A stretch of 64,000 nt of DNA, from the NCBI GenBank assembly GCA_020633675.1, contig JACKDE010000002.1, positions 624,644 to 688,643 of the forward strand, read 5' to 3'. The translations under genes were made by a program, and so were the position numbers. Origin of the DNA: Deferribacteres bacterium (GTDB lineage: Bacteria > Zhuqueibacterota > Zhuqueibacteria > Zhuqueibacterales > Geothermadaptataceae). Below are positions 1 through 64,000 of the stretch, in pieces. Position 1 is the stretch's first letter; each line of letters begins with the position of its first letter. Under the pieces are notes generated by a model. It made no database searches, had not been told where the DNA came from, and worked only from the letters and a program-made list of their open reading frames with translations.

Positions 1-143
1 GTAGCCAAATCCGCAGCAAGTTGAATATAAGCCCGACCTGTATATGTACAAACGGGGTAGAAATCACCTGGGCCTTCAAATGTGCAACAACGATTAACGA
101 AAGGCAGGGGCAACTGAGCGAGCGATTGGCTGTCTGTACGATT

Positions 144-662
144 TCAACCGACATCATGTGAGTGATCGAATTTTCTTCTGACCGAAAACAGTCTCAGCGA
201 AGTGAATAATGTCAGCAAGACTGACAAGGCAAAGCAATACAATCCATACTGCAAATCGATGCGGGCATTGATTTGAAATTTGATCGCATAAATGAGAATG
301 CCGACGAAAAGTGCGTCGAGCGCAAAATATTTCAAAAGCCTGGTAGTCAGGATCAATCTTTTTTTGATCTGCTCCAAGCCCGGAAGGTTGGCAGTCCAAA
401 CATGTGCAATTGTTGCCAATTTGGCTACTGGCAAGAGAATGCCAAACCCTAAAATAAATAGAAAGATAAGGTATTGTTTTTCAGAAATTAAATACAACAT
501 GATCGAGTAAAGGGATAGTGTTCTGCTGAAGAAGATGTATTTGTTAGCGGTAAACAGCGGCGCAAAAATCCCGACTAAAAACAATATCAGCGATGCTACA
601 ATGAAAACGCGACTGATTTTGTGCTCTTTCGGGTAGGTGTTTGCAAGAGAAATTTTGTTCAT
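144..662 (-). CDS. Integral membrane protein, possibly PqiA-like (paraquat-inducible protein A family, single repeat)
   Basis: 172-aa ORF with multiple hydrophobic helices. The segment FALDALFVGILIY resembles the PqiA SMLDVF motif. The downstream 1-143 region (same strand) may start an MCE/PqiB-like gene but is too short to call. Confidence 0.4.
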   Translation of the reverse strand: MNKISLANTYPKEHKISRVFIVASLILFLVGIFAPLFTANKYIFFSRTLSLYSIMLYLISEKQYLIFLFILGFGILLPVAKLATIAHVWTANLPGLEQIKKRLILTTRLLKYFALDALFVGILIYAIKFQINARIDLQYGLYCFALSVLLTLFTSLRLFSVRRKFDHSHDVG

Positions 663-892
663 GGTTTAGCAACAGAGTTTTTTTAATGAACAACGCGCGG
701 CTCGACGGGGCTGTGCGGCGAGTGGTAACCGGGCAACTACATATCGCAGCGTTGACTCTACACCTTATCCAAGCCTGCAGAACCGAAAATCGTGAAAATC
801 CGGCTTGAGCCGATGTTAGCTATCTAATGTAACATGGTCGTCTGCGAACATGCCTGATAGATTGTTAATCCAATTTCTGTATGCCTGCTTTT

Positions 893-2050
893 CTATCGAT
901 TGTTTCTATTTGTAGGTAGTACTAACCTTGACATTTTGTTCTTATAACGCACATATTGCATGGTGTGCATTGATTCTGGTGAATATGGATAAAACTGAGA
1001 CATATGTGTTCCTGAAATACCTCTCTCAAACTTAAAATTCATCATTTCGCGTTCAGATTCTGAAATATTCCTTGAGTCATTTTCATAAATGAATTCCAGA
1101 TTAGGATTAATGTTGAATCTAACAACAGTACTATCTTCATAGATATATGGATTTGTTGAAGGATAAAACATCCCAATGCCAAGTTCCCTGCTAAAGGCGA
1201 AAGACTTTCCGTGTATATTGGATAATCTACTTCTTGTTTTTGTACTATCCTTAATAAGATCAAGCCCGTCCAGCCACTTATGCAACTTTGTCGAGTCATT
1301 TGGGCTAATTGCTTTAATGCGGACAAAGTATTTGGCTAAGTAATCTACTTCGCCGTCACGGTTTATAAAATTTCCTTCGGGGACACAGATCCAGCCCAGC
1401 AATGATAAGCGACTTGATGAATTGGAACTCACTAAAGAGTGCCATTTTTTATCCAACTCGTAAAACTGAACCATAGATTCGTGAACATTATCTTGTATTT
1501 TAGCATGTTCAATAGATTTCCATAGCCTTTCATTCATGTGATACAAGTAAGTCAGTGACTGACTATTTGGGTAACGTTTTCTTTTTCTAATTTGATCAGG
1601 AAGCAAAGGCGCAAGTAACTCTCCCCAAATATTCAATTCCGCATTCGACTCTGAATAATCTGCAAGTGCATCGAATACTGCCATTCTCGCATCCACGGTC
1701 GAACTATCTGAGCTTGATAGGAAATGCCATAGCGCTCTGAAGCCTTCTTCTCGCTGGCTAGCCAATTTTTCAGCTGCGGAACCCGCAAGGCCGGGGATAA
1801 CGAGGTTTCGCTGCAATTGAACAGTTGATTCTGACCGCTTTTGAGATATCCAGTTGTTATACGTTATCATAGTTCCTACAAGCAGTCCAATGACGCCAAG
1901 TGATGTTGGTGTGATAAACTTATCTACGATTCTCCGCCATCCAGAGCTCCATTTTAGTTCATTCTCAATCTTTCTGCGTTCCAGAATCTCTTTGTCTTCC
2001 TGAGATTTCGGCTTTTCCCGCTTAGAACTTTTTCTATTTTTCATTTTCAT
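893..2050 (-). CDS. Hypothetical membrane-anchored protein (charged N-terminus, one TM helix, about 320-aa C-terminal domain of unknown family) in an AT-rich islet
   Basis: 385-aa ORF. The start MKMKNRKSS is preceded by an AT-rich promoter-like region. The K/E/R-rich N-terminus is followed by TM helix LGVIGLLVGTMITY. Local GC is clearly lower than the flanks. No recognisable catalytic motif. Confidence 0.6.
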   Translation of the reverse strand: MKMKNRKSSKREKPKSQEDKEILERRKIENELKWSSGWRRIVDKFITPTSLGVIGLLVGTMITYNNWISQKRSESTVQLQRNLVIPGLAGSAAEKLASQREEGFRALWHFLSSSDSSTVDARMAVFDALADYSESNAELNIWGELLAPLLPDQIRKRKRYPNSQSLTYLYHMNERLWKSIEHAKIQDNVHESMVQFYELDKKWHSLVSSNSSSRLSLLGWICVPEGNFINRDGEVDYLAKYFVRIKAISPNDSTKLHKWLDGLDLIKDSTKTRSRLSNIHGKSFAFSRELGIGMFYPSTNPYIYEDSTVVRFNINPNLEFIYENDSRNISESEREMMNFKFERGISGTHMSQFYPYSPESMHTMQYVRYKNKMSRLVLPTNRNNR

Positions 2051-2228
2051 CTATTTTGAGTATCCCAATCAAGTCGCACACTAAATATATATAAACTGAT
2101 CCGGTATAAAAGCTCGGACCTGAAATTATTGCCGAGGTAATACTGTAGTCATGGTTTATGGCAGCGTAAAGTAACTATTAGACTATAGTTTGTTGAAAAT
2201 TGAATTTGTAGCATGGAGTGACATGGAT

Positions 2229-2349
2229 TCCCCCTTCGAGAACCACATTTCCTGTGAACTATGGCAAAAATATTGGCAATTGCGGCAGGAATGTCAAGCA
2301 AAATGAGGCGGAAGCTATTAGGCCGTGCCCAAGGCTGTGAGTATTTCAT
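2229..2349. other. Copy A of a paralogous ~110-nt intergenic element; contains the minus-strand small ORF 2149-2349 (MKYSQPWARPNSFRLILLDIPAAIANIFAI...)
   Basis: Nucleotide similarity to 4942-5062. Shared blocks are cccc(t)ttcgagaa, aaaatattgGcaat/aaaatattgCcaat, gaatgtcaagc and ggcCgtg/ggcgtg. The minus-strand translation shares the peptide motif L-L-x-L-D-I-x-x-x-I-x-N-I-F-A. Confidence 0.35.
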
Positions 2350-2503
2350 TGAAGGGATTTTTATGAAGCCATTGTGATTGAACTTTCATCGTAATCCTTT
2401 GGAAGCAAGGTCTGAGTGTGCTCTGGAATTCTTCAATAGGCGGTTTGATTAATACATTGGCGATTTGTTGTACTTCTTCTGCCAACAAATTCCAAACTAT
2501 AGA

Positions 2504-3889
2504 CTACCTCGCTGCCTCCAAAAGAGCATCACATTTCATTCGCATCTCATTCAGCAGATCCTGAGAATCAGAGTTGGTGGCCAGGTTATATTGTTCGTGG
2601 GGGTCTGTTTGTAAATCATACAACTCTTCAAACATAGGCGTCGATTCAATATAGCGGAGATATTTGTAGCGTTGCGTCACCACGCCTTCTGATTTTGGAA
2701 TGGTTGGATACTCGAACAGGTGTTCATAGAAAAATTCATCCCGCCACGCAGGCGACTTCGCATCGATAAGTGATCGAAGGCTTCTGCCCTGCATTGTTGC
2801 TGGAATATCCGCGCCGGCAAGATCAAGCAAGGTTGGCGCAATATCGATATTCAGCGCCATCTCATCCCGCTTCTGCCCCCTTTTTGACTGCGGCAGACGG
2901 GGATCGTAGACGACCAATGGTACACGAATGGATTCTTCGTGACCGTACCATTTTCCAGCCATGCCGTGTTCACCGAGGTAAAAACCATTGTCACCCATCA
3001 AAATAATGACGGTGTTGTTGGCCTGACCTGATTTTTCCAATTCCTTGCGAATTTGGCCAATCACGACATCCACACCATAGATCAGGCGGTAGTACCCCTT
3101 CACGGATTCCTGGAATTTTTCTGGAGTGGAGAATCGAATATCCCATCGCCTGCGGGCTTCATTGTTGCTGGTAAAAAAATCAGGAAAAGCATCATAGAAA
3201 TAGCTGTCGTCAGCCGTATTGGGTATAGGAATCTCTACGTCATTGTACAGGTCTTTGTAGGCTGGATCGTAGATAAATTGCCTGGGATCGTTGTCCTGTA
3301 CATGTGGTGCCTTAAAGCTGATCGACAAGCAAAAAGGCTGGCCGGCCGTGGAGCTTTGCAAAAATTCGAGGGCGTTTTCACCGCACATTTGGGTGTAATG
3401 CTTATAGTTGCCGTTCTCATCTTTGTGCTCATAAGTGGGTTGGCCGGTCATTGCCTGCCAGTAATCATATTGATCAACTGGTGGATTGCCAACGCCGTAC
3501 TTGCCGATAAAGCCGATACGGTAGCCTGCTTTTTTGAGCAGCAGAGGATAGGTGTTGACATTCGCTGCATCAGGTAGTTCCCCAAATCCTGCCATACCAT
3601 GACGGCGGACATATTGGCCAGTCAGGATACTCGCACGGCTCGGTGCGCAAATCGCGGTGGTCACGAAGGCATTTTGAAAGAGAACACCTTCGTTTGCCAG
3701 CGCATCCATATTCGGCGTTTGAATGATCTGATTTCCCATGCTGCCCATCGCATCCCAGCGCTGATCATCTGTCAGCAAAAAGATGATGTTGGGTTGCTTT
3801 TGTGCTTGCTGACATCCTGCAGAATACAGGCAGGCGATTGCCGCGAAGAACCCCCAAATAAGCTTTTTCATCGTTTCACTTCGATTCAA
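2504..3889 (-). CDS. Sulfatase (arylsulfatase family), secreted lipoprotein
   Basis: Signal peptide with lipobox (YSAGC). Canonical formylglycine motif CAPSRASILTG. LLTDDQRWD metal-binding N-terminus. 461 aa. Confidence 0.9.
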   Translation of the reverse strand: MNRSETMKKLIWGFFAAIACLYSAGCQQAQKQPNIIFLLTDDQRWDAMGSMGNQIIQTPNMDALANEGVLFQNAFVTTAICAPSRASILTGQYVRRHGMAGFGELPDAANVNTYPLLLKKAGYRIGFIGKYGVGNPPVDQYDYWQAMTGQPTYEHKDENGNYKHYTQMCGENALEFLQSSTAGQPFCLSISFKAPHVQDNDPRQFIYDPAYKDLYNDVEIPIPNTADDSYFYDAFPDFFTSNNEARRRWDIRFSTPEKFQESVKGYYRLIYGVDVVIGQIRKELEKSGQANNTVIILMGDNGFYLGEHGMAGKWYGHEESIRVPLVVYDPRLPQSKRGQKRDEMALNIDIAPTLLDLAGADIPATMQGRSLRSLIDAKSPAWRDEFFYEHLFEYPTIPKSEGVVTQRYKYLRYIESTPMFEELYDLQTDPHEQYNLATNSDSQDLLNEMRMKCDALLEAAR

Positions 3890-3910
3890 AGTTTCTCCTC
3901 ATTGCGTTTT

Positions 3911-4705
3911 TTACTCTAACAATTCAAGAGTGACCAGATAGGCACAGTGATCTGAAGCTATGGCATTTTGAATGACCTGAGTTTCAACGACTTTCCATTT
4001 ATCCATTGGATAGAACATCACATAGTCAATTTTAACCTGAGGATTGTCAGATGGAAATGTTGGTTCGGGATCGGCTTTATCATAGGATGCTGCCCAGACT
4101 TCTTCAAGAATGCCAATGGGTGTGCTCTGTGGTTTTGCGTTTAAATCTCCCGCCAGGATAGTCGGATATTTATTCTTAGAGAAGACTTCATTAATCTTCT
4201 TCACCTGAGCGACTCTGTCTTTTTCATCTGGCAAGTGATCCAGGTGCGTTCCAATAAATGCAATCGTGTCTCCCGATGAAAGCACAGTCGTGATTTCGAT
4301 GGCCGCTCTGGGTTCATTCTCTGGCGAATGGGGGAGAGCAACATTTCTGAAGCTTAGAAATGTGTATTTTGAAAGTATCCCTTCACCGTATTCTCCACCG
4401 TCATAATACATCGCTCTGCCAAAGATTGAAGCCATTTTTGCACGCCAGCCAAGTTCGGTTGCCAGGTCATATTTCTTGGCTCGATTGGTTTTATAATCCA
4501 CTTCCTGCAAGGCAACAAAATCCGGCTCGGCATCGATAATGACATCTGCGATCGCGTCCAGATCAAAATCACCTTTTGTCGTTTCGCCATGAAGAATGTT
4601 AAACGATAGGACTTTTATCAATTTGCTATCATGACCAACTTCTTGTGACCAAAGCGAATTGTTGCCGATCAGGAGCATCAAGAGTATTGGTAGAGTCGGT
4701 TTCAT
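3911..4705 (-). CDS. Endonuclease/exonuclease/phosphatase (EEP) family protein, secreted
   Basis: Signal peptide. LSFNILHGETT...DFVALQEVD signature of the EEP fold. Immediately upstream of, and co-oriented with, the sulfatase gene. Confidence 0.8.
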   Translation of the reverse strand: MKPTLPILLMLLIGNNSLWSQEVGHDSKLIKVLSFNILHGETTKGDFDLDAIADVIIDAEPDFVALQEVDYKTNRAKKYDLATELGWRAKMASIFGRAMYYDGGEYGEGILSKYTFLSFRNVALPHSPENEPRAAIEITTVLSSGDTIAFIGTHLDHLPDEKDRVAQVKKINEVFSKNKYPTILAGDLNAKPQSTPIGILEEVWAASYDKADPEPTFPSDNPQVKIDYVMFYPMDKWKVVETQVIQNAIASDHCAYLVTLELLE

Positions 4706-4941
4706 GCATCTATCCTAAAATAATCAACTGGTTTTGTCTTCGGTACCAAGGGATAACATATGATTTGACCGTCTAAAATTGAATCTGCAGGCTGAGTAAA
4801 TTCTTTCGCGATTGGACTGTCAATACTTGCTGATCTCTTTGTATCTGCATATGCAAAAAAATGCCGCGCCATCACTATTTGCGGTAAGTATGAGATCGGT
4901 TTGGTTGCAAAATAGCTTTATTAAAAGGTGCGGGGTAGACT

Positions 4942-5062
4942 GCCCCTTTGAGAATAGTCATATTATAATCAGGGCGAAAATATTGCCAATCGTGGAAAGA
5001 ATGTCAAGCGAAAGAAGCTGAAGGCATTTGCGGCGTGACCTCCCCCCATAGGGCGTGCTCAT
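4942..5062. other. Copy B of the paralogous intergenic element; contains minus-strand 34-aa ORF 4958-5062 (MSTPYGGRSRRKCLQLLSLDILSTIGNIFALIII)
   Basis: See copy A. The small ORF starts 13 residues before the conserved hydrophobic motif, as in copy A, and ends directly after NIFALIII. It lies about 250 nt upstream (same strand) of the EEP gene start. Confidence 0.35.
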
Positions 5063-5096
5063 CGTAAAAAGCACCCCTTTGCACAATTCATCCAGG

Positions 5097-5972
5097 CTAA
5101 AAGATGGTCTCGCGGCCATCTTTGGCAATGCGCCGGAGGCGCGTTTTGTTGCTGCTGGAAAATTCCAGGATCCACAGCGCACCGTCGTCGGCGAGCAAGC
5201 CGCCCGCCGGTGACCACATGCCTTTGCTGCGCACAACAGCGCTCACCTGGCCATCTGCCGTGATTTTTTTCACCACCTGCCCGCGATAGACCGCCACATA
5301 CACCTCGCCAGCTTTGCCCGGCCAGAGCCCCATCAGCGCATGGCGGTCGTGCACGAATGCGAAGGGCAAACTGCGCTCAACCAGTCCATCAGCTACTTTT
5401 GAGACAGCCTTTGCATTTGGTGCTATTTTGAGCAATGCGTCTCCGACAGTGAAATAGGCAGTGCCGTCCGGTAGCGCCATCAGCCAGTGCGGAAAGCCTT
5501 CAAATTGACCATACCCGATGCTGCGAAGCAATTTGCCTTGCTCATCACGCACATCGATTTTTTTGTCAGCGTGACGCAAGATATAGGAATGCAATTCGGC
5601 ATCACGGGCAAACGCGTAGTCAGCCAACTCGGTGGGGTGGCCACTGCGCCAGGGAATCTCATCTTCGATGCGCCCGTCAGGATGCCGCTTCCACACACGG
5701 TGGCGATAGTTGTCACCACTATTGGTCACGTCTTCACCGAACAGCACATCTTCAGCTGACAGCCACAGTTCGTGGGTATGCACATTGGCTACGGCGATGG
5801 TTTTGCTGCCATCCGGCTGAATCATCCAGACATTTTTCAGGTCGCTGTAAAAGATATTGCCGCGACTGTCCATCACCAGGGAAACGGGCGGGTGCGCCAT
5901 TGCTGGTAAATCCCATGCTGCTGTAGTCAAACCAAGCCAGATAAAGATTCGCGAGAAACGTTTTCGATACAT
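5097..5972 (-). CDS. Secreted beta-propeller protein (NHL/SMP-30-like repeats)
   Basis: Signal peptide MYRKRFSRIFIWLGLTTAAWDLPAMA. Repeated hydrophobic/Gly/Asp beta-strand pattern (NIFYSD, GALWILEF) typical of 6-bladed propellers. 291 aa. Confidence 0.5.
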   Translation of the reverse strand: MYRKRFSRIFIWLGLTTAAWDLPAMAHPPVSLVMDSRGNIFYSDLKNVWMIQPDGSKTIAVANVHTHELWLSAEDVLFGEDVTNSGDNYRHRVWKRHPDGRIEDEIPWRSGHPTELADYAFARDAELHSYILRHADKKIDVRDEQGKLLRSIGYGQFEGFPHWLMALPDGTAYFTVGDALLKIAPNAKAVSKVADGLVERSLPFAFVHDRHALMGLWPGKAGEVYVAVYRGQVVKKITADGQVSAVVRSKGMWSPAGGLLADDGALWILEFSSSNKTRLRRIAKDGRETIF

Positions 5973-6168
5973 CTTTGGCCCCTAAAATTGCAATGAACGA
6001 ATGGCAAGGCATACTGGCTTGGCGCTGAAGAGTTGCATGACAGGAGATGAGCGTGCTGAAAACGCTGGCCAAAGTACGGCCACAAACAAAAAGAGCAAGA
6101 CACAGAACGCGTATCTTGCTCTTTGGCGTGAGTTCGACGTAGGCTATTTTCTATTGAAAATAGAATGA

Positions 6169-6204
6169 TCTTCATGGTGAGCGCAATCGAACCATGAAGA
6201 TTTT
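6169..6204. terminator. Bidirectional rho-independent terminator-like hairpin downstream of ferritin
   Basis: tcttcatggt-gagcgcaatcga-accatgaaga forms a 10-bp stem with a 12-nt loop, followed by tttt on the plus strand and a T-rich tract on the minus strand. Confidence 0.5.
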
Positions 6205-6315
6205 GAGCGCGTAGTGCAGGAACTTCTTATCGCCCTCGACTGCATTCGGGCTGAAGAATTCGATGTTTTAATTATATTGAACTCAAGTTCTTAAAAATCA
6301 GCGGAGCCTGCAAAT

Positions 6316-6825
6316 TTATTTGTCTTCGCTTTCGGGTGAGCGGCTGGCCAACTGTTGGTCCAGCACAATCAGGGCGGAGGTGTTGTCACCGATCATCTTA
6401 ACCTGGGCCAAAATATCGGAGGCGGTTTTTTCCTCTTCGACCTGCTCGTTGATGAACCATTGCAGCATGACTTGCGTCGGGTAGTCTTTTTCTTCCACCG
6501 CCAGCGCATACAGTTCGTTGATCATTTGGGAAATGGTTTTTTCGTGCTCGAGTGTTTCTTTGAAAACCTCCACCAGCGAACCATACTGGCTTTCAGGCTG
6601 GGGAATGGCTTTGAGAACCACATGGCCTTCGCGATCCTGAATATAATTGAAGATCTTCATCGCATGGCCGTATTCTTCCTGACTTTGCATGCGCAGCCAA
6701 TGTGCAAAGCCAGCCAAATTTTGCTCATCGCAATAAGCGGACATCGCCAGATAAACGAATGAAGATGAGAATTCATTTTTAATTTGCTCGTTGAGCGCAT
6801 TTTCCATTTTTGTGCTCAGCATCAT
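6316..6825 (-). CDS. Ferritin (non-heme, Ftn-like)
   Basis: Ferritin-like diiron residues (E...EExH pattern: NEQIKNEF, SQEEYGHAMK, NEQVEEE). The start is corrected to the internal MMLSTK, which has a GGAAAG RBS. The upstream part of the 208-aa ORF is not ferritin-like. Confidence 0.85.
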   Translation of the reverse strand: MMLSTKMENALNEQIKNEFSSSFVYLAMSAYCDEQNLAGFAHWLRMQSQEEYGHAMKIFNYIQDREGHVVLKAIPQPESQYGSLVEVFKETLEHEKTISQMINELYALAVEEKDYPTQVMLQWFINEQVEEEKTASDILAQVKMIGDNTSALIVLDQQLASRSPESEDK

Positions 6826-6992
6826 GTTTCCTTTCTCTGATAACAGGTTCGAATATTTTGAGATGCCGGTGTGCTTGCTGCTGGAGAGCGTCGGACATGT
6901 TCGCAAGCATCGACTCCATGATAATACGATAAAAGTGCACATAAAAAAAGGCCATTTCCTGTTTGCGAAATGGCCTTTTGAAAACAGATTTG

Positions 6993-7550
6993 CTAAAACA
7001 GCTTGAGTTTTTTAACCATCTTTTTCAAGCGTCTGCCAAATTTAACCGGTGTGATACGAATGTGGCGCTCTTCACCTTCGCCAAAAGAGTTGGTTTCGAC
7101 ACTCTCCACGGATTTGAGCGCATCGTGGATAAGGAAACGCTCGTAATTGCTCATCGGTGGCAGATCGATTTCGGCGCCAGTGTCCAACGCTTCCTGGGCC
7201 TTTTCCTCGGCATATTTTTTAATTTGGCCGACCGGGAAAACCCACAGCAGGTACTCTTCACCATTGCGGTAGGTTTTGGTCTCGAAGTCAGATTTGTTAT
7301 CAAAGAACTGATGAATGCGTTTGCGTTCGTAGGCATTGAGATCTTCTAAACAGATGGCTTGCGTGGAATGCTCGAGCATTTCCTGTGCATTCCGTATCAG
7401 GCTCTGGATTTTTTGATCATCCTGCCTGTTGCGTCCAAATCTTCCGCCATCCCGATCACGGCGAAATGACCTGCCGCCTCTGCCACCACCTCTGCGGTCG
7501 CGACGCTCGCCTCCGGAACGATCCGATGTTCTGGTATTCTGTTCCCTCAT
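6993..7550 (-). CDS. R3H-domain nucleic-acid-binding protein with Arg/Gly-rich N-terminus
   Basis: C-terminal ERFLIHDALKSVESVETNSFGEGEERHIRITP matches the R3H consensus (R-x3-H ... G ... R-x-I-x-I). N-terminal RGG/RDR-rich disordered segment. Confidence 0.5.
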   Translation of the reverse strand: MREQNTRTSDRSGGERRDRRGGGRGGRSFRRDRDGGRFGRNRQDDQKIQSLIRNAQEMLEHSTQAICLEDLNAYERKRIHQFFDNKSDFETKTYRNGEEYLLWVFPVGQIKKYAEEKAQEALDTGAEIDLPPMSNYERFLIHDALKSVESVETNSFGEGEERHIRITPVKFGRRLKKMVKKLKLF

Positions 7551-7560
7551 TTTCTACACC

Positions 7561-8979
7561 TCATTGTTGATGTATGTTAGACAGCGCCTCGACGAAGCGA
7601 CCAGGGATACCGTCAAAACTTCCATTGCTCATGAAAATGAAAACATCGCCGGGCCTGGCTTCCGTTGGAAGATAGCTCAGCAGATCCTCATTTTGTGAGA
7701 CTGAACGCGCAGAAATGCCACGTTCATGCAATGCATTTATAATATTCGGAATCGACATTCTTTCAGATTCCGGCACTTTGTCCGGTCTGTGCATTGCTGC
7801 AAAAATAACCTGATCCGCCTCGTCAAAGGCATGATAGTACGTTAATTCAAAAACTTTTCTTTTCGCTGAAGCGGTGCGCGGCTCAAAAATCGCCCAGATG
7901 CGACGATCCGGGAAGCGCAAACGCACACCTTCAAGCGTTTCTTTTACTGCTGTGGCATGATGTGCAAAATCTTCAAATACAAGCACATCGCCGATTTCGC
8001 CGAGCTTGTCCATCCGTCGCCGCACGCCTTGAAACGAATGCACTCCCGAAGCGATTTGATCCGGTGAAAGTCCAAGCAGGGTTGCGGAGATAAAGCTGGC
8101 CAGCACATTGCGGACATTGTGCATGCCCATCATCGGCGATTGAATGTGGCAGACTGGCTCGTGATTGTGCTCGATAGTGAACGCAGTGCCATTGCCATCG
8201 AACTGGATTTCACTCGCCCGCCAGGCAGCCTTTTCCGAAAGCCCGAACAGTTGCACGTTTGAAAAAGCTTTTTGCAGCAGCTCAGCCACTACCGCGTCGT
8301 CTGCGTTGGCAACAATGTGACCTTTCCCCGGCACAATGTTGATCAGCCGGCGAAATGCTGTTTTTATTTCTGTGAGATCCTTGTAAATGTCGGCATGATC
8401 AAATTCAATATTGTTTATTATAAGCAAATCCGGCCGATAATGCAAAAATTTTGGGCCTTTGTCAAAAAAAGCACTGTCGTATTCATCGCCTTCAGAAACG
8501 AAATGCCGGCCATCGCTGAGCTGAAATCCCTGTTTGAAATTTTCCGGAAGGCCACCGACAAAAAAACTCGGATTTTGACCGGCGGCTTCCAAAATCCACG
8601 CCAGTAAAGACGTGGTGGTTGTTTTGCCATGCGTCCCTGTTACGACGCATGAGTATTTTCCGCGGATAAAAAAGTCGCTGAGGGCAGCAGGCATGGAGAG
8701 AAAGTCAAGCTTGTGGTTGAGAATGTGCTCAACTTCGGGATTGCCTCGCGAAAGCGCATTGCCGATGATGACCAAATCCGGTTTTGCTGCCTCGATATTG
8801 GTTACGTTGAAGCCGGCATACACAGGAATGTTTTGGCTCGCGAGAAAGGTGCTCATCGGTGGGTAGGCGTTTTCATCCGAACCGGATACAATATAGCCCT
8901 GGCTTTTGAGCATGGCTGCAAGCGCTGCCATACCGGTGCCACAGATGCCGAGCAGGTATATGTTTTTAGCTGTATTCAA
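7561..8979 (-). CDS. mpl: UDP-N-acetylmuramate:L-alanyl-gamma-D-glutamyl-meso-DAP ligase (Mpl, murein peptide ligase)
   Basis: LLGICGTGMAALA...YPPMSTFL...GTHGKTTTTSLLAWIL, the Mpl-type variant of the Mur-ligase N-terminus and P-loop. The 339-nt N-terminal extension of the ORF-track call overlaps rodZ and is non-homologous. A TTG start at 8979 is proposed. Confidence 0.7.
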   Translation of the reverse strand: MNTAKNIYLLGICGTGMAALAAMLKSQGYIVSGSDENAYPPMSTFLASQNIPVYAGFNVTNIEAAKPDLVIIGNALSRGNPEVEHILNHKLDFLSMPAALSDFFIRGKYSCVVTGTHGKTTTTSLLAWILEAAGQNPSFFVGGLPENFKQGFQLSDGRHFVSEGDEYDSAFFDKGPKFLHYRPDLLIINNIEFDHADIYKDLTEIKTAFRRLINIVPGKGHIVANADDAVVAELLQKAFSNVQLFGLSEKAAWRASEIQFDGNGTAFTIEHNHEPVCHIQSPMMGMHNVRNVLASFISATLLGLSPDQIASGVHSFQGVRRRMDKLGEIGDVLVFEDFAHHATAVKETLEGVRLRFPDRRIWAIFEPRTASAKRKVFELTYYHAFDEADQVIFAAMHRPDKVPESERMSIPNIINALHERGISARSVSQNEDLLSYLPTEARPGDVFIFMSNGSFDGIPGRFVEALSNIHQQ

Positions 8980-8986
8980 ATGCTTC

Positions 8987-9832
8987 TCAGTTGATTTCTG
9001 TGCGTGTGATACGCAGTTGCCGAACCTGCCCACGCCGGCCAAGCGAGTCGAGTGGCACGCCGTCGCGGAAGATGTGGGTGGCGCCGGCATTGCCTGTGCG
9101 CAGGAAGAAATAATCTTGCGCCCGCCAGGTTCGCGAGTTGCCGGGCCTGAACATATACTCGCTGGAATCGACGCCATCCACGACAAGCCTGATCCAAACG
9201 GTATCGCTGGCTTCCAGCCGCAGACTAAACGGTTGATCCGCCGGCGTTTCTTGCTGTTGCGGCTTGGCCTGCGAAATATGCGAGGCGATCGAGTCGATAC
9301 GCGCCTCATTTTCGGCAATCATATTCTCGATAGAAAGCTCATTGGCTGACTGCACTGGAGTTGAAGTCTCTTCTTCCGGCACTTCAGCCGGTTGATTGGC
9401 GATGTAAAATACCAGCGCCAGAGCCGCGATGACTGCAGCGCCAATCCCGAATTCTTTGATGTGGCTATTGCCGCTTGATTTTGGCGCTGATTGAACAGTG
9501 CCTGCAGTTTCGATGACCGGTTTTGGCGTTTCTTGTGGTGGCGGTTTCTCATTCTGCTCCAGCCGTTCCGCTTCTGCCTGCGCTGCCGCTTTGGCTTTTG
9601 CCTCGGCATCTTGCCATTTTTGTACCAGCGCCTCGCCATCTATGCCAACGCGTGCGGCAAATGTTTTAATATAAGCAGTCACATAAGGCCTGGGCAAAAA
9701 TGTAAAATCGCCAAGCTCAATTTTTTTGAGGTACTCAACGCTGATGCGGGTTTCTTCAGAGATTTCTTTGATCTCAAGTTGCTTGCTGGTCCTGCTTTTT
9801 GCCAGTTCCGCACCAATCTCTTTGGCAATCAC
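8987..9832 (-). CDS. rodZ: RodZ-like cytoskeleton protein (HTH, TM, DUF4115)
   Basis: N-terminal XRE-type HTH (ISEETRISVEYLKKIELGDF). Charged linker, then a single TM (GIGAAVIAALALVFYIA). C-terminal beta-rich domain (WIRLVVDG...YFFLRTGNA) as in RodZ. Confidence 0.6.
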   Translation of the reverse strand: MIAKEIGAELAKSRTSKQLEIKEISEETRISVEYLKKIELGDFTFLPRPYVTAYIKTFAARVGIDGEALVQKWQDAEAKAKAAAQAEAERLEQNEKPPPQETPKPVIETAGTVQSAPKSSGNSHIKEFGIGAAVIAALALVFYIANQPAEVPEEETSTPVQSANELSIENMIAENEARIDSIASHISQAKPQQQETPADQPFSLRLEASDTVWIRLVVDGVDSSEYMFRPGNSRTWRAQDYFFLRTGNAGATHIFRDGVPLDSLGRRGQVRQLRITRTEIN

Positions 9833-9839
9833 GCTGCAC

Positions 9840-10445
9840 CTACCTTCCCTTTTTCTGCAAAAAAGTGCGGCATGTTTGATAGAAATGGGCCAATGGAAAG
9901 CCCATCACATTATAAAAACAGCCATCAATTTTTTTGACAAAAACCGCCCCAGCGTCCTGAATGCCATAGCTGCCTGCTTTGTCCAGTGGACTTTTTGTTG
10001 CAATATATGAACGAATTTCCTCGCGCGTTAACTGGTGAAAGGTCACAGATGTTTGTTCAAACTCGCTGAGATGTTTATCTTCCGGCTTGAGGTAAACGGT
10101 ATAGCCGGTAAAAACCTGATGCGTCTTGCCGCTGAGCTGCAATAGCATCTGTTCGGCATCGGCTTCGTGCTCGGGCTTGCCGAGAATGGTGTTGCCAAGC
10201 ACAACGATCGTGTCAGCACTGACGATACAGCCATGCTCAAACGCTTGTGCCACTGATTGGGCTTTCTGGAATGCCAGGCTGGTGACTATTTCATGCGGCG
10301 CCAAATCTGCTGAAAAAACCTCTTCAATATCATGCAGATATACACTGAAATCGAGACCGATAGCCCGAAACAGAGCCTGGCGGCGCGGCGAATTCGATGC
10401 TAAAATCAGCGGGTGATTGGCAAAAAGCTTTTTCAGAATGTCCAT
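9840..10445 (-). CDS. maf: Maf-like nucleoside triphosphate pyrophosphatase
   Basis: LILASNSPRRQALF N-terminus, SADTIV and GKP motifs of the Maf/Ham1 fold. 201 aa. Confidence 0.85.
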   Translation of the reverse strand: MDILKKLFANHPLILASNSPRRQALFRAIGLDFSVYLHDIEEVFSADLAPHEIVTSLAFQKAQSVAQAFEHGCIVSADTIVVLGNTILGKPEHEADAEQMLLQLSGKTHQVFTGYTVYLKPEDKHLSEFEQTSVTFHQLTREEIRSYIATKSPLDKAGSYGIQDAGAVFVKKIDGCFYNVMGFPLAHFYQTCRTFLQKKGR

Positions 10446-10491
10446 ATTATCGTCTGCAAAATCATCTCAGCAACAGGCTATCATATCGCCG

Positions 10492-10947
10492 CTAAACTTG
10501 ATTGGAAGATGTGCTTTCCAGCATCAGGGTGACAGGCCCATCATTGTGGATCTCGACCAGCATCATCGCACCAAATTTTCCAGTTGCAACCGGTATCTTC
10601 AGCGCGCGCACATATTCGATGAAGGTTTCGTAGAGCGGTTCGGAAGTTTCGGGATGTGCAGAATGAATGAAACTGGGGCGGCGTCCCTTTCGGGTATCGC
10701 CGTATAGTGTGAATTGCGAGATGATCAGGACTTCACCACCAACTTCCAAAACAGAACGGTTCATGTTGCCTTTATCGTCAGGGAAGATGCGAAGATGTGC
10801 ACACTTGGTTGCCAAATAAGCCGCATCCTTCTCGGTGTCATCAACACCAACTCCGAGCAATATGACCAAGCCGGCACTGATTTCGCCCACTTTTTTATCG
10901 TCTATTGTGACCGAGCCATATTTTACACGTTGTACAAGTGCTCGCAC
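10492..10947 (-). CDS. dtd: D-aminoacyl-tRNA deacylase
   Basis: SQFTLYGD motif, GLVILLGV, C-terminal NDGPVT. The start is corrected to GTG (VRALVQRV), which has a GGAG RBS 5 nt upstream. The ORF-track N-terminal extension overlaps the ubiA-family gene. Confidence 0.85.
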
Positions 10948-10958
10948 AAAATCTCCAG

Positions 10959-11768
10959 TTATCCGAGATAAATCGCAATCAGTCCAACCAGCATGTCCGC
11001 CTTCAGAACATTGCTGAGGGAGCTCAAATTCGCAATGTCTTTTTTGCGCCACAGAATCGCGAGCACGACAAGCAAAACAACGTCAACACCCAGCAGCACA
11101 GTGAGCAGATATGCGCGTCCGTAGTGGCCGATTACAAACGGCACTACCGTTAATGAAATCAAAACAAGATAGATGGCAGTGATCAGCGTCAAAGTCGGCA
11201 TCAATCCAAACCGGAGCGGAAAGGTCTGCGCGTCTGCGCTGGCATCGCCAATGCGATCTTCCAAATCCTTGAGAATCTCACGACCGAGATGAAAGAAAAA
11301 AGCGAATACTGCTGGAATCACACCATCCTGCCAACGGCCCGCTGCCAGCGCTCCATAAAGAAAAGCGATAGCTGTCATAAGACTGACTGAGATGTTCCCC
11401 CACAGCAGCATGCGCTTGAGATAGGCGCTGTAAGCAATTAATAAAACAGTGCTTAGTAGCGTGACCAAAATGGCATAAAAGTTTATAAATATACTAAAAA
11501 AAACACCACATCCAAATAAAAATATTGCCATACATCTGGCGGTTTTAGGCGATAATTCGCCGGCAGGCAAGGGTCGGTCAGGCCGGTTGATTCGGTCGAT
11601 ATCGATGTCGAAATAATCATTAATCGTGTTGGCGGCGGCGGTGATCAGCATCCCTGAGATGATCGCCAGCGCCACGGGCATACTGATGCGCTCGGCACCG
11701 GCAAGCACCGCCGCGATGCCAATACTGAGTCCGCCGATCAGGCAATTGACCGGCCGCACAATACGCAA
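10959..11768 (-). CDS. UbiA-family aromatic/isoprenoid prenyltransferase
   Basis: [15 protein letters not shown] (NxxxDxxxD) plus a second Asp-rich motif ([10 protein letters not shown]). About 8 TM helices. Confidence 0.75.
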
Positions 11769-11978
11769 GGCTGCGAAGGATTGGAGTATATTATTCTGGA
11801 TTGCTCACCTCTCGGACACGACGTTTTGCAAAGCAGTCAATTGAACGAATGGAATAATTTGATCTAAAAAGCCGGGAAACAATTGACAATTTTTCCTGAT
11901 CTTTTATAGAGTTCGGGCCTTGGTGGCAGAATGCATCAATTTTTTGAGTTCACTTTGTTCTTTAAAAGATCGAGATGG

Positions 11979-13340
11979 CTAAAATCGCAAAGTGAAAACA
12001 GTACCGACATTGGGCTCGGAATGCACGGTCAGCGCACCACGGTGCAGGCGCATGATTTGTCGTGACAAACTCAGGCCGATACCGGAGCCACCTTTTTTGG
12101 TGGTGAAAAAGGGAATAAAAATTTTTGACTGCACTTCTTTCAAGATGCCCGGGCCGTTGTCCTCAACCTGAATGAGCACTCTGCTGCGCTCATCGATGCG
12201 GGCACGCAATTGAATTTGTGGCTTGTTGCGGCCGTTAAGTGCCTGAATGGCATTGACCACCAGGTTAATCAGAATTTGCTCGATCAGTTCGGGATCGGCG
12301 GTGAGTTGCAGCGAAGCGGGCATAATATTGCGGCTGATTTTTACACCAGCCTCGTTGAGCTGACTTTGAAGCAAGCGCTCAATTTGCATGCAGAGTTCTT
12401 CAACGGAAAAGATTTTAAAAACAGGTTTTGGGATTTTAGTAAGATTGCGATAGGCGTTGACGAAACGCAACAAGCCTTCGCTGCGCCGTTCGATGATTTG
12501 CAAAGCACCGCGAATGTCGGTAATGGTTTCGCCTTCAACCGTCTTTTTGGTGTTGTCCTGTGGATCCAAATCCAGGTCTTCCAGCATGCCATTTGTGGTC
12601 GCAGCCAACGAAGAGATCGGCGTGACCGAATTCATAATTTCGTGGGTCAGCACCCGAATCAGGTTTTGCCAGGCTTCCATTTCCTTTTCTTCAAGCTCGC
12701 TTTGGATGTTTTGCAGCGAGACCAAAGTGAAATTTTGTTCGCGCATGCGAAATTCTGTGGCGTAAACCGCCAGCTGCAAGATTTCATCTTCTTCGCTCAA
12801 TTGTACCAACTTTTTTTCACCGGATTTCATCGCCAGCAGTGACTGCGCAAGCTCTTTGCTGCGGCGGCTCAGCGCATGGATGTTGCGCAAATAAGGGATT
12901 TTCAGCAAGCGCTTGGCAGCCGTGTTAATGAGCTCAACCTCGCCATCGCTGCGAAAGGCGATCAGGCCGATACCGACGTGCTGCACGACGGTCTGCAAAT
13001 AACGATAGTGTTCTTCTTTTTCGGCGCGCGCCATTCGAAATTTATCGAGAACGACAGTGAACGCGGATTTCAATTCATCGAAACTGGAGCCGAGGCCGGC
13101 ACCGCCGAAGGATTGTGAAAAATCGGAATGTTTGATGGCGTCGAGGAAGCGGGCGAGATCGCGATTGGTCTTCTCGACATAGTGGATGAGCGAGTAAATC
13201 TGATAGACCGACATCATGGTGATGATCATCGTTGCGGCGTAAAATTGGGTCTGTAGCAGCAGATAAAACAACAGATAAATGGATGCGCTGATCAGCAAAA
13301 CGCGCAGCACGCAATTGATGCGAAATCGCTTATAAACCAT
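11979..13340 (-). CDS. Sensor histidine kinase (2 TM, HisKA, HATPase_c)
   Basis: H-box LTHEIMNSVTPI. N, G1 and G2 boxes (LINLVVNAIQA, DNGPGI, GGSGIGL). Overlaps the upstream response-regulator gene by 11 nt. Confidence 0.85.
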   Translation of the reverse strand: MVYKRFRINCVLRVLLISASIYLLFYLLLQTQFYAATMIITMMSVYQIYSLIHYVEKTNRDLARFLDAIKHSDFSQSFGGAGLGSSFDELKSAFTVVLDKFRMARAEKEEHYRYLQTVVQHVGIGLIAFRSDGEVELINTAAKRLLKIPYLRNIHALSRRSKELAQSLLAMKSGEKKLVQLSEEDEILQLAVYATEFRMREQNFTLVSLQNIQSELEEKEMEAWQNLIRVLTHEIMNSVTPISSLAATTNGMLEDLDLDPQDNTKKTVEGETITDIRGALQIIERRSEGLLRFVNAYRNLTKIPKPVFKIFSVEELCMQIERLLQSQLNEAGVKISRNIMPASLQLTADPELIEQILINLVVNAIQALNGRNKPQIQLRARIDERSRVLIQVEDNGPGILKEVQSKIFIPFFTTKKGGSGIGLSLSRQIMRLHRGALTVHSEPNVGTVFTLRF

Positions 13341-14706
13341 ACTTTCCCAACCTGCGGTAGAGCGAAGTACGCGTCAATCCAAGTTCGCGCGCCGCCTGGC
13401 TGATGTTGCCGCCGTACTTGCTCATGGCCTTGCGGATCACCATTTTTTCAACATCTTCCAGATTGTAGTTATCGAAAATCATGCTGTCCTCACTGCTCTC
13501 CGGTGTGTTGAAATAGAAATCGCCGGGCTGGATCACCTGACTATCGCTTAAAATCACTGCCCGTTCAATCGAGTGCTGAATTTCGCGCACATTGCCCGGC
13601 CAGTGATATTTCAGCAGCTTTTTCATTCCTGCTGCACTGACGCGCTTGTTGGGACGGTTGTATTTTTTGGAATACATTGCCAGAAAATGGTCGGCCAGCA
13701 GTGGGATATCCTCCTGGCGCTCGCGCAAAGGTGGCAGCGAAATTTCGACGGTATTGATACGGTACAACAAATCCTGGCGGAATTCACGATTGCTCACCAT
13801 TTCCAAAATCGGCAAATTGGTGGCGCAAATTAGCCGGATGTCGATGTCGATCGCTTTGTTCGAGCCGATGCGAGTGATTTTGCGGTTTTGCAGAACAGTC
13901 AACAATTTGGCCTGCAACGGCAGCGGCAGGTTGCCGATCTCGTCCAGAAAAAGGGAGCCGCCCGAAGCGATTTCAAAACGCCCGGTTCGATCTTCCTTTG
14001 CATCTGTAAACGCGCCTTTAACGTGACCGAACAACTCACTTTCGAACAGCGTTTCGGTGAGTGCGCCCATGTCGACGCTGATAAACACCTCATTTGCACG
14101 CTTGGACTGCCGGTGCAGCTCGCGGGCGACCAGCTCTTTGCCGGTGCCGTTCTCACCCAAAATCAACACATTGGCATCGGTTTTCGCCACCTTGCTGATG
14201 GTGTCGAAGACTTTTTGCATCGCCGGGCACACACCGATAAAATCGGAAAAGGGCTGGTCGAGATCGGCGCTCAATGTTTTCTGTTTCGAGCGCAAACTGG
14301 CGGCTTCAATGCGTGACTGCCGCAGCCGCATTGCGGCAAAAATCGTCGCTAACAGCTTCTGGTTTTCCCACGGTTTCAGCACAAAATCGACCGCGCCTTC
14401 TTTGATGGCGCGCACGGCCATTTCAACATCACCATAGGCGGTAATCAACACCACCACCGCTGATGGATCGATATCGAGAATTTTTTCCAGCCACAGAAAG
14501 CCTTCGTAGCCGCTGCTGACATCGCGGGTGAAATTCATATCCAGCAAAATGACATCGTAGCTTTCGTTTTTGAGCAGCGTTGAAATCATCTCGGGATTGG
14601 TTTCTGTATCGATTCGCTCGAGATGCTGTTTGAGAAAGAGCTTCGCGGCTTGCAGCACATCGATGTCGTCATCGATAAAAAGAACTTTGCCGACTTTGGT
14701 ACTCAT
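13330..14706 (-). CDS. Sigma-54-dependent response regulator (REC, AAA+, Fis-type HTH; NtrC family)
   Basis: VLFIDDD receiver. Walker A GENGTGKE. GAFTDA (GAFTGA-like) sigma-54 contact motif. C-terminal HTH. The start is moved to MSTKVGKV, which has an AGGA RBS. Confidence 0.9.
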   Translation of the reverse strand: MSTKVGKVLFIDDDIDVLQAAKLFLKQHLERIDTETNPEMISTLLKNESYDVILLDMNFTRDVSSGYEGFLWLEKILDIDPSAVVVLITAYGDVEMAVRAIKEGAVDFVLKPWENQKLLATIFAAMRLRQSRIEAASLRSKQKTLSADLDQPFSDFIGVCPAMQKVFDTISKVAKTDANVLILGENGTGKELVARELHRQSKRANEVFISVDMGALTETLFESELFGHVKGAFTDAKEDRTGRFEIASGGSLFLDEIGNLPLPLQAKLLTVLQNRKITRIGSNKAIDIDIRLICATNLPILEMVSNREFRQDLLYRINTVEISLPPLRERQEDIPLLADHFLAMYSKKYNRPNKRVSAAGMKKLLKYHWPGNVREIQHSIERAVILSDSQVIQPGDFYFNTPESSEDSMIFDNYNLEDVEKMVIRKAMSKYGGNISQAARELGLTRTSLYRRLGKYGL

Positions 14707-14831
14707 GTTCTTTATCCTGTTTTCATTTGGACTGGAAATTGAATCATTGCGACAAGCTATTATGGAATTTGCCGGTTTGAAAAGTGTATTCAATATGGCA
14801 AAAAAAGTGCAAAAATCAAAATAGAACACGG

Positions 14832-14855
14832 CGGGCAAATGCCGCCGTTCCTATC
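14832..14855 (-). terminator. Candidate terminator hairpin in the permease/RR intergenic region
   Basis: acggcgg-gcaaat-gccgccgt stem-loop with a T-rich tract following on the minus strand. Confidence 0.3.
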
Positions 14856-15118
14856 AAAGCAAAATACATTCCGTGATGATAATGAATGCATGGCATTTAA
14901 ATACCTTGCATGAATTCCTGTTCAAATTATTCATTTTCGCGCAGGTCTTGCGCGGAATAAATGTGAACTGTGCAGTTGAATGGGCTGAAAAATAGCAGGG
15001 GTGTACGGAATCGAACGCTTTTTGTTTTGAAAACGGATAAGGCAAGAAGCGAATGGTCGCTGGCAAATCCGTGGGGCATCTTGCAATTGCAGGACACCCC
15101 ATGGGCAGAAAACTCTGT

Positions 15119-17539
15119 TTATTCGTAGCGCAACGCTTTGATCGGATTTGAAAATGCAGCTTTGATGGTCTGATAGCCCACCGTCAGCCAGGCAACACAC
15201 AAAGTAATGCCACCCGCCATCAGGAACGAAAGGCTACTCATAGAAGCGCGATAGGCAAACCCTTGCAACCAGTTTGACATGCCGAAGTAGGCGATCGGGG
15301 CAGCCAGCAGAAATGCCGCACCGACCAAAACCGTAAATTCTTTCGAGAGCAAAAAAACGATATTGCCAACATGCGCGCCCAAGACTTTGCGTACACCGAT
15401 TTCCTTTGTGCGTTGCTCCGCTGCAAAAGAGGCAAGCCCCAACAGTCCGAGGCAGGCGATGAAAACGCTGAAAAGCGTAAAGGTGCTCACGATAGATCCC
15501 GTTCGCTGCTCGGCACGGTATAGTTGATCAAAATCGTCATCGAGAAAAGTAAATTGAAAGGGCTGATCGGGCAGGCGCGTTTCCCAGGCTTGCCGGATAG
15601 CTTCAATGCTCTCGTTGACATTGCCCTTTTTAATGCGCACCAGCATAAAGTGCGGAGAATCTGCGATGGACAGTACCGCCGGCTCGATGGTGTGATGCAC
15701 CGATTCAAAGTGGAAATCTTTGACGACGCCGATCACCGGTCGAACAACCTCTTCGATCTCGCCGGGTTGTGCAAGCGTTTTTCCGACAGCATCGCTCCAG
15801 CCGAATTTGCGTACCGCCGCCTCGTTGATGATGAAACCCGAGCTATCCGTGCCAAAGCTGCTCGAGAAACTGCGCCCCGCAACCATCTCCATGCCAAGTG
15901 TTTCGATGAAATTGAAACCAACCTCCATGCTGCGCAGCAAATAGCCATCTTTTTCTGGTGTGCCCTCAGCACGATATAAATTGACATCATGATCATTGCC
16001 GGGCAAGTGGCGTGTGACGCTGGTAGATGAGACTTGATGCAGTTGCCGAAGCTCTTCTTCGAAGCTGGCTATGCCACTGCTAAGCGTGTTAGCGCGATGG
16101 ATGACCACAACCTGTTCTTTGTTGAATCCGAGGTTCATGCTATTGATAAACCGCATTTGATCGGAAATTACGAAGGCGCCGATAAGCAGGACAATAGAAA
16201 TCCCGAATTGAAAAACCACCAATCCACTCCGAAACCATCGGCTTTTCATGCCTGCTTTAAATTTGCCTTTTAACACCTCAACCGGTTGAAATGAAGCGAG
16301 AAAAAGTGCGGGGTAAAGCCCGGCCAGCACACCGACGATGACGGTAATGGCAAAAATCCCTGGCAGAAAAATGGCATTGCTGAAATAGTTGATTTCAATT
16401 TGCTTGCCAGCAAGCGTGTTGAAGAACGGCAAAGCAGCCTGTGCCAGAAGAATGGCCAGCACCATGGCTACGCTGCTCAATAAGAGTGACTCCCCTAAAA
16501 ATTGCCAGATCAATTGCGAACGGCTGGAGCCAATCGCTTTGCGCACGCCGACTTCCTTGGCGCGGTTGGCTGAGCGTGCTGTCGCTAAATTCATAAAATT
16601 GATACAAGCCAGCAGCAGGATAAAAAAGGCGATAAGGGAAAATATCGAAACATAAGCCATATCGCTGTTGGCCTCGAGTTCATCACCGATGTTGGAATGC
16701 AAGTGGATGTCTGTCATTTTTTGCAAACGGAATTCGTACAATCCACCGTTCGCAACAAATTCCTGAAAACTCTGTCCGGTGGCTTGCTGGATTTGCGGTT
16801 CCACGTACTTGCGGATGATCTCGGGCAGCTTGGCTTCGAGTGCCTGTGGCCGAACGCCTTTCTGCAAATAAAAATAGGTGATGTAGCTATTGTTGGTCCA
16901 ACGATCATTCACTGCGTAGGGCAACGTGTAGATTGAGGCGAGAAAATCAAAATGGAAATGCGATTGGTTCGGCAGCTTGTCGACAACGCCTGTGACAGTG
17001 AACGGACGTTCTGTGCCGCCACTGTTGATCGTGATTACCTGGTCGATCGGATTGGCATTGCCGAAGTATTTTTGCGCGATTTCATCGGTGATGACAATGG
17101 TGTTCGGCGCTGAGAGAGCTGTGTTGGGATTGCCTTGTAGCATTGGCTGTTGAAAAACCGCGAAAAACATCGAATCGGCATAAAGCAATTTGGTTTCAAT
17201 GAATTGCTGGTCTGCATAGCGTACCACCATGCGTTGACTGGGCTTGTCGATGCGGGTGGCAGCTTTTACTTCGGGGAATTCCGCCATCATCGCCGTTGCC
17301 ATTGGCGCGGCAGTATTGGTGACATGCACTTCATTGCCAGCAATGCGGGCGCGCAGGGTGACGCGATAAATTTGATCGGCATTTTGATAAAAGCGGTCAT
17401 AGCTCAGTTCGTCTTGCACATAAAGCAAGATTAGCAGGCAGCATGCCATGCCTACGGCCAAGCCGATAATATTGATCAGTGAGTAACCTTTGTGTTTAAG
17501 CAAATTTCGGAAGGCGATCTTGAGATTCTTTTTCAGCAT
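15119..17539 (-). CDS. ABC transporter permease, FtsX/MacB-like (duplicated FtsX with MacB periplasmic core domains)
   Basis: 806 aa. N-terminal LKHKGYSLINIIGLAVGMACCLLILLY, typical of DUF214/FtsX permeases. Two 4-TM FtsX modules. No cognate ATPase gene adjacent. Confidence 0.85.
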   Translation of the reverse strand: MLKKNLKIAFRNLLKHKGYSLINIIGLAVGMACCLLILLYVQDELSYDRFYQNADQIYRVTLRARIAGNEVHVTNTAAPMATAMMAEFPEVKAATRIDKPSQRMVVRYADQQFIETKLLYADSMFFAVFQQPMLQGNPNTALSAPNTIVITDEIAQKYFGNANPIDQVITINSGGTERPFTVTGVVDKLPNQSHFHFDFLASIYTLPYAVNDRWTNNSYITYFYLQKGVRPQALEAKLPEIIRKYVEPQIQQATGQSFQEFVANGGLYEFRLQKMTDIHLHSNIGDELEANSDMAYVSIFSLIAFFILLLACINFMNLATARSANRAKEVGVRKAIGSSRSQLIWQFLGESLLLSSVAMVLAILLAQAALPFFNTLAGKQIEINYFSNAIFLPGIFAITVIVGVLAGLYPALFLASFQPVEVLKGKFKAGMKSRWFRSGLVVFQFGISIVLLIGAFVISDQMRFINSMNLGFNKEQVVVIHRANTLSSGIASFEEELRQLHQVSSTSVTRHLPGNDHDVNLYRAEGTPEKDGYLLRSMEVGFNFIETLGMEMVAGRSFSSSFGTDSSGFIINEAAVRKFGWSDAVGKTLAQPGEIEEVVRPVIGVVKDFHFESVHHTIEPAVLSIADSPHFMLVRIKKGNVNESIEAIRQAWETRLPDQPFQFTFLDDDFDQLYRAEQRTGSIVSTFTLFSVFIACLGLLGLASFAAEQRTKEIGVRKVLGAHVGNIVFLLSKEFTVLVGAAFLLAAPIAYFGMSNWLQGFAYRASMSSLSFLMAGGITLCVAWLTVGYQTIKAAFSNPIKALRYE

Positions 17540-17959
17540 GAAGCACTCCTCCAGTCAAATAGGCAAGATTTGAGCACACGATAAGAGTCCGATTTGGGCA
17601 TGCTATCAATATGGCAAACATCGAAAAATGTTGCAGAAATTTTAAGGCTGAAGAAAAATAAGGATAACCCGTTGTGCGAATTAAATAAGCCGCTGATGAG
17701 CACAAAGTGGCCCAAATTGTCATGCCGGAGGCATCTATTTTGACGTTTCCGCGGAATATAGCGAAGTTTCCTCACGATGCCGAATGGATTCCTCCTGAAA
17801 GACAAGGGTACTATTGTTACATAAAAACAACAATTTACCCAAAAGGATTATCGCAAAAACAATTCGCACAACGAATAAGAACAGAAATATGCGATAATCG
17901 CAGAAGCCATTTGTCTGATTCATCCTGATGTGCGGGACATCGAAGCGTCGGGCGGCATT

Positions 17960-19348
17960 CTACGCCTGATGCGAAGAATCCATTTCCTTGCTGTCTTTGG
18001 GCTGGATGTCATATTCTTTCAACCTGCGGTACAGTGTGGTTTTGGAAAGGTCGAGAATTTTGCAGGCTTTTTTCTGGCTCCCATTGGTCTCGCGCAGCAC
18101 TTTGAGAATGTAATGCTTTTCAACTTCTGCCAGCGTTGCCGGGCGATCCTGTACCGGCGGCAAATAATCAAGACTCTGCAACAGGCGCGGTGGCAAATGC
18201 ACCGTGTCGACTTCGGCACTGCTGGACAGGGCAACACCGTGCTCGACAGCATTCATCAGCTCGCGCACGTTGCCTGGCCAGCGATAGCTGGTCAGGGTAT
18301 GCAGGGCAGCCTGGGAGAAGTGCAAATCAGACTTGCCCGATTTTTCGGCAAAGGTGCGCAGGAAGTGCTGTGCGAGCAACGAAATGTCATCATCCCGATC
18401 ACGTAGTGGCGGCAAATGCAACGGGATCACGGCAACCCGGTAAAAGAGATCCTCCCGAAACTCACCGCTGGCCATCATTTTGTGCAAATCTTTGTTGGTG
18501 GCAGCGATGATGCGTACAGACACACGCCGGAGTTCATTGTCTCCAACCCGGCGGATTTCGCCATTCTGGATGAAACGTAACAGTTTGACTTGCAAAGTCG
18601 GGCTCATTTCTGCAATTTCATCCAGAAAAAGTGTTCCGCCATCTGCTTCTTCGACCAGGCCGCGTTTGCTCGAAATTGCGCCGGTAAATGCCCCCTTCAC
18701 ATGTCCAAACAATTCGCTTTCCAACAGTTGCTCGGGCAACCCGCCACAATTAACCGGCACAAACGGTTTTTCCGCGTAGTGGCTGTAGTGATGGATCATG
18801 CCCGCGATCAGTTCCTTGCCTGTGCCGCTTTCTCCGGTAATCAGTACGCTGCTGTCAGTGCCGGATACCGCCAGGGCTTTCTTGATGATTTGTTGCATCA
18901 CCTGATTGACCGTGATAATATTTTTTACGCCGAACTGATCGCGCATGCTGCGTTCGAGATCGCGGATCCGTTTGCGCAAGGCATTGCGTTCCATGGCTTT
19001 CGCAACGGTTTTCGTGAGCGCCTCATCCTGCATGGGCTTGGTCAGGTATTCATAGGCGCCGCTGCGAATCGCTTCCACGGCCGTCTCGACAGCGCCGAAT
19101 GCCGTCATCATGATGACCTCGGTGTCAGGCAAAACGCTTTTGGCGTGCTTAAGCACATCCATGCCGTTGCCATCCTGCATCACGAGATCGCTGATCACCA
19201 CATCAAATATCTCGCGGTTGATTTTGCGTAGCGCATCCTTGCTACTCTGGGCTTCCTGGACCTCGTAGCCCTGCTTTTTGAGTGTAAGCACGAGCGTTCT
19301 GCGCACAGCGCGGTCATCGTCTACAACCAGAATTTGAGCCATATTCAC
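17960..19348 (-). CDS. Sigma-54-dependent response regulator (NtrC family)
   Basis: ILVVDDD receiver. GESGTGKE Walker A. GAFTGA motif present. C-terminal HTH. Confidence 0.9.
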   Translation of the reverse strand: MNMAQILVVDDDRAVRRTLVLTLKKQGYEVQEAQSSKDALRKINREIFDVVISDLVMQDGNGMDVLKHAKSVLPDTEVIMMTAFGAVETAVEAIRSGAYEYLTKPMQDEALTKTVAKAMERNALRKRIRDLERSMRDQFGVKNIITVNQVMQQIIKKALAVSGTDSSVLITGESGTGKELIAGMIHHYSHYAEKPFVPVNCGGLPEQLLESELFGHVKGAFTGAISSKRGLVEEADGGTLFLDEIAEMSPTLQVKLLRFIQNGEIRRVGDNELRRVSVRIIAATNKDLHKMMASGEFREDLFYRVAVIPLHLPPLRDRDDDISLLAQHFLRTFAEKSGKSDLHFSQAALHTLTSYRWPGNVRELMNAVEHGVALSSSAEVDTVHLPPRLLQSLDYLPPVQDRPATLAEVEKHYILKVLRETNGSQKKACKILDLSKTTLYRRLKEYDIQPKDSKEMDSSHQA

Positions 19349-19360
19349 GTCCTTTTCAGT

Positions 19361-19963
19361 TTATCGCGACGTACCGGAAGCAGTAGCTGGAAGAGCGGTC
19401 GGTTTTTGGGGAAAACAGTTTGGATAATAAGAAATTGCATGAGTACTTGAGAACAAATTCAAGATATGTTCTTGTACAAAATGCAAAACTTTATGTTTAA
19501 TAAAACTGCGATCTTTTGGGATTTGGTGCTTTGCGGCTTGTGAAAAAACGCATTCGAACAGATGACGAGCTCTGCAAAATCTCAAGACGGATTGTTTGAC
19601 AAACGAATTTGCCGCTTTGTGATTCCAAAAGACACGCATAAAAGTCTTGTCCACCGCCTTTACTGGAGAAAGATTGGCAATGAAGAAGATATTCTCGATT
19701 TTTCTTATCAGCAGGTCAATGTTGATTATGAAAGAGATGCGAATGGCAATCTTTCGAAAACAGTATCTATCGGGGGGGATGGTCTCAGAAATTTCTTTGC
19801 GGAGAGGCAACGGGGGGCGCGGCTCTGCTTCAAAGGCAGGATACTTCCAGGCCCAAAAGAAGAACGAGGCCAGGACATCAACGGTGCCTGGCCTAAAGGA
19901 ACTGTAAATTTGTTTGCTAAACAGATCGGCGAATTGGCTTTTCAGTTTTTCTTCTTTCCCCAA
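19361..19963 (-). CDS. Doubtful ORF (low-GC, low-complexity) in the TPR/RR intergenic region
   Basis: 200-aa ORF with no recognisable motif. An equally long opposite-strand ORF (19562-20065) also exists. The region has intergenic-like composition. Confidence 0.2.
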   Translation of the reverse strand: MGKEEKLKSQFADLFSKQIYSSFRPGTVDVLASFFFWAWKYPAFEAEPRPPLPLRKEISETIPPDRYCFRKIAIRISFIINIDLLIRKIENIFFIANLSPVKAVDKTFMRVFWNHKAANSFVKQSVLRFCRARHLFECVFSQAAKHQIPKDRSFIKHKVLHFVQEHILNLFSSTHAISYYPNCFPQKPTALPATASGTSR

Positions 19964-20892
19964 AATTTTTCCATCTTTTCCTTGCGATCGAGAAGGTATT
20001 TGATACGCTTTTTTGCTTTTTGTGCAAAATCGCTGTTCGGCTCGAGTTCAAGCACTTTTTCGTAGGTTTCGACACTCAACTTATAATCATCGCGATCCTT
20101 TTTTTCATAAGCCTGCGCCATAAAATAGACCGGTTCTGCGGACTCTGAACGCAGTGCTCCAGCATAGCCAAACTCGGTGATGGCATCCCATAAATCGGAA
20201 ACACTTCCTCTTTTGTAGAGCACATGTCCACGCGCCATGTGCAAAGCATATTTGGCATCTTTGTGGCTGGCATCGATGGCTACAGCCTGCTCAAGCGATT
20301 TCACTGCTTGATTCCAGCGCTTTTTTTGAAACAGGGCAAAACCTTCCTGAAAATATTTATCGGCCTGCTCAGTTTGGGATGCAAGCTCACCAAGCTGCGT
20401 TTTCACGCGCGGATCGTTCGGTGAAATCTGCGCTGCTTGTTCAAATTCGGCGTTGGCTTTTTCCAGCAGGTTGAATTTTTGGTAAGCAATACCACGTTCA
20501 TAAAAAACATCAAACGCTTGAGGCATGAGCTCTTCAGCATTTTCGTAGTTTTCAAGCGCAAGTCGCAGGCTGCCAGCTTCACGGGCGGCGCTTCCCCGAG
20601 CAATGTACAGTCGCGATAAGGAAGCGGTTGCCGTGCTGTTGGACGCATCGGTCGCAAGCACACGCTGATACATCGCCATCGCGCTGTCGGCACGTTCGGT
20701 TTTTTCATAGCATTCCGCCAGCAAAAGCATCGCTTCGCCGTTGGCAGGATTCTTGGAAATTTCAGCTTGCAGAGCAGTGATAGCACTTTCGTAGTTGCCT
20801 GCCGCAACATCCTTTTTTGCGACACCCAACTGGCTGGCGCCACATGCCAGCAACAGCAGTGAAAACGGGATAAGAATTCTCAAGATTTTCAA
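19942..20892 (-). CDS. TPR-repeat lipoprotein
   Basis: Signal peptide with lipobox (LLLACGAS). Repeated 34-aa TPR patterns (AxxxxxAxxxYEKxxRxDxA). Confidence 0.8.
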   Translation of the reverse strand: MKILRILIPFSLLLLACGASQLGVAKKDVAAGNYESAITALQAEISKNPANGEAMLLLAECYEKTERADSAMAMYQRVLATDASNSTATASLSRLYIARGSAAREAGSLRLALENYENAEELMPQAFDVFYERGIAYQKFNLLEKANAEFEQAAQISPNDPRVKTQLGELASQTEQADKYFQEGFALFQKKRWNQAVKSLEQAVAIDASHKDAKYALHMARGHVLYKRGSVSDLWDAITEFGYAGALRSESAEPVYFMAQAYEKKDRDDYKLSVETYEKVLELEPNSDFAQKAKKRIKYLLDRKEKMEKFWGKKKN

Positions 20893-20996
20893 AATAAGCA
20901 GTCCTTCCTGGGTTGTTTAAAGGTAACCGAAAAAATATCGAATCACCGCAAGAAAATCAAGCGGAAAGTCGGTACAACACACAACGATGCTGAGCA

Positions 20997-23945
20997 CTAT
21001 TCATTCGCCAGGCCAAAACCTCGCATGACAGCATCGTGCAAAACCGGACGGAAACGGTAAATTTTGCGGTTTTCTCGCGTAGGGTGTACGCGGTTGGAAA
21101 GCAGGATGACGAAAAGGTCTTTTTCCGGATCGACCCAGACCGAGTTGCCGGTGAAGCCTGTGTGCCCGAAGGCACGCATACTCATGAAATGGCCGCTGCT
21201 GCTATTGTGCTCGCTGCGGGTATCCCAACCGATCGCGCGAGTGCTGCCTTCCGTCAAATTTTGCCGCGTGATGAATTTGTCGATCACTTCAGTCGACAGC
21301 AATCGTACACCATCGTATTCGCCACCGTTCAGCAACATTTGCAGCAAAATTGCCAGATCGTAGGAGGTGCTGAATAAACCTGCATGCCCTGCCACACCGC
21401 CGAGGGCAAAAGCATTTTCATCATGGACCACGCCATGCACCATGCGGCCACGCCATGGATCATCTTCGGTTGGCGGAATACGATACCAATACGATTCCGG
21501 TGGATTGAACATCGTATCATGCATCCCCAATGGCGTGAAGATGTTTTCCTGACAAAAGACATTGAGCGGCTGACCTGTTATTTTCTCGATGATTTTTCCC
21601 GTCAGAATGATACCGAGATCGCTGTAGCGCGTTTCGGTACCGGGGGTATATTCCAGCGGTTCAATCAGAATGCGCGACACGATTTCACCGGGTTGTGTCG
21701 ATTCCAGAAAGTAGCGCTTAAATGGCGGCAAACCCGAATTATGCACCAAAAAATTCAGAACCGTCAAGCTGTCTTTGCCCTCGCCTTGAAAATCGGGCAG
21801 GTAGGACTGTACGGTCGCATGCAGGTCGAGCTTGCCCTGATCCACCAGCATCATGACAGCGGTGGTGGTGGCAATCACTTTGGTAACCGAGGCGAGATCG
21901 TACATAGCATTCTGTGGCACAGGTTTTTGATATTCTCCATAACCCATATTCCCGTACGATTTATGATGCACGATTTTGCCGTCTTTGGCGATCAGCAAAC
22001 TGGCGCCGGGGAAGGCCGAATCTGCAACAGCGTTTGCCATCAATCTGTCGATGGTTGCCACGCTATCCGGCGCAAAACCGGCTTCTTCGGGCAAGGCATA
22101 CTGCAGCATCGGCTCTTTTGCAACGGGCTTGATATTATCGATTGCATGCGTGGGCACCAATTCGATACCATCACCGCGCTGAAACAGGCTGGGAACGGTG
22201 ATGGGGATTTTGCCGGTAATCGCCTGCCGGCCCAGCAGGGCATCAGCTGAAACGTGTTGCATGAGCGGATCGTCATCGTAGGCACAAATGTACGTATCTA
22301 CGTCCGGCATTTGCTGGATCAAATAAGGATTGCCGAGCGAGACAGCAATCATCGGTTTGCCCAAAGCAATTATTTTTTGCACTTCTGCGATGACGTTCTC
22401 CGGAAGTTGCACGCTGCTGTTGCCGGAAGTCAGTGTGGCGTAAAGATGCAGGATGATGATGTCCGCTGCTTCTGCCCGGGCGTGTATTGCAGCCAGGGAA
22501 TCGGCACACATTCCCGGTTTGATGGCACCGCTGGTGGCGTTCGGCAGTGCCCTCTGCAGGCGCTCTGCAAAGGCGCGCGTGCGGTAGCGAACCGGATCGT
22601 CCTGTACTGCAATCACAGCAATGTTTTTCTCCCGGTCCGATGGCGATAACGGCAACACATCACTGTTATTTTTCAATAAAGTGATGGCTTGCCGGGCACA
22701 TTTGCGTGCTAAGGCGCTGGAGGAAGCGAGACCGAAATTGGCAGCAAGCGTGTCGCCGCTGAGCGTGTGCGCCTGATGCAAACCTGCTTTGGCTTTGGCG
22801 GCCAGGATGCGCCGCACGGATGCGTCAATGCGGGATTCCGGTACCCGGCCCTGCTGCACGGCGTTCACAATGGCATCCATTGCGACTTTAGGCTGCGGTG
22901 AAACCAGCAGAATGTCAACGCCTGCCTGTACCGCACTCACCGCCGCGAATCCATTGGTGAAGTTTTTTTGAATCGCCTGCATTTCCAGTGCGTCGGTGAT
23001 CACCAAACCGTCGAATTGCATTTCATCGCGCAATAAATTCGTCAAAATGTCCGGTGCGAGGCTGGCAGGCTTGTATGGATATGCACTCCTGTTTGGCAAT
23101 CGGATATGTGCCGACATGATTGCATCGACTCCGGCATCGATGGCCGATTTAAATGGTATCAACTCGAGGCTATTTAATCTGTCGGCATCGGCGGTGACAA
23201 CTGGCAGTGTCAGGTGGGTGTCCTGTTCAGTGTCGCCATGGCCGGGAAAATGCTTGGCCGCGGTAAGCAGACCGCCATCATGAGCGCCACGAATAAATGC
23301 ATCGGCATAGAGCGCGACCTGCTCGGCGGTTTCGCCGAAAGAACGCGTGTTGATAATAGGATTCATCGGATTGCTGTTGATGTCGACGACCGGGGAATAG
23401 CTAAGATGGATGCCGAGCGCTCGACCTTCCTGCGCGGTGAGGCGGCCAAGCTCGTAGGCAAAGCTGCTGTCGCCGGTGGCGGCAATGGCCATCGCTGGCG
23501 GAAAATAGGTGCCACCGCGAAAACGCGGTCCCATACCGTTTTCGAAATCGGCGCTGAAAAGCAGCGGCGTTTTGGCGATGCTCTGCATTCGATTGTAGAG
23601 CTGGATTTGTTCTGCCGGTGTGCCACCCCAGATATGCAAGCCACCGACACCCCAGTCCCGCACTGCGGCTTCAATGCGCAACAGTTCGCGATCATCGTTT
23701 GCATAATGCTGTGCAGTGGTTGCAACAAAAAAGAGTTGCCCGACTTTTTCCTGCAGGCTCATCGCGGCGATTTTCGAATCAATCCAGCGATTTGTCGACA
23801 TGGTATTCTCCGTGGAATGGGTGCCGCGCTGAGGACCGGCACAGGCAAAAAAGATGGCAACCAATGCAATACAGCACATTGCCAAGAAACAGAAACGGGT
23901 GGAAGCGGCAAAGCCAACTCCGGGGGCAGCATGAGGTCTTCGCAT
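20997..23945 (-). CDS. Fusion protein: GH3 beta-N-acetylhexosaminidase (NagZ-like) N-terminal region plus serine beta-lactamase-fold hydrolase (AmpH/AmiE-like) C-terminal region
   Basis: GH3 signature KHFPGHGDTEQDTH. The C-terminal domain carries S-V-T-K (SxxK), YSD and HTG (KTG-like) motifs of class-C-like beta-lactamase-fold enzymes. 982 aa. N-terminal signal/TM. Confidence 0.85.
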   Translation of the reverse strand: MRRPHAAPGVGFAASTRFCFLAMCCIALVAIFFACAGPQRGTHSTENTMSTNRWIDSKIAAMSLQEKVGQLFFVATTAQHYANDDRELLRIEAAVRDWGVGGLHIWGGTPAEQIQLYNRMQSIAKTPLLFSADFENGMGPRFRGGTYFPPAMAIAATGDSSFAYELGRLTAQEGRALGIHLSYSPVVDINSNPMNPIINTRSFGETAEQVALYADAFIRGAHDGGLLTAAKHFPGHGDTEQDTHLTLPVVTADADRLNSLELIPFKSAIDAGVDAIMSAHIRLPNRSAYPYKPASLAPDILTNLLRDEMQFDGLVITDALEMQAIQKNFTNGFAAVSAVQAGVDILLVSPQPKVAMDAIVNAVQQGRVPESRIDASVRRILAAKAKAGLHQAHTLSGDTLAANFGLASSSALARKCARQAITLLKNNSDVLPLSPSDREKNIAVIAVQDDPVRYRTRAFAERLQRALPNATSGAIKPGMCADSLAAIHARAEAADIIILHLYATLTSGNSSVQLPENVIAEVQKIIALGKPMIAVSLGNPYLIQQMPDVDTYICAYDDDPLMQHVSADALLGRQAITGKIPITVPSLFQRGDGIELVPTHAIDNIKPVAKEPMLQYALPEEAGFAPDSVATIDRLMANAVADSAFPGASLLIAKDGKIVHHKSYGNMGYGEYQKPVPQNAMYDLASVTKVIATTTAVMMLVDQGKLDLHATVQSYLPDFQGEGKDSLTVLNFLVHNSGLPPFKRYFLESTQPGEIVSRILIEPLEYTPGTETRYSDLGIILTGKIIEKITGQPLNVFCQENIFTPLGMHDTMFNPPESYWYRIPPTEDDPWRGRMVHGVVHDENAFALGGVAGHAGLFSTSYDLAILLQMLLNGGEYDGVRLLSTEVIDKFITRQNLTEGSTRAIGWDTRSEHNSSSGHFMSMRAFGHTGFTGNSVWVDPEKDLFVILLSNRVHPTRENRKIYRFRPVLHDAVMRGFGLANE

Positions 23946-24011
23946 GTTTACTTTGAATTTTATGGTGAATGGAAGCGTTGTCGCTGCACGCTCGGGGGTG
24001 CAACCTGTTGA

Positions 24012-24368
24012 CTATGCTTTTTGAGCATGGAGTCCTTGCAGCGCATCTTGCAGGTTTTCGAAATGCATGATGTATTTGGACAGGCCGACCATGTTGAAGA
24101 TTTTCTGAAAGTGCGGCGACAAGCCACATGCGCGTATTTCCTGCTGGATTTCCTGCGCACGGGTCAGCATGCTGATGATGATCGACATGCCGGCCGAGTT
24201 GATATATTCGACCTGACTGAAATCGAGTACAATATGCTTGGTTTTGGGCGTGGCGCATTTATCATAGGCATTGATGAGCCGTTGCTCGGCTGTATGGGTC
24301 AGATCGCCGTTCATTTTAAGGGTAGCGATAGCGCCGTCGAGTTCGAGATGGACCTGAAAGTTTTCCAA
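24012..24368 (-). CDS. STAS-domain anti-sigma-factor antagonist (RsbV/SpoIIAA-like)
   Basis: 118 aa. LDFSQVEYINSAGMSII with the conserved phosphorylatable Ser context. Confidence 0.85.
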   Translation of the reverse strand: MENFQVHLELDGAIATLKMNGDLTHTAEQRLINAYDKCATPKTKHIVLDFSQVEYINSAGMSIIISMLTRAQEIQQEIRACGLSPHFQKIFNMVGLSKYIMHFENLQDALQGLHAQKA

Positions 24369-24419
24369 TTTGTGCTCCGAAGATATGAGAATGTCAAAAG
24401 GCTAATATTCTTAAATAAA

Positions 24420-24881
24420 TCAAACCACTTCCGCAGGCTGCAATTTCATGATCAGCCGCGTGACATGGCCGTGCCGTGAGGAAATACCGAATTCCACCTG
24501 GTCGACCAGGTTTTCGATCAAAAAAATACCCCAGCCGCGCGGCGCATCTTTTTTCGAAAGCTTGCGCTCCAGCACCGGTTTTGGCGGATGTTTTTGAATG
24601 CCCGCACCATGGTCATAGATTTCAATTTCGAGCGTGTTGTCTTTAAGGTAATACAAAATATCCACCGAAGTGGTCGGTGACATTTTGTTGCCATGCTGCA
24701 TGGCATTGATACATGCCTCAGCGGTTGCGGTGCACAAATCCTGGCTGCGATCCGGTGGGATGCCGGCAATTTCAGCCAGTTCTGCCGCCGCGTTCATGGC
24801 GATTTTTTCATAACCAAAGGTGGAAGGGATCATCAATCGGACGATTTTCTCTTCGCTTTTGGCGGATGCGGTTTTTTTCAT
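24420..24881 (-). CDS. RsbW/SpoIIAB-like serine-protein kinase (anti-sigma regulatory factor, HATPase_c)
   Basis: EACINAMQHGN N-box. DHGAGI G1 box. 153 aa. Confidence 0.8.
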   Translation of the reverse strand: MKKTASAKSEEKIVRLMIPSTFGYEKIAMNAAAELAEIAGIPPDRSQDLCTATAEACINAMQHGNKMSPTTSVDILYYLKDNTLEIEIYDHGAGIQKHPPKPVLERKLSKKDAPRGWGIFLIENLVDQVEFGISSRHGHVTRLIMKLQPAEVV

Positions 24882-24894
24882 AGGACTGCTGGCG

Positions 24895-26406
24895 TTAACT
24901 GAACTTTAAAATGACGAGAGTGATGTCATCTGAATGATTAACGCTGCCGGCAAATTGTTCGGCACTGGAAATCAGGCCTTTCAGCATATCCGGCAGATTG
25001 CCGTTGGCGTTGTGCTCGATCGCATCTTTAAACCGATCGAAGCCGAAGGGCTGATAGCCGGTGCCATTTTTTTCATCGGCCAATTCGACGATGCCGTCGG
25101 TGTAGCAAATCAGCGTATCACCAGACTGAATGTCGAACGTTTGTTCCTGAAAACGGACATCCGGGCGAATACCGAGCGGAAAGCGGTCAGCGTCGGATTG
25201 CGCAAGAAATTCTGCCTTGGCCTTGCGCAATAAAATCGGCATCGTTTGACCGGCGTTGGTGTAGGAAAGTTTGCGCGCCCTGCGGTCATAAATGCCAAGA
25301 AAAACAGCCACAAACATGGTGCGTTGAATGTCGCGCACCAGCCGCCGGTTGGCGAGCTGCAGGATTTCGTCGGTTGTTTGCCGCATGTCGGCCGCGAAAC
25401 GTAAGGCGCTCATGGCGCTGCTCATGCCAATGGCGCCGGAGATGCCTTTCCCGGACACATCGCCGATGACGATAGCAAAACGATTTTCGTCCAGCGGGAT
25501 GATGTCGTAAAAATCGCCACCCACTTCATTTGCCGGAATCGATTGCGCCTCGATCACGGCGCCGGGCAGTTGTGGTTGGCGTTGTGGCAGCATTTCCCGC
25601 TGCAACCGGCGGGCGATTTCGAGCTCCTGCCACACTCGGGTGTTTTGCTTCAAGCCGGAAAGCATTTTGTTAAAATGGTCTGCCAGGCCGCTGATCTCAT
25701 CCCTGGTTGCATTCACCGGGATGGTTGCATCCAGATTGCCGGCAGCCACTTCTTTGGTAACGGAAATCAATTGCCGCATCGGCCGGAACATGCGGATCAC
25801 CGCAATATTGATCAACACTAATGATACAAAACCGACAATGCCGATCACTTCGATGACCCGTTGCCGAACGGATTCGGTGCTGCCGTATATATCGCTTTCA
25901 TAGCCGGAAGCCATCAATACCCATTTCCACGGCGCGAAATAGATATAGTAGCCGATTTTGCGCTCACCCTGGCGGCCTTTGGCATCAGTGCCCTGTGTAT
26001 AGGTGAGTAGATGTCCGTGGCGACTGACGCCTTTCTTGACTTCGATATCGATTTCGCCAAGTATCTGCTGGATGTGATGAAAATCTTCGATGTATTTGCC
26101 GACATCGGTGGGATGAATCACCAGTCGCGCTCGGCCCGGTTCTTCGGTGGAAAAAACGAAAATATAACCTTCCTTGCCGATCCGCACATCGTGGATGGCG
26201 CGGGCAAGCTCGTCGGTTGGCTCGCCGTTCAGCGCATGGAATTTTTCGCACAACGTATAGGCATAGTCGGTTTGCGCGTGCAGAAGTTCCCGTGCCAACT
26301 GCTCAAGCTCCTGCTTGGACTGCCGGAAGGATAGCACGCCAACCAGCACGGCAGTTGCGATAATATCGAAAATAATGACCAGGCTAAGCTTCGTTCGCAA
26401 AGTCAT
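24895..26406 (-). CDS. Membrane-bound PP2C-type serine phosphatase (RsbU/SpoIIE-like) with periplasmic Cache-like sensor and HAMP
   Basis: TM, then about 150-aa extracytoplasmic domain, then TM, HAMP (EISGLADHFNKML) and PP2C/SpoIIE (GDVSGKG, TDGIVE). Overlaps the upstream EBP gene by 23 nt. Confidence 0.85.
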   Translation of the reverse strand: MTLRTKLSLVIIFDIIATAVLVGVLSFRQSKQELEQLARELLHAQTDYAYTLCEKFHALNGEPTDELARAIHDVRIGKEGYIFVFSTEEPGRARLVIHPTDVGKYIEDFHHIQQILGEIDIEVKKGVSRHGHLLTYTQGTDAKGRQGERKIGYYIYFAPWKWVLMASGYESDIYGSTESVRQRVIEVIGIVGFVSLVLINIAVIRMFRPMRQLISVTKEVAAGNLDATIPVNATRDEISGLADHFNKMLSGLKQNTRVWQELEIARRLQREMLPQRQPQLPGAVIEAQSIPANEVGGDFYDIIPLDENRFAIVIGDVSGKGISGAIGMSSAMSALRFAADMRQTTDEILQLANRRLVRDIQRTMFVAVFLGIYDRRARKLSYTNAGQTMPILLRKAKAEFLAQSDADRFPLGIRPDVRFQEQTFDIQSGDTLICYTDGIVELADEKNGTGYQPFGFDRFKDAIEHNANGNLPDMLKGLISSAEQFAGSVNHSDDITLVILKFS

Positions 26407-27937
26407 CTGCGTGATCCCGATAGGTAATATTCAATCGTTCCATTTTTCGCTGCAAGCCAAGCCTGCTAAGACCAAGGCGGCGCGCCACCTCGCTTTTGTT
26501 GCCGCCCGCGTCTTCTAACGCCTTTTTGATCATTCGCGTTTCCAGTCGATCCACGGCTTCCCGCAGGTCTGCCGGTTCATCATCGGTTTCTGCCTCGGTT
26601 GTGTTGCTTGCGAAGAAGTGGCTGGAAAGGTGCTCAGGCCGGATCACATCGCCATCCTCGGCCAGGGTCACCAACCTTTCAACCTCATTTTCGAGTTCGC
26701 GAATGTTCCCGGGCCAACTGTATTTTTCAAAAACGTGCAGCGTTTCCGGCGCGAAACTGATATCCCGCCTGCTGATTTTCTGCTGGATTTTTTCGATAAA
26801 ATGATGCGAGAGAATCGCAATGTCTTCACGCCGTTGTCGCAATGCCGGCAATCGCAACTCCAGAACGCTCAGGCGATAGTATAAATCCTCCCTGAACCGT
26901 CCGGCTTTGATTTCGGCTTTCAAATCTTTGTTGGTGGCGGCCACTACCCGCACGTTGACACGGATTTCGCGCGTGCTGCCAACCCGCCGCAGGGTTTGCT
27001 CCTGCAAGGTGCGCAATAGCTTTGCCTGCGAGTTCAATGGCATATCACCGACTTCATCGATGAAAAGCGTGCCTGTGTCGGCTTGCTCGAAATAGCCGAT
27101 GTGCTGACTGACGCCAGTGGCGGTACCTGCTTCGATGCCAAAAAACTCCGATTCGACCAGGTTCTCAGGAATCGCTGTGCAATTGATCGCGACAAACGGA
27201 TTGTTGGCGCGCAGGCTGGCGTAGTGGATGGCGCGAGCAGCCAACTCTTTTCCCGTACCGGTCTCACCTACGATCAGCACGCTGGCATCGCTGCGGCCAA
27301 AGCTTTGAATGTTGCCGAGAATGGTCTGTAGTGCCCGGCTCGATCCGATGATTTTTTTGCTGGCATCTTCCTGCCGGACTTGTTGGCGCAGGGTCAGATT
27401 TTCGGCTGTCAGCTTTTCTTTTGCCGTGCTCAGTTCATCGTAGAGATTGATGTTTTCAAGCGCGCTGCCGGCATAGCTGGCGACGGCGTGCAACAGGCGC
27501 TCGTCATCGCGGCTGTAAGGCTCGATGAGGATCTTTTTGCCAAAAAAGAAGCCGCCGACGATTTGGTCGCGCACAATCACATGCTCCCACAGAGAGAAGG
27601 ACAGATCGTCCTGAGAGCGCTTTTCGGTGAGTTCGGTGAGAATTTCCTGTTGACGCCGGGCGGTAGCCTGACTGAATTCATTTCCAAGGTGCTGTTCAAG
27701 TTCTGCGCCCTGGCTTTCGGACAAGCCGCGCATTGCCGTGCAACGCCAGGAACCATTTTCATGCGCCAGCGCCAGTGCATTGCGCGCACCAAAAGTCCCT
27801 GCGATGGTTGCCAGAATTTGCGCATAGACTTCCTGCTGCTTGCGGGATCGGCTGATTGCCTGTGCGATTTCGAGCAGCGTTTTGAGTTGAAAAACCTGAC
27901 GTTCCAACTCCCAAATTGTTTTATCCTGTTCGCTCAT
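26384..27937 (-). CDS. Sigma-54-dependent transcriptional activator with N-terminal GAF domain (no receiver)
   Basis: GAF-like N-terminus. Walker A GETGTGKE. GIEAGTATG as a degenerate GAFTGA. C-terminal HTH (EVARRLGLSRLGLQRKM). Confidence 0.85.
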   Translation of the reverse strand: MSEQDKTIWELERQVFQLKTLLEIAQAISRSRKQQEVYAQILATIAGTFGARNALALAHENGSWRCTAMRGLSESQGAELEQHLGNEFSQATARRQQEILTELTEKRSQDDLSFSLWEHVIVRDQIVGGFFFGKKILIEPYSRDDERLLHAVASYAGSALENINLYDELSTAKEKLTAENLTLRQQVRQEDASKKIIGSSRALQTILGNIQSFGRSDASVLIVGETGTGKELAARAIHYASLRANNPFVAINCTAIPENLVESEFFGIEAGTATGVSQHIGYFEQADTGTLFIDEVGDMPLNSQAKLLRTLQEQTLRRVGSTREIRVNVRVVAATNKDLKAEIKAGRFREDLYYRLSVLELRLPALRQRREDIAILSHHFIEKIQQKISRRDISFAPETLHVFEKYSWPGNIRELENEVERLVTLAEDGDVIRPEHLSSHFFASNTTEAETDDEPADLREAVDRLETRMIKKALEDAGGNKSEVARRLGLSRLGLQRKMERLNITYRDHADDFANEA

Positions 27938-27975
27938 TGTTGCTAATGTGTTTTAGAAAATCGTAAAGAGCAAGC

Positions 27976-28002
27976 AAAAAAAAACCCCGAAATTGTTCGG
28001 GG
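27976..28002 (-). terminator. Rho-independent terminator after the wHTH gene, about 40 nt upstream of the EBP start
   Basis: ccccgaa-attg-ttcgggg stem preceded on the plus strand by a9, which is a T9 run on the minus strand. Confidence 0.6.
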
Positions 28003-28040
28003 TTTCGCTATCAAAAGATTTCGGTACGGATGCATATCCG

Positions 28041-28241
28041 CTATTTCAGGGAAGCTTTTACCGTGTTGCCTGATTTGGCCAGAGAGACTTTGTCCTCCCG
28101 CGCCAGCCAGCCAAGTGCTGCATTCAGGGTGAATGCATCGGTTTTCAGCTTGGTTTTCAATTTGGCAGCAGTCATTTCGCCATTCTCATTCAGCTCATGC
28201 CAAACTTTCCCTGCCATTTCGCCTATCGATTGATTTGTCAT
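28041..28241 (-). CDS. Small winged-helix (DUF2582-like) DNA-binding protein
   Basis: 66 aa from MTNQSIGEMAGKVWHELNENGEMTAAKLK. AGGAG RBS. Pattern typical of wHTH/DUF2582. The ORF-track N-terminal extension was discarded. Confidence 0.5.
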   Translation of the reverse strand: MTNQSIGEMAGKVWHELNENGEMTAAKLKTKLKTDAFTLNAALGWLAREDKVSLAKSGNTVKASLK

Positions 28242-28461
28242 TTTATCGCTCCTATTCCTAACAAACATCAAATATAAAAATAGTCCTATTAATAGGCTCA
28301 AAAAACGAAGGCGATTATACTAATCGACGAACTCAATGTCAAGTTTATTTTTTGTTGCGTTAGCTTCAAACTTCGATAACATTGTCGATTGTACCAAGTC
28401 AATGTTGCTTTTGCAAAAGTGAATCTTTACCTTTGCTGTTGGATTGAAAATCGGAGTCGTT

Positions 28462-29406
28462 ATGAATGCGGAATGCCCGGGGGTAGGAGAAAGCACTGCC
28501 TTTCAGGAAATTGTTCGACAGGCCACCATCTTTGCGCGGGTCAACCGACCATTGCTGATTCGTGGCGAACGAGGTACAGGCAAAGAGCTCGTTGCCCGCT
28601 TTATCCATTTGAAAAGCAGTCGAATCGAACAAAACTATGTAACGGTTAATTGTGCGGCATTTCAAGAAGAGCTATTTTTGTCCGATATGTTTGGACATGA
28701 AAAGGGTGCATTTACGGGTGCGGTGCAGAGTAAACCGGGAAAGTTGGAACTCGCGCATTGCGGCACCCTGTTTCTTGATGAAATCGCCAACATGACACGC
28801 ACCGCCCAGGAAAAGTTGCTGCGCGTGATCGAATATCAAAAATTCGAACGCATCGGTGGAACTGAATCGCTGCAAGTGGATGTCCGAATCATCGCGGCTA
28901 CAAATGCGCCGCTCGAAGAAATGATGCAAAATGGCGAATTCCTTCCTGATTTATATGACCGTTTGTGCTTTGCGGAGTTGACCTTGCCACCGCTCCGCAA
29001 GCGCCGCGAAGATATTCCAATGCTGATCGATCATATCGTCCAGCAATTGCATGCTGAAATTCCTGATTTGGAACGTAAGACCTTCACCCAATCTGCTGTC
29101 AAAGAGATGCAAGCGTACCACTGGCCCGGGAACATCCGCCAGCTTAAAAATGTGGTTGAGCGTCTCTATATCTTCGACGAAGACGGCGTCATTCATGCAT
29201 CGGAATTGCCGCTTGAAATTACGGCTGTTGAACCGCTGGGTAAAACCTTCCACGAACGTGTCACAGCATTTGAAAAGACACTGCTGACGAATGCACTCAA
29301 AGATTGTCAGGGCAACCAGCGTGCTGCCGCGCAAGTGCTTGGTATGTCCTACGACCAGTTCCGACATTACTTCAAAAAATATAAACTTGGGGAGTTGTTG
29401 GCGTAA
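28462..29406 (+). CDS. pspF: PspF-like sigma-54 activator (AAA+ and HTH only, no receiver)
   Basis: PLLIRGERGTGKE Walker A. Sigma-54 interaction domain. C-terminal HTH. About 315 aa, like PspF. ATG at 28462 with a GGAG RBS. Divergent from the wHTH gene and upstream of the pspA-like operon. Confidence 0.7.
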   Translation: MNAECPGVGESTAFQEIVRQATIFARVNRPLLIRGERGTGKELVARFIHLKSSRIEQNYVTVNCAAFQEELFLSDMFGHEKGAFTGAVQSKPGKLELAHCGTLFLDEIANMTRTAQEKLLRVIEYQKFERIGGTESLQVDVRIIAATNAPLEEMMQNGEFLPDLYDRLCFAELTLPPLRKRREDIPMLIDHIVQQLHAEIPDLERKTFTQSAVKEMQAYHWPGNIRQLKNVVERLYIFDEDGVIHASELPLEITAVEPLGKTFHERVTAFEKTLLTNALKDCQGNQRAAAQVLGMSYDQFRHYFKKYKLGELLA

Positions 29407-29474
29407 AACACCAACAGTTGGCGTTGTTTCCCACCTTTCTCCACCCTCCTGTCTCCTTTTTGAGCTCACCCGTA

Positions 29475-29492
29475 TTTGGTACGTCAGTTGCT
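29475..29492 (+). promoter_or_regulatory. Sigma-54 (-24/-12) promoter
   Basis: TTGGTACGTCAGTTGCTT has GG and GC exactly 10 nt apart (TGGTAC-N5-TTGCT versus consensus TGGCAC-N5-TTGCW). It lies about 85 nt upstream of the small membrane ORF and the pspA homolog. Confidence 0.6.
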
Positions 29493-29576
29493 TTAACAAG
29501 CGCGAACAACGAAAGTGAAACGAGACGTGAGCTTGCTGCAGATGCAAACAAGCCGCTGCTCACAGGAGGAGATCAA

Positions 29577-29774
29577 ATGACGGAACAAGCTTCAGAAGAT
29601 TCATCATCCACACCATTTTGGTATGTATTGGGCTTGATGATGTTTTTGGTGGCGCTTGTTTTTTTAGCTGCCTTTTTTGAAAAAACATTGGGCCTGTTTG
29701 AATTTTCAAGCGAAATCTGGAATATTCAGAAAATGCTATTCGGTGGAATTATGAGTTCGGTTTTGAACTTTTAA
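29577..29774 (+). CDS. Small single-TM membrane protein (LiaI/PspB-like position upstream of pspA)
   Basis: 65 aa. Strong RBS AGGAGG. Acidic N-terminus then TM WYVLGLMMFLVALVFLAAFF. First gene downstream of the sigma-54 promoter. Confidence 0.55.
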   Translation: MTEQASEDSSSTPFWYVLGLMMFLVALVFLAAFFEKTLGLFEFSSEIWNIQKMLFGGIMSSVLNF

Positions 29775-29835
29775 ACTTTGCAAAAATGTATAGAATAAGC
29801 GCCAACACATCACAATAAAATTCAGGAGTAAAAAA

Positions 29836-30537
29836 ATGAACCTGCTGAAAAGAATCTCAACCCTTGTTACAGCCAATATCAATAGTTTACTCGATATGGC
29901 TGAAGATCCGGAAGTGATGGTAAAGCAAATCATTCGGGATATGGAAGAGAGTATCATCGAATTGCGTCGTGAGACTGTGCGTGCTGTTGCACGTGAGAAA
30001 CAGCTCGAAAAACAAATCCTCAGCACAGAAGATCGCCTGAATGATTTCGACAAAAAAGCTGAAATTGCGCTCGGGAATGGTGACGAAGAGCTGGCAAAAA
30101 ACATGCTGGTGCAAAAGGTTGCCGCTGACAAGCGCAAGACTCTTTTGGAAAAAGAATTCGAAATGGCAAAGGCGACGTCGGCAGAGTTGAAGCAAGATTT
30201 GTCCAAACTCGAAGATCAAGTACAGGTTGCACGGCAGAAAAAGGAAGAGTTGATTCGACGCAAACGCGCTGCTGAGTCGAAGTTGCAGACGCAGAACATC
30301 CGTCGCAAATCGATTGAAGCCATGCAAACCATCGCGGCTTCAATAGCCAGCTTCGATGGCTCTGCAAAAAATCTCGAATCGTACGAGCAAGCCATTCAGC
30401 AGCTCGAAGCAGAAGCTGAAGCAACTCAGGAAATTCTGGATCTTGAGTCAAAAAATGATATCGATCTGGAAAAATTCGATAAAGAGAAAAAGGTCGAAGA
30501 TGAACTGGCAAAGCTGAAGCAGCGGTTGAAAAAATAG
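29836..30537 (+). CDS. pspA: Phage shock protein A (PspA/IM30/LiaH family)
   Basis: N-terminus ...NANINSLLDMAEDPEVMVKQIIRDMEESIIELR matches the PspA helix-1 signature. Coiled coil throughout. 233 aa. Confidence 0.9.
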   Translation: MNLLKRISTLVTANINSLLDMAEDPEVMVKQIIRDMEESIIELRRETVRAVAREKQLEKQILSTEDRLNDFDKKAEIALGNGDEELAKNMLVQKVAADKRKTLLEKEFEMAKATSAELKQDLSKLEDQVQVARQKKEELIRRKRAAESKLQTQNIRRKSIEAMQTIAASIASFDGSAKNLESYEQAIQQLEAEAEATQEILDLESKNDIDLEKFDKEKKVEDELAKLKQRLKK

Positions 30538-30701
30538 CCTTTGCTTCGTTGAGCTTTGGATTTATCAGCAAGCCGTCAATAGAAGTGCCTCTGTGCATCT
30601 TTCACTTGCAGTGAAGCCAGCGGGACTGAGGATAAATGTGCTCAGCAATGATGTATCTTTTTAAATTTTCGACACTCATTGCTGAACGAGGAGGGTTTTT
30701 C

Positions 30702-31274
30702 ATGGAAACAATATACCTGGTCTGTCTGATATTCGGAGGATTTTTCCTCGCTGTATCGATCTTTGCGGGTACCGAAGCGGATGCAGATTTCGGACTGGAG
30801 ACCGATGCTGATTTTAATACGGAATCAGCCGAACTTGGTGGAGAAGGCGTCACATCTGCGATCCAGTACCTGAGCTTTCGAAATATCGTCTTCTTTGTTG
30901 CCTTCTTTGGATTGACTGGATTCGCGCTTTCAAAACTGGAGACGCCGGCGATTGTGGCGTTTGCGATTGCCAGCGCACTTGGTTTCTTCGCCGCTTCGGT
31001 TGGCCATAAAGTGATGTCCTACCTGCGCGATTCGGAGGTCAGTGGCACAATGGATCTGCGTGATCTCGAAGGGCAGAGCGCTAAAGTGGTCGTGAATTTA
31101 ACGAAATCGAAACGGGGCAAAATATCGGTGAATTCCCGGGACCGGATTTTCCAGCTTCTTGCACTGGTCGCGGATGAAGCCAGCAAAGATGCATTCCAAT
31201 TTGGCGATTCGGTAACCATTATACGGGTTGAAAGCAATGTCGTTTATGTTGCCGAACCGGATTTCATTCAATAA
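30702..31274 (+). CDS. NfeD-like membrane protein with C-terminal OB-fold (YqiJ-like)
   Basis: Three TM helices, then a beta-rich OB domain (AKVVVNLTKSKRGKISV...VTIIRVESNVVYV). Positioned immediately upstream of flotillin, as for yqiJ-yqiK and nfeD-SPFH pairs. Confidence 0.7.
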   Translation: METIYLVCLIFGGFFLAVSIFAGTEADADFGLETDADFNTESAELGGEGVTSAIQYLSFRNIVFFVAFFGLTGFALSKLETPAIVAFAIASALGFFAASVGHKVMSYLRDSEVSGTMDLRDLEGQSAKVVVNLTKSKRGKISVNSRDRIFQLLALVADEASKDAFQFGDSVTIIRVESNVVYVAEPDFIQ

Positions 31275-31291
31275 ATATACCGAGGAGGTAG

Positions 31292-32707
31292 ATGATGCTA
31301 GAGAGTATTGTTGTAACTGTCGTGATGATTGTCGGCCTGGTGATTTTGACTGTGATGTTATTCATCAGCCGCTTTCTGCTGATCTGCCATCCAAATGAAG
31401 TGATTGTGCTTTCCGGGCGGCGCCGTCAGGTAGCCGACGGAGCGACTGTTGGATACCGCATTATTCGTGGCGGTCGGGCTCTGCGCATCCCGATTCTTGA
31501 AAAAGCCGCCCGCATGTCGCTTGAGACGATCCCGTTGGAACTGAGCGTGCAAAACGCATACTCGCGCGGAGGCATTCCCCTTAAAGTCGAGGCGATTGCC
31601 AACATTAAAATCGATTCAAGCGAACCTGCATTTGGGAACGCAGTCGAGCGGTTTCTCAATAAGCCACAGGGTGATATCCACGAAATCGCCAAGGATACCC
31701 TGGAAGGCAACTTGCGCGGCGTGCTGGCAACCTTGACACCAGAAGAAGTAAATGAAGACCGGCTGAAGTTTGCCGGCAGCCTGATCGATGAAGCCGATAG
31801 TGATTTGAAGCAATTGGGCTTGCAATTGGATACACTTAAAATACAAAATGTATCTGATGAAGCAGGCTACCTTGACTCGATCGGTCGCCGCAAAACTGCC
31901 GAAGTGATTTCAGCTGCACGCAAGGCTGAAGCTGAGAAAACTGCAGAAGCAGAAGAGGCGGAAGCCGCAGCCAAGCAACGCGCCGAAATTGCAAAAGCCC
32001 GCTCCGACCGTGAGATCCGTGCCGCACAAATCGAAGCCCAGCGTGATGTACAAACAACAGAAGCCGTCGCTCAGCAAAAAATAGAGGAAGAACGGAACAA
32101 CCTGCGTGTGAAAAAAGCTGAGCTTGAAAAAACCGCCGTCATTCGCGAGCAGGAAGCCAGCGTTGCCGGTGAGAAAGCCCGTGCTCAATACGAACAGGAG
32201 ATGGAACAGGAACGCATAATACTGCAACAGAAACGCCTGACAGCAGATGTGATTGAGCCTGCGCGTGCCAAGAAGGAAGCGATGGAACTGGAAGCCAAAG
32301 GTGCGGCTGCCAAGATTCTCGAAGACGGCCATGCCCGTTTGCAAGTGATGGCACAAACCATCAAAACCTATCAAAGCGCCAATGGCGAAGGTGAAAAAGT
32401 CTTCATGCTAAACATGCTGCCTGAAATTATCGCGCAACTGGTTGAAACCGTTTCCAAGGTCAATATCGAAAAGGTTAGCGTAATCGATTCCGGTTCCAGC
32501 AATGGCCATGGTCATGGAGTCAGTCGCTTTGTCAACCAACTGCCTGCTGCAGTGCTTTCACTAACGGAGCAAATCGAAAATGCAACCGGCATCAATATTC
32601 TGAGCCAGTTTCAAAAGCATGAACTGTCTGAACAACCGGAAAAAGCGACACCAAAAACAGGACGTTCCCGTAAAAACAACCAACACGATACTGCACAACC
32701 TGCGTAA
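31292..32707 (+). CDS. Flotillin-like SPFH/band-7 protein (YqiK/FloT-like)
   Basis: N-terminal TM. SPFH domain (VIVLSGRRR...GYRIIRGG). Long E/A/K-rich coiled-coil flotillin region. 471 aa. Confidence 0.85.
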   Translation: MMLESIVVTVVMIVGLVILTVMLFISRFLLICHPNEVIVLSGRRRQVADGATVGYRIIRGGRALRIPILEKAARMSLETIPLELSVQNAYSRGGIPLKVEAIANIKIDSSEPAFGNAVERFLNKPQGDIHEIAKDTLEGNLRGVLATLTPEEVNEDRLKFAGSLIDEADSDLKQLGLQLDTLKIQNVSDEAGYLDSIGRRKTAEVISAARKAEAEKTAEAEEAEAAAKQRAEIAKARSDREIRAAQIEAQRDVQTTEAVAQQKIEEERNNLRVKKAELEKTAVIREQEASVAGEKARAQYEQEMEQERIILQQKRLTADVIEPARAKKEAMELEAKGAAAKILEDGHARLQVMAQTIKTYQSANGEGEKVFMLNMLPEIIAQLVETVSKVNIEKVSVIDSGSSNGHGHGVSRFVNQLPAAVLSLTEQIENATGINILSQFQKHELSEQPEKATPKTGRSRKNNQHDTAQPA

Positions 32708-32716
32708 ATGTCCTCA

Positions 32717-32752
32717 GGGGCGGATGTCAAGCCAAATGATAGCCGCCCTTTT
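32717..32752 (+). terminator. Candidate rho-independent terminator after flotillin
   Basis: gggcgg ... ccgccc stem with a 19-nt loop, followed by ttttaattt. Confidence 0.4.
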
Positions 32753-32858
32753 AATTTCATCCATTCTCAAAGTGTCGGGAGAATAATCGAAATGAATAAT
32801 TATATGGCTGCGGTGTATGCTAAAGAAAGCCCGAGACTATGTTTAAAAGGAGATTCCC

Positions 32859-34301
32859 ATGCAATTCCGAAAGCTGAATTTATTGCTTGCCTGCCTTGTT
32901 GCCATGATTAGTTGGACGGCAAATACGCACGCCCAGCCTGTGACCTCAATGGAAGGCACCTGGCAGGGAAAACTCACTATTCCCGGCGGAATGAAACTGC
33001 GCATCGTGTTCCATATTTCACAGAACGATGAAGGCAACTACAGTGCGAAGATGGACAGCCCGGATCAGGGTGCAACCGGCTTGCCGGTTGGCGCGGTTAC
33101 TTTTGTTGAAAACAAGCTTACCATCGAGGTCCCGGCTGTGCGCGGAAATTTCGAAGGCACATGGACTGAAGAAAGTGGAAAAATTGATGGCAAATGGAAT
33201 CAAAGCGGAATGGCAATGCCGTTAATTTTAGAGCGGGTGGACAAAGTCGAAGCGCCTAAAAGACCACAAGCTCCCCAAAAGCCGTATCCCTATATCGAGG
33301 AAGAAGTGAACTACGAAAACGAAGCTGCAGGAATATCGCTGGCCGGTACGCTGACGATGCCGAAAACCGGCGCTCCATTTCCAGCTGTTGTGCTGATTAC
33401 CGGCTCTGGCCCACAGGATCGAAACGAAAGCTTGCTCGGGCACAAGCCATTTTTGGTGCTGGCCGATCATCTCACCCGCAACGGCATCGCTGTTTTGCGT
33501 TTTGATGACCGCGGTGTTGGCCAATCGACTGGTGATTTTGCCACCGCCACCAGTGAAGATTTTGCTGGTGATGTGAAAGCTGGCATTAAATATTTGCTCA
33601 GCCGTGATGAAATCGATGCAAAAAAAATCGGTTTGGTGGGTCATAGTGAAGGTGGTTTGATTGCACCGATGGTGGCCACTGAATCCCCGGATGTGGCATT
33701 TGTTGTACTGATGGCGGGACCGGGACTCAGCGGCGAAAAGATTTTGTTGCTGCAGAGCAATTTGATTGCCAAGGCAAATGGCGCGCCCGAGATCCTGATT
33801 GAACAGGGATTGATCGATGCAGCGGCCTACTATAAAATTCTGAAAGCCGAGCCGGATAATGCTGCTGCAGAGAAAAAGTTGCGCGCTTATCGGCAGGCAG
33901 CCTGGGACAAATCGAGCGAAGAAATGAAGGCTGAAGCGCGCAAACTGGGTGACCCGGAAAAGCTGTTTGAGGCTGGCTTGAAGCAAATGCTGACACCTTG
34001 GTTCCGCTATTTCATCAGCTATGATCCAGCGCCGACCCTGCAGAAGGTTAAAGTGCCGGTGCTGGCGATCAACGGCGAAAAAGATCTGCAAGTACCGCCA
34101 AAAGAAAATCTCGCAGCAATTGCAGAAGCCCTCACAGATGGCGGCAATGCCAATTTCAAAACGGTCGAAATGCCTGGCCTGAATCACCTTTTTCAAAAGT
34201 GCGAAACAGGTGCGCCGGGCGAATACAGCCAAATCGAAGAAACGATTTCGCCGACTGCTCTGCAAGCCATCAGCAACTGGATTTTGAGCGCGGCCAAGTG
34301 A
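32859..34301 (+). CDS. Secreted alpha/beta-hydrolase (S9/dienelactone-hydrolase-like) with N-terminal beta domain
   Basis: Signal peptide. Nucleophile elbow GHSEGG. C-terminal Asp/His region (NGEKDLQVP...LNHLF). Confidence 0.7.
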   Translation: MQFRKLNLLLACLVAMISWTANTHAQPVTSMEGTWQGKLTIPGGMKLRIVFHISQNDEGNYSAKMDSPDQGATGLPVGAVTFVENKLTIEVPAVRGNFEGTWTEESGKIDGKWNQSGMAMPLILERVDKVEAPKRPQAPQKPYPYIEEEVNYENEAAGISLAGTLTMPKTGAPFPAVVLITGSGPQDRNESLLGHKPFLVLADHLTRNGIAVLRFDDRGVGQSTGDFATATSEDFAGDVKAGIKYLLSRDEIDAKKIGLVGHSEGGLIAPMVATESPDVAFVVLMAGPGLSGEKILLLQSNLIAKANGAPEILIEQGLIDAAAYYKILKAEPDNAAAEKKLRAYRQAAWDKSSEEMKAEARKLGDPEKLFEAGLKQMLTPWFRYFISYDPAPTLQKVKVPVLAINGEKDLQVPPKENLAAIAEALTDGGNANFKTVEMPGLNHLFQKCETGAPGEYSQIEETISPTALQAISNWILSAAK

Positions 34302-34385
34302 TTGTCGGAACTGCAATTTCTGAAAAGATTGAAAAAGCCCCGTCATGGCAGTTGCCAGCGGGGCGTTTTTATTTGGCAATGACCG

Positions 34386-35828
34386 TCAAAATTTTATGCA
34401 AACATTCTTCGGCTCGGTGAAAAAGCGCAGCGCTTCGTCTCCGCCTTCCCTGCCAACGCCGGAAGATTTTGTGCCTCCGAATGGCGTACGCAAATCCCTT
34501 AACAGCCAGCAATTTACCCAAACCACACCAGCCTGCAACTCGCTGCCCAGCCTGTGCGCTCGCGACAAATTTTCCGTCCATACGGTCGCGGCCAGTCCAT
34601 ACTCTGTGCTGTTTGCGAGTTTCAGCGCTTCATCTTCACCTTCGAACGGCATGATCGTAACCACCGGCCCGAAAATCTCTTCCTGATTGGTGCGGCAATG
34701 CGCATCCAAACCCTCGATGACCGTGGGTGCGACAAAAAATCCATTTTTGCAGCGCCCGGTCAGTTGAACGCGTTCGCCACCGCACAAGATCGTTCCGCCC
34801 TCTTCTTTTGCTAATTCGATATAGGACAGGATTTTTTCTATATGCTGCTGCGAAACCACCGCACCAAGCCGACTCTCCGGCTCGAGCGGGTCGCAAACAG
34901 TAAGCTCGCGGGTGCGCGCCACAAAATCCTGCTTGAATTTGGCATAAACCGCACGCTCCACAAAAATACGCGATCCGCACAGGCAAATCTGCCCCTGGTT
35001 TGTAAATGATGAGCGCAGCGTGGTGTCCAGCATATCGTCGTATTGGCAATCGGCAAAAATGAGAGTGGGATTTTTGCCACCCAACTCCAGGCTGACTTTT
35101 TTAAACGTTGGAGCTGTTGTGCGAGCGATTTCTGCGCCGGTCCTGGTGCCTCCGGTAAAAGATATCACGCCAATGTCCGAATGTGCTGTGATCGCCGCCC
35201 CCACTTTGTGGCCTAAACCATGCACGATATTGAGCACCCCACCCGGAAATCCGGCTTCGATGCACAACTCGGACAGCAAGAATGCGGTCATCGGCGTGAT
35301 TTCGGACGGCTTGGCGATCACGCAATTGCCTGCTGCCAGCGCCGGTGCGATCTTCCAGCTAAACAAGTAGAGCGGTAAATTCCATGGCGAAATGCAGCCT
35401 GCAATGCCAATCGGCTTGCGCAATGTGTAATTGAGGACACGTTCCGATGTGGCGTGGCTTTCGCTGGCAAATTGTTCGATCGCTGAGGCAAAAAAGTGGA
35501 AATTTTGTGAGGCGCGCGGAATGTCAACTGCGAGAGCTAACGCAAGGGGCTTGCCGTTATCGACCGATTCAGCCAGTGCCAGTTTCTCGATATTGGCATC
35601 GATCAGCGAAGACAGGCGGTACAAATAGGCTGCGCGCTGGCCGGCAGTTTTAGCGGACCATACCGGAAAAGCCCGTTGGGCAGCTTGCACGGCCTGCCCG
35701 ATATCCCGTTCATCAGAATCGGGGGTATGCGAGTACACCTTACCAATGGCCGGATCGATATTATCGATATACTCGCCGGATGCTGGCGGCAGCAGTTTGC
35801 CAGCGATGTAATTGGCTATTTTTTGCAT
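34386..35828 (-). CDS. NAD(P)+-dependent aldehyde dehydrogenase
   Basis: ELGGKNP and catalytic Cys context GQICLCGSRIF. FTGGTRTG NAD-binding. 480 aa. Confidence 0.9.
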   Translation of the reverse strand: MQKIANYIAGKLLPPASGEYIDNIDPAIGKVYSHTPDSDERDIGQAVQAAQRAFPVWSAKTAGQRAAYLYRLSSLIDANIEKLALAESVDNGKPLALALAVDIPRASQNFHFFASAIEQFASESHATSERVLNYTLRKPIGIAGCISPWNLPLYLFSWKIAPALAAGNCVIAKPSEITPMTAFLLSELCIEAGFPGGVLNIVHGLGHKVGAAITAHSDIGVISFTGGTRTGAEIARTTAPTFKKVSLELGGKNPTLIFADCQYDDMLDTTLRSSFTNQGQICLCGSRIFVERAVYAKFKQDFVARTRELTVCDPLEPESRLGAVVSQQHIEKILSYIELAKEEGGTILCGGERVQLTGRCKNGFFVAPTVIEGLDAHCRTNQEEIFGPVVTIMPFEGEDEALKLANSTEYGLAATVWTENLSRAHRLGSELQAGVVWVNCWLLRDLRTPFGGTKSSGVGREGGDEALRFFTEPKNVCIKF

Positions 35829-35836
35829 TCCCTGAC

Positions 35837-36973
35837 CTAATTTTTCATCCTTGCTCTTTTATCAAATTGTAAAAACCAATTATATAATTCCTGTTTGGGA
35901 TATACCAACCAGTCTATCCAATGACCGGCCTCAGGTTCCACTGTGAATCTTAGATGTTTATTTTTCCCTCGCAATTTGTCGATCATCCAGTCTGTATCCT
36001 CAAATTGAACCACTTTATCAAGTTTCCCATGAAATGCCCAAATAGGAATATCGATCAGGCTGTCAACATTCTTCATAATGTAATCCATATGATGGGTAAA
36101 TCCGCTCATTGGAGCGATCGCTGCAAATTTATCCGGATATTTTATCGCTAAATACCAGGTCCCGGACCCTCCCAGACTGACTCCTGTCAGATATATTCTG
36201 TTTGTATCTATTCTGTATCTTGCTGTTATTTCTGTATAAAAATTCTCAAACCAATTGTTTGTCGACCACCTTTCGTTCAACGGGCATTGCGGAGCGATGA
36301 TAACGAATGGGAATTTTCTTCCCTTCCAAATTTGGTCTGGAATTCCACAACAGTACAATTTCAATGTATCTGCGCCTCTGCTTGAACCTCCATGCAGATA
36401 GATGATCAAAGGCCATTTTTTCGTGGTGCTTTCTTGATAACTTTTAGGCGTGTAAGCGATATAACGGTAGTTGGTCTCTTTTGGATTTTGATTTAAGCCC
36501 TTTTTGAAAATCAATTCCCGTTGTATTGTACCATCCTCATTCCACCAGGTACATGTTCCGTTTTGCTGACCATTTGAATAATGCTCTACAGACTCCCTTT
36601 TCCCATTCGAATACCAGTATTCAAACAGACCATGTCGCAATCCTTTTAAAAAATTTGTTCTACTGATTATTTGGCCGTTTTCCGACCACTCTCTGAATTG
36701 TCCTTCTTTGGTATTTGTTTTATAATTACACCAGAGATTTTCTTTGATTTCCTTATCAAATGAGCTATAGGTTCCTTCCATTTGCATTTGCCCATTTGGG
36801 TAATAATCCTGAACATGATACAAACTATCGCTCGCATCAAAGCGAATAATGCGTTTATAAATTATCGTATCATTTCGAGAAACTGGATGGGGTAGATAAT
36901 AGGTATCAAAGTCCTGAGCCTTTGCCGCTTCACAGCAAATTAACAGCGATAATATTAAGGCAATGCTTTTCAT
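35837..36973 (-). CDS. Secreted MORN/YwqK-type repeat protein fused to esterase (alpha/beta hydrolase, PHB-depolymerase/carboxylesterase-like)
   Basis: Signal peptide. N-terminal repeats (YYPNGQ..EGTY, WYSNGKRESVEHYSNGQQNG). C-terminal LTGVSLGGSG nucleophile elbow and HG..D. The gene is noticeably AT-rich relative to its neighbours. Confidence 0.6.
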   Translation of the reverse strand: MKSIALILSLLICCEAAKAQDFDTYYLPHPVSRNDTIIYKRIIRFDASDSLYHVQDYYPNGQMQMEGTYSSFDKEIKENLWCNYKTNTKEGQFREWSENGQIISRTNFLKGLRHGLFEYWYSNGKRESVEHYSNGQQNGTCTWWNEDGTIQRELIFKKGLNQNPKETNYRYIAYTPKSYQESTTKKWPLIIYLHGGSSRGADTLKLYCCGIPDQIWKGRKFPFVIIAPQCPLNERWSTNNWFENFYTEITARYRIDTNRIYLTGVSLGGSGTWYLAIKYPDKFAAIAPMSGFTHHMDYIMKNVDSLIDIPIWAFHGKLDKVVQFEDTDWMIDKLRGKNKHLRFTVEPEAGHWIDWLVYPKQELYNWFLQFDKRARMKN

Positions 36974-36986
36974 TTCCAGGGCTGTA

Positions 36987-38123
36987 TCAATATTTTTTCG
37001 AGGTCATCGAACGCACAACTTCACCATCAAGTGTCAAGTAATCGCCCATCAGATTGGCGGTCAGGCAGGAGTGCACCGGCAAAATGAGCAGCACATCGCC
37101 CACTTTGGTTTGCTGCAAAAACGCTGGATCAGCGCGCACGATGCCATGCTCCTGCGAAAGCGAAACCAGTTTCGCACCAGGCACCGGCTCACCCCAACTC
37201 TGCTCGTCTGCTCGCATCACTTGACCGAATAATGCCTGGCCTGCCGAGTCACTCAGCGTGTCCTTGGAAAAGTGCACCGCACCGCCGTATAGCAAGATTT
37301 CGTTGCGCGCGGGATGGATGGCGATCACCGGGCAGGCGACTGCCACTGCGACCTGTTCGAACGCGCAAACCTGTCCATGTACCTGCATCAAATCAAAAAA
37401 CACAAAATTGCCCGCACGGATTTCGTCGACCTCACTCAAATCATCAACTAGCGTGCAGGACGGTGTGTCGCCGATGGAAATTTCGATTTTCGCTCCGGTT
37501 GCGGCTGCGATTTCAGTGCGCACAGCCTGCATGCGGTCGAATGTCTGCCGGTAGATTTCAGCGACGCCGTCGGCAGATTTGGCTTTGTAGGTGTGGCCGG
37601 AGTGGGTAAGAATACCAGCGAGTTGTAACAATTCCGCCTGCTGCACTGCCTGCGCCATTGCGACGATTTCAGCAGTTTTACCATAATCGATCCCGGCACG
37701 GTGGTAGCCAATATCGATTTTGAACCAAATGTGTACTGATGCTTTGATATGTGTTATCAGAAAGTCGATACTGTGCTGTGATTCCACCACCAGGTGCAAA
37801 GTTACTTTCTGCGCAAGCTGGTTAATGGCGTCGATTTCGCGCAGATTGACCGGAATGGCGATGGTGATATCACGCCAGCCGTGCCGGGCAAAATACTGCG
37901 CCATCTCGACTGATGAAACGGTAATGGCGTCGATTTCGTGCTGGCGAAACCACTCGCCGATCTGCGCGGACTGGTGGGTTTTGAAATGTGGCCGCAAGCG
38001 CACGCCACAGCGCTGTGCTTTTTTTGCCATGAACTCAATGTTCGCAAATGCTTTGCTTTTGTCCAACAGCAACGTGGTTTTGGTGATGTTCAGCCGATCC
38101 AAAAATGTGCGCATTCCTTTCAC
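36987..38123 (-). CDS. PLP-dependent D-serine deaminase/D-threonine aldolase-like enzyme (alanine racemase N-terminal fold, DSD1 family)
   Basis: RPHFKTHQ PLP-lysine motif. TIM-barrel pattern, then a C-terminal beta domain with HG/Cys metal ligands. Confidence 0.65.
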   Translation of the reverse strand: MKGMRTFLDRLNITKTTLLLDKSKAFANIEFMAKKAQRCGVRLRPHFKTHQSAQIGEWFRQHEIDAITVSSVEMAQYFARHGWRDITIAIPVNLREIDAINQLAQKVTLHLVVESQHSIDFLITHIKASVHIWFKIDIGYHRAGIDYGKTAEIVAMAQAVQQAELLQLAGILTHSGHTYKAKSADGVAEIYRQTFDRMQAVRTEIAAATGAKIEISIGDTPSCTLVDDLSEVDEIRAGNFVFFDLMQVHGQVCAFEQVAVAVACPVIAIHPARNEILLYGGAVHFSKDTLSDSAGQALFGQVMRADEQSWGEPVPGAKLVSLSQEHGIVRADPAFLQQTKVGDVLLILPVHSCLTANLMGDYLTLDGEVVRSMTSKKY

Positions 38124-38298
38124 TCCGGTATTGATCTTGTTTTATAACTCGTTGGTTTGAGCCTATATAGCCGGTTTTGCTAAAATTTTTCTGAACAGAA
38201 ACAGAACTGTCATAAACAGCGCATTCGCGAATAATCGGCCCACTCATAACTAAAAATTTAGCCAGGTTATTTTTTATGCGTTGGATGAAATCTCACTC

Positions 38299-39435
38299 TT
38301 ACGACCTGTCAGAGCGGATTTGCCCATAAAGCTGCATGATTCTATCCGCAAGCGCTTCCCATGAATAAGTGTATGCATCTTTTTGCATTGCCTTGGCAAA
38401 TGGCGTTCTGCAGCGATTGTTGAAATAAAAGGCCATCTTTTCGGCAAGCTCGGCGCTGGAAAGTGAACGCACAACCAGACCCGACTCGCCATCACGGACG
38501 CTTTCGGCCAGGCTGCCAACATCGGTGACGATCATGGGTAGCGAAAAGTGATAGGCGATGTGCGCAACACCGCTCTGTGTTGCCGATTTGTAAGGCAAAA
38601 CCAGCACATCCGCTGCTGAAAAAAGTTGTGCCACCTCATCATCGTTGACATAGCGCACCAACAGTTTAATTTTGTGTCCCACTCCCGCAGTATCGATCAT
38701 TTTTTGGTATTCGGCAAAATCACCATACATCTCGCCTGCCACGACCAGCAAATGGTCATCCGGCAGGTGATGCATGGCCTCGATCAGCAAATCCAATCCT
38801 TTGTATTTTCGAATAAATCCGAAAAACAGCGAGACGTTTTTGTCCAATGGGATGCCAAGTTGTGCACGCGCTGTTTCAATTGGCAGCGGTGCGCCGAAAT
38901 GCTGATAGACGGGATGCGGTGTTTGCAGCGAAAGTGCATCTGGCTTGAGCGATAACAAATCTTGTTGCACAACATCGCTCAGAGCGATAAAGCCATCGTG
39001 ACGGTTGAAAAAATAGCGTAGCAATTGCAGGTCACCCGGTCTTTTCTCGTGCGGCACAACATTGTGCAAAATAGCGATGGCGGGTATGCCAGCCTTGCGC
39101 ACCTTGCCAGCCAAATAGCCTGTAGATGGTGCAAAAAAAGGCATCCAGAAATTGTTGATGAGCAGGTCGGGCTGCGCGGACAAAATGCGACTTGCTGTAC
39201 GATAATAACTGATCGGATTGATCGAATCGAGGCATTGCTCGGCAGAAATCGCATCCGCCTTGTCGCCATCGGTGACAAACTGTGTTTGTCCGGGGAAAAG
39301 CAGGCTGGGGTACTGGCGGGTGAAGGTGAAGCCGCTCACCTGGTGTTTTTTCTCAAGCTCGCGATAAAGTGCAGCGCCGAATTGTGCGATGCCGCCGCGA
39401 AATGGGTAGAGCGTCGAAAAAAGGGCAATACGCAT
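38299..39435 (-). CDS. Glycosyltransferase family 4 (GT-B, group 1)
   Basis: MRIALFSTLYPFRGG N-terminus. C-terminal sugar-nucleotide binding region (E..G..P). 378 aa. Confidence 0.75.
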   Translation of the reverse strand: MRIALFSTLYPFRGGIAQFGAALYRELEKKHQVSGFTFTRQYPSLLFPGQTQFVTDGDKADAISAEQCLDSINPISYYRTASRILSAQPDLLINNFWMPFFAPSTGYLAGKVRKAGIPAIAILHNVVPHEKRPGDLQLLRYFFNRHDGFIALSDVVQQDLLSLKPDALSLQTPHPVYQHFGAPLPIETARAQLGIPLDKNVSLFFGFIRKYKGLDLLIEAMHHLPDDHLLVVAGEMYGDFAEYQKMIDTAGVGHKIKLLVRYVNDDEVAQLFSAADVLVLPYKSATQSGVAHIAYHFSLPMIVTDVGSLAESVRDGESGLVVRSLSSAELAEKMAFYFNNRCRTPFAKAMQKDAYTYSWEALADRIMQLYGQIRSDRS

Positions 39436-39464
39436 GACTCGATTGAACTCGTGAATAGTAGTGG

Positions 39465-40427
39465 CTATGGCTCATTGGCGGGCTGCACACCGATGGTGTT
39501 GCGCAAGCTGTAACGCGTTTGAGTGGCCTGCGACTGCGTGATCATCTCGCCGAGCAGGCCAAGCGAAATAAATTGAATGCCGATAATCACCAGCAAAATG
39601 CCCAAAAACAGCAACGGGCGGTTGGTGAGATAGACTTTCAGGAATATGCGCTCGAAAGCCAGCATGGTGCACACAACCGATCCGGCGATGAACGACAGCA
39701 TGCCCAGCCCGCCAAAAAGATGCAGTGGCCGCCGCACATAGCGCGATAGAAAAATCAAGGTGATTAAGTCGAGGAAGCCGCTGAGAAAACGCGATGGGCC
39801 GAATTTGCTCTCTCCATATTTGCGTGGATGGTGCCGCACGATTTTCTCGCCAACGCGAAAGCCCTGCTGCGAAGCCAGTACAGGCAAAAAGCGATGCCGT
39901 TGCCCATAAACCTGAATCGAGGTGACCACCTCGCGACGGTAAATTTTGAGCCCGCAATTCATATCGTGCAAACGCACGCCGGTGGCTTTACCTGTAACCC
40001 CGTTGAAAATTTTTGAAGAGATGCGTTTGATGATCGGATCGAAGCGCTCTTTTTTCCAGCCGGAAATCAAATCGTAGCCTTCTTCCAACTTGGCAATCAA
40101 GGACGGGATTTCAGCGGGATCATCCTGCAGGTCGGCGTCCATGGTGACGACGTAATTTCCGCGAGCATGCGAGAAGCCCTCCGCCAAAGCCGCGGATTTG
40201 CCAAAGTTGCGGCGAAACTGCAGCACCACGACGCGCGGATCTTTTTTGTGCAAAGTGCGCAAAACTTCAAAAGAGTCGTCGGTTGAGCCGTCGTCAACAA
40301 AAATAAACTCGGCGGTCAGCTTTTGTTCGTTCACAACCGCTGAAAGCTGTTGATGCAACTCCGGCAAGGATTTGCTTTCGTTGAAAAGCGGGATGATGAC
40401 GGAAATGTCAAGCGCTTGTTGGGACAC
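39465..40427 (-). CDS. Glycosyltransferase family 2, polyprenyl-phosphate sugar transferase type (ArnC/DPM1-like) with C-terminal TM pair
   Basis: VIIPLFNE...FVDDGSTD...MDADLQDDP (DxD). Two C-terminal TM helices. Confidence 0.85.
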   Translation of the reverse strand: MSQQALDISVIIPLFNESKSLPELHQQLSAVVNEQKLTAEFIFVDDGSTDDSFEVLRTLHKKDPRVVVLQFRRNFGKSAALAEGFSHARGNYVVTMDADLQDDPAEIPSLIAKLEEGYDLISGWKKERFDPIIKRISSKIFNGVTGKATGVRLHDMNCGLKIYRREVVTSIQVYGQRHRFLPVLASQQGFRVGEKIVRHHPRKYGESKFGPSRFLSGFLDLITLIFLSRYVRRPLHLFGGLGMLSFIAGSVVCTMLAFERIFLKVYLTNRPLLFLGILLVIIGIQFISLGLLGEMITQSQATQTRYSLRNTIGVQPANEP

Positions 40428-40431
40428 GGGC

Positions 40432-41349
40432 TCAGTCTTCCTGTTTGCGAATCAGTCTTTTGCGTTTGGCATTTTCCGGTACATTGTAAGAAAACGCCTC
40501 CAGGGTCAGCCGCTGGTTAAGCGCAATTTGGGAATACCAGACCGTCAGCCGTTCTTTTCGCTGAGGACGCGTCAGCTGAATATGCTGCGGTACCCAAACG
40601 CCGTCGATTTTTCGAAAGCGGCGGAATACCTGCCGGAAAGTTTCGCGATTTTCCTGGTCAAAAAGCTGGATTCGGGTGATGACCAGCTTGTCGGGATCGA
40701 TTTCGTACACCAGGTTTTGGCCCTCGTGCGGCTGGGAAAACACGATCTTTTTGTCCTGCCGCTCAATGCGCGTATCGCTTTGCATAGGAAAACGCGCTGC
40801 ACCGAGAATGGAGTTCAGCAATTCCTGGTAGGCAATGCGCATGTTGAACAAAATCAGACTGCCGATTTGTTCGACATCGCCGATCAGGTAAGTGTTGTCG
40901 AGCGGTGAGTAGCTGTGAAAGGATTCGCCGTCCGCAAACAAAAAACCGACATCGACACCAAAAGCTGCCTCGGTCACAATGTACAAGGAGTCCGGCCGGG
41001 CGACGCGAATGGTGACTTCGCCACGAAACGGTGTTTCCGGCATTTCAATCACCAGATTGCCTTTGCCGGACAATGTGCGAATGCGCTGATTGTTTTGGTC
41101 CACTTTCTCCAGAATTTCAGCAGCAGTCAACTTCGATGCATCTATGGCAGCACCGCCACCGGCGCAACTATATACAAAAGCAGAGGCGAACAGAGTGAAA
41201 GCTGAAAGTAAAAAAGCGCACCTGTTGATTCTCTGCAAGGTTGATTGCAAGGCAGACGGAATAGAAATATTAGATTGTTGCAAAAGCGTTCTCGTTTGTC
41301 GGTTAAGATTGATATGATGCGGGGGTAGAGGGTGTCCCAAAGCATTCAT
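40432..41349 (-). CDS. Lipoprotein of unknown function (DUF4292/LolA-like candidate)
   Basis: Signal peptide with Cys (FVYSCAGG) after a probably untranslated N-terminal extension. Beta-rich. Sits in the GT/TPR envelope cluster. Confidence 0.4.
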   Translation of the reverse strand: MNALGHPLPPHHINLNRQTRTLLQQSNISIPSALQSTLQRINRCAFLLSAFTLFASAFVYSCAGGGAAIDASKLTAAEILEKVDQNNQRIRTLSGKGNLVIEMPETPFRGEVTIRVARPDSLYIVTEAAFGVDVGFLFADGESFHSYSPLDNTYLIGDVEQIGSLILFNMRIAYQELLNSILGAARFPMQSDTRIERQDKKIVFSQPHEGQNLVYEIDPDKLVITRIQLFDQENRETFRQVFRRFRKIDGVWVPQHIQLTRPQRKERLTVWYSQIALNQRLTLEAFSYNVPENAKRKRLIRKQED

Positions 41350-41439
41350 TTTTAAGTCATTCCCGCTTTCAAGGGAATGACGGTTCGTTTGTTTGCAGAC
41401 AGCCCCTAAAAAATTTTAGGCCATATATCGCTCAGATTA

Positions 41440-43308
41440 CTACTCTGGCTTGTTTTCGAGTTGTTCGAGCTTTTCGAGCAGCGTTTTGCGTGTGCCATCT
41501 ATCTGGTACGCTTTACGCCAGGCTCTGATGGCCTCTTCGTACTGGCCAAGCTTTTCGTGCACGTCGCCAAGGTGCTCCCAAACTTCCGCACTGCTGTCAC
41601 GCACCTGCAGCGACCGCTGGATATACTCCAGAGCACTCTGGTAATCGCCGAGCTGATACAATACCCAGCCTTTGGTGTCAAGATAGGAGCCATTTTCTGG
41701 CTCGACTTCCAGGGCGCGATCCACCAATTCATTTGCGTATTCGAGCCGGATGCCGCGCTCGGACAGGCTGTAGCCGTAGTTGTTGTTAAAAACGCTGTTT
41801 TTGGGTGACAATCGCAGCGCGCGCTCATACAGCGAATCGGAGATGGTGTAGTTACCCTTGCCGTCATAAATCGATGCCAAAATACCCATGGCGCGAAAAT
41901 CGTTGCCATCGACTTCGATGGCCTTCTCAAAGTACGGAACCGATTCGTCGGCACGTTGTTGCTGATACAAAATAAAACCAAGCATATAGTTGGCGTCTTT
42001 GTTGTCCGGTGCCAACTCCAGGGCGTTGCGTAAGGATCTCTCGGCACTCTCAAGGCTGTCGATGCGGATGTATGTTTCGCTTAACATCAGCCACAGCGCG
42101 GGCTCCTTGGGATTGACTTCTACGGCCTTCGATAAATACTTGATCGTATCCAGCCATTTCGAGCCAAAATAACTGAGTTGGCCACGGTTGTAATAGGAAC
42201 GCCAGTCATCCGGGCGCTGCTCGATGATTTGTTCGAAAAGCGTCTCGGCTTTGAGCGTGTCGCCGGCTTGCAAATAGAGAAAGCCAACCTGTCCGGGATC
42301 GGCCAAATCTGAACGCTCCAGCTTTGCCAGCATTTTTTTTGCGCTCAGTGTGTCGCCGGCTTCCAGGTAGAGCAGGGCGAGCTGGCCAATGCTGGTCACG
42401 GCTGATGAGTCTCTGGCAACGGCTTGTTCGTAGAGCGCGATGGCGGCATTCATATCTCCGGCTTCGAGAAAAAGCTGTTGCAGTTCCGAACGCACCACTT
42501 CAAATTCAGGATGTGCATCAAGCGTTTTTTCAAACCACTCAATCAGACCATCTTTGTCATTCTGCGCTTTAAAAACCTCGCCAACATCGATATAACCCTG
42601 CTCTTCGTCAGGCGATTCTTTGATCCAGCTTTGCAGCGTCTGCATGGCTTCATCAAAACGCTGTTCCTGAACATACAGCAGACCGAGGGGGCGCCAAATA
42701 TCGGGTGTGGCATAGCCCAGCTTGACAATATGTTCAAATTCCGCGATGGCCTTTTCATTTTCTTCACTGCGCAAGTAGAGTGAAGCCAGCCGCACACGAT
42801 AGTCGATATCGACTTGTGTAATGGAAATCAAGCGCTTATAGGTGCGGATGGCTGCTTCATTTTCCTGCTTTAGTTCATACAAAAAAGCCAGGTTTTCAAG
42901 CAGCTCAATGTGACTTGAATCGATCGCCGCACCCTGCTTGAGCATCTCCATCGCCGTGTCGAAGCGGTTCATTTTTTGGTAAACTTGCGCGATTGCCAGA
43001 AACAGGGCTGGAGCGTTGGGCGCATACACACGGGCTTCCTGATAAGCTTCCAGTGCATTGCGATAATCGCCAACCAGCTCGGCAACACTGCCTCGAATCA
43101 TCAAAGTTTCAACACGTGGATTGATTTCGACCCTGCCGGATTGGGCTTCGCTCGCTGGCGTGGTGGCAATTTGCATGCGAGATGAGCCACAACCGGTTGT
43201 CATCAAAATGAACAGAATGGCGAAAAGATATGTGGCCCGCTTAACGAACTTTATCGGAGTGGAGAAAAAATGCTTCAAATCAAAAAACGAGAAATTTATA
43301 TACAACAT
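41440..43308 (-). CDS. Large TPR-repeat lipoprotein
   Basis: Lipobox (LMTTGCG), then more than 12 TPR units (AL..Y....Y..A...Y.KAL..DP). 622 aa. Confidence 0.8.
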   Translation of the reverse strand: MLYINFSFFDLKHFFSTPIKFVKRATYLFAILFILMTTGCGSSRMQIATTPASEAQSGRVEINPRVETLMIRGSVAELVGDYRNALEAYQEARVYAPNAPALFLAIAQVYQKMNRFDTAMEMLKQGAAIDSSHIELLENLAFLYELKQENEAAIRTYKRLISITQVDIDYRVRLASLYLRSEENEKAIAEFEHIVKLGYATPDIWRPLGLLYVQEQRFDEAMQTLQSWIKESPDEEQGYIDVGEVFKAQNDKDGLIEWFEKTLDAHPEFEVVRSELQQLFLEAGDMNAAIALYEQAVARDSSAVTSIGQLALLYLEAGDTLSAKKMLAKLERSDLADPGQVGFLYLQAGDTLKAETLFEQIIEQRPDDWRSYYNRGQLSYFGSKWLDTIKYLSKAVEVNPKEPALWLMLSETYIRIDSLESAERSLRNALELAPDNKDANYMLGFILYQQQRADESVPYFEKAIEVDGNDFRAMGILASIYDGKGNYTISDSLYERALRLSPKNSVFNNNYGYSLSERGIRLEYANELVDRALEVEPENGSYLDTKGWVLYQLGDYQSALEYIQRSLQVRDSSAEVWEHLGDVHEKLGQYEEAIRAWRKAYQIDGTRKTLLEKLEQLENKPE

Positions 43309-43463
43309 CCGGTTATCTGCCTGGTCTTATTTGTGTTAAATCGCGAAAAAATATATGATTTCGCCTGCAGAATGACAAGCAAAATTTAGTGAATTATTTC
43401 TTGTCGGGAATGCATGCCGCATCTATATTAAGCACCAAAACCTCAATTTTAAGGAGCATCGAT

Positions 43464-44846
43464 ATGATGAATCGAATAATGAAATGGGTGGCGATTTTTC
43501 TATTTTGCCTGACAGCAGGCCAAACTGCGGAACTTTTTTCCGCAGATGCCAAAGAAGTCTATGCCGCGCGCAGACAAGCCTTTGTCGAGAAAATGGGAGC
43601 GAATAGCGTAGCGATCATCAAGGCCGCGCCCGAAGTCAATCGCAATGGTGATGTCGATTATTTTTATCGTCAGAATAGCGATTTTTATTATCTTACCGGA
43701 TTGGATGAACCGGAAGCGGTTTTGATTCTGAGCAAGCGCGGTGTTTTTTTGCGCGGCTCCTTTCAGCGTGCCAATGAACTTTTGCTGATGCGCGAACGCA
43801 ATCCGCACCGCGAAATGTGGGACGGCTATATGATCGGCGTCGAGCGCGCGCCGGACATGCTTGGTATCGAAGCAGCCCGGTCAATCGACGAGCTCGAAAC
43901 CTACATGACCTCTGTTGTCCGTGGCGCGGACACACTGTACTTGAAAGTCGAAAATGTCGGATTTGATCAGCCGTTAAACGCAGAACTGGATTTTATCAAA
44001 AAGGCCCGTCAGCGTTTGAACGATTTTGCCGTCGTGGATCCGGCCGGCATTTTGGTGCCAATGCGTCAGAAAAAAGATGCCCACGAACTTGAATTGCTCA
44101 AAAAAGCTATCGAAATTACCGGCAAAGGCCACCTTGATGTCATGCGCACTGCCAAGCCGGGTATGTATGAATATCAACTCGAAGCGACACTCGAGCATGC
44201 TTTCCAGTACAATGGCGCCGAGCGCGAAGGCTTTCCATCCATCGTCGGATCCGGGCCGAATTCCTGCATTTTGCACTATAACACCAATCGTCGCCAGACT
44301 GAAAAAGGCGACATGGTGGTGCTGGACATCGGCGCCGAGTATGGCATGTACACTGCTGACATCACCCGCACTATTCCGATCAGCGGCAAATTCACCAAAG
44401 AGCAAAAAGCGATTTACAGCATCGTTTTGGAAGCACAGGATGCCGGCATTGCTGCAGCGGTGGTTGGCGCAAGTTTCCGGGCACCGAACATGGCTGCATA
44501 TGCCAAAATTCAGGAAGGGCTGCAAAAGCTGGGGATTTTGAAAGAAGATGCCGGGCGCGGCGCAGTACGCGACTTTTTGCCGCACGGCGTCAGCCACTAC
44601 CTCGGCCTCGATGTGCATGACGTCGGGACCTACGGCAACCTGCAAGTGAATGATGTCATTACCGTTGAGCCCGGAATTTATATTTCGGAGTCGGTGGCAA
44701 AAAAATATGACCTGCCGAAAGCCTACTGGAACATCGGCGTGCGCATTGAGGATGATGTGTTGATTACCGATAACGGCCCGGAACTGCTGTCCTTCCACGC
44801 GCCGCGCAAGCCGGAAGAAATCGAAAAAGTCATGGCCGGGAAATAG
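43464..44846 (+). CDS. pepP: Xaa-Pro aminopeptidase (M24B, PepP-like), secreted
   Basis: HYNTNRRQ...VLDIGAEY...HGVSHYLGLDVHD...EPGIY...RIEDDV metal-ligand pattern of M24. The start is moved to MMNRIMKW, which has an AAGGAG RBS and a signal peptide. Confidence 0.85.
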   Translation: MMNRIMKWVAIFLFCLTAGQTAELFSADAKEVYAARRQAFVEKMGANSVAIIKAAPEVNRNGDVDYFYRQNSDFYYLTGLDEPEAVLILSKRGVFLRGSFQRANELLLMRERNPHREMWDGYMIGVERAPDMLGIEAARSIDELETYMTSVVRGADTLYLKVENVGFDQPLNAELDFIKKARQRLNDFAVVDPAGILVPMRQKKDAHELELLKKAIEITGKGHLDVMRTAKPGMYEYQLEATLEHAFQYNGAEREGFPSIVGSGPNSCILHYNTNRRQTEKGDMVVLDIGAEYGMYTADITRTIPISGKFTKEQKAIYSIVLEAQDAGIAAAVVGASFRAPNMAAYAKIQEGLQKLGILKEDAGRGAVRDFLPHGVSHYLGLDVHDVGTYGNLQVNDVITVEPGIYISESVAKKYDLPKAYWNIGVRIEDDVLITDNGPELLSFHAPRKPEEIEKVMAGK

Positions 44847-45000
44847 CTTTATTTTATGGATTAGCTGGAAAAATGATGCCATCTCACGCAAAGTCACAAA
44901 GACGCAAAACATTCGTAAAGTTGTTTCCTTTGCGAAAATTTTTGCTGCTTAGCGGCTCTGCGTGAACTCTTTTTCCATTAAAATGATCTGAAAAACGCGG

Positions 45001-45363
45001 GTGGCGACGATGGATGACAAACTCTATTTCTACCGCGCCAAAGTCATCAGTGTTTATGATGGCGATACCTGCACGGTTCACATCGATCTCGGCCTGAAAA
45101 TGTGGGTGCACAGCGAGAAAATCCGCCTCAGCCGCATCAATGCACCGGAAATGCGCGGGCCGGAAAAGGAGCAGGGCAGGCAATCGCGGGATTATTTGCG
45201 CGGACTGATTCTGGGCAAGAATATTTTGCTGCAAACCCAAAAAGATCAGCAAGGCAAGTACGGTCGCTATCTCGGCGAAATCTGGCTGGAGATCGATGGC
45301 CAGTGGCAGAATGTCAACGACATGCTGGTGCAGAACGGTTTTGCTGAATACAAGGACTATTGA
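45001..45363 (+). CDS. Staphylococcal-nuclease-like (thermonuclease/SNase fold) protein
   Basis: VYDGDTCTVHIDLG...IRLSRINAPEMRG...GRYLGEIW matches the SNase catalytic core. 120 aa, no signal peptide. Confidence 0.7.
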   Translation: MATMDDKLYFYRAKVISVYDGDTCTVHIDLGLKMWVHSEKIRLSRINAPEMRGPEKEQGRQSRDYLRGLILGKNILLQTQKDQQGKYGRYLGEIWLEIDGQWQNVNDMLVQNGFAEYKDY

Positions 45364-45487
45364 ACCTGCCTGGCTTTGCGCTACAATCCTGTTGACAGAA
45401 TTCACACGATTTTCAGGATAATAACGTGGCATGCTGCTCTTCGAATTTAATCCTGTTCATCCAGCCCAAATCCAATTTTGATCAAAT

Positions 45488-46369
45488 ATGAAAATCGCCA
45501 TTCTCGCTGACATTCATGGCAACATCCACAGCCTCGAAGCCGTGCTCGAAGATATCGAGCGGCAGCACGTCGAACAGGTGGTGGTGAATGGCGATTTGGT
45601 CAATCGCGGACCGAACAGCCTGGCCGTGCTGGAGCGCCTGTGGGGCAATAACTTCATTTTCACCCTCGGCAACCACGACGATCTGGTGCGGATGTGGGTC
45701 GAGCACGATCCGAAAATTCCGGCGGCATGGTACAGCGATCCGTTTTGGGCCGGCACTGCTGATCTCGCCAAGGAGCTTGCAGCAGCCGGTTGGATCGATC
45801 TGCTCCGCAGCTTCAACATGCGCCACGAAATCTGCCTGCCCGGCGCGCCCAGAGTGCTGATCGCGCACGGCAGCCCGCGCCACTATCGTGAAGGGCTGGC
45901 GCTGTACACGCCCGAAAAAATCCTGTACGAACTGGCCACGGAATTCGACGCTGATATTTTCATCGGATCGCACACCCATCGCCCGCTCGATCGCACCTTT
46001 CGCACGCACCGTTTCATCAATACCGGTGCGGTCGGCACACCGTTCAACCGCAATCCGCATGCGCAGTACCTGCTGATGCGCTACCACAAGCAAGACTGGC
46101 ACGCCGAGTTTCGCTCGGTGCCGTACGACCGCGATGCAGCGATTGCCGCTTTTGCGGATACCGGCTACCTTGAGAAGGGACTGCTCAGTGCACACATTTT
46201 CCGCGAAGAACTGATTCACGCCTCGCCGTTGTTCGATCCGTTTTGGCGCTGGACGGGCCACAACCAAAAGCCGCGCGACTGGGCATCGTGGACGGAATTT
46301 CGCGAAATGAATCAGGATCGATTCGCTCGAATCTGCGATAGGGGCGTTACAGTGAGGTCAGAAATGTGA
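45488..46369 (+). CDS. Calcineurin-like metallophosphoesterase
   Basis: ILADIHGN...NGDLVNRGP...GNHD motifs. 293 aa. Confidence 0.8.
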   Translation: MKIAILADIHGNIHSLEAVLEDIERQHVEQVVVNGDLVNRGPNSLAVLERLWGNNFIFTLGNHDDLVRMWVEHDPKIPAAWYSDPFWAGTADLAKELAAAGWIDLLRSFNMRHEICLPGAPRVLIAHGSPRHYREGLALYTPEKILYELATEFDADIFIGSHTHRPLDRTFRTHRFINTGAVGTPFNRNPHAQYLLMRYHKQDWHAEFRSVPYDRDAAIAAFADTGYLEKGLLSAHIFREELIHASPLFDPFWRWTGHNQKPRDWASWTEFREMNQDRFARICDRGVTVRSEM

Positions 46370-46528
46370 GCACCGTGATCATCAGCACGGCGATAAGGAG
46401 CGGTACAAGTTTGAGGTTAAACTCTGTTTCAGTCTGGTGTTTGGTTTCGATGTCTGTCATATATTTGCCTTGAAAAGAACGCGTTTGCATGGCCGATTAC
46501 AACACGGCACGTCGTGAACTGCAACACG

Positions 46529-47008
46529 TTACACTGTTTCATCTTCAGGGGAATCCGCAGCCGCGCCGGGCTTGTCAAAAGCGTCGGCGTATTTCGGATC
46601 CTTAAAGTCTTCCACCCGCATTTCAATCTGACGATTAAAAATCGGATAAAGTTTTTTCATCAACTCGCCGTCTGCATCGAGTTGCGTGACGATGGTCATC
46701 TGCGCAAACTCGACCAGCACAACGGCGGCATCTTCGCCTTTGCCGATTTTGGTTTTTTTCTGCTTCACGTTGAACGGCTTGATGGTGCCGGCTGGCAGCG
46801 TCACCGCCTCGCCGGTTTCCTGATGCACAAAATTGATCGTCACCAGGCCTTTGACCATGCTGGTAAACAGGTGCCCGACCTGCAGGCTGTTGTCGAGCTC
46901 AGCCTCGATTTGAATGTGCAGCAGCGGGATGATATCGCCATCGGGATTCTTGTCTTCCGCCGGCCAATATTTTTTAATGATCGCATTTTCAAAAGTCATC
47001 GCAGGCAC
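46529..47008 (-). CDS. Hypothetical protein
   Basis: 159-aa ORF, acidic C-terminus, no recognised motif. Confidence 0.45.
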   Translation of the reverse strand: MPAMTFENAIIKKYWPAEDKNPDGDIIPLLHIQIEAELDNSLQVGHLFTSMVKGLVTINFVHQETGEAVTLPAGTIKPFNVKQKKTKIGKGEDAAVVLVEFAQMTIVTQLDADGELMKKLYPIFNRQIEMRVEDFKDPKYADAFDKPGAAADSPEDETV

Positions 47009-47283
47009 GTCCTCGCAAAGCGGTGAATATCGTCAAAATAAACGGCCGCAATAATACACAGAAATTTTGCCGTTTGCAAGTGATTCTTTTGTGGGGAGAG
47101 CTTTTGAAAAAGGCAAATACGAAAAAAATTGAGGGTTGTGCTACAAGATAGTGGATAGATTTTTTGTGTATTTTTTAGGGATTTCAAGGTATTTTTGAAA
47201 GTGCTCACTCTCCTGTTGAGTCTGAGCATTTAATCCTTTCAAAATAGTGGCAAATGTTTTAAAACAGGATTTCGATTTCGATC

Positions 47284-47535
47284 CTAAATCGCACCTGCCT
47301 GATACGATTTGCCGAGCGGTTTGAAGGTCGATGTCTCTTGACGTTGTAATTTGGCTTCGATCTCTTCAAATTTTTTGATCAATTCGGGTGTGTACAATCT
47401 TTCGCCACAGTGCTGGCAAATGCCAACTTTTGCCTCCACGAAGGCTGTGTTAACGCCGCCAGAAAGTACTTCGGTTACCTGCTTCTCGACAATCTCTCCG
47501 CCGCAGCTTGGGCATTTTTCAAGAAATTTCGTCAT
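47284..47535 (-). CDS. YgiT-type zinc-ribbon protein
   Basis: CPSCGG ... CQHCGE four-Cys ribbon (MqsA N-domain-like). 83 aa. Confidence 0.55.
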   Translation of the reverse strand: MTKFLEKCPSCGGEIVEKQVTEVLSGGVNTAFVEAKVGICQHCGERLYTPELIKKFEEIEAKLQRQETSTFKPLGKSYQAGAI

Positions 47536-47704
47536 CGGAAACCACCCCTGCTCGCTTCATTTAATGGGCAAGAAACGATGCGCTTGCAGTCACATTTCAC
47601 TTCAACGGCAAGCGTCCCTCCGCAGGCAAGGTCAAAATCGAAAATCAGCTTCGAAAAGTCAAGCAGAATTTTGCTTGCATCAAGCTGCCCACGTCTCGTT
47701 TGCA

Positions 47705-47733
47705 TTGACAATGTGCAGAATATCTGCTATGCT
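47705..47733 (+). promoter_or_regulatory. Sigma-70-like promoter for the S9 peptidase gene
   Basis: TTGACA-17 nt-TATGCT. Confidence 0.4.
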
Positions 47734-47899
47734 GTTTCGTTGGCGAAAATGGTGGACAAGGTATGCGGGTTGAGCACTGCATTTGCAAGAGATTTGGCAT
47801 TTTTCTACGCTCAACACGGACGCTAGAAATTTTCAAGATATCAAGCGATTGGCCAATGAAAAGGCCGCGTATTTTCCAATCCAAATAAGAGAGGGTGTC

Positions 47900-49939
47900 A
47901 TGAAAACCAATACGCAGGCAAAAGTGTTGTGGCTGGTGTTGTTGATGTGGCCGGTGGGCATGCTGGCGCAGGAGCAGGCGGACAAATGGACGCCGGAGTT
48001 CAGCATGAAATTCAAAAATGTCGGCGGCACGGCGATTTCGCCGGATGGCAGCCTGATCGCCTACGTGGTGCGCGAACCACTGATGCAGGGCGAGAAATCC
48101 GAATATCTGAGTCACATCTGGCTGGCCAGCAGCGATGGCCAGCGCAATTTCCAGTTTACTCAGGGCGATAAATCGTGCAGCAATCCGTCGTTCTCCCCGG
48201 ATGGCGAGTGGCTGGCTTTCACTTCCGCGCGCGATGGCAAGAAAAACCAGGTTTGGCTGATGCGGGTCTACGGCGGCGAGGCCGTGCAGCTCACAAAAGC
48301 CAAAAACAGTGTCGGTGGCTATGCCTGGTCGCCGGATGGCAAGACCATCGCCTACACCATGTCTGATCCGGAAACCAAGGATGAAGAGAAGGCCAAAAAA
48401 GAAAAGCGCGACGTGATTTTAGTGGATCAGAATTTCAAGTACAACCATCTCTACACCATTACTGTGGCCAAGAATGACACAGGCGAGCACGATGGCAAGC
48501 GCCTGACCGCCGGCGAGTTTACCATTTCGAGTTTTGACTGGGCGCCGGATGGCAAGACCATCGCTTTCAGCCATGCCCCGGATCCGCGCATCAACACCGC
48601 CTTCAGCACCTCCGACATCGCGACTGTGCCATCGGACAGCGGCGCGGTGACGCAGTTGGTCACCTGGCCCGGCGCGGACAACAGCCCGATTTACTCGCCG
48701 GATGGCAAATGGCTGGCTTTTATCTCAGACGGCGGCAGCCCGCAGGAAATCGGCCTCGGCGATGTCTACCTCATTTCGAGCGCAGGCGGTGAACCCAAAA
48801 AGCTCGCCGACACCCATGACCGCAGCGCCAGCCTGATCGGTTGGGATCAAAAAGGTGCGAATATTTATTACTCGGAATTCTATCGCACGACACGTCCGAT
48901 CTTTGCCCTGCCTGCCAATGGTGGCGCTCCCAAAATGGTCGCCAACGCTGAGGGCCTGTTCGGCTCGCCTGCATTCAGCCAAAATGGTGAGCGCATGGCG
49001 TTCTCGTTCCAAAGCATCGACAAACCGGTGGAAATCTATACATCACCGATCTCGAAAATGCAAATGCAGCAGATCAGCTCGGTCAACAGCGACATCGCCC
49101 TGCCGCCGATGGGCAAAACCGAGGTGCTGACCTGGAAATCACCAGACGGGCTCGAAATCGAAGGCTTGCTGACCTATCCGGTCGGCTACGAAAAGGGCCG
49201 CACATACCCGCTGATTTTGAACGTGCACGGCGGTCCGGCTGGCGTGTACGCGCAAAACTTCACCGGCGGTCCGTCGATTTACATGTTGCAGTATTTTGCT
49301 CAGCAGGGCTATGCGATTTTGCGCGGCAATCCGCGCGGCAGCACCGGCTACGGCAAGGATTTCCGTTTCGCCAATTTCAAAGATTGGGGCTACGGCGATT
49401 TTGAAGATATTATGAGTGGTGTCGACAAGGTGATCGACATGGGCGTGGCGCACCCGGACAGTCTGTGCCTGATGGGTTGGAGCTACGGCGGCTACATGAC
49501 ATCGTTTGCAGTCACCAAAACCGAGCGCTTCAAAGCCGCCAGCATGGGCGCGGGCCTGCCCAATCTCATCAGCATGGTCACCACTACCGACATTCCAAAT
49601 TATTTGGTGGCGCACATGGGCGACGAGTTTTGGAACGATTACGAAACCTACGAAAAGCACTCGGCGATGTATCGCATCAAAAATGTCACCACGCCGACGC
49701 AGGTGATTCACGGAGCCAACGATTTGCGTGTGCCGTTTACGCAGGGGCAGGAGTTCTATGTCGCGCTCAAGCGCATGGGCGTGCCGACCGAGATGGTGGT
49801 CTATCCGCGCACCCCGCACGGCCCACGCGAGCCCAAATTCCTGATGGACGTTTCCGGCCGCATCATGACCTGGTTCGAAAAGCATCTCAATCGCACCAGG
49901 CCCGCCGCCCCCGAAGTGCCGGAGAAGACGATGGAGTGA
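47900..49939 (+). CDS. S9 family serine peptidase (acylaminoacyl-peptidase/DPP-like) with N-terminal beta-propeller
   Basis: Signal peptide. TolB-like propeller repeats (SPDG..LAF). Catalytic GWSYGGYMT, Asp and His (TPHG). The start is moved to MKTNTQ, which has a GAGAGGG RBS. Confidence 0.85.
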   Translation: MKTNTQAKVLWLVLLMWPVGMLAQEQADKWTPEFSMKFKNVGGTAISPDGSLIAYVVREPLMQGEKSEYLSHIWLASSDGQRNFQFTQGDKSCSNPSFSPDGEWLAFTSARDGKKNQVWLMRVYGGEAVQLTKAKNSVGGYAWSPDGKTIAYTMSDPETKDEEKAKKEKRDVILVDQNFKYNHLYTITVAKNDTGEHDGKRLTAGEFTISSFDWAPDGKTIAFSHAPDPRINTAFSTSDIATVPSDSGAVTQLVTWPGADNSPIYSPDGKWLAFISDGGSPQEIGLGDVYLISSAGGEPKKLADTHDRSASLIGWDQKGANIYYSEFYRTTRPIFALPANGGAPKMVANAEGLFGSPAFSQNGERMAFSFQSIDKPVEIYTSPISKMQMQQISSVNSDIALPPMGKTEVLTWKSPDGLEIEGLLTYPVGYEKGRTYPLILNVHGGPAGVYAQNFTGGPSIYMLQYFAQQGYAILRGNPRGSTGYGKDFRFANFKDWGYGDFEDIMSGVDKVIDMGVAHPDSLCLMGWSYGGYMTSFAVTKTERFKAASMGAGLPNLISMVTTTDIPNYLVAHMGDEFWNDYETYEKHSAMYRIKNVTTPTQVIHGANDLRVPFTQGQEFYVALKRMGVPTEMVVYPRTPHGPREPKFLMDVSGRIMTWFEKHLNRTRPAAPEVPEKTME

Positions 49940-50228
49940 TAAGAAAGCAAATCGTTTATTTTAGCCACGAATTTTCACAAATGTACACGAATTATTCTAA
50001 TCGATTCTTGTTCATGAGCATTTATGGGATTCGTGGCTAACTATTTATTTCTATTCAAAAACTTAGACGAAAATAAAGGCGAGCACTGGAATGTCTCGCC
50101 GATGCTGGTTTCGAAGGTGGAATCGAAATTTGCAAACAAGGCGGGGAATATCATCGATATTGAAAAGTGGAAAGAAATGTCCGCTCCGAGCAGACTTTGT
50201 CTTTTGGTCAATTGTTTTAGTTTACATT

Positions 50229-50465
50229 ATGAAAAAATCCCACCCTAAAGCACAGGGAAATCCGGACGAGATCGTTGCTGTAGCTCACTTCGACAACGAG
50301 CTGTCGGCGGAGATCGCACTTACCATTTTGGAGGCTCAGCGCATCGAAGCCTCGCTGGTGCGTGATGATCCGGCAGGCATGGGCCTGCACCGCGGCGCGC
50401 GCATCATGGTTTTCGTCCGCGACGCTGAAAAAGCTCGCACCGTGTTGCAGGCTGAGCATGATTGA
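50229..50465 (+). CDS. Small DUF2007-like protein
   Basis: 78 aa (MKKSHPKAQGNPDEIVAVAHFDNELSAEIALTILEAQ...). The upstream part of the ORF-track call was discarded. The stop overlaps the AEC transporter start by 8 nt. Confidence 0.45.
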   Translation: MKKSHPKAQGNPDEIVAVAHFDNELSAEIALTILEAQRIEASLVRDDPAGMGLHRGARIMVFVRDAEKARTVLQAEHD

Positions 50466-51396
50466 TCCGCAAATCCCGCTCGCCATCGCGCCGATTTTTT
50501 TGTTGATCGTGCTCGGCTTCGGCCTGTGGCGCATCAGCTTCCCCAGTGGCGACTTCTGGCAATTCAATAACAAACTCGTCTATTTTGTGCTCCTGCCTGC
50601 TTTGCTGTTTGCAAAAATTTCAACCATCAATTTTTCGCAGGTCAGCTTTGTTTCCGAAACGGTAATGCTGTACAGCGGCTTCGGCTCGGCTGTGTTATTC
50701 GCGCTTTACCTGAGCAGGCAGCGCGGCTATGATGGACCGGCCACCAGCTCGATTTTACAAGGCAGTTCGCGCCACAACTCTTTTCTCGCCCTGGCGATTG
50801 CGGAAAGGCTGCTCGGCAGCGCCGGGCTGGCGCAAGCTGCGCTTTATGCCGCCATGCTGATTCCGGTGACCAACATCGTAGTGGTGTCGCTGATGGTGGT
50901 GCTGGTGCAGAAGGCCGAACCGCGCGGTGTGGTAAGGGCCATTTTGCGCGATCTGGGCCGTAATCCTCTGCTGCTCGCGGTCATTCTCGGTTTGGTCACG
51001 AACAGCTTCGACATCACCCCCATTCCGGTTTTGAACGATATGGCAGATTTGCTCGGTAAAGCAGCGTTGCCGATGATGCTGGTCGGGGTTGGAGCAAGCA
51101 TTCGCGTTCGACAATTGGGCGAGATTGGGTTGCCAGTTATCGCTTCAATTTTTGGCAAAATGGTGCTGTTTCCGCTGGTCATCGTTGTGGCCGCTACAGC
51201 ACTTGGGGTTTCCGAGCTGGCGATGATGGTCGCTGTGGTCTATGGCGCCGTGCCGACCGCTGTTTCGGGCTATGCGCTGGCGCAACAAATGGGGGGTGAT
51301 ACGCACCTGATGTCTTCGATGATTACTGTGCAAACGGCCTTATCTTTTTTCACCCTGCCGCTGACCATTTCGCTAGCGCAGTACTTTTGGGGATGA
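50458..51396 (+). CDS. AEC-family (auxin efflux carrier-like) transporter
   Basis: MIDPQIPLAIAPIFLLIVLGF N-terminus and 10-TM organisation typical of AEC/MleP. Confidence 0.8.
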   Translation: MIDPQIPLAIAPIFLLIVLGFGLWRISFPSGDFWQFNNKLVYFVLLPALLFAKISTINFSQVSFVSETVMLYSGFGSAVLFALYLSRQRGYDGPATSSILQGSSRHNSFLALAIAERLLGSAGLAQAALYAAMLIPVTNIVVVSLMVVLVQKAEPRGVVRAILRDLGRNPLLLAVILGLVTNSFDITPIPVLNDMADLLGKAALPMMLVGVGASIRVRQLGEIGLPVIASIFGKMVLFPLVIVVAATALGVSELAMMVAVVYGAVPTAVSGYALAQQMGGDTHLMSSMITVQTALSFFTLPLTISLAQYFWG

Positions 51397-51539
51397 GGTG
51401 ATGGAGTCGATGATTGGGCTCGGGATTGTTGCAGCAGGGCGAGCGCGTGTTCGCGGTTGCGGGCGGCAGCCACGTGGTGAAGCCGGAGCCAGTCATCTGC
51501 GCAGGGATGGGACTCACGCCGCCGGAGGAGTAAAACTTT

Positions 51540-52922
51540 TTATTTCACACCGTATTTTTTCAGTTTGTAGCGCAGGTGTCGTTCGCTCATACCCAAAAGT
51601 TCCGCTGCTCGCGTCTGCACGCCTGCTGTTTGCTGCAGCGCCTTCCTGATGAGCATTTGTTCGAACGCTTCCACCCGCTCAGTGAATGTCCCTTGCGAAA
51701 AATCGCCAGCCACTTCGGCCTCAGCCCTGGGCTCACGAACATGGATTGGAAAATCATCAACGGTGAGCACTTCTGCGCGCGACAGCACCACTGCCTGTTG
51801 CACAATGTTTTCCAGCTCGCGCACATTGCCGGGGTATCGATATTTAATTAACAAATCGATCGCCTCACGCGAAATGCCGCTGATTTTTTTACCATTTTCT
51901 TCTGCAAAGCGGTTTACAAAACGGTCGATAAGCGGCGGGATGTCTTCACGGCGCTCGCGTAGGGGCGGAATGCGGATCGTGACGACATTGAGCCGATAGT
52001 AGAGATCATCACGGAACGTGCCGTCATTTGTCATCGCTTCCAGGTCGCGATTGGTAGCAGCGACCAGCCGAATGTCAGCGTGGATGGTCTCCGAACCGCC
52101 GATGCGTTCGAAGGTTTTTTCCTGAAGCACCCGCAGCAACTTGACCTGCACGGCAGGCGGAATTTCACCGATTTCATCGATGAAAAGCGTGCCGCCTTCG
52201 GCCAGCTCGAAGCGGCCTTTGCGCTGGCGATCCGCGCCAGTGAATGCGCCCTTTTCATGCCCGAACAGTTCGCTTTCAAGCAAATTTTCCGGCAGTGCTG
52301 CACAATTAACCGCAACGAATGGCTTGTCCTTGCGTGGGCTGGCGAAGTGAATCGCCCGCGCAACCAGCTCCTTGCCGGTGCCGGTATCGCCCATAATCAA
52401 TACGGACGCCTGGCTCGGTGCAACCCGGCCGGCCAAATTGAGTACCTGCTCCATCGCTGATGATTGCGAGATGATACTTTCGAAACGAAAGCGATGTTCG
52501 AGCTGATCGCGCAGCTGCCTGTTTTCCTGAATGAGTTGCCTGCGCTCCGTGGCTTTGCGGATAATGAGCAAAAGTTCCTGCAAGTCGATGGGTTTGGTGA
52601 GATAATCGAACGCACCGAGCTTCATGGCTTCCGTGGCTGATTCTATGCTGCCGAATGCGGTCATCAGCACAACGTCGATTTCCGGGCTGATTTTTTTGAG
52701 CTCACTCAGCAACTCAACACCGGTCATCCCCGGCATTTTGTAATCCGTCAACACAATATCGATGACGTTTTCTTTGGCGAGTTGAATGGCCCTGGCTGGC
52801 TGATTCGCCTGCAATACATGATATTTTTGTTTGATGAGAAAACCAGCCAGACTCTCCAGTTGGGCCGGCTCATCATCAACAACCAAAATGGTGAATTTCA
52901 TGATTTTTCCATGGTTTGTCAC
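51540..52922 (-). CDS. Sigma-54-dependent response regulator (NtrC/AtoC family)
   Basis: ILVVDDEP receiver. [15 protein letters not shown]-terminal HTH. A 4-nt overlap with the upstream histidine kinase. Confidence 0.9.
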
Positions 52923-54967
52923 ACATTCGTAAAGGGTAAAACGATCCTGAAGATGCTACCCTGGCCGATTTCGCTTTCTACTTCGATCACACCGCCATGT
53001 GCCTGGACGATTTGATTGGCAATGCTCAGTCCCATGCCGGTGCCATCATCTTTGGTGGTATAGTATAGATCGAAAATTTTCGACAGCTCATCTTCCGCTA
53101 TGCCGCTGCCGAAATCCTGGATTTCGAGCACGACATATGCGCCCTGCTCATAGCTGGAAAACTCGATCCGGCCGTTCGGGTTGGAGGCATCCGCCGCATT
53201 GCGGATCAGGTTGAGCAGCACCTGGGTCATCTGATCGGTGTCGATGTTGATGTGTGCGTCCGGCGCGGACTTGATCTCGATCTGAATGGATTTGGCTGCT
53301 GCTTCGCTCTGCAAAATCGTGGCGCTTCGTTGCAGGAAATCGTTTAGCTTGATGGCAGTTGCATTTAATTTGGGAGGGCGTGCAAATTTCAAAAAGCGCT
53401 GGATGATTTCGTTTACGCGACGCACTTCGGATACGATGGTCTTGACGAGTTTGCGATATTCGGGCTCGTCCTCTTTTGGATTGAATTCCAGGTCAAGTCT
53501 CTGGCCGAGCACACCGATGGCGTTGAGCGGATTGCGAATTTCGTGTGCCACACCGGATGCGAGTTTGCCCATGGCGCTGAGTTTTTCCCTTCGCTGCACC
53601 ACTTTTTCCAACGCCTTGCGCGCCGTCAAATCGCGCAGGACGATGACCGCACCATTCATCTGGCCATTTTCGTCATACAATAAGCTGCTTTTTGCCGCCA
53701 GATAAAGTTTTTTGCCGGAAACCTCGCAAGGAAATTCATCATCTTGAAATGCAACATCGCGCTTCCGCAGAACGCGCAGCAGAAAATCCGAACATTCGGG
53801 AAGATATTTTGCCGCTGCTTGCCCTTTTAGTGCTGCACTGGGCAAATTGAACAGGCGCACTGCCGCATCGTTGAGCAAGGTGATGCGCCCTGCGGTATCC
53901 ACCGCGATCACGGCATCGGCCATACTTTCGAGGATGGCCCCGGTGAATTTTTGTTCGCGTAGAAATGCCTTGGTCATCGCCGTTTCATTGCGGCGTGCGA
54001 TAAACAAGTTTAAAAAGATGAGCGCACCAATAACCAGCAGCCCGGTCAGGATAAAAAAACGCTGACGAATCCGCGCCAGAACGACATCGAGATGATCTGC
54101 CCACAAGCCGATCCGCAGCAATCCGACTTTGGTATTTTGAAAGGTAAATGACCTGACGGCTTCGAAAACCTGTACTTCGTCAAATGGAATCAGTCGGGTT
54201 GAAACCTGTTCACTATCAAGTGCTGCGACCAGGAAGGGGTCGGTCTGGATGGAATCCAGTTCGGTAATGTTTTCGGTAGCGGAGATGATTGCACTTGTGT
54301 CCTGCCAGACAATGTAGGCGATGCCTGTCGCATCCTTGCCGATATGCTGTATCAGTTGGCCGACACCAATTTTGCGGCGCAAGTCGACCAACTCCTCGGC
54401 AGCAATATTCGCGACAATGGCGCCACCTCGCGAGCGCCTGATCGCTACCGCAAACCGCATCCCTTGTTCGAATCGGCTGCGCTTGAAGCCTACCACCAAA
54501 GAGTCGGCCCCGCCAACAAGAATCGGCTGCAGTTCATCCTGTGGATCGTAAAGCGGCTCGATGCCTTCATGCACTTCGTCGTGGCTGCTCGCAACCTTCA
54601 CGCCATTTTTGTTGAATATGTTGATGCGGTAGAGCTGGTTCTGTTTGGAAATTTCGTTCAGCTCAGGCTGGGTGAGCGGCTGACGCACATCCAGCTGATC
54701 GAGCAGTCGCAGGTTGTTCATCAGTCGTTGCGCCAGCTGATCCTTGATTTCATTGTAGGCAAGAATGGCGTTTTCCGCGCCGAGGGAAAGGGATTCGATG
54801 AGCACGGTTGCTTCTTCATGCATGAGGTGTTCGACTTCCCGTTTCTGCCGGCTCAATTCATAAAATGCCGTTCCAAACAGCACAAGCAACAAAATAACCG
54901 AGAGCACGAGAAGCACTTGGGGTGGCAAAATCAGCATGCGCCATTTGCTGGTTTTGGCTTTTTTCAC
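52919..54967 (-). CDS. Sensor histidine kinase with large periplasmic domain, PAS, HisKA, HATPase_c
   Basis: TM1, about 260-aa periplasmic domain, TM2, PAS (ESMADAVIAVD). H-box SGVAHEIRNPLN. N/G boxes. A 4-nt overlap with the upstream cytochrome gene. Confidence 0.85.
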   Translation of the reverse strand: MKKAKTSKWRMLILPPQVLLVLSVILLLVLFGTAFYELSRQKREVEHLMHEEATVLIESLSLGAENAILAYNEIKDQLAQRLMNNLRLLDQLDVRQPLTQPELNEISKQNQLYRINIFNKNGVKVASSHDEVHEGIEPLYDPQDELQPILVGGADSLVVGFKRSRFEQGMRFAVAIRRSRGGAIVANIAAEELVDLRRKIGVGQLIQHIGKDATGIAYIVWQDTSAIISATENITELDSIQTDPFLVAALDSEQVSTRLIPFDEVQVFEAVRSFTFQNTKVGLLRIGLWADHLDVVLARIRQRFFILTGLLVIGALIFLNLFIARRNETAMTKAFLREQKFTGAILESMADAVIAVDTAGRITLLNDAAVRLFNLPSAALKGQAAAKYLPECSDFLLRVLRKRDVAFQDDEFPCEVSGKKLYLAAKSSLLYDENGQMNGAVIVLRDLTARKALEKVVQRREKLSAMGKLASGVAHEIRNPLNAIGVLGQRLDLEFNPKEDEPEYRKLVKTIVSEVRRVNEIIQRFLKFARPPKLNATAIKLNDFLQRSATILQSEAAAKSIQIEIKSAPDAHINIDTDQMTQVLLNLIRNAADASNPNGRIEFSSYEQGAYVVLEIQDFGSGIAEDELSKIFDLYYTTKDDGTGMGLSIANQIVQAHGGVIEVESEIGQGSIFRIVLPFTNV

Positions 54968-56598
54968 AGCGTCCCCGCCATGTGTGCGATCACTTCAGGC
55001 GCCTTCGACGCACCGTGGAAGTATTTCGAAAAACGAGCCACCGCCGGCGTATCGTGCATCAAAAGATCATCGACAAATGCCGGCTTGGCTGTTTGGTAGA
55101 GCAACTCGACCATAAATTTTAAATTTTTTGTGGTGGCAGGCACGGCAATTTGATACGTCACCAAATCTCTGCCGGTGCCTTCGTTTTTATCGTCGCGGTT
55201 AAAATTGGCATCGCCTGCTGCTGCGCCATGAATCGCAACGTCGGCAATGCGCTTGGCCGTACTGACAAATCCACGCGGCGGCAAACGGTTATCCTTTTTA
55301 TACTTTGCGGCGCGCAAGAGCGTAAAGGTAAGCTCATCGTTGACGTCGGTCATCACAGTCTCGTAGATTTGTGCCTGATTCTCGCTCGAAATAAAGTCGT
55401 AATGAGGCTCGAAAATGGAAGTTAGATTTTGAATGCGACCATTTTGATCGAATGCACCGGATTCAAAAATTTTTTCTCCGTTGTCATTTTGCACCAAAAC
55501 GTGCAGCCAGGCGCGGCGGCCCGGAAAGCCGGTCGGGAATTTGTGGCCGGTGCGATTTGCGATTTCCACTTCCAGAAGGAGTTGTCCGCCCTTGCGCGAA
55601 GGCTGAACATTGAGCGATGCGGTTTTTTCTCGCAGCTGCATGCGGGTCTGAGCAATGGTCTTGTCGAACTGGGCGGCTGTGGCAGTTGCGCCGATCTCGG
55701 CTGCATTGTCTCGAATAATTTGCAGCATGAAGGCATTGCCCCCCACGAATTGGTGCCGCCAAAAAGGCGATTGCGTGCCAATCCATGGCGGCATACTGGA
55801 AATTTTCACGGCCTCATCGATGCGCGGCATGTGGCAATCCTGACAATGAATTTCTTTTTGTGAAAAAATGCTGTTTTGCCATTCCAGATACGGCGTTTGT
55901 TCCGGAAACATACCTGCGATTTCACCCTCATCGTCGACGAAAGGTGTGAAAAGCGTGTGGCAGGTAGCGCAGAGCTCGGATTTATGGATGTGCTCGCCAT
56001 ATTGTGGTGTATAGCCGGTGTGATGCATCATTGGCATCGGCACAACATCCTGGTACGGGCCAAAAATCTGCCGGGTATCTTCGATTTGATACTTACCGGA
56101 AAAACTGGCATCGGTACCCAGGTTTTCCGGTTGAATTTGATGGCACGCCGTGCAGCTCACGCCATCCATCGCCAATGCGTTCGTGCGCATGGCTTCAATC
56201 GAGTAGCCGGAAGCGCCATCGTGGACAGCCTGAGTGCGGCCCATTGGCGCGTGGCAGGTGGTGCACTTGTCCTCTATCAGAGCCTTCAGCGCAGGGTTTT
56301 CCATGACTTCGCTTTCAACCTTGGCCTGCCATAAAGGATCCCTGGCGGAGTTGCCCATCATGGTTGCGCGCCAATCGGTTGAAATCGAGAGATCAATGCC
56401 CTTGCTGTCTGTTAATGCAACGCCATTTGAAGTATGACAAAATGCACAATTACCGGAGCCACTGAACAGCATCGATGTTTCAGTGGGGAGTGCTTCCGTT
56501 TGCGAGAATGCCATTGCTGGCACTATCGTCATGATGAGAGATAGACAGGTCGCAAGATAGAATTTTTGATTTGGTTTCATGAGCCAGTTTCCATCCAT
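54964..56598 (-). CDS. Periplasmic pentaheme c-type cytochrome
   Basis: Signal peptide. Five CxxCH motifs (CAFCH, CTTCH, CTACH, CATCH, CQDCH) in 544 aa. The start may be the second Met (MKPNQ, 56580). Confidence 0.8.
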   Translation of the reverse strand: MDGNWLMKPNQKFYLATCLSLIMTIVPAMAFSQTEALPTETSMLFSGSGNCAFCHTSNGVALTDSKGIDLSISTDWRATMMGNSARDPLWQAKVESEVMENPALKALIEDKCTTCHAPMGRTQAVHDGASGYSIEAMRTNALAMDGVSCTACHQIQPENLGTDASFSGKYQIEDTRQIFGPYQDVVPMPMMHHTGYTPQYGEHIHKSELCATCHTLFTPFVDDEGEIAGMFPEQTPYLEWQNSIFSQKEIHCQDCHMPRIDEAVKISSMPPWIGTQSPFWRHQFVGGNAFMLQIIRDNAAEIGATATAAQFDKTIAQTRMQLREKTASLNVQPSRKGGQLLLEVEIANRTGHKFPTGFPGRRAWLHVLVQNDNGEKIFESGAFDQNGRIQNLTSIFEPHYDFISSENQAQIYETVMTDVNDELTFTLLRAAKYKKDNRLPPRGFVSTAKRIADVAIHGAAAGDANFNRDDKNEGTGRDLVTYQIAVPATTKNLKFMVELLYQTAKPAFVDDLLMHDTPAVARFSKYFHGASKAPEVIAHMAGTL

Positions 56599-56605
56599 CG
56601 TTCAA

Positions 56606-57784
56606 TCAAAAGCTCACTTCCACGCCCAGCGTACCGACACCGGCAGAGAAATCGTAATAGAGATCATTTGACTTGTTTTGAATAAAAAGATACTCGAGAT
56701 AGAGTTTTAAATCTTTGCTAAACTGGCTGAGGCGAAAAGTCTTTTCAAGACTGCCCCAGGCTTGTTGACGGGTATCGACGCGGAGAACATCGCCAACCAG
56801 TGACTCGCCTTCAAGATCGAGCGCCAGGCGCTGGTAGTCTTTGCTGTAATGATCGTAGCCAAGTCGCAACATGATGCCTCGTGGTAGCAGCGTTGACAGC
56901 ATAGCGCCAGTCTCTATGCTCTCGTAGCCATACCGATCATCGTACAGTTCGTCTTCGGTAAAATAGCCGGTTTCCAGACCGGAGAGGAAACGTCCGTCGC
57001 CACCAAAATTGCTGCGATTGCGCAGGTAGCCGCTCAGTCCGATCTTTTCGAACAGCGATTGCGAAACGCGAACCGAATTGACCCATTGTTTTGCGCTTGG
57101 ATTGTCAATTTCAGTGTAGACAAAATAGCTGCCATTGCCTCGCAACCGGCCACCCCGGCTGCTATCATCGACCGGCGCTCTCTCTTCCGCAACAACCTGC
57201 GAAACATAATTTTTATAACCCAATTCGCTCGAGAAAATGAAGGTTGTTCGCGAAGGTAATGAAAAATTCAGCCGCGTAAAAACGATATGTTCCCAATTGC
57301 TGAGTTCCTGCAGATTGGTATAACTGCGGTTTCGTACCTGATAGCCGGCATAGAGAATACCAAGTCCGGAAACTGGCAGCTTCAGGTTTGAATAGGCTGC
57401 AAATTCTGAAAAATCATAAATCTCATAATCTGCACCATCGAGGCGAAAAGACATGAGAGCACCAAGACTTAAAAGCCCACTGCCGGAGCCCAGGCTGCGC
57501 TGGCTTGCCAGGCCAATTTGATGAAAGGAGAAGGTGCGCGAACTATTATCCGCAAAATGGTTTAAATAGCCGTCATAATAAAACTGGCCCGACCATTTGG
57601 ATGCCAGCCAGGCTTTGGATAGATCCAGATTCGCTTGCGAAATGACATCTGCGGTCTGGGCGTAATTTCGATAGGCATTTCCATCGAGACTGGTTGTGAG
57701 TGAAATTGTTGACTGCAACTGAGCTGATCCTATGGTTGGTAAAAGCATCCAGAACAAGGCCAGGACGCGTCGTTTGCTTCTCAT
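56606..57784 (-). CDS. Outer-membrane beta-barrel protein (porin-like)
   Basis: Signal peptide. Alternating amphipathic beta pattern. C-terminal ...GVEVSF ending in Phe. AGGAG RBS. Stop is 8 nt before the cytochrome start. Confidence 0.55.
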   Translation of the reverse strand: MRSKRRVLALFWMLLPTIGSAQLQSTISLTTSLDGNAYRNYAQTADVISQANLDLSKAWLASKWSGQFYYDGYLNHFADNSSRTFSFHQIGLASQRSLGSGSGLLSLGALMSFRLDGADYEIYDFSEFAAYSNLKLPVSGLGILYAGYQVRNRSYTNLQELSNWEHIVFTRLNFSLPSRTTFIFSSELGYKNYVSQVVAEERAPVDDSSRGGRLRGNGSYFVYTEIDNPSAKQWVNSVRVSQSLFEKIGLSGYLRNRSNFGGDGRFLSGLETGYFTEDELYDDRYGYESIETGAMLSTLLPRGIMLRLGYDHYSKDYQRLALDLEGESLVGDVLRVDTRQQAWGSLEKTFRLSQFSKDLKLYLEYLFIQNKSNDLYYDFSAGVGTLGVEVSF

Positions 57785-57965
57785 TGTATCATCTCCTTCT
57801 ATTGCAAATTGTTTTTTTGCGAAATGTTTATTTGAACTTATTCAATATGTATGCCAATATTTTTGTTTTGTTTTAAAGTATTGAATTTAATGAAATTGTA
57901 GTGAAAGCAAATTTTGCTGGATCATTATTGGCTCGACCAAATGGTCGGCTTTTCGACCTGTTCGT

Positions 57966-58000
57966 CGCAAAAAAAAGTGGGAGCCTTTTCAGACTCCCAC
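57966..58000 (-). terminator. Rho-independent terminator after the TSP3-repeat gene
   Basis: gtgggag-cctttt-cag-actcccac stem preceded on the plus strand by a8, which is a T8 run on the minus strand. Confidence 0.55.
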
Positions 58001-58039
58001 TTTCATGAAGCACCGCAGTCAAATGATCATCTTCTGAAC

Positions 58040-58819
58040 TTAACGATTGCGTCCACCTTGTTTGGCGCCTTTTGGTCCGCTGCCGTCGCAGGTGCCTGTG
58101 CCAGTGCCGGCTCCAGCGTTGCCGTTGCGCATGCCTTTGCCAGCAGCAGCCTTGCGACCAGTACCATCCTGAGGCCGGACGTAGTCGGCATCGCGTCCGT
58201 TCGGGATGCCATCGCCATCGTCGTCCCGTGCCAGATCGTTGATGCCGTCGCCATCTTCATCCACGAAGCCCATTTTGCCTTTGCCCTTGAGTGGATTTTG
58301 TTTCACATAATCTTCATCCTGACCATTCGGGATGCCATCGCCATCTGCGTCAGCGGCATTGTCATTGATACCGTCGCCATTCGCATCAACAAAGCCGCGC
58401 GTACCCTTGCCTTTATTGGCCTTGTTGCCGCCTTTTTGTGCGCGACCATTGGCATTCTTCTGGCCACTGCCATCTTGCGGTGGAACCCAGTCCGGGTCCT
58501 GGCCGTTGGGAATGCCATCGCCGTCTGCGTCCTGAGCATAATCATTGACACCGTCACCATCTGCATCAACAAAGCCTTTTCCTTTGCCGGCATTCGGATT
58601 CAATTTGAGGTAGTCGGGATCCTGCCCATTGGGAATGCCGTCGCCATCATGATCCTGGGCGTTGTCGTTGATGCCGTCTTTATTTGTATCGACAAAGCCT
58701 TTGTCGGCTGGTTTGCCCTTATTTTGTTGCTGTGCGTAGGAATCCGTCGGGAGAGCGAAAAACAGACCGATTGCCATCAGTAAAGTGGCTGTTGCGAAAA
58801 AAGATGCTATGCGTTTCAT
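58040..58819 (-). CDS. Secreted calcium-binding protein with thrombospondin-type-3-like repeats
   Basis: Signal peptide. At least 4 copies of GFVD.[ND].DG[IV]ND.A.D.DGDGIPNGQD.D[YW]. AGGAG RBS. Confidence 0.7.
   Translation of the reverse strand: MKRIASFFATATLLMAIGLFFALPTDSYAQQQNKGKPADKGFVDTNKDGINDNAQDHDGDGIPNGQDPDYLKLNPNAGKGKGFVDADGDGVNDYAQDADGDGIPNGQDPDWVPPQDGSGQKNANGRAQKGGNKANKGKGTRGFVDANGDGINDNAADADGDGIPNGQDEDYVKQNPLKGKGKMGFVDEDGDGINDLARDDDGDGIPNGRDADYVRPQDGTGRKAAAGKGMRNGNAGAGTGTGTCDGSGPKGAKQGGRNR
58175..58710. repeat. Intragenic tandem repeat (about 120 nt period) encoding the TSP3-like units
   Basis: Visible DNA-level repetition (ggaatgccatcgccatc..., gttgataccgtcgccat...). Confidence 0.5.
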
Positions 58820-59256
58820 GATAAATCTCCTTTGATTTTTGAGAAATGAGTTTGAAACATGCTTGCTTTATTTGCCAATTTCTTGACTTGTCTCAGTTTC
58901 GCGGCTGGATTAATCAACTTGCGTGCCAAAATTATCCGGATAGCATTTTATCGGATTTATACCCTTTTAAAACAAAAGGTTAAGATGTTCAATTTGATGT
59001 GATTGTTTTTCAGAGCTTGGAGAATCAATTCGACGTGACAGTCGAAGAATCGACGAATTGGTCGGAGAACCGTATTTGCAGACGGACGCAAGAAGCACAT
59101 AGGATGGTCTGGGTACCAAAGGATAATTTCGGATTCGGGAGAAAGTGTGACAAATCCGGCAAGGCGGTTTCATCTTCGGCTGAAATGTGTTGCTCACGAG
59201 CCTCAGATTCAACATTTTGCGATAAAAATTGAGTGGAATAGAATCGAGGAGAGGAA

Positions 59257-61701
59257 ATGCCGATGAAACGACTGGTGCATGTCTTGATGACTTGGGGAGT
59301 GCTGTTAGCCGCTGTTGTGTTAATGCAGAGTTGTACCGAATCATCAACCAACCAAACGCTTGCCGACATCGATACCGTCAACGAATTATGGTATGCGCAG
59401 CCGGCGGACAAATGGGAAAGTGCCCTGCCTGTCGGCAATGGCCGTTTGGGGGCGATGGTGTTTGGTCGCACCGACGTCGAAAAGATCCAATTTAATGAAG
59501 ATACCCATTGGTCGGGCGGCCCCTATAGCACAACCGTAAAGGGTGGCTATGCCTATTTGCCGGAAATCCAGAAACTGCTTTTTGAAGGTAATTATTATCA
59601 GGCGCACCGCTTGTTCGGCCGCAAGCTCATGGGCTACCCCGTCGAGCAGCAAAAATACCAGTCCACCGGCGATTTGCTGCTAAAATTCGCTTCGCAGAGC
59701 GAAGTGAACGACTACAGCCACCGCCTGGATTTGACACGAGCCATCTCGACCGTAAGCTACAAACAAGATGGTGTGCAATTCACTCGTGAGGTTTTTTCCA
59801 CCGCTGTCGACCAGGTGATTGTGGTCCGTTTGACGGCTGACCAGCCCGGAAAAATCTCCTTCGTCGCCAACCTCAACGGCTATCGAAACACCGCGCATTC
59901 CAATTATGGCACAGATTATTATTACAAAGATGGCTACGGTCAGGATGGACTGATTTTGAACGGCAAGTCTGATGACTACCTCAGCATTGAAGGCAAACTG
60001 CGCTATCAGGCCCGCGTCAAAGCCGTGCCTGAGGGCGGCTCCATGAGAGTGGATGACGTCAATTTGATCGTCGAAAACGCCAATGCCGCCACGCTTTTTA
60101 TTGCAGCCGCGACCAATTTTGTCAACTACAAAGACGTCTCCGGCAATCCGCAACAACGCATCGATGACGTTCTCGATGCGATCCAGGGCAAAAACTATGA
60201 GGCGATCAGGGAAGCCCACATCCGCGACCACCAGGCTTATTATAACCGCGTCAGCCTCGATTTTGGCAATGGCCCCAATTCCACCCTGCCGACCGACAAG
60301 CGCATCAAAGAATTTGATGGCAAAAACGATCCGAATCTGGCAGCGCTGGCTTTTCAATTTGGTCGCTATCTGCTGATCGGCTCATCACGGCCGGGCACGC
60401 AGCCGGCAAATTTGCAGGGCATTTGGAACGATAAAATGAATCCCAATTGGGACTCCAAATACACCACCAATATCAATACCGAGATGAATTACTGGCCATC
60501 GGAAGTCGCCAATTTGAGTGAACTGAACGCGCCGCTTTTCAAGATGATCGAAGAATTGACCGATCAGGGTACCGATGTGGCGCGTGAGCATTACGGCAAA
60601 AGCGGTTGGGTTTTTCATCAAAATACCGACTTGTGGCGTGTGGCTGCGCCGATGGATGGCGTGCAATGGGGCACCTTTACGACTGGCGGCGCCTGGCTGA
60701 CGACCCATTTATGGGAGCATTATCTTTTTAACGGCGACCGCGACTTTCTCACGGATGTCTACCCGATTATGCGTGGTAGCGCCGCCTTTTTTCTCGATTT
60801 TCTGGTCGAGCACCCTCGCTACGGTTGGTTGGTGACCGCACCGAGCACCTCGCCTGAGAATTTCCCCGGCCGCCCTGGTAATGACAGCTTTGAAGACGAA
60901 GTGCCGGATTACTACACCCCCGGCATCACCATTTGTGTCGGCTCGACCATAGACATGCAGCTGTTAAATGACCTGTTTAGCTATGTAGCCGAGGCATCGG
61001 AGATCCTGGGTGTCGATGCAGATTTTCGTGAGCGCGTGCTCGCTGCGCGCGCACGACTGGCGCCGATGCAAATCGGCAAAAATGGCGACCTGCAGGAGTG
61101 GCTGGAAGATTGGGATCAGAAAGAAAAGAGCCATCGCCATATTTCAAATTTGTATGGACTTTACCCGGGCAACCAGATTTCCGCGAATCATACACCTGAC
61201 TTCGCCGATGGAGCACGCGTGGTGTTGAACCAGCGCGGTCTGGTTGGCAACGGTTGGGCGTCCGCATGGAAAATGGCGTGCTGGGCGCGATTGTACGAAC
61301 CGGAGAAGGCCATGGAGAATTTTCGCTACTACGCCAATCATTATGCCACCAACAGCCTGTTCGCAATATGCTCCGGCGCGCTGCAAGTTGATGGTTCGTT
61401 TGGCGTGACGGCTGCGGTGGCGGAAATGCTTCTGCAGTCCCATGAGGGCGAATTGAATATTCTGTCAGCATTGCCTAAAAGCTGGCAGAATGGCGAAATT
61501 ATTGGCTTGCGCGCCCGCGGCGGATTCGAAGTGGATATGCAGTGGCAAAATGGCAATTTAACCTCGCTATCTGTTCTGTCGATCGGCGGCAATACGCTCA
61601 ATTTGCGCTACCGTGACATCGAGGCGGAGCTGCAAACAGAAGCAGGCGAGCGCTATGCTTTTAACGGAAAACTTCTAAAAGTTGAAAAAGCACAAAAATA
61701 A
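59257..61701 (+). CDS. Glycoside hydrolase family 95 (alpha-L-fucosidase-like)
   Basis: N-terminal WYAQPADKWESALPVGNGRLGAMVFG is the GH95 N-domain signature. (alpha/alpha)6 catalytic region. 814 aa. Lipoprotein-like signal. Confidence 0.75.
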   Translation: MPMKRLVHVLMTWGVLLAAVVLMQSCTESSTNQTLADIDTVNELWYAQPADKWESALPVGNGRLGAMVFGRTDVEKIQFNEDTHWSGGPYSTTVKGGYAYLPEIQKLLFEGNYYQAHRLFGRKLMGYPVEQQKYQSTGDLLLKFASQSEVNDYSHRLDLTRAISTVSYKQDGVQFTREVFSTAVDQVIVVRLTADQPGKISFVANLNGYRNTAHSNYGTDYYYKDGYGQDGLILNGKSDDYLSIEGKLRYQARVKAVPEGGSMRVDDVNLIVENANAATLFIAAATNFVNYKDVSGNPQQRIDDVLDAIQGKNYEAIREAHIRDHQAYYNRVSLDFGNGPNSTLPTDKRIKEFDGKNDPNLAALAFQFGRYLLIGSSRPGTQPANLQGIWNDKMNPNWDSKYTTNINTEMNYWPSEVANLSELNAPLFKMIEELTDQGTDVAREHYGKSGWVFHQNTDLWRVAAPMDGVQWGTFTTGGAWLTTHLWEHYLFNGDRDFLTDVYPIMRGSAAFFLDFLVEHPRYGWLVTAPSTSPENFPGRPGNDSFEDEVPDYYTPGITICVGSTIDMQLLNDLFSYVAEASEILGVDADFRERVLAARARLAPMQIGKNGDLQEWLEDWDQKEKSHRHISNLYGLYPGNQISANHTPDFADGARVVLNQRGLVGNGWASAWKMACWARLYEPEKAMENFRYYANHYATNSLFAICSGALQVDGSFGVTAAVAEMLLQSHEGELNILSALPKSWQNGEIIGLRARGGFEVDMQWQNGNLTSLSVLSIGGNTLNLRYRDIEAELQTEAGERYAFNGKLLKVEKAQK

Positions 61702-61871
61702 CACAGGTAAAGCATATATTGGTGAGATTTTTCGCAACAAAAACAGCAGTGTACCTGTCCTAAACTGCGTGCTCAATCTCACATTAACTAAATTTGTGCC
61801 AACGAATCGTCACCATGCTCTAAAAGCTATATGTTACCTTTCAAAATGATGACTTATTTACAGGAGATCTC

Positions 61872-63479
61872 ATGAAGAACAAACGCCTGAACATGCTTGC
61901 TGCAATGATGATGTTGTTGTTTGTCAGCAGTGCAGCGCTCGCGCAGTACGGCAGCGTCGAGAAGATCACGGCTGCCAATCTGAAAAACCACCTGACTTTT
62001 ATTGCGGCAGATGCGATGGAAGGCCGCGACACCGGCTCGCGCGGATTGAAAACCGCGGCGAATTACATCGCTGCGCATCTCGAACGCTGGGGTGTTAAAC
62101 CTGCCGGCGATGAAGGCAGCTACTTTCAGAAAATTACGCTGCTGAAACACACAGTCGATCTTGATCAAACCAGCGTGAAAATCAATGATCAGACTTTCAC
62201 GTTTGGTGATGACTACCTGGCACAGCCTGCTACTGCTTCAGCGAGCGGCAAAATGGTCTATGTTAGTCATGGTTGGGTCATTAAAGACAAAAACATCAAC
62301 CCGTACGAAGGGATTGATGTCAAGGGCAAAATCATGGTGGTCAGTGAATCGCTGCCGCCGGGCATGTCTTTTCGCGATTTGCGCGGCGCAGGCGAGATTG
62401 TGCGTCCGGATCAGTACGGTCGCGAGCATGGTGCACTCGGCGCGATCATTATCCCGGGCGGGCGTTCGCTGGGACGCTGGGAACGCAATCGCGAGCGCGC
62501 AACAGAGACAGGCGTGATCGAAGTCGAAAAATTCAAATCGGAAGAAGAAGCGGAAGAACTGCCGATCATTACTGCGGCAGAAAACCTGGTGAAGGTTCTT
62601 TTCGAAGACGAAAAACACAATGCTGAAGCCGTTTTGGCGGCTGCGAACGGCGGCGATGAAGTGCCGGCTTTTGAACTGGGTGCGGAAAAAACCGCCAGCC
62701 TGAATATTGTCTCCAGCACCGAAAATGGCTATACGCAAAATGTCGTCGGCATTGTCGAGGGCAAGGACAGCAAATTAAAGAACGAGTACGTTGCAATCGG
62801 CGCACACTATGATCACGTCGGTATTGGCAGAGCGATAGACGGCGACGATCTCTACAATGGGGCAGATGATGACGGCTCCGGCACCGTGTCTGTACTCAAT
62901 ATTGCCGAGGCGTTTGCTACCGGCGCGAAACCAAAACGTTCGATTCTGTTCGTTTGGCACACTGGCGAAGAGAAGGGTTTATGGGGCTCGCGCTACTTCA
63001 ACGAATTTCCGACCGTGCCGCACGAACAGATCGTCGCGCAACTCAACATCGATATGGTTGGCCGCAGCCGCGCGGAAGGCGACACCAATCCTGCCAACGA
63101 CGAACTCGCCGGTCCGAATGAAGTGTACGTCATCGGTTCGAAAATGATGAGCACTGAGCTGGGCGAGCTGAGTGAGAAAGTCAACAATAGCTATCTCAAA
63201 CTCGATTTCAACTATAAATATGATGATCCTAATGATCCGCAGCGTTTTTTCTATCGCAGCGATCATTTCAACTATGCACGCCATGGCATTCCGATCATTT
63301 TTTATTTCACGGGCGTTCATGAAGATTATCATCGCCCATCTGATACGATCGATAAAATCGATTTTGTCAAAATGGAGAAGATTGCCCGCACCATCTATGC
63401 TACTGGTTGGGAGCTGGCAAATCGCAACAAACGCCCCGAAGTGGACAAGCCTTTGCCGGAACAGTTGTCGGGCAGATAA
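61872..63479 (+). CDS. M28-family zinc aminopeptidase with PA domain, secreted
   Basis: Signal peptide. HYDHVG ... DDGSG ... EE ... H metal-ligand pattern of M28. Confidence 0.85.
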   Translation: MKNKRLNMLAAMMMLLFVSSAALAQYGSVEKITAANLKNHLTFIAADAMEGRDTGSRGLKTAANYIAAHLERWGVKPAGDEGSYFQKITLLKHTVDLDQTSVKINDQTFTFGDDYLAQPATASASGKMVYVSHGWVIKDKNINPYEGIDVKGKIMVVSESLPPGMSFRDLRGAGEIVRPDQYGREHGALGAIIIPGGRSLGRWERNRERATETGVIEVEKFKSEEEAEELPIITAAENLVKVLFEDEKHNAEAVLAAANGGDEVPAFELGAEKTASLNIVSSTENGYTQNVVGIVEGKDSKLKNEYVAIGAHYDHVGIGRAIDGDDLYNGADDDGSGTVSVLNIAEAFATGAKPKRSILFVWHTGEEKGLWGSRYFNEFPTVPHEQIVAQLNIDMVGRSRAEGDTNPANDELAGPNEVYVIGSKMMSTELGELSEKVNNSYLKLDFNYKYDDPNDPQRFFYRSDHFNYARHGIPIIFYFTGVHEDYHRPSDTIDKIDFVKMEKIARTIYATGWELANRNKRPEVDKPLPEQLSGR

Positions 63480-63501
63480 TTCGATTTAACCTGCTTTATG
63501 T

Positions 63502-63538
63502 ATGGGATTTGGTACTTGCCAAATCCCATTTTTTTTAT
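63502..63538 (+). terminator. Rho-independent terminator after the M28 peptidase
   Basis: atgggatttgg-tacttg-ccaaatcccat stem (11 bp) followed by T8. Confidence 0.7.
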
Positions 63539-63765
63539 CTGAAATAGCTACATTCCTACAGAGTGCGAGCGACAATTTCCGCTTTGCCCATATATTAGCG
63601 CATCCATTCTGTGGGGGAATTTTGCTTGACTTTGCGCACCTGTGTGTGCATTTTGAGGGTGTTTTCACTCAGCAAATGCGTTGTTGTCGCGTTTGTGTTT
63701 TAAGCGTCGAACCATCTCCTGCGCGCCACACCATTATGAATGCCATTTTTGAGTATCATACCACA

Positions 63766-64000
63766 TGAAATCAACACTTCTCTCCCTGTTTGCGATCAGC
63801 TTGATTGCCTGTTCAAGCCAAAATCAAATCGAAATTAACGTTATCGATGCTGACACCCGGCTGCCAATCGAAGGCGCGCGTATCTATGTCGATGATCCGC
63901 CATTTGCCGCCAGATCGGATGTGCACGGCAAGGCTTTATTGCCGGAAACGAGTGGTACGGCAAAGATTACCGTGCATGCTAAAAATCACCTTCCTGCGAA
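63766..64000 (+). CDS. Partial (5' end) lipoprotein with carboxypeptidase-regulatory-like beta-sandwich domain
   Basis: MKSTLLSLFAISLIACSS lipobox. IEINVIDADTRLPIEGARIYV pattern. Runs off the window end. Confidence 0.5.

What the first reader, a model, noticed from the sequence alone, without database searches (positions are those of the whole stretch)
2229..5062. Two paralogous ~110-nt intergenic elements, possibly encoding a conserved small hydrophobic peptide
Regions 2229-2349 and 4942-5062 align at the nucleotide level in the same orientation. Shared blocks are cccc(t)ttcgagaa, aaaatattgG/Ccaat, gaatgtcaagc and ggc(c)gtg. The core TTGGCAA in copy A is replaced by its reverse complement TTGCCAA in copy B. 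Read on the minus strand, both contain short ORFs beginning with ATG 13-14 codons before a shared motif: A has ...FRLILLDIPAAIANIFAI, B has ...CLQLLSLDILSTIGNIFALIII. Several differences are synonymous (ttt/ttc, ctc/ctt). Each copy lies 100-250 nt upstream, same strand, of a larger gene. These are the 385-aa islet protein and the EEP/sulfatase pair. Candidate explanations are leader peptides or upstream ORFs, type-I-toxin-like small membrane peptides, a structured cis-regulatory RNA, or remnants of a duplicated gene fragment.
Basis: seen in the sequence. Interest (0 to 1): 0.6.

Follow-up and report, generated by a model that had tools for sequence, protein, structure and literature searches.

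The report
Two duplicated sigma-70-type promoter regions
Two ~110-base stretches 2.7 kb apart are truly related copies of an ordinary-looking bacterial promoter region, each in front of a gene group (one inside a strain-variable gene islet), and nothing supports a hidden peptide or a structured RNA.

Summary
Regions 2229-2349 (A) and 4942-5062 (B) are by far the most similar pair of intergenic sequences in the window: local alignment score 54, against 19.8±2.1 for shuffles and 33 for the next-best real pair.

On the gene-sense (minus) strand the conserved core is GCTTGACATTC..CC.C.ATTGSCAATATTTTYGCC. This is a perfect TTGACA −35 hexamer, a 17-nt spacer and an AATATT −10 hexamer. Both copies point at the downstream genes. 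The same (T)TTTGCTTGAC −35 context recurs in other intergenic regions of the window.

Similarity continues into the spacer (12/17) and the 50 nt upstream (24/50). So the two are probably paralogous promoter regions, not just two hits to one consensus.

Copy A lies inside a 3.3-kb islet that some strains of the same species lack.

The peptide idea fails:
- Mismatches fall 8/6/8 over the three codon positions.
- Only 2 of 15 changed codons are synonymous.
- The ORF ends differ between copies.
- The 66-aa ORF has no homologue among 1.84 billion proteins.

The RNA idea fails too: no Rfam hit, folding z-scores of −0.5 to +1.8, and no shared fold.

No third copy was found in ~84 kb of this genome or in public collections. 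This is ordinary and of low interest.

The parts
2229..2349 (-). Element A: promoter-region copy upstream of the 385-aa islet gene
   Evidence: Aligned to B. Identical in all islet-bearing strains fetched: L001, L004, L024.
4942..5062 (-). Element B: promoter-region copy upstream of the EEP-sulfatase gene pair
   Evidence: Aligned to A. 100% identical over 180 nt in six strain-level loci, L001-L006.
2263..2299 (-). A core, 37 nt: GCTTGACATTCCTGCCGCAATTGCCAATATTTTTGCC
   Evidence: 0 chance matches expected in the window.
4973..5009 (-). B core, 37 nt: GCTTGACATTCTTTCCACGATTGGCAATATTTTCGCC
2292..2297 (-). A −35 hexamer TTGACA
   Evidence: TTGACA-17-AATATT, 10 of 12 matches.
2269..2274 (-). A −10 hexamer AATATT
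5002..5007 (-). B −35 hexamer TTGACA (promoter P1, shared with A)
4979..4984 (-). B −10 hexamer AATATT (P1)
4962..4989 (-). B-only overlapping promoter-like site P2: TTGGCA-16-TATAAT (11 of 12)
   Evidence: The aligned sequence in A is TTGCCA-16-TTCACA, which has no −10.
2272..2280 (-). A 9-bp dyad ATTG-C-CAAT overlapping the −10; possible operator (inferred)
4982..4990 (-). B 9-bp dyad ATTG-G-CAAT overlapping the −10; possible operator (inferred)
2231..2242 (-). A downstream box TTCTCGAAGGGG, about +27 to +38 of a P1 transcript; role unknown
   Evidence: only the two copies match in the window; 13 of 100 shuffles reach 2 matches.
4943..4954 (-). B downstream box TTCTCAAAGGGG; role unknown
893..2050 (-). 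385-aa orphan gene, first gene of the islet, downstream of A
   Evidence: no Pfam hit, and only one distant homologue (36% identity).
2504..4705 (-). EEP-family phosphatase/nuclease gene (3911-4705) plus sulfatase gene (2504-3889), downstream of B
1..2502 (.). Window part of the 3297-nt strain-variable islet (L001:12204-15500); it contains element A
   Evidence: Strains L002/L003 have 93 nt here instead, between the sulfatase stop codon and ThuA.

Best explanation
A and B are two related copies of a sigma-70-type (housekeeping-sigma) promoter region on the minus strand.

**What each copy contains.** Each has a perfect −35 TTGACA preceded by a T-rich/GC extension (TTTYGC), a 17-nt spacer, and a −10 AATATT. 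Each points at the genes downstream. B points at the EEP-sulfatase pair, and A at the 385-aa first gene of a 3.3-kb strain-variable islet.

**Why they are probably paralogues.** The similarity continues through the spacer and about 50 nt upstream of the −35. So the two most likely descend from one sequence by a short local duplication or copying of about 70-110 nt. They are not two independent hits to a consensus.

**Inferred, not shown.**
- RNA polymerase starts about 7 nt after AATATT, near 2262 in A and 4972 in B. This would give 5' leaders of about 210 nt (A) and 265 nt (B).
- The shared non-hexamer parts are the dyad ATTG-S-CAAT overlapping the −10, the upstream GG.CACG.C block, and the +27 box TTCTCRAAGGGG. 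If they serve as sites for a common regulator, the islet gene and the EEP-sulfatase operon would be switched together.

**The apparent peptide.** The 'hydrophobic peptide' is a translation artefact of the promoter core.
For: **Shown**
1. Both copies carry TTGACA-17-AATATT on the gene-sense strand, 10 of 12 matches.
2. All 12 hexamer positions are identical between the copies, while the surrounding 68-nt block is 72% identical. From those figures, 0.72^12 ≈ 0.02.
3. The extended −35 context GCTTGAC occurs 9 times in the window. Five of these lie in the ~10.6% of sequence that is intergenic (P=0.0012).
4. Four of those five sit upstream of, and point at, a gene: 2299−, 5009−, 47664− (small Zn-ribbon ORF) and 63624+. 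A perfect TTGACA-17-TATAAT with the same CTTGACATT context lies at 28342−.
5. Similarity beyond the hexamers is significant: spacer 12/17 (P=1.4e-4) and upstream 50 nt 24/50 (P=6e-4). Other promoter-like pairs share 1-10 of 17 and 4-21 of 50.
6. Every gene from 144 to 23945 is on the minus strand, so only a minus-strand promoter makes sense here.
7. Copy A is inside the islet, which sits in L001:12204-15500; L002/L003 have 93 nt in its place.

**Rival readings tested and found wanting:** coding, RNA structure, mobile repeat.
Against: - No transcription data exist, so the start sites are inferred.
- The −10 AATATT is only 4/6 to TATAAT. Promoter-like matches at this level are not enriched over shuffles in this region: 17 found against 12.6±3.6 expected.
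- B has a better overlapping site that A lacks (TTGGCA-16-TATAAT, 11/12). B also has a third TTGACA 118 nt upstream of the EEP start. So P1 need not be B's main promoter.
- The implied leaders are unusually long (about 210-265 nt) and unexplained.
- With only two copies and no orthologous loci in other species, selection on the hexamers rests on a P≈0.02 argument. Duplication cannot be separated from convergence on a shared regulator's sites.
- The strain-level loci are uninformative. A whole ~1.5-kb stretch around B is free of SNPs, coding sequence included.
Confidence: 0.6

Rival explanations
1. The elements encode a conserved small hydrophobic peptide: a leader peptide, a uORF or a type-I-toxin-like membrane peptide.
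For: Both copies have an ATG-initiated minus-strand ORF in the same frame across the core. The shared residues are hydrophobic: LDI...NIFA.
Against: - Mismatches fall 8/6/8 over codon positions. Only 2 of 15 changed codons are synonymous, and a different frame scores 4 of 14.
- The ORF lengths and C-termini differ (66 aa against 34 aa).
- Read directly from the sequence: there is no Shine-Dalgarno sequence before ATG 2349, and only a poorly spaced GGGG 11 nt before ATG 5062.
- The ORFs start upstream of, and run through, the promoter core. They could only be translated from read-through transcripts.
- They were not called as genes in any locus.
- Neither ORF has a Pfam hit, and the 66-aa ORF has 0 homologues in 1.84 billion representative proteins.
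- No intrinsic terminator or attenuator hairpin follows either ORF.
Confidence: 0.04
2. The elements are a structured cis-regulatory RNA (5'-UTR element or riboswitch) or a pair of small RNA genes.
For: Both lie in long 5' regions (179-237 nt to the start codon). The shared +27 box TTCTCRAAGGGG would be transcribed from P1.
Against: - No Rfam match at gathering threshold across the window, nor at E≤1 across 1900-5300.
- MFE z-scores of both strands and of the full leaders lie between −0.51 and +1.84, no better than shuffles.
- The two copies fold differently. The consensus folds are only −5.0 and −9.3 kcal/mol for 150 nt, with scattered long-range pairs.
- The best-conserved part (−35 to −10) would lie upstream of the transcript start.
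- No minus-strand terminator lies between the elements and the genes.
Confidence: 0.08
3. The similarity is a neutral relic of a short segmental duplication, or of the recombination that built the islet. It has no function of its own; the real promoters lie elsewhere.
For: - Only two copies exist, 2.7 kb apart, and one is in a strain-variable islet.
- B has other and better promoter-like sites.
- Promoter-like matches are common by chance here.
Against: - Conservation peaks exactly on the two hexamers (12/12) and decays on both sides. This pattern is unexpected for neutral decay (about P 0.02).
- The orientation and position fit the downstream genes.
- The −35 context matches other gene-proximal sites in the window.
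Confidence: 0.15
4. The two are not paralogues. They are independent promoters that look alike because they bind the same sigma factor and the same transcription factor (regulon-type convergence).
For: - A second pair of look-alike promoters exists at 47632-47670(−) and 63618-63656(+), with 10/17 spacer identity.
- So promoter pairs with similar spacers recur in this genome.
- The dyad ATTG-S-CAAT is conserved while its centre base differs between the copies.
Against: - The similarity runs over about 110 nt, including 24/50 upstream. That is longer than typical operator-plus-promoter constraints.
- The two copies are adjacent in the genome, which favours local copying.
- No further sites with the dyad-plus-promoter arrangement occur in ~84 kb.
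Confidence: 0.1
5. The elements belong to a dispersed repeat family or are mobile-element ends (MITE/REP-like, integron attC-like cassette boundary).
For: Each copy precedes a block of lower-GC, possibly acquired genes. The EEP protein has 70-80% identical homologues named as Bacteroidota, in contexts not shared with this window. The islet is strain-variable.
Against: - Element A has no inverted repeats, and B has no terminal ones.
- The profile search found no third full-length copy in ~84 kb of this genome.
- The core pattern gave no exact match in 185,579 species genomes or in IMG/VR. JGI metagenomes gave only 4 matches with no flank similarity.
- The islet has no match in the plasmid or phage collections.
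- The islet boundaries (sulfatase stop codon and the ThuA ribosome-binding site) do not coincide with the elements.
Confidence: 0.03

Closest known systems
Sigma-70 (RpoD) −35/−10 promoters, E. coli consensus TTGACA-N17-TATAAT (established knowledge)
   Same: Perfect −35 hexamer and optimal 17-nt spacer. The −10 has A at position 2 and T at position 6. The sites are intergenic, upstream of genes and co-oriented with them.
   Different: The −10 is weak (AATATT, 4/6). The promoter sits 210-265 nt from the start codon. There is a lineage-typical extension TTTYGC immediately 5' of the −35. No transcription start has been mapped.
Duplicated or copied regulatory regions that put paralogous or newly acquired genes under one regulation ('promoter capture' or regulatory rewiring of acquired DNA; general concept, own knowledge)
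   Same: Two copies lie 2.7 kb apart, and one heads a strain-variable islet whose genes are otherwise orphans.
   Different: Neither the direction of copying nor co-regulation has been shown. The downstream genes are unrelated to each other.
Type I toxin-antitoxin small hydrophobic peptides (Hok, Ldr, TisB, Ibs families; own knowledge)
   Same: Short ORFs (34 and 66 aa) with a hydrophobic stretch in an intergenic region, present in more than one copy.
   Different: There is no codon-periodic conservation, no conserved ORF ends, no homologues and no usable ribosome-binding site. There is no sign of an antisense RNA gene or a stable mRNA fold.
Leader-peptide attenuators or uORF-controlled operons (trp/his-type, erm-type; own knowledge)
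   Same: A short ORF upstream of, and co-oriented with, an operon.
   Different: No terminator/antiterminator hairpins follow the ORFs. The ORFs overlap the promoter rather than following it.
REP/MITE-type intergenic repeats
   Same: Short (~110 nt) non-coding intergenic repeats.
   Different: Only two copies were found. There are no terminal inverted repeats and no stable hairpin.

Membership tests
Sigma-70-type promoter | −35 hexamer close to TTGACA | tested here: met
   6/6 in both copies.
Sigma-70-type promoter | −10 hexamer close to TATAAT, with A at position 2 and T at position 6 | tested here: met
   AATATT, 4/6, with A2 and T6 present in both copies. This is a weak match.
Sigma-70-type promoter | Spacer of 16-18 nt | tested here: met
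   17 nt in both copies.
Sigma-70-type promoter | Located upstream of a gene and oriented towards it | tested here: met
   A lies 219 nt (from the −10) upstream of the 385-aa gene. B lies 274 nt upstream of the EEP gene. All are on the minus strand.
Sigma-70-type promoter | Transcription actually starts 5-9 nt downstream of the −10, and activity depends on the hexamers | not testable with these tools
   This needs 5'-end mapping or reporter fusions.
Paralogous (duplicated) element | Similarity beyond what a shared functional consensus gives | tested here: met
   Spacer 12/17 and upstream 24/50 are identical, against 1-10 and 4-21 for other promoter-like pairs. SW score 54, against 33 for the next-best intergenic pair.
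Small protein gene (type I toxin or leader peptide) | Substitutions biased to synonymous/third codon positions; ORF boundaries conserved | tested here: not met
   Mismatches 8/6/8 by codon position; 2 of 15 changed codons synonymous; ORFs of 66 aa and 34 aa with different ends.
Small protein gene (type I toxin or leader peptide) | Homologues or family membership | tested here: not met
   Neither ORF has a Pfam hit. The 66-aa ORF has 0 hits in 1.84 billion proteins. Neither ORF was called in any locus.
Leader-peptide attenuator | Terminator/antiterminator hairpins between the ORF and the operon | tested here: not met
   No minus-strand terminator-like site in 2051-2262 or 4706-4972. The leaders fold no better than shuffles.
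Structured RNA (Rfam family or new riboswitch/sRNA) | Match to a covariance model | tested here: not met
   0 matches at gathering threshold and 0 at E≤1.
Structured RNA (Rfam family or new riboswitch/sRNA) | Unusually stable structure shared between copies | tested here: not met
   z-scores −0.51 to +1.84. Consensus folds of −5.0 and −9.3 kcal/mol.
Structured RNA (Rfam family or new riboswitch/sRNA) | Compensatory base-pair covariation | tested here: inconclusive
   Only two sequences exist, and no diverged homologues were found.
MITE/REP-type repeat | Terminal inverted repeats or a stable palindromic hairpin | tested here: not met
   No inverted repeat in A, and none at the ends of B.
MITE/REP-type repeat | Many copies per genome | tested here: inconclusive
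   No third copy in ~84 kb (window, L022, L024). The rest of the genome could not be scanned.
Sigma-54 promoter (TGGCAC-N5-TTGC) | GG and GC dinucleotides separated by 10 nt | tested here: not met
   Read directly from the sequence. The upstream blocks GGGCACGGCCTAATAGC (A) and GGTCACGCCGCAAATGC (B) place GG and GC 13 nt apart. B also lacks GGCAC.

The most novel reading that the evidence does not exclude
The ~110-nt module is a promoter plus binding sites for an unknown regulator: the ATTG-S-CAAT dyad over the −10, the upstream GG.CACG.C block, and the +27 TTCTCRAAGGGG box. It was copied from the EEP-sulfatase operon to the head of a newly gained 3.3-kb islet. This would wire orphan islet genes, and possibly the downstream ThuA/SulP genes cut off by the insertion, into the same (perhaps sulfur- or phosphate-scavenging) regulon. 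That would be a caught-in-the-act case of regulatory capture in an uncultured lineage. A less likely variant is that P1 of B drives an unannotated small RNA.
Probability: 0.15. Interest if true: 0.35.

Novelty: new member of a known kind. Interest (0 to 1): 0.12.

Why it matters
It matters little beyond this genome. It gives a first view of what promoters look like in an uncultured lineage that NCBI labels 'Deferribacteres bacterium': TTTYGC-TTGACA-N17-nATnTT. It is also a small example of a strain-variable islet headed by a copy of its neighbour's promoter region. As a method point, conserved promoter cores translate into hydrophobic-looking 'peptides' (CTTGACATT = LDI, AATATTTT = NIF). Short ORFs over conserved intergenic blocks should therefore be checked for promoter hexamers first.

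Tried and rejected
**Further copies**
- Exact-pattern scans for CTTGACATT-N9-ATTGSCAATATT: none in GTDB species genomes, none in IMG/VR. JGI metagenomes gave 4 matches with no flank similarity, i.e. chance.
- An nhmmer profile of A+B against the window plus ~20 kb of extra flank gave no third copy. The best other hit had E=0.46.

**Orthologous loci for covariation or codon analysis**
- EEP homologues of 76-80% identity sit in unrelated contexts.
- BLAST found no similarity to A or B in any fetched locus outside this species.
- The neighbouring 291-aa gene has no homologue above 59% identity and no synteny.
- The only homologue of the 385-aa gene (36% identity, L018) has an unrelated upstream region.

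**Strain-level SNPs.** These are uninformative, because a 1.5-kb stretch around B is SNP-free, coding sequence included.

**Coding.** Pfam on both ORFs, and HMMER on the 66-aa ORF against 1.84 billion proteins, gave nothing. Small ORFs downstream of the promoter (M-W-F-S-K-G in A, M-T-I-L-K-G in B) cross the shared TTCTCRAAGGGG box in different frames, read directly from the sequence.

**RNA.** Rfam, single-sequence folds and alignment folds gave nothing.

**Mobile element.** No inverted repeats in A and no terminal ones in B, no tRNA genes in the window, and no plasmid or phage match to the islet. PADLOC gave nothing on the three islet proteins.

**Other binding sites.** The sigma-54 promoter reading of the upstream GGGCAC block was rejected on spacing. 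DnaA, Fur, CRP, PhoB and IHF boxes were checked by eye only, and none fits.
Full report
**Observation**

The window was read from 1 to 7000.

A MAFFT alignment of the two regions on the gene-sense (minus) strand shows a strongly conserved centre with weaker flanks. The repeat finder reports the pair as family D8, 68 nt at 72% identity. A 37-nt core, GCTTGACATTCNNNCCNCNATTGSCAATATTTTYGCC, matches only these two places, with zero chance matches expected.

The similarity is far beyond chance:
- The Smith-Waterman score of the two complete intergenic regions (2051-2503 and 4706-5096) is 54. In 150 dinucleotide-preserving shuffles it is 19.8±2.1, with a maximum of 27. In the opposite orientation it is 18.
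- Among 600 pairwise comparisons of 25 intergenic regions of the window, this pair ranks first. The next score is 33; the mean is 17.9 and the sd 3.7.

The real unit is therefore a ~70-nt well-conserved centre with decaying flanks.

**What the conserved centre is**

All genes from 144 to 23945 are on the minus strand. On that strand both copies read TTGACA, then 17 nt, then AATATT. The consensus scan lists both as sigma-70-type sites with 10 of 12 matches.

All 12 hexamer positions are identical between the copies.

The same extended −35 context recurs elsewhere in the window:
- GCTTGAC occurs 9 times, and 5 of these lie in the ~10.6% of the window that is intergenic (binomial P=0.0012).
- Four of those five lie upstream of, and point towards, a gene. 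They are the two copies, 47664(−) in front of a small Zn-ribbon ORF, and 63624(+) in front of the gene starting at 63766.
- CTTGACATT followed by a perfect TATAAT at 17 nt is found at 28342(−).
- A one-mismatch variant lies at 43380(−), upstream of the 622-aa gene.

So the core of A and B looks like this organism's ordinary promoter.

**More than two hits to a consensus**

I anchored eleven promoter-like sites on their −35 hexamer and counted ungapped identities.
- A and B share 12 of 17 spacer positions. Other pairs share 1-10.
- A and B share 24 of 50 positions upstream of the −35. Other pairs share 4-21.
- The binomial tails are 1.4e-4 and 6e-4 respectively.
- Downstream of the −10 the similarity is weak (20/51, P=0.025), apart from the box TTCTCRAAGGGG about 27-38 nt into a putative transcript. 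That box is found only in these two places.

I therefore take A and B to be paralogous promoter regions. With two sequences, convergence on a common regulator's sites cannot be excluded.

The TTGGCAA/TTGCCAA 'reverse-complement swap' is simply a change of the unpaired centre base of a 9-bp dyad, ATTG-S-CAAT, that overlaps the −10. A 4+4 dyad is not rare by chance, so its role as an operator is only a suggestion.

**Genomic context**

The exact EEP protein is encoded on 19 public contigs.
- Loci L001, L004, L024 and L025 have the window's gene order: ferritin, 267/291-aa beta-propeller-like protein, [B], EEP, sulfatase, [A], 385-aa orphan, PqiA-like 172 aa, 168-aa orphan, ThuA, SulP.
- Loci L002 and L003 go straight from sulfatase to ThuA.
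- BLAST of L001 against L002 gives 99.0% identity up to L001:12203, just past the sulfatase stop codon. It resumes at L001:15501, 10 nt before the ThuA start, at 94.7%. Between these points L001 has 3297 nt and L002 has 93 nt.

Element A (L001:12358-12476) therefore lies about 150 nt inside a strain-variable islet. Strain SNPs pile up in the last 140 nt of the sulfatase gene, which suggests a recombination boundary.

The 385-aa protein is an orphan. There is one identical NCBI entry ('MAG: Deferribacteres bacterium', H6695_07775, on a 1.13-Mb contig) and one 36% homologue. It has no Pfam or PADLOC hit. The islet has no match in the plasmid or phage collections.

B heads the EEP-sulfatase pair. 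EEP homologues of 70-80% identity are common, and the few that carry a source name are Bacteroidota. Those whose contigs were fetched sit in unrelated contexts.

**Peptide hypothesis**

- In the 66-nt ungapped in-frame block, the 22 mismatches fall 8/6/8 over codon positions.
- Only 2 of 15 changed codons are synonymous, and one of the other frames has 4 of 14.
- The A ORF continues to 66 aa, while the B ORF stops at 34 aa.
- Neither ORF was called as a gene in any locus.
- Neither ORF hits Pfam. The 66-aa ORF has no homologue among 1.84 billion representative proteins.
- The ORFs begin upstream of the promoter and run through it.
- Small ORFs downstream of the promoter cross the shared TTCTCRAAGGGG box in different frames in A and B (read directly).

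I consider this hypothesis refuted as far as sequence analysis can go.

**RNA hypothesis**

- Rfam gives nothing at gathering thresholds for the whole window, and nothing at E≤1 for 1900-5300.
- Six 136-150-nt segments (both strands of each element, and the first 136 nt of each putative transcript) and the two full leaders fold with z-scores from −0.51 to +1.84. That is no better than shuffles, and the two copies give different structures.
- RNAalifold consensus structures are −5.0 and −9.3 kcal/mol for 150 nt, with a few scattered long-range pairs.
- No intrinsic terminator lies between either element and its gene.
- The best-conserved part would not be transcribed from P1 at all.

**Repeat or mobile-element hypothesis**

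- Element A has no inverted repeats, and B has none at its ends.
- There are no tRNA genes in the window.
- An nhmmer profile finds no third copy in the window plus ~20 kb of extra flank from L022 and L024. The best other hit has E=0.46 and is a promoter core at 43386-43335.
- The core pattern has no match in 185,579 species genomes or in IMG/VR. Its four matches in JGI metagenomes share nothing beyond the pattern.
- The rest of the source genome could not be scanned.

**Caveats on the promoter reading**

- The −10 is weak. Promoter-like matches at this stringency are not enriched over shuffles in the first 8 kb: 17 found against 12.6±3.6 expected.
- B carries an overlapping, better site (TTGGCA-16-TATAAT, 4989-4962, 11/12) that A lacks. 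B also has another TTGACA at 4823.
- The implied leaders are long.
- No orthologous locus exists for comparison.
- The strain-level loci are SNP-free over 1.5 kb around B, so they carry no information.

**Verdict**

These are a real pair of related elements, most likely two copies of an ordinary sigma-70-type promoter region. One copy heads a strain-variable islet. Co-regulation by a shared factor is plausible but unshown. This is a new instance of a known kind and of low interest.

Noticed in passing
window 1-2502, continuing beyond the window start (L001:12204-15500): A 3297-nt strain-variable islet carries a 385-aa orphan with an N-terminal TM segment, a PqiA-like 172-aa protein and a 168-aa orphan. 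It is replaced by 93 nt in strains L002/L003. Flank identity drops from 99.0% to 94.7% across it, and SNPs cluster in the last 140 nt of the sulfatase gene.
   Followed up: partly
window 47632-47670 (−) and 63618-63656 (+): This is a second pair of look-alike promoter-like sites: AATTYTGCTTGACTTT..N..ATTTTGA, with 10/17 spacer identity. One is upstream of a small Zn-ribbon ORF (about 47536-47285, minus strand), which a spurious plus-strand ORF (47351-47773) hides. The other is upstream of the gene starting at 63766.
   Followed up: partly
window 4962-4989 (−) and 4795-4823 (−): Element B has extra promoter-like sites that A does not share: TTGGCA-16-TATAAT (11 of 12), and TTGACA-17-TTTACT 118 nt upstream of the EEP start codon.
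   Followed up: no
window 3911-4705 (−): The EEP-family protein has many 70-80% identical homologues. The few that carry a source name are Bacteroidota (Cyclobacteriaceae, Aegicerativicinus, Bacteroidales), and the contigs fetched show unrelated gene contexts. By contrast, the neighbouring 291-aa gene has no homologue above 59% identity. This suggests horizontal acquisition of the EEP gene.
   Followed up: partly
L001:8522 (between the ferritin and 267-aa genes; window about 6184): There is a 26-nt insertion/deletion polymorphism among strains (L002, L003 and L006 against L001).
   Followed up: no
window 58146-58717 (+): Four diverged ~110-125-nt direct repeats (65-70% identity) lie inside the 289-aa ORF 57914-58783, so the protein has internal repeats.
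   Followed up: no
window 13583-14169, 18261-18847, 26697-27280, 51817-52403, plus 28553-28723: There are at least five paralogous sigma-54 activator (AAA+) genes in 64 kb. They account for most of the long dispersed repeats in the window.
   Followed up: no
window 50101-50124 (+): ATGCTGGTTTCGAAGGTGGAATC resembles the A-specific sequence ATGTGGTTCTCGAAGGGGGAATC around the downstream box (22/24 with gaps). It lies in the intergenic region upstream of gene 50362-51396. It may be chance.
   Followed up: no

Follow-up and report, generated by a model that had tools for sequence, protein, structure and literature searches.

What does a partner switch control when no sigma factor is encoded beside it? 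This question is raised by a locus on the minus strand of the 64-kb stretch of DNA analysed here (the window), which comes from a candidate-division KSB1 bacterium. In this locus the genes for a GAF-AAA+-HTH activator (EBP), a Cache-HAMP-PP2C phosphatase, a GHKL serine kinase and a STAS protein are packed closely into a single unit. From gene neighbourhood and domain homology, it is slightly more likely than not that this locus is a sigma-less partner switch whose output is the EBP of the same operon, reached through the GAF domain of that protein. If so, an AAA+ activator would add a new class to the outputs of this familiar signalling device.

On the minus strand, the order is DUF2582 gene, terminator, EBP, PP2C, kinase, STAS and a NagZ/PBP4B-like fusion gene (Table 1). 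The EBP and PP2C genes overlap by 23 nt (26384-26406), and spacers of 13 nt and 51 nt separate PP2C from kinase and kinase from STAS, respectively. An earlier note on this DNA had described this anatomy correctly, including the gene order, the overlap, the periplasmic Cache sensor, and the winged-helix gene and terminator. The fusion gene combines a GH3 (NagZ-like) and a beta-lactamase-fold (PBP4B/AmpH-like) part with a hydrophobic N-terminus, and its product is a putative exported peptidoglycan-turnover enzyme. No terminator was found in the 66-nt spacer between STAS and this gene, and in relatives a beta-lactamase-fold gene directly follows STAS (4-nt overlap in L002, 0-nt gap in L018); the fusion gene is probably co-transcribed with STAS. 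A cell-envelope theme, drawn from this exported enzyme and the adjacent psp genes, is speculative.

Table 1. Features of the locus, with positions in the window.
Feature	Position	Strand	Basis
NagZ/PBP4B-like fusion gene	20997-23945	-	Pfam and NCBIfam
STAS gene, single-domain, 118 aa	24012-24368	-	Pfam STAS, E 6.6e-14
RsbW/RsbT-like GHKL serine kinase gene, 153 aa	24420-24881	-	Pfam HATPase_c_2, E 4.5e-23
Cache-HAMP-PP2C gene, 503 aa	24895-26406	-	Pfam sCache_2/Cache_3-Cache_2, HAMP, SpoIIE, E 5.6e-43
PP2C/SpoIIE catalytic domain	24901-25491	-	Pfam
PP2C HAMP	25648-25794	-	Pfam
PP2C sCache_2 domain, between two TM segments	25861-26238	-	Pfam
GAF-AAA+-HTH activator gene (EBP), 517 aa	26384-27937	-	Pfam Sigma54_activat, E 5.6e-65, AAA_lid_14, HTH_8
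EBP HTH_8, residues 463-501	26435-26551	-	E 1.4e-12
EBP lid	26585-26839	-	AAA_lid_14
EBP AAA+ domain	26855-27352	-	Pfam
EBP Walker B, LFIDEV	27050-27067	-	Motif
EBP L1 loop GTATGV, in place of GAFTGA	27110-27127	-	Motif reading
EBP Walker A, GETGTGKE	27245-27268	-	Motif
NDOM, EBP residues 1-190: N-terminal helix (motif ELERQVFQLKTL) and GAF	27368-27937	-	AF2, Foldseek, homology
Promoter-like motif CTTGC-N19-CACATTA, between terminator and EBP start	27944-27974	-	Conserved among relatives
Intrinsic terminator after the winged-helix gene	27972-28006	-	11-bp stem, loop of 4, T9
DUF2582 winged-helix gene, 66 aa	28041-28241	-	Pfam PF10771, E 3.6e-20
Sigma-70-type promoter of the DUF2582 gene	28314-28342	-	TTGACA-17-TATAAT, 12/12 hexamer matches

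The catalytic and phospho-acceptor motifs of the PP2C, kinase and STAS proteins of the window are all intact. The PP2C contains the metal-site motifs GGDFYD, GDVSGKG, TDG and DDITL, and its Cache domain lies between two hydrophobic segments (residues ~7-27 and ~184-206), indicating that this domain is extracytoplasmic. The Cache domain resembles the carboxylate-sensing sCache_2 receptors. The best named NCBIfam similarity of the PP2C is to SiaA and is partial (88 bits, with the cut-off at 700). The kinase contains the N, G1 and G2 boxes (EACINAMQHGN, DHGAGI and RGWGIFLI) and is not an RsbW or SpoIIAB equivalog, with NCBIfam scores of 49 bits against 145 and 43.9 against 135, respectively. The STAS gene starts with a TTG located 7 nt after GGAG. 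Its product passes TIGR00377 (59.3 against a cut-off of 53.45), and Ser58 (24195-24197, YINSAG) aligns with Ser58 (DSSG) of a SpoIIAA reference sequence.

The DUF2582 gene is a separate transcription unit. Its start, the ATG at 28241, is preceded by AGGAG; a longer form starting at the TTG at 28301, as given in the ORF list, is unlikely. The gene is conserved upstream of the EBP in the KSB1 clade only, and it has the same place in L001, L002, L018 and L100. The terminator hairpin (28006-27981) has a dG of -17.8 kcal/mol and a z of -3.9, with 0 of 200 shuffles as stable, and the T run ends ~35 nt ahead of the EBP ATG. Equivalents of hairpin and T run follow the winged-helix gene in L001, L002 and L018. 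The CTTGC-N19-CACATTA motif occurs once in the window. Its CTTGC and CACATTA columns are invariant and their spacing is fixed in the window, L001, L002, L018 and L100, in spacers that are otherwise unalignable, and it probably serves the EBP operon as its own promoter or operator.

The locus had been noted to contain no sigma factor, and this holds for the whole window. No sigma-70-family gene was found in the 64 kb, either with Pfam on ORFs taken as likely genes (150 aa or longer, plus a few short extras, with overlapping ORFs judged spurious excluded) or in a search of all window ORFs of at least 60 aa with sigma-factor probe sequences. Yet the same is seen across the kinase subfamily, whose members in Acidobacteriota, Latescibacterota and Desulfobacterales are part of PP2C-kinase-STAS triads that lack a sigma gene. 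A sigma gene adjoined the kinase-subfamily locus in 0 of 164 related loci; the probes matched two ECF-like ORFs in the 1.6 Mb of these loci, neither of them adjacent. The missing sigma factor at the window locus is not unusual for this kinase subfamily, and sigma-less partner switches have already been documented in SiaABCD (PMC7647112) and HsbA-HsbD (PMC5085249).

The EBP-PP2C-kinase core is kept in independent assemblies across KSB1 and Calditrichaceae, at kinase identities as low as 41%, with ORFs in the loci of relatives called by a crude longest-ORF method. The overlap of the EBP and PP2C genes is 23 nt in L001 and L002, as in the window, 17 nt in L018 (KSB1) and 4 nt in L036 (Calditrichaceae). 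In L096-L101 the order of the three genes is the same, with gaps of 6-172 nt instead of overlaps. Since the order, and usually also the overlap, is conserved in independent assemblies, the cluster is not due to chance. Among the EBP-type loci that extend far enough, the kinase is present in every one and STAS is not present in all. L036, L099 and L101 have the kinase, and no STAS-like ORF was found in any frame of their visible flanks at E <= 10. STAS-less loci of this kind keep all the catalytic motifs of kinase and phosphatase. A constant kinase and an inconstant STAS favour the kinase as the proximal partner of the EBP. These loci also bear on the relay through Ser phosphorylation of STAS that the earlier note had proposed. 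Such a relay can be at most a part of the mechanism, since a sister clade keeps EBP-PP2C-kinase with no STAS in the visible flank.

The EBP contains an Arg finger region (FREDLYYRL) and a C-terminal Fis-type HTH, and it scores below every NCBIfam equivalog cut-off. In its L1 loop the Thr of GAFTGA, the motif that contacts sigma-54 region I, is retained and the Phe is changed to Ala. In PspF, F85 and T86 contact sigma-54 (PMC3467059). Tolerated GAFTGA variants have been listed (PMC6615313), and the window loop lies outside variants such as GSFTGA, GAYTGA and GAFSGA. All 14 distinct EBPs that share the N-terminal domain described below (NDOM) have G[TV]ATGV in this place, and GAFTGA or GAFTDA is found in 9/9 other EBPs of these data whose L1 loop could be read (three further ones were partial or unreadable and were left out). 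The window encodes five EBPs, and three of the four others read as GAFTGA or GAFTDA. In addition, no GG-N10-GC with at most two mismatches, as expected for a -24/-12 site, was found in or beside the EBP operon; the -24/-12-like sites elsewhere in the window, at 29477-29492 (psp) and 58913-58928, are probably used by other EBPs, and targets of the EBP studied here may be located beyond the 64 kb. The four other EBPs, with the loops read in three of them, and the -24/-12-like psp promoter lend indirect support to the presence of rpoN in the genome. With GTATGV instead of GAFTGA and no -24/-12 promoter found in the locus, the sigma-54-dependent output that had been suggested for this locus is not secure.

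The N-terminal domain of the EBP was not matched by Pfam GAF models at E <= 0.01. In a phmmer search of the PDB, it matches the GAF domains of DosT/DevS (E 9e-5). In the AlphaFold (AF2) model (pLDDT 92, pTM 0.82), NDOM is predicted to have a GAF fold, and the top 50 Foldseek matches in the PDB are almost all annotated as GAF domains or as sensor modules with a GAF domain (prob 1.00), including 3ci6, 2vzw, 3cit and 4g3v, each at prob 1.00. Many multi-GAF proteins score well against NDOM and there is no sharp sequence-score boundary to ordinary GAF domains; the feature that sets it apart is the N-terminal helix motif.

Besides EBPs, class III cyclases, histidine kinases and a rhodanese protein carry domains of this subfamily, and PP2Cs carry a weaker form. 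The EBP NDOM matches the N-domains of three partner-switch-linked cyclases (phmmer E 2.9e-15, 6.6e-10 and 1.2e-8) which are encoded directly after homologous PP2C-kinase-STAS triads, as confirmed by Pfam. A reciprocal scan seeded with the NDOM motif alone yielded 68 metagenome loci. Kinase, STAS or PP2C genes were found upstream on the same strand in 23/23 cyclase-type loci with at least 900 nt visible upstream, and EBP-type loci with downstream sequence have PP2C in 4/4, plus the kinase wherever the contig reaches. The cyclase- and EBP-type loci without such visible neighbours are all contig ends. HisKA-kinase and rhodanese NDOM proteins are again encoded beside STAS, further NDOM loci are L163 and L164, and the PP2Cs of the Acidobacterial triads start with the same helix motif and a short GAF. 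The NDOM histidine kinase of L162 has no kinase or STAS gene within 5 kb. In three loci (L145, L149 and L156) an NDOM-rhodanese protein is accompanied by a receiver-STAS fusion with Gly at the phospho-site, with no RsbW-like kinase nearby. NDOM thus belongs to a subfamily encoded beside orthologues of the kinase and/or STAS across output types, L162 excepted, and we infer that the partner switch docks on this domain or feeds its signal in through it. The earlier suggestion of the EBP itself, or some other non-sigma output, as target of the switch gains comparative backing from this recurrence and from the KSB1-Calditrichaceae core, and a contact of kinase or STAS with the EBP is presumed on the same sequence grounds.

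In the favoured mechanism, an extracytoplasmic ligand would bind the Cache domain of the PP2C, and the signal would set PP2C activity via HAMP. The kinase would phosphorylate Ser58 of STAS and the PP2C would take the phosphate off, and unphosphorylated STAS would capture the kinase. Kinase free of STAS would bind, or possibly phosphorylate, NDOM and so keep the activity of the AAA+ domain in one state. This state would flip once STAS captures the kinase, by which ring assembly and ATP-driven transcription activation would be allowed or prevented. Precedents for non-sigma outputs are SiaC, which binds the stalk motifs of SiaD (PMC8457831), and HsbA-HsbD (PMC5085249), and GAF control of an EBP AAA+ surface has a precedent in NorR (PMC2941729).

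SiaC and HsbA are also precedents for a reading with STAS itself as the direct effector, binding the helix or GAF of the EBP in a manner that depends on its phospho-state and thereby switching the AAA+ domain; the role of kinase and PP2C would be confined to the phosphorylation of Ser58 and its reversal. The kinase-less loci with NDOM-rhodanese and a receiver-STAS without phospho-Ser point to STAS, and not the kinase, as the direct partner, and in cyclase-type loci the STAS gene is immediately upstream of the NDOM protein. The three EBP-type loci that keep the kinase with no STAS in visible flanks place STAS outside the conserved EBP core, and this reading is considered unlikely. The same STAS-less loci could mean that the EBP is the direct substrate, phosphorylated on Ser/Thr by the kinase and dephosphorylated by the PP2C, with STAS, where present, as a competing pseudo-substrate. 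A retained phosphatase needs a phospho-substrate, and NDOM T48 (GTFG/GTLG) is invariant in 13/13 EBP-type N-domains. This Thr is mostly Asn in cyclase-type NDOMs, no invariant Ser/Thr was found across NDOM output types, NDOM has no STAS-like phospho-site motif, and a STAS gene could sit elsewhere in the STAS-less genomes. RsbW-type kinases are not known to phosphorylate anything but STAS folds, which also counts against the EBP as substrate, and phosphorylation of the EBP in this way is very improbable.

It is also conceivable that the genes are co-transcribed without direct coupling, in which case the switch would target a sigma factor or another protein elsewhere and the EBP would respond in parallel, with a small ligand at its GAF domain, or would regulate the switch genes. 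Small molecules are the usual ligands of GAF domains, some adjacency is expected with five EBPs in 64 kb, and the sigma search in the source genome was confined to the window. Also, in Bryobacteraceae an EBP with the canonical GAFTGA lies divergently to a PP2C-kinase-STAS operon with a -24/-12-like site, which suggests that the linkage there is transcriptional and not at the protein level. Against this stand the window operon, which has no upstream -24/-12 site, the lack of an adjacent sigma gene across the related loci, and the translational EBP/PP2C overlap conserved to 41% kinase identity. In addition, helix and GAF on cyclases, kinases and PP2Cs are also tied to the kinase/STAS pair, and transcriptional control cannot explain the cyclases. 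A lack of coupling is judged quite unlikely, and direct control of the EBP through its GAF domain is the reading followed here.

By analogy, the proposed switch functionally resembles RsbW-sigma or RsbT-RsbU and, among EBPs, NifL-NifA. With RsbU/RsbV/RsbW-sigmaB and SpoIIE/SpoIIAA/SpoIIAB-sigmaF of Bacillus subtilis it shares a PP2C/SpoIIE phosphatase, a small GHKL Ser kinase, a STAS protein with the aligned Ser and a compact operonic phosphatase-kinase-STAS order. Unlike these, the window locus has no sigma factor, its phosphatase is a transmembrane Cache-HAMP protein, its presumed target is an AAA+ activator, and its kinase is far below the equivalog cut-offs. In the stressosome pathway, the switch kinase RsbT is held by or released from STAS partners and docks on the N-terminal regulatory domain of the output enzyme RsbU, and Acidobacterial relatives likewise carry helix and GAF on the PP2C itself. 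Here, in contrast, the docking domain would be a GAF fold and not the N-terminal helical domain of RsbU, the output would be a transcription activator, and RsbR/RsbS genes are absent.

Several EBPs are controlled by a separately encoded protein and not by receiver phosphotransfer, as in NifL-NifA, PspA-PspF and HrpV/HrpG-HrpS. NifL has a GHKL domain, NifA contains a GAF domain, and HrpG relieves HrpV in a partner-switch-like manner. NifL is a large PAS-containing protein and not a family-level homologue of the window kinase. These systems, and NorR, in which the GAF domain represses the sigma-54-contact surface of the AAA+ domain (PMC2941729), differ from the window locus in having no Ser kinase/PP2C/STAS cycle and in their canonical GAFTGA EBPs.

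The window locus is an analogue of SiaABCD of Pseudomonas aeruginosa and not a member: both have a HAMP-PP2C, a kinase, a switch protein and a non-sigma output in one operon (PMC7647112, PMC8457831). The SiaABCD switch protein SiaC binds conserved N-terminal stalk motifs of its output (PMC8457831), whereas the switch protein here is a STAS protein with predicted Ser phosphorylation and the presumed output, a GAF-AAA+-HTH activator here and a class III cyclase in relatives, is not a GGDEF cyclase. HsbR-HsbA with HsbD/FlgM/RpoS of P. aeruginosa (PMC5085249, PMC6482189) also has a STAS antagonist with phospho-state-dependent non-sigma partners, including a nearby-encoded cyclase. HsbR differs in being a fused receiver-PP2C-kinase under phosphorelay control, and that system has no described GAF docking domain and no EBP.

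A wider reading, tentative and on balance doubtful, is that helix plus GAF is a general, previously unrecognised output port of partner switches, serving interchangeable effectors (AAA+ activator, class III cyclase, histidine kinase, PP2C and rhodanese protein). Here it would drive a distinct EBP lineage in which the L1 loop became G[TV]ATGV under purifying selection and which may therefore engage sigma-54 non-canonically or act on another target. If true, the family would represent a Ser-phosphorylation-gated class of AAA+ transcription activators with its own polymerase interface.

The switch operon on the minus strand is organized as described in the earlier note, with genes for a GAF-AAA+-HTH activator (EBP), a PP2C phosphatase, a kinase and a STAS protein in this order behind a winged-helix (wHTH) gene and a terminator, and all of these structural details were confirmed by Pfam, motifs and spacing. 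The phosphatase and EBP genes overlap by 23 nt. In the phosphatase, a Cache domain flanked by two hydrophobic segments precedes the HAMP and PP2C/SpoIIE domains. The PP2C motifs GGDFYD, GDVSGKG, TDG and DDITL and the N, G1 and G2 boxes of the kinase are all intact, and Ser58 of the STAS protein, located in YINSAG, aligns with Ser58 of SpoIIAA, the reference sequence of which served as a probe only. The 66-nt spacer between the STAS gene and the following fusion gene is terminator-free, and Rfam models had no match in the window. The window belongs to a candidate division KSB1 MAG that also carries the label Deferribacteres.

Features of the switch operon and its flanks in the window
Feature	Position	Strand	Support or spacing
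Sigma-70-type promoter, TTGACA-17-TATAAT, all consensus positions matched	28342-28314	-	sequence match
DUF2582 winged-helix gene, 66 aa	28041-28241	-	Pfam E 3.6e-20
Strong predicted intrinsic terminator, 11-bp stem and T9 run	28006-27972	-	dG -17.8 kcal/mol, z -3.9
EBP gene, 517 aa	26384-27937	-	Sigma54_activat E 5.6e-65, AAA lid, HTH_8
Phosphatase gene, 503 aa	24895-26406	-	Cache, HAMP, PP2C/SpoIIE (Pfam)
HATPase_c_2 kinase gene, 153 aa	24420-24881	-	13 nt after phosphatase gene
STAS gene, 118 aa, TTG start behind GGAG	24012-24368	-	51 nt after kinase gene
GH3 NagZ-like and beta-lactamase-fold PBP4B/AmpH-like fusion gene, 982 aa	20997-23945	-	Pfam/NCBIfam

The gene arrangement in relatives argues that the EBP is truly part of the PP2C-kinase-STAS unit. 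Its grouping with the switch genes in one operon held up, since the order and usually the overlap are kept in relatives down to 41% kinase identity. Among the collected loci from genomes and metagenome contigs, three with 59-72% kinase identity (L001-L003) retain the DUF2582, EBP, PP2C, kinase, STAS and beta-lactamase-fold genes, with the same 23-nt overlap of EBP and PP2C as in the window. All six genes are also retained in a KSB1 genome (L018, 48% identity, 17-nt overlap), and EBP-PP2C-kinase is retained in a Calditrichaceae locus (L036, 41% identity, 4-nt overlap) and occurs in the same order in the metagenome contigs L096, L098, L099 and L101.

The element CTTGC-N19-CACATTA is common at fixed spacing to five of five KSB1-clade loci, in terminator-EBP spacers that are otherwise unalignable, and it occurs once in the window. 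It is read here as a putative own promoter or operator of the EBP operon, in which case the wHTH gene would form a unit of its own, with strong expression and its own terminator. In a sister clade (L098 4290-4345, L101 3855-3910), the consensus promoter TTGACA-17-TATAAT is directly followed by the palindrome TGTTAAC-N3-GTTAACA, which is a likely operator for a repressor of these EBP operons. Sites of the -24/-12 type with at most two mismatches were found neither in the window operon nor 5' of the wHTH gene or 5' of the NagZ/PBP4B gene. A GG-N10-GC composed of the terminator stem and TTGC was considered as such a site and judged coincidental, because L018 lacks it and the conserved motif of L002 lies 75 nt further on. 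Autoregulation of the operon by its EBP was rejected for this clade because its operons have sigma-70-like promoters; autoregulation through sigma-54 is unlikely here because no -24/-12 site precedes the operon.

Neither Pfam, applied to the window ORFs judged to be likely genes (mostly non-overlapping, at least 150 aa), nor phmmer probes detected a sigma-70-family gene in the 64 kb, which bears out the claim that no sigma-B/F-type sigma factor is present in the locus. The reference sequences (RpoE, SigF, SigB and RpoD regions 2-4) served only as probes and were run on the window and on all 164 collected loci. The lack of a sigma gene holds for this kinase subfamily as a whole. A kinase-alignment scan of species-representative genomes yielded at least 80 loci; among the matches listed, most are from Acidobacteriaceae, others are from Latescibacterota, Desulfobacterales, KSB1 and Calditrichaceae, and nearly all are bare PP2C-kinase-STAS triads. 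Only two ECF-like ORFs are present in the 164 loci (1.6 Mb), neither adjacent to the kinase, and the NCBIfam scores of the kinase are far under the RsbW and SpoIIAB cut-offs. None of the 164 loci has an adjacent sigma gene. Partner switches without a sigma factor have been shown experimentally for SiaABCD (PMC7647112, PMC8457831) and HsbR/HsbA/HsbD (PMC5085249, PMC6482189). Because the absence is subfamily-wide and such switches are already known, a missing sigma gene alone is ordinary.

Pfam makes no call on the first 190 residues of the EBP; sequence matches and structure prediction nonetheless indicate that they are a GAF domain behind a long helix, together referred to as NDOM. Sequence matches of this segment in the PDB include the GAF domains of DosT/DevS (E 9e-5), and Foldseek PDB matches of its AlphaFold model (pLDDT 92) are almost all GAF domains, including that of the Aquifex EBP Nlh2. 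The hallmark of NDOM is the helix motif [EDK]L[EQD][RK][QR][VM]F[QH]L[KQR]TL, followed by GTFG or GNFG and the GAF core. A word-index search for homologues returned two matches only, and general multi-GAF proteins crowd the list of an exhaustive search, so that the subfamily is not defined by score alone; it was delimited by the N-terminal motif, as scores do not set it sharply apart from other GAF domains.

The same domain is attached to other effectors. Kinase homologues at 40-44% identity are encoded in operons of Lnt, GAF-PP2C, kinase, STAS and a class III cyclase, and the N-terminal 170-190 residues of these cyclases, which are a weak GAF plus Guanylate_cyc by Pfam, are homologous to the full-length N-domain of the EBP (phmmer E 2.9e-15, 6.6e-10 and 1.2e-8; script-derived E-values are against small local databases). 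A metagenome search seeded by NDOM alone, with a query free of kinase and STAS information, returned 68 loci; locus ORFs were delimited by a crude longest-ORF rule seeded by homology matches. Where 900 nt or more are available upstream of a cyclase-type NDOM protein, kinase/STAS/PP2C genes lie there on the same strand in all 23 cases, and the four EBP-type proteins with downstream sequence are all followed by Cache-HAMP-PP2C and, where the contig reaches it, the kinase. Every apparent exception among the 68 loci is a contig end. STAS genes also adjoin NDOM when it is carried by HisKA-HATPase kinases (L115, L154) or by a rhodanese protein (L145, L149, L156). In L149 (3941-9104), an sCache-PAS histidine kinase, a receiver-STAS fusion and a thioredoxin-like protein precede the helix+GAF-rhodanese protein, and the arrangement in L145 and L156 is alike. 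The PP2Cs of the acidobacterial triads (380-400 aa) have this helix (ETIDLQQQVFRLQALLEAS), too, at their N-terminus, together with a short GAF-like segment. One NDOM kinase (L162) has no kinase/STAS genes within 5 kb, and none of ten candidates from a Rosetta-stone search proved to be a fusion of NDOM with STAS or the kinase. In the most economical reading, NDOM would be the interface by which the kinase/STAS pair controls the attached effector, and in the window this effector would be the EBP.

Two further loci, L163 and L164, show the same pattern of NDOM with kinase/STAS. In these Desulfobacterota-like loci (L163 3347-5768, L164 2099-6003), an MMPL/cNMP-binding/GGDEF protein is followed by one or two kinase-STAS pairs, a small cNMP-binding protein and a helix+GAF cyclase, which suggests cross-talk with cyclic nucleotides.

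As the proximal partner of the EBP-type NDOM, the kinase is tentatively favoured, at somewhat less than an even chance. It is found in all EBP-type loci reaching far enough, and no STAS-like ORF was detected in any frame at E <= 10 in the visible flanks of L036, L099 and L101, the kinases of which keep all catalytic boxes. Precedents of the kinase type are RsbW-sigma, RsbT-RsbU and NifL-NifA. The STAS-less sister clade is arranged as EBP-PP2C-kinase (L036 2123-5670, L099 1189-4686, L101 3941-7691), with a gene for a hybrid histidine kinase/receiver next in L099 and L101. Direct contact of the EBP with STAS, against which these loci count in favour of the kinase, is unlikely; it would fit the NDOM-rhodanese loci L145, L149 and L156, where the receiver-STAS fusion has Gly at the phospho-site and no RsbW-like kinase was found, the cyclase loci, where the STAS gene lies directly next to that of the NDOM protein, and the binding of SiaC to the N-terminal stalk motifs of SiaD (PMC8457831).

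That the switch is not directly coupled to the EBP at all is quite unlikely. Phosphorylation of the EBP by the kinase is very improbable: T48 is the sole invariant candidate phospho-residue in EBP-type NDOMs, but this position is mostly Asn in the cyclases, and no invariant phospho-acceptor was found in NDOM across output types. The cassette is analogous to, though not a member of, the RsbT-RsbU system, in which the kinase docks on an N-terminal regulatory domain.

The L1 loop, the site of the sigma-54-contact motif GAFTGA, reads G[TV]ATGV at the same position in 14 of 14 distinct NDOM-EBPs (the window, L001, L002, L018, L036 and L094-L102); in the window it is FGIEAGTATGV (27110-27127, minus strand). 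The nine readable L1 loops of other EBPs in the same data are all GAFTGA or GAFTDA, among them those of the RR-EBPs and the PspF-like protein of the window, and three more are partial or unreadable. Walker A, Walker B and the Arg finger of the EBP are intact, and the loop retains Thr and has Ala in place of Phe. Sigma-54 region I is touched by F85 and T86 of PspF (PMC3467059), and the natural variants GSFTGA, GAYTGA and GAFSGA have been reported as tolerated (PMC6615313). Because G[TV]ATGV replaces GAFTGA, the EBP lacks a defining feature of sigma-54 activators, although selection clearly acts on the loop. The window protein probably works like an EBP-type AAA+ activator with putative sigma-54 dependence. 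The sigma-54-dependent transcription proposed earlier is not secure, given this loop and the lack of a -24/-12 site with at most two mismatches in the operon.

In the KSB1 clade, the STAS gene is directly followed by a gene for a putatively exported PBP4B-like beta-lactamase-fold protein (4-nt overlap in L002, 0-nt gap in L018). This gene comprises only the beta-lactamase-fold part in the relatives (L001 10919-12171, L002 10870-12072, L018 8918-10108), and GH3 (NagZ-like), GH3_C and the beta-lactamase fold are joined in one protein in the window. Cyclase-type operons begin with an apolipoprotein N-acyltransferase gene, and weak NCBIfam matches liken the Cache domain to sCache_2 receptors that sense carboxylates, such as CtpM and MctS. 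Together with the divergent phage-shock-like locus described below, these features make a signal from the envelope or from cell-wall turnover a plausible, though speculative, input of the operon.

Divergent from the wHTH gene, as also in L001 and L010, lies a phage-shock-like locus (28444-32707, plus strand) with a PspF-like EBP without sensory domain, a small membrane ORF, PspA, an NfeD-like and a Band_7/SPFH protein, and a -24/-12-like site, TGGTACGTCAGTTGCT, at 29477-29492. The density of EBP genes in the window is unusually high, with four (13330-14838, 17960-19348, 28444-29406, 51540-52922) besides that of the switch. On the minus strand at 51540-58928, a run of genes for two Pfam-less ORFs, an MtrC-like multihaem cytochrome, a PAS histidine kinase and a receiver-EBP starts about 94 nt downstream of the -24/-12-like site TGGCACGCAAGTTGAT (58913-58928) and may form a sigma-54-autoregulated redox operon. 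In Bryobacteraceae (L037 4840-8429, L044 3982-7520), a different EBP with canonical GAFTGA, a weak GAF and no HTH_8 match is divergent from a PP2C-kinase-STAS operon, and the shared spacer contains a -24/-12-like site, which reads TGGCCGGCGAATTGCA in L037 and TGGCAGCAGGATTGCC in L044; L037 also has another STAS gene, with an 11-nt overlap with the 3' end of the EBP gene.

Sigma-factor control by partner switching is textbook, and to our knowledge only a few of its non-sigma outputs are understood. For EBPs, the known modes of control are receiver phosphorylation, ligand-binding domains and dedicated anti-activators. Compared with a partner-switching module, the cassette has the enzymatic features but neither a sigma target nor an RsbW equivalog. 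It resembles SiaABCD and HsbA-HsbD, whose outputs are non-sigma and encoded within or close to the operon, and NifL-NifA, PspA-PspF and HrpV/HrpG-HrpS as anti-activators of EBPs, but belongs to none of them. In the incompletely covered literature, no description was found of a partner switch that acts on an EBP, nor of this helix+GAF domain serving as the interface of such a switch, and both negatives are absence of evidence only; the partner-switch work in Chlamydia concerns sigma-66, with only indirect sigma-54 effects.

If an EBP is indeed driven by a Ser kinase/PP2C/STAS cassette, two regulatory paradigms would be joined, and an extracytoplasmic Cache sensor could act on an AAA+ activator with no histidine kinase in between. 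The conserved replacement of GAFTGA is a candidate exception to the rule used for calling sigma-54 activators. Finally, Acidobacteriota, Desulfobacterota, KSB1 and Calditrichota have many anti-sigma-like kinases and antagonists that are "orphan"; the shared NDOM pattern may explain what these regulate, and it would offer a simple sequence rule for the prediction of their targets.

Follow-up and report, generated by a model that had tools for sequence, protein, structure and literature searches.

Among the closest known counterparts of the locus described here is the pspF-pspABCDE system of Escherichia coli and Yersinia, in which the activator encoded next to pspA is an AAA+ protein that lacks a receiver domain and carries a GAFTGA loop and a Fis-type HTH, and the promoter is of the sigma-54 -24/-12 type. 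Earlier work on E. coli PspF deals with its upstream activating sites, with IHF, and with the W56A variant (PMC3709507). A link between PspA, flotillin and NfeD is also already in the literature (PMC9239133, PMC11237479, PMC8581546). For Acidobacteriota, Popp et al. (2022) reported that PspA occurs in the company of Band_7/Flot, NfeD, and HTH regulators (PMC9239133), and Ravi et al. (2024) described PspA with a TM-Band-7-flotillin protein and a YqiJ/YuaF 3-TM protein (PMC11237479). As far as the available text of these two papers goes, the regulator is not described as PspF/sigma-54 with defined dyads and promoter, and Calditrichota are not mentioned. In B. subtilis, the pspA-ydjGHI (samGHI) operon co-transcribes PspA with SPFH and membrane proteins that recruit PspA to the membrane, and YdjI is required for that recruitment (Scholz et al. 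2021, PMC8581546). This SPFH-based recruitment of PspA was adopted as the working model for the locus in our study. SPFH-NfeD pairs such as yuaF-floT (nfeD2-floT) of B. subtilis and QmcA-YbbJ of E. coli have no link to pspA or sigma-54. The bac operon of Pseudomonas aeruginosa (PA3732-PA3729) begins with a DUF2170/YjfI (CesT/Tir-like) protein, and an adjacent PspF-type activator is not reported in the available text (PMC10948618).

The DNA stretch analyzed as a whole, hereafter the window, is 64 kb long, and the region of interest comprises five genes on the + strand, encoding a PspF-like activator, a 65-aa membrane protein, PspA, an NfeD-like protein, and a flotillin. The locus, from an uncultured bacterium of the Calditrichota type, appears to be a membrane-stress operon in which the activator and a sigma-54 promoter drive PspA, the NfeD-like protein, and flotillin. 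We consider it quite probable that this is a Psp-type operon with an E. coli-like PspF/sigma-54 switch, carrying in addition an NfeD-like/flotillin pair. Its pspF lies upstream of and co-directional with the other genes, whereas pspF of E. coli and Yersinia is divergent; unlike those systems, the locus lacks PspB, PspC, PspD, and PspE, reaches no NCBIfam equivalog cut-off, and includes nfeD-like and flotillin genes. The version of Ravi et al. centers on a CesT/Tir-PspA dyad with an AAA+ ATPase, neither of which occurs here (PMC11237479). The B. subtilis operon is under sigma-W rather than sigma-54/PspF control, and YdjI, unlike the window flotillin, is a soluble SPFH protein with neither a flotillin C-terminal region nor a membrane anchor; YdjG is a zinc-ribbon and YdjH a TPM-domain protein, neither of them NfeD-like, according to Ravi et al. 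(2024, PMC11237479). The gene arrangement is known from comparative genomics, and the locus is well resolved and fairly ordinary.

The pspF-like gene (28462..29406, + strand) encodes a sigma-54 enhancer-binding protein of 314 aa, with an AAA+ domain bearing a GAFTGA loop, a lid domain, and a Fis-type HTH. A preliminary description had proposed a receiver-less PspF-like activator, and this was borne out: Pfam Sigma54_activat (PF00158) matched residues 8-173 (1e-60), followed by AAA_lid_14 and HTH_8 (4.3e-07), and, with the AAA+ domain beginning at residue 8, no N-terminal receiver or sensory domain was present. Its homologues were equal in length, and the GAFTGA, GERGTGKE, and LFLDE motifs were visible in alignments. 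The best PDB match was E. coli PspF (4e-67), and the HTH was closely conserved in the alignment, reading NQRAAAxxLGMSYDQFRHYFKKY in the window and NQKRAAELLGLTYHQFRALLKKH in E. coli PspF. The best NCBIfam model was TIGR02974 (pspF), which scored 346.7 bits, below its equivalog cut-off of 443.55; NF008622 scored 288.8 bits against a cut-off of 529. The activator gene adjoins the pspA region, with the sigma-54 promoter and candidate upstream activating sites lying between the two.

The pspA gene (29836..30537, + strand) encodes a PspA/IM30 protein of the ESCRT-III type, 233 aa in length, for which the earlier reading as a clear homolog held, as PF04012 matched residues 2-231 at 6.7e-31, scoring 108 bits where the gathering cut-off is 33.9. 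TIGR02977 matched at 2.4e-35 with 122.3 bits, short of the NCBIfam PspA equivalog cut-off of 242.95, and alignments with solved structures of Vipp1 and PspA were close to full length, the best one covering query residues 1-212 and others extending as far as 1-229/230. The "Lia-like" label of the preliminary description was not sustained, as no LiaFSR was found and the LiaH model, at 61.9 bits against a cut-off of 380, scored far below the PspA model.

It is conceivable, if rather unlikely, that the activator is PspF-like in architecture and yet not controlled by PspA, responding instead to another input such as the variable small membrane proteins encoded directly downstream of the promoter, the level at which the activator itself is expressed, or some unlinked factor. 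The residue aligned with Trp56 of E. coli PspF is Ile in the window activator and varies among Ile, Arg, Glu, Val, Gln, Ala, Lys, Ser, and Cys across the clade, and the W56A variant of E. coli PspF is reported not to interact with PspA (PMC3709507); because this residue is needed for PspA control in E. coli, feedback by PspA is the least secure step in our reading. The failure to reach the TIGR02974 cut-off and the lineage-by-lineage differences among the membrane proteins encoded directly after the promoter point the same way. However, a receiver-less activator adjoining pspA is the hallmark of a PspA-controlled PspF, the N-terminal region of the window PspA aligned with E. coli PspA from residue 1, and three loci with no gene between promoter and pspA (L010, L019, and L020) had the same promoter module. 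This alternative touches the control step only and is compatible with the operon reading.

The two genes downstream of pspA encode the membrane-associated pair. The nfeD-like gene (30702..31274, + strand) specifies a YuaF/YqiJ-type protein of 190 aa with three TM helices (residues 2-21, 59-78, and 83-112), an acidic loop, and a C-terminal OB-fold beta domain that matched solved NfeD domains, in agreement with the 3-TM plus OB-fold protein first described. No Pfam NfeD (PF01957) match was obtained at E <= 10, and the only hit was a "faint" precomputed one to PF25842 (NfeD_TM); the protein is diverged past Pfam NfeD detection. The flotillin gene (31292..32707, + strand) encodes a FloT-like protein of 471 aa with a hydrophobic N-terminal anchor, an SPFH/Band_7 domain, and a long Glu/Ala-rich coiled-coil flotillin region. 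Its earlier identification as a flotillin was upheld by the Band_7 match (2.7e-18) and by alignment with human flotillin-1 over residues 30-437 (3.5e-37); NCBIfam FloT matched at 1.3e-50 with 172.8 bits, below the equivalog cut-off of 700. Of 24 genome loci scanned, 23 had a flotillin-like match after the nfeD-like gene, as did L008, L009, and L011; the exceptions to this order were L010, which had no flotillin, and L022, where the contig ends.

The synteny of pspF…pspA-nfeD-floT spanned Calditrichota and Acidobacteriota, and the Acidobacteriota loci (L019-L021) had the architecture of the window. In L009, L010, and L019-L021, pspA and nfeD are separated by only -7 to 38 nt, which supported a single operon. 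In the window this spacer is 164 nt long and contains a hairpin (30642..30685, + strand) with perfect 10-bp arms, a 24-nt loop, and no U-run directly after it. The fold of the whole spacer was no stabler than that of shuffled sequences (z = -0.35), and no sigma-70-like or sigma-54-like promoter and no terminator was predicted in 30538-30701 or elsewhere inside the window operon. Downstream of the flotillin gene, a terminator-like hairpin formed by an inverted repeat (32716..32759, + strand; MFE -18.5 kcal/mol, z = -2.54 against shuffles) is followed by UUUUAAUUU and likely marks the operon end.

The spacer length and its hairpin, together with a GC-rich terminator-like hairpin and T-run directly 3' of pspA in L008 and the occurrence of nfeD-floT pairs without pspA in Acidimicrobiia, Planktothrix, Myxococcota, and Longimicrobiales, mean that nfeD-floT may be expressed partly or wholly on its own. 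Under such an arrangement of two transcription units, which we regard as unlikely, the sigma-54 promoter would serve only the small gene and pspA, and nfeD-floT would be transcribed from a promoter in the spacer, or most transcripts would end after pspA; the link with PspA would then be one of neighborhood and not of a shared regulon. Several Calditrichota loci likewise have long pspA-nfeD spacers of differing length (119-1504 nt), and L010 comprises pspF-pspA-nfeD with no flotillin. Against this stand the lack of predicted signals and of a stable fold in the window spacer, the near-contiguous genes of the relatives named above, and a gene order common to two phyla. The proposal that PspA and NfeD/flotillin are joined in one PspF-dependent unit was thereby supported, as it was by the conserved promoter and dyads.

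The sigma-54 -24/-12 element, TGGTACGTCAGTTGCT, lies at 29477..29492 on the + strand, two bases inside the interval 29475-29492 given for the near-consensus promoter in the preliminary description. It has one mismatch to TGGCAC-N5-TTGCW, with the GG doublet at 29478-29479 and the GC doublet at 29490-29491, and transcription is predicted from the sequence to start near 29503. Matches to the consensus at <=2 mismatches were no commoner in the window than in shuffled sequence (54 observed, 51 expected). At <=1 mismatch there were four sites in the window, of which only TGGTACGTCAGTTGCT keeps both GG and GC and precedes a gene. In each of the 13 related loci examined, a GG-N10-GC element lay ahead of the gene that comes next after pspF, and the sequence flanking it had diverged; the significance of the promoter comes from its conservation in related loci, the motif alone being unremarkable. 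Where insertions part pspF from the promoter (L013, L014, L016, and L021), the promoter stays with the downstream genes. No rpoN was found in the 64-kb window (no RpoN box), and we infer the presence of sigma-54 only from two sigma-54 activator genes.

Upstream of this element, a distal dyad, TTGGCGTAAAACACCAA (29398..29414, + strand), shares bases with the stop codon of pspF. This candidate upstream activating site for PspF is centered 72 nt upstream of the -24 GG, at about -97. It was the sole exact match to TTGGYG-N5-CRCCAA in the window; among other loci, 13 (7 of them distinct) had the exact pattern, each a single time, and 22 lacked it. A proximal, degenerate dyad, TTGGCGTTGTTTCCCAC (29418..29434, + strand), has three mismatches and is centered 52 nt upstream of the GG, at about -76, the position of perfect or near-perfect proximal dyads in L008, L013, L014, L016, L017, L020, and L021. 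A yTGGYG-N5-CRCCAr dyad 49-52 and/or 71-73 nt upstream of the GG was found in 12 of 13 related loci (Calditrichota, Acidobacteriota) and in the window, four of those 12 having both dyads at <=2 mismatches. The spacing was kept also in Acidobacteriota and in loci with insertions between pspF and the promoter. The dyad-promoter composite occurred 14 times in 209 kb, 13 of these at the psp promoter, and 0.2 occurrences were expected from shuffles. A 6-5-6 dyad at this distance from the GG (about 72-74 nt upstream) is shared with the pspA control region of E. coli, where TTAGTGTAATTCGCTAA, centered at 74 nt, resembles the window dyad and compares with TTGGTGTAATTCACCAA in L010 and L011, and the HTH recognition region is conserved; the E. 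coli pspG site fitted both dyad and spacing (61 nt) more poorly. Unlike E. coli, the window has its second dyad closer to the promoter, and at about -76 this leaves little room for an IHF site of the E. coli kind (PMC3709507). That the motif is a chance match, with the operon read through from pspF or from an unrecognized sigma-70-type promoter, is very improbable: the background frequency of <=2-mismatch sites and the lack of a predicted terminator between pspF and the small gene would permit it, but motif and dyad spacing were conserved together in 12 of the 13 loci, far above the 0.2 composites expected by chance, the element moves with the downstream genes past insertions, and no sigma-70-like site was seen on the + strand.

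Under the single-operon, PspF/sigma-54 reading, the activator, having no sensory domain, would bind the two dyads, centered at about -76 and -97 relative to the transcription start, and, through ATP hydrolysis and its GAFTGA loop, would open the sigma-54 closed complex at TGGTAC-N5-TTGCT. A single transcript from about 29503 would then encode the 65-aa membrane protein, PspA, the NfeD-like protein, and flotillin, stopping at the hairpin after 32716. If E. coli is taken as a guide, PspA probably keeps the activator inactive until membrane damage pulls PspA to the membrane. The flotillin/NfeD assembly is probably the membrane platform for PspA action, as suggested by PspA-YdjGHI of B. subtilis and the QmcA-YbbJ complex of E. 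coli.

The gene between promoter and pspA (29577..29774, + strand) encodes the 65-aa membrane protein, and both this reading frame and its AGGAGG ribosome-binding site (29564-29569, 7 nt before the ATG) were confirmed where they had been placed. The protein, which was modeled with AlphaFold, is acidic at its N-terminus and has a PFW motif, a TM helix spanning residues 14-38, and a second helix spanning 40-63. It matched no Pfam family at E <= 10 and no NCBIfam family at E <= 1, forming a narrow new family; the earlier remark that it resembles neither PspB nor LiaI therefore stood in the HMM comparison, which returned no match to PspB, PspC, PspD, PspG, or LiaI, assuming that the libraries hold their models (Pfam models for PspB, PspC, PspD, and PspG were used by Popp et al.; PMC9239133). 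The indexed search returned two clusters, and there were four cluster representatives among 1.84 billion proteins, so that the gene is lineage-restricted. The dN/dS of 0.10-0.26 (against L001 and L011) indicates, from sequence comparison, that the gene is real. It is outside the conserved core and is one of several interchangeable genes in this slot, which in different Calditrichota held the 65-aa protein, an SdpI-like protein, a Zn-ribbon protein plus a 30-aa TM peptide, a PDDEXK_3 protein, or a DUF6141-like membrane protein; in L010, L019, and L020 the slot was empty and the promoter module unchanged. A tentative and on balance doubtful proposal is that the 65-aa protein founds an unrecognized family of sensors or anchors coupled to PspA/PspF, as counterparts of PspB/C, LiaI, or PspM, and, more generally, that the position between promoter and pspA is an exchangeable "sensor slot". 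If so, the slot proteins could tune the stimulus of the PspF switch in a clade whose PspF lacks the Trp56 that contacts PspA in E. coli.

Five closely spaced genes, all on the + strand, were found within 28462-32760. The first (28462-29406) encoded a sigma-54 enhancer-binding protein of 314 aa with an AAA+ domain, a lid domain, and a Fis-type HTH. The AAA+ domain began at residue 8, and the domain search detected no receiver or sensory domain. The top NCBIfam model was the PspF equivalog TIGR02974 (346.7 bits, below its cut-off of 443.55), and E. coli PspF was the top solved relative, by a narrow margin over NtrC1. The second gene (29577-29774, +), encoding 65 aa, was preceded by AGGAGG with a 7-nt spacer, and the third, pspA (29836-30537, +), matched the PspA/IM30 family PF04012 with 108 bits. 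The fourth (30702-31274 in its best reading, +) followed a GGAGG and encoded an NfeD-like protein of 190 aa. The product of the fifth gene (31292-32707, +) is a true flotillin, not a generic SPFH protein, given its Band_7 domain and an alignment with human flotillin-1 that covers residues 30-437 (E = 3.5e-37). A hairpin at 32716-32759 (+; -18.5 kcal/mol, z = -2.54), followed by UUUUAAUUU, closed the unit. These results upheld the receiver-less PspF-like activator, the pspA homolog, and the flotillin of the preliminary description, which proved sound overall in both observation and interpretation. The locus had its nearest named relatives in Calditrichaceae and Calditrichia MAGs. A scan of species genomes for close relatives by PspA only returned no matches, whereas the NfeD-like alignment scan succeeded. 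An Rfam scan of 27900-33000 yielded nothing but a sub-threshold isrJ match, located on a terminator.

The product of the fourth gene had been described as an NfeD-like protein with three TM helices and an OB-fold, a description that agreed with fold and context but not with the sequence-family test. No NfeD match was found in Pfam and NCBIfam, even at E <= 10, nor any match to the PDB by sequence, and identification came solely through fold comparison. The AlphaFold model, built with 13 homologues, averaged a pLDDT of 69, with values of 75-85 in its ordered regions. It comprised three TM helices, an acidic loop that was disordered, and a C-terminal five-stranded beta domain. Among 24 loci of the NfeD-like family in species genomes, 23 had a flotillin-like match within about 600 nt downstream, and in the remaining one the contig ended first. 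The model and this downstream flotillin indicated that the description was right for fold and context. NCBI holds an identical copy of the protein from a 'Deferribacteres bacterium' MAG, annotated as a hypothetical protein.

The sigma-54 element TGGTACGTCAGTTGCT was located at 29477-29492 (+), 72 nt past the pspF stop and 85 nt ahead of the ATG of the 65-aa gene. With up to two mismatches, the sigma-54 consensus occurred 54 times in the window versus 51 in shuffles; only four window sites had one mismatch or fewer. By itself the motif at 29477-29492 would be weak evidence for a promoter, and comparative evidence is decisive. In all 13 non-redundant related loci, retrieved via the 65-aa protein and the NfeD-like protein, a GG-N10-GC element (<=3 mismatches) preceded the first gene after pspF or lay immediately ahead of pspA, while the surrounding intergenic sequence had diverged, in agreement with the near-consensus sigma-54 promoter first proposed. 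The sole other one-mismatch match in the window that kept both GG and GC, TGGCAATCAAATTGCT at 33756-33771 (-), lay antisense within an alpha/beta-hydrolase gene (32859-34301) with no dyad upstream and is probably a chance match.

Upstream of the promoter, the sequence TTGGCGTAAAACACCAA (29398-29414, +), overlapping the pspF stop codon, formed the distal of two dyads; no other site in the 64-kb window matched TTGGYG-N5-CRCCAA exactly. This pattern occurred exactly once per locus in 13 carrying loci (7 distinct) and was absent from the other 22. Across loci, dyads occupied two positions, with centres 49-52 nt and 71-73 nt ahead of the first G in GG, or near -76 and -97 if GG is taken as -25/-24. 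The distal dyad was perfect in the window, L001, L010, and L011, and the proximal dyad in L008, L013, L015, and L017. Spacing between dyad and promoter was kept in L013, L014, L016, and L021, where 0.3 to 1.7 kb has been inserted between pspF and promoter, and was also kept in two Acidobacteriota loci, L020 and L021. Hence the dyads are part of the promoter, not of the pspF end. L019, the third Acidobacteriota locus, deviated, its only dyad lying 80 nt from GG. A composite scan for the promoter motif with a dyad at the right distance (209 kb, both strands) gave a match at the psp promoter for 13 of the 14 loci and one further match elsewhere; shuffles predict 0.2 matches over the whole set. 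No further regulon members were found in the window, which contained no second exact dyad and no other dyad-plus-promoter composite. A role of the dyad as pspF terminator was rejected, as its 6-bp stem is weak with a mismatch and no U-run, and it moves with the promoter where insertions intervene (L013, L014, L016, and L021).

A counterpart of the dyad was present in E. coli, where the pspA control region contained TTAGTGTAATTCGCTAA, centred 74 nt upstream of GG, which shared the 6-5-6 geometry and was identical to the L010/L011 site at 14 of 17 positions. The related site GTAGTCAAATTCACCAC in the E. coli pspG region lay 61 nt from GG, and so backs the half-site but not the spacing. In their HTH, the window activator (NQRAAAQVLGMSYDQFRHYFKKY) and E. 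coli PspF (NQKRAAELLGLTYHQFRALLKKH) closely resembled each other. At pspA the E. coli protein occupies two upstream sites, at pspG a single one, with IHF assisting (PMC3709507), and we infer that TTAGTGTAATTCGCTAA is the footprinted PspF site.

Several features were observed beside the locus. A perfect sigma-70 consensus (TTGACA-17 nt-TATAAT, 12/12) at 28314-28342 (-) pointed away from pspF and preceded a small DUF2582 winged-helix gene (28041-28301, -), after which came a strong intrinsic terminator (27981-28006, -; 11-bp stem and T-run); the arrangement looks like that of a monocistronic gene with strong expression. Within 24895-27937 (-), the gene for a second sigma-54 activator (517 aa, with about 190 N-terminal residues lacking a Pfam match) overlapped a Cache-HAMP-SpoIIE/PP2C phosphatase gene by 23 nt. 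In the related locus L002, an HATPase_c_2 kinase and a STAS protein are annotated further upstream (window equivalent about 24012-24881, by offset), making this a partner-switching module. The same neighbours were present in L011. Relative to the window, L001 contained an insertion of ~88 bp just upstream of pspF (about 112-205), flanked on both sides by the direct repeat AAATCGGAG and enclosing the 20-bp perfect palindrome TGTCAAACTTTAGTTTGACA. Directly after flotillin in L008 (10372-16603) were DUF4178, an unknown gene, DUF350, a spermine-synthase-like gene, an ion channel, a DnaJ-domain protein, a CesT/YbjN-like protein, and a second PspA, corresponding to the polyamine/CesT-PspA class of Ravi et al., here adjoining the PspF-controlled operon.

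The 65-aa protein had no Pfam or NCBIfam match. An indexed search gave two clusters, and an exhaustive HMMER scan found four among 1.84 billion representatives, one being the mis-called L011 gene. The six sequences had in common an acidic N-terminus, a PFW motif, a TM helix, and a GLFD motif, and AlphaFold placed helices at 14-38 and 40-63. A dN/dS of 0.10-0.26 versus L001 and L011, with synonymous sites saturated, indicated that the gene is real and ruled out a non-coding leader. The protein is not a core component. The slot between promoter and pspA was empty in L010, L019, and L020, and elsewhere held an SdpI-like protein (L001, L009), a Zn_ribbon_13 protein and a 30-aa TM peptide (L009), or a DUF6141-like membrane protein (L013, L017). 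A PDDEXK_3 protein (PD-(D/E)XK nuclease superfamily, 132-159 aa) was encoded by the first gene after the promoter in five relatives from Calditrichota: L008 6592-7071, L013 1566-1976, L014 2191-2661, L016 1670-2068, and L017 3583-4002. Such a protein is an odd partner in a membrane-stress operon; L013 and L017 had the DUF6141-like protein in addition to it. That the 65-aa protein is a PspA anchor or sensor would be a guess.

Between pspA and nfeD-floT, the spacer measured 164 nt in the window and contained a 10-bp perfect inverted repeat (30642-30685), with no promoter or terminator predicted. The spacer was -7 to 38 nt in L009, L010, and L019-L021, which argues for co-transcription; in other relatives it spanned 119 to 1504 nt, with repeat elements or an inserted gene, and in L008 it carried a terminator-like hairpin. 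The order pspF … pspA-nfeD-floT was common to Calditrichota (L008-L017) and Acidobacteriota (L019-L021), and more distant phyla had the nfeD-floT pair only. Co-transcription of pspA and nfeD-floT is, on this comparison, likely, and attenuation after pspA within the single operon is possible. A structured RNA in the spacer was rejected, its fold being no better than shuffles.

Individual loci showed further rearrangements. L010 (8001-9000) had pspF-pspA-nfeD without flotillin, with small unannotated ORFs and the ribosomal protein genes L33 and L28 instead, which suggests that flotillin was lost in that lineage. L014 carried a 464-aa ORF without Pfam match between pspA and nfeD (3606-5000) and a 360-aa ORF, its first half coiled-coil-like by eye, between pspF and the promoter (854-1936); the promoter-dyad unit remained with pspA despite these two inserted genes. 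In Calditrichaceae, short repeats, for example of the GTCATTCGCCTGCGGCG and CACTTTTCACTTTGCA types, occupied the pspA-nfeD spacers of L013 (3293-3562), L015 (2183-2561), and L016 (3074-3434) and the region between pspF and promoter in L013 (about 1380-1450) and L016 (about 1460-1540). They look like REP/MITE-like insertions.

In the mechanism that we consider most likely, the activator bound at both dyads would act on the -24/-12 element by remodelling the sigma-54 holoenzyme there, and the resulting transcript would encode PspA plus the scaffold of NfeD-like protein and flotillin. PspA may, by analogy with E. coli, keep the activator in check until PspA is itself recruited on membrane damage. 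This is the weakest step, because the position of Trp56, the E. coli PspF residue needed for control by PspA, is Ile in the window activator and variable across the clade, and E. coli PspF W56A loses the PspA interaction (PMC3709507). Flotillin and the NfeD-like protein could supply a membrane platform, by analogy with B. subtilis, where PspA reaches the membrane only with the SPFH protein YdjI and membrane partners (PMC8581546).

Three studies report related arrangements: a PspA-Band_7/Flot-NfeD neighbourhood in Acidobacteriota with HTH regulators unnamed (PMC9239133), PspA with a TM-Band-7-flotillin and a YqiJ/YuaF 3-TM protein more widely (PMC11237479), and a suggested sigma-54 site ahead of a PspA-containing operon in P. 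aeruginosa (PMC10948618). A full-text literature search found no paper combining PspF, PspA, flotillin, and sigma-54. The locus is no new kind of system, as gene association and regulatory logic are both known already. The present analysis adds the explicit PspF/sigma-54 cis-regulatory module, kept across two phyla, and also the narrow new family of the 65-aa protein. The promoter, the two fixed-spacing dyad operators, and the conserved HTH give a clean sequence-level view of a PspF/sigma-54 switch outside Proteobacteria, and the locus offers defined DNA sites and a small gene set testable in a heterologous host. The placement of this switch ahead of PspA plus the NfeD-like/flotillin pair in Calditrichota and Acidobacteriota lends support to the emerging idea of joint action by ESCRT-III-type PspA and SPFH scaffolds.
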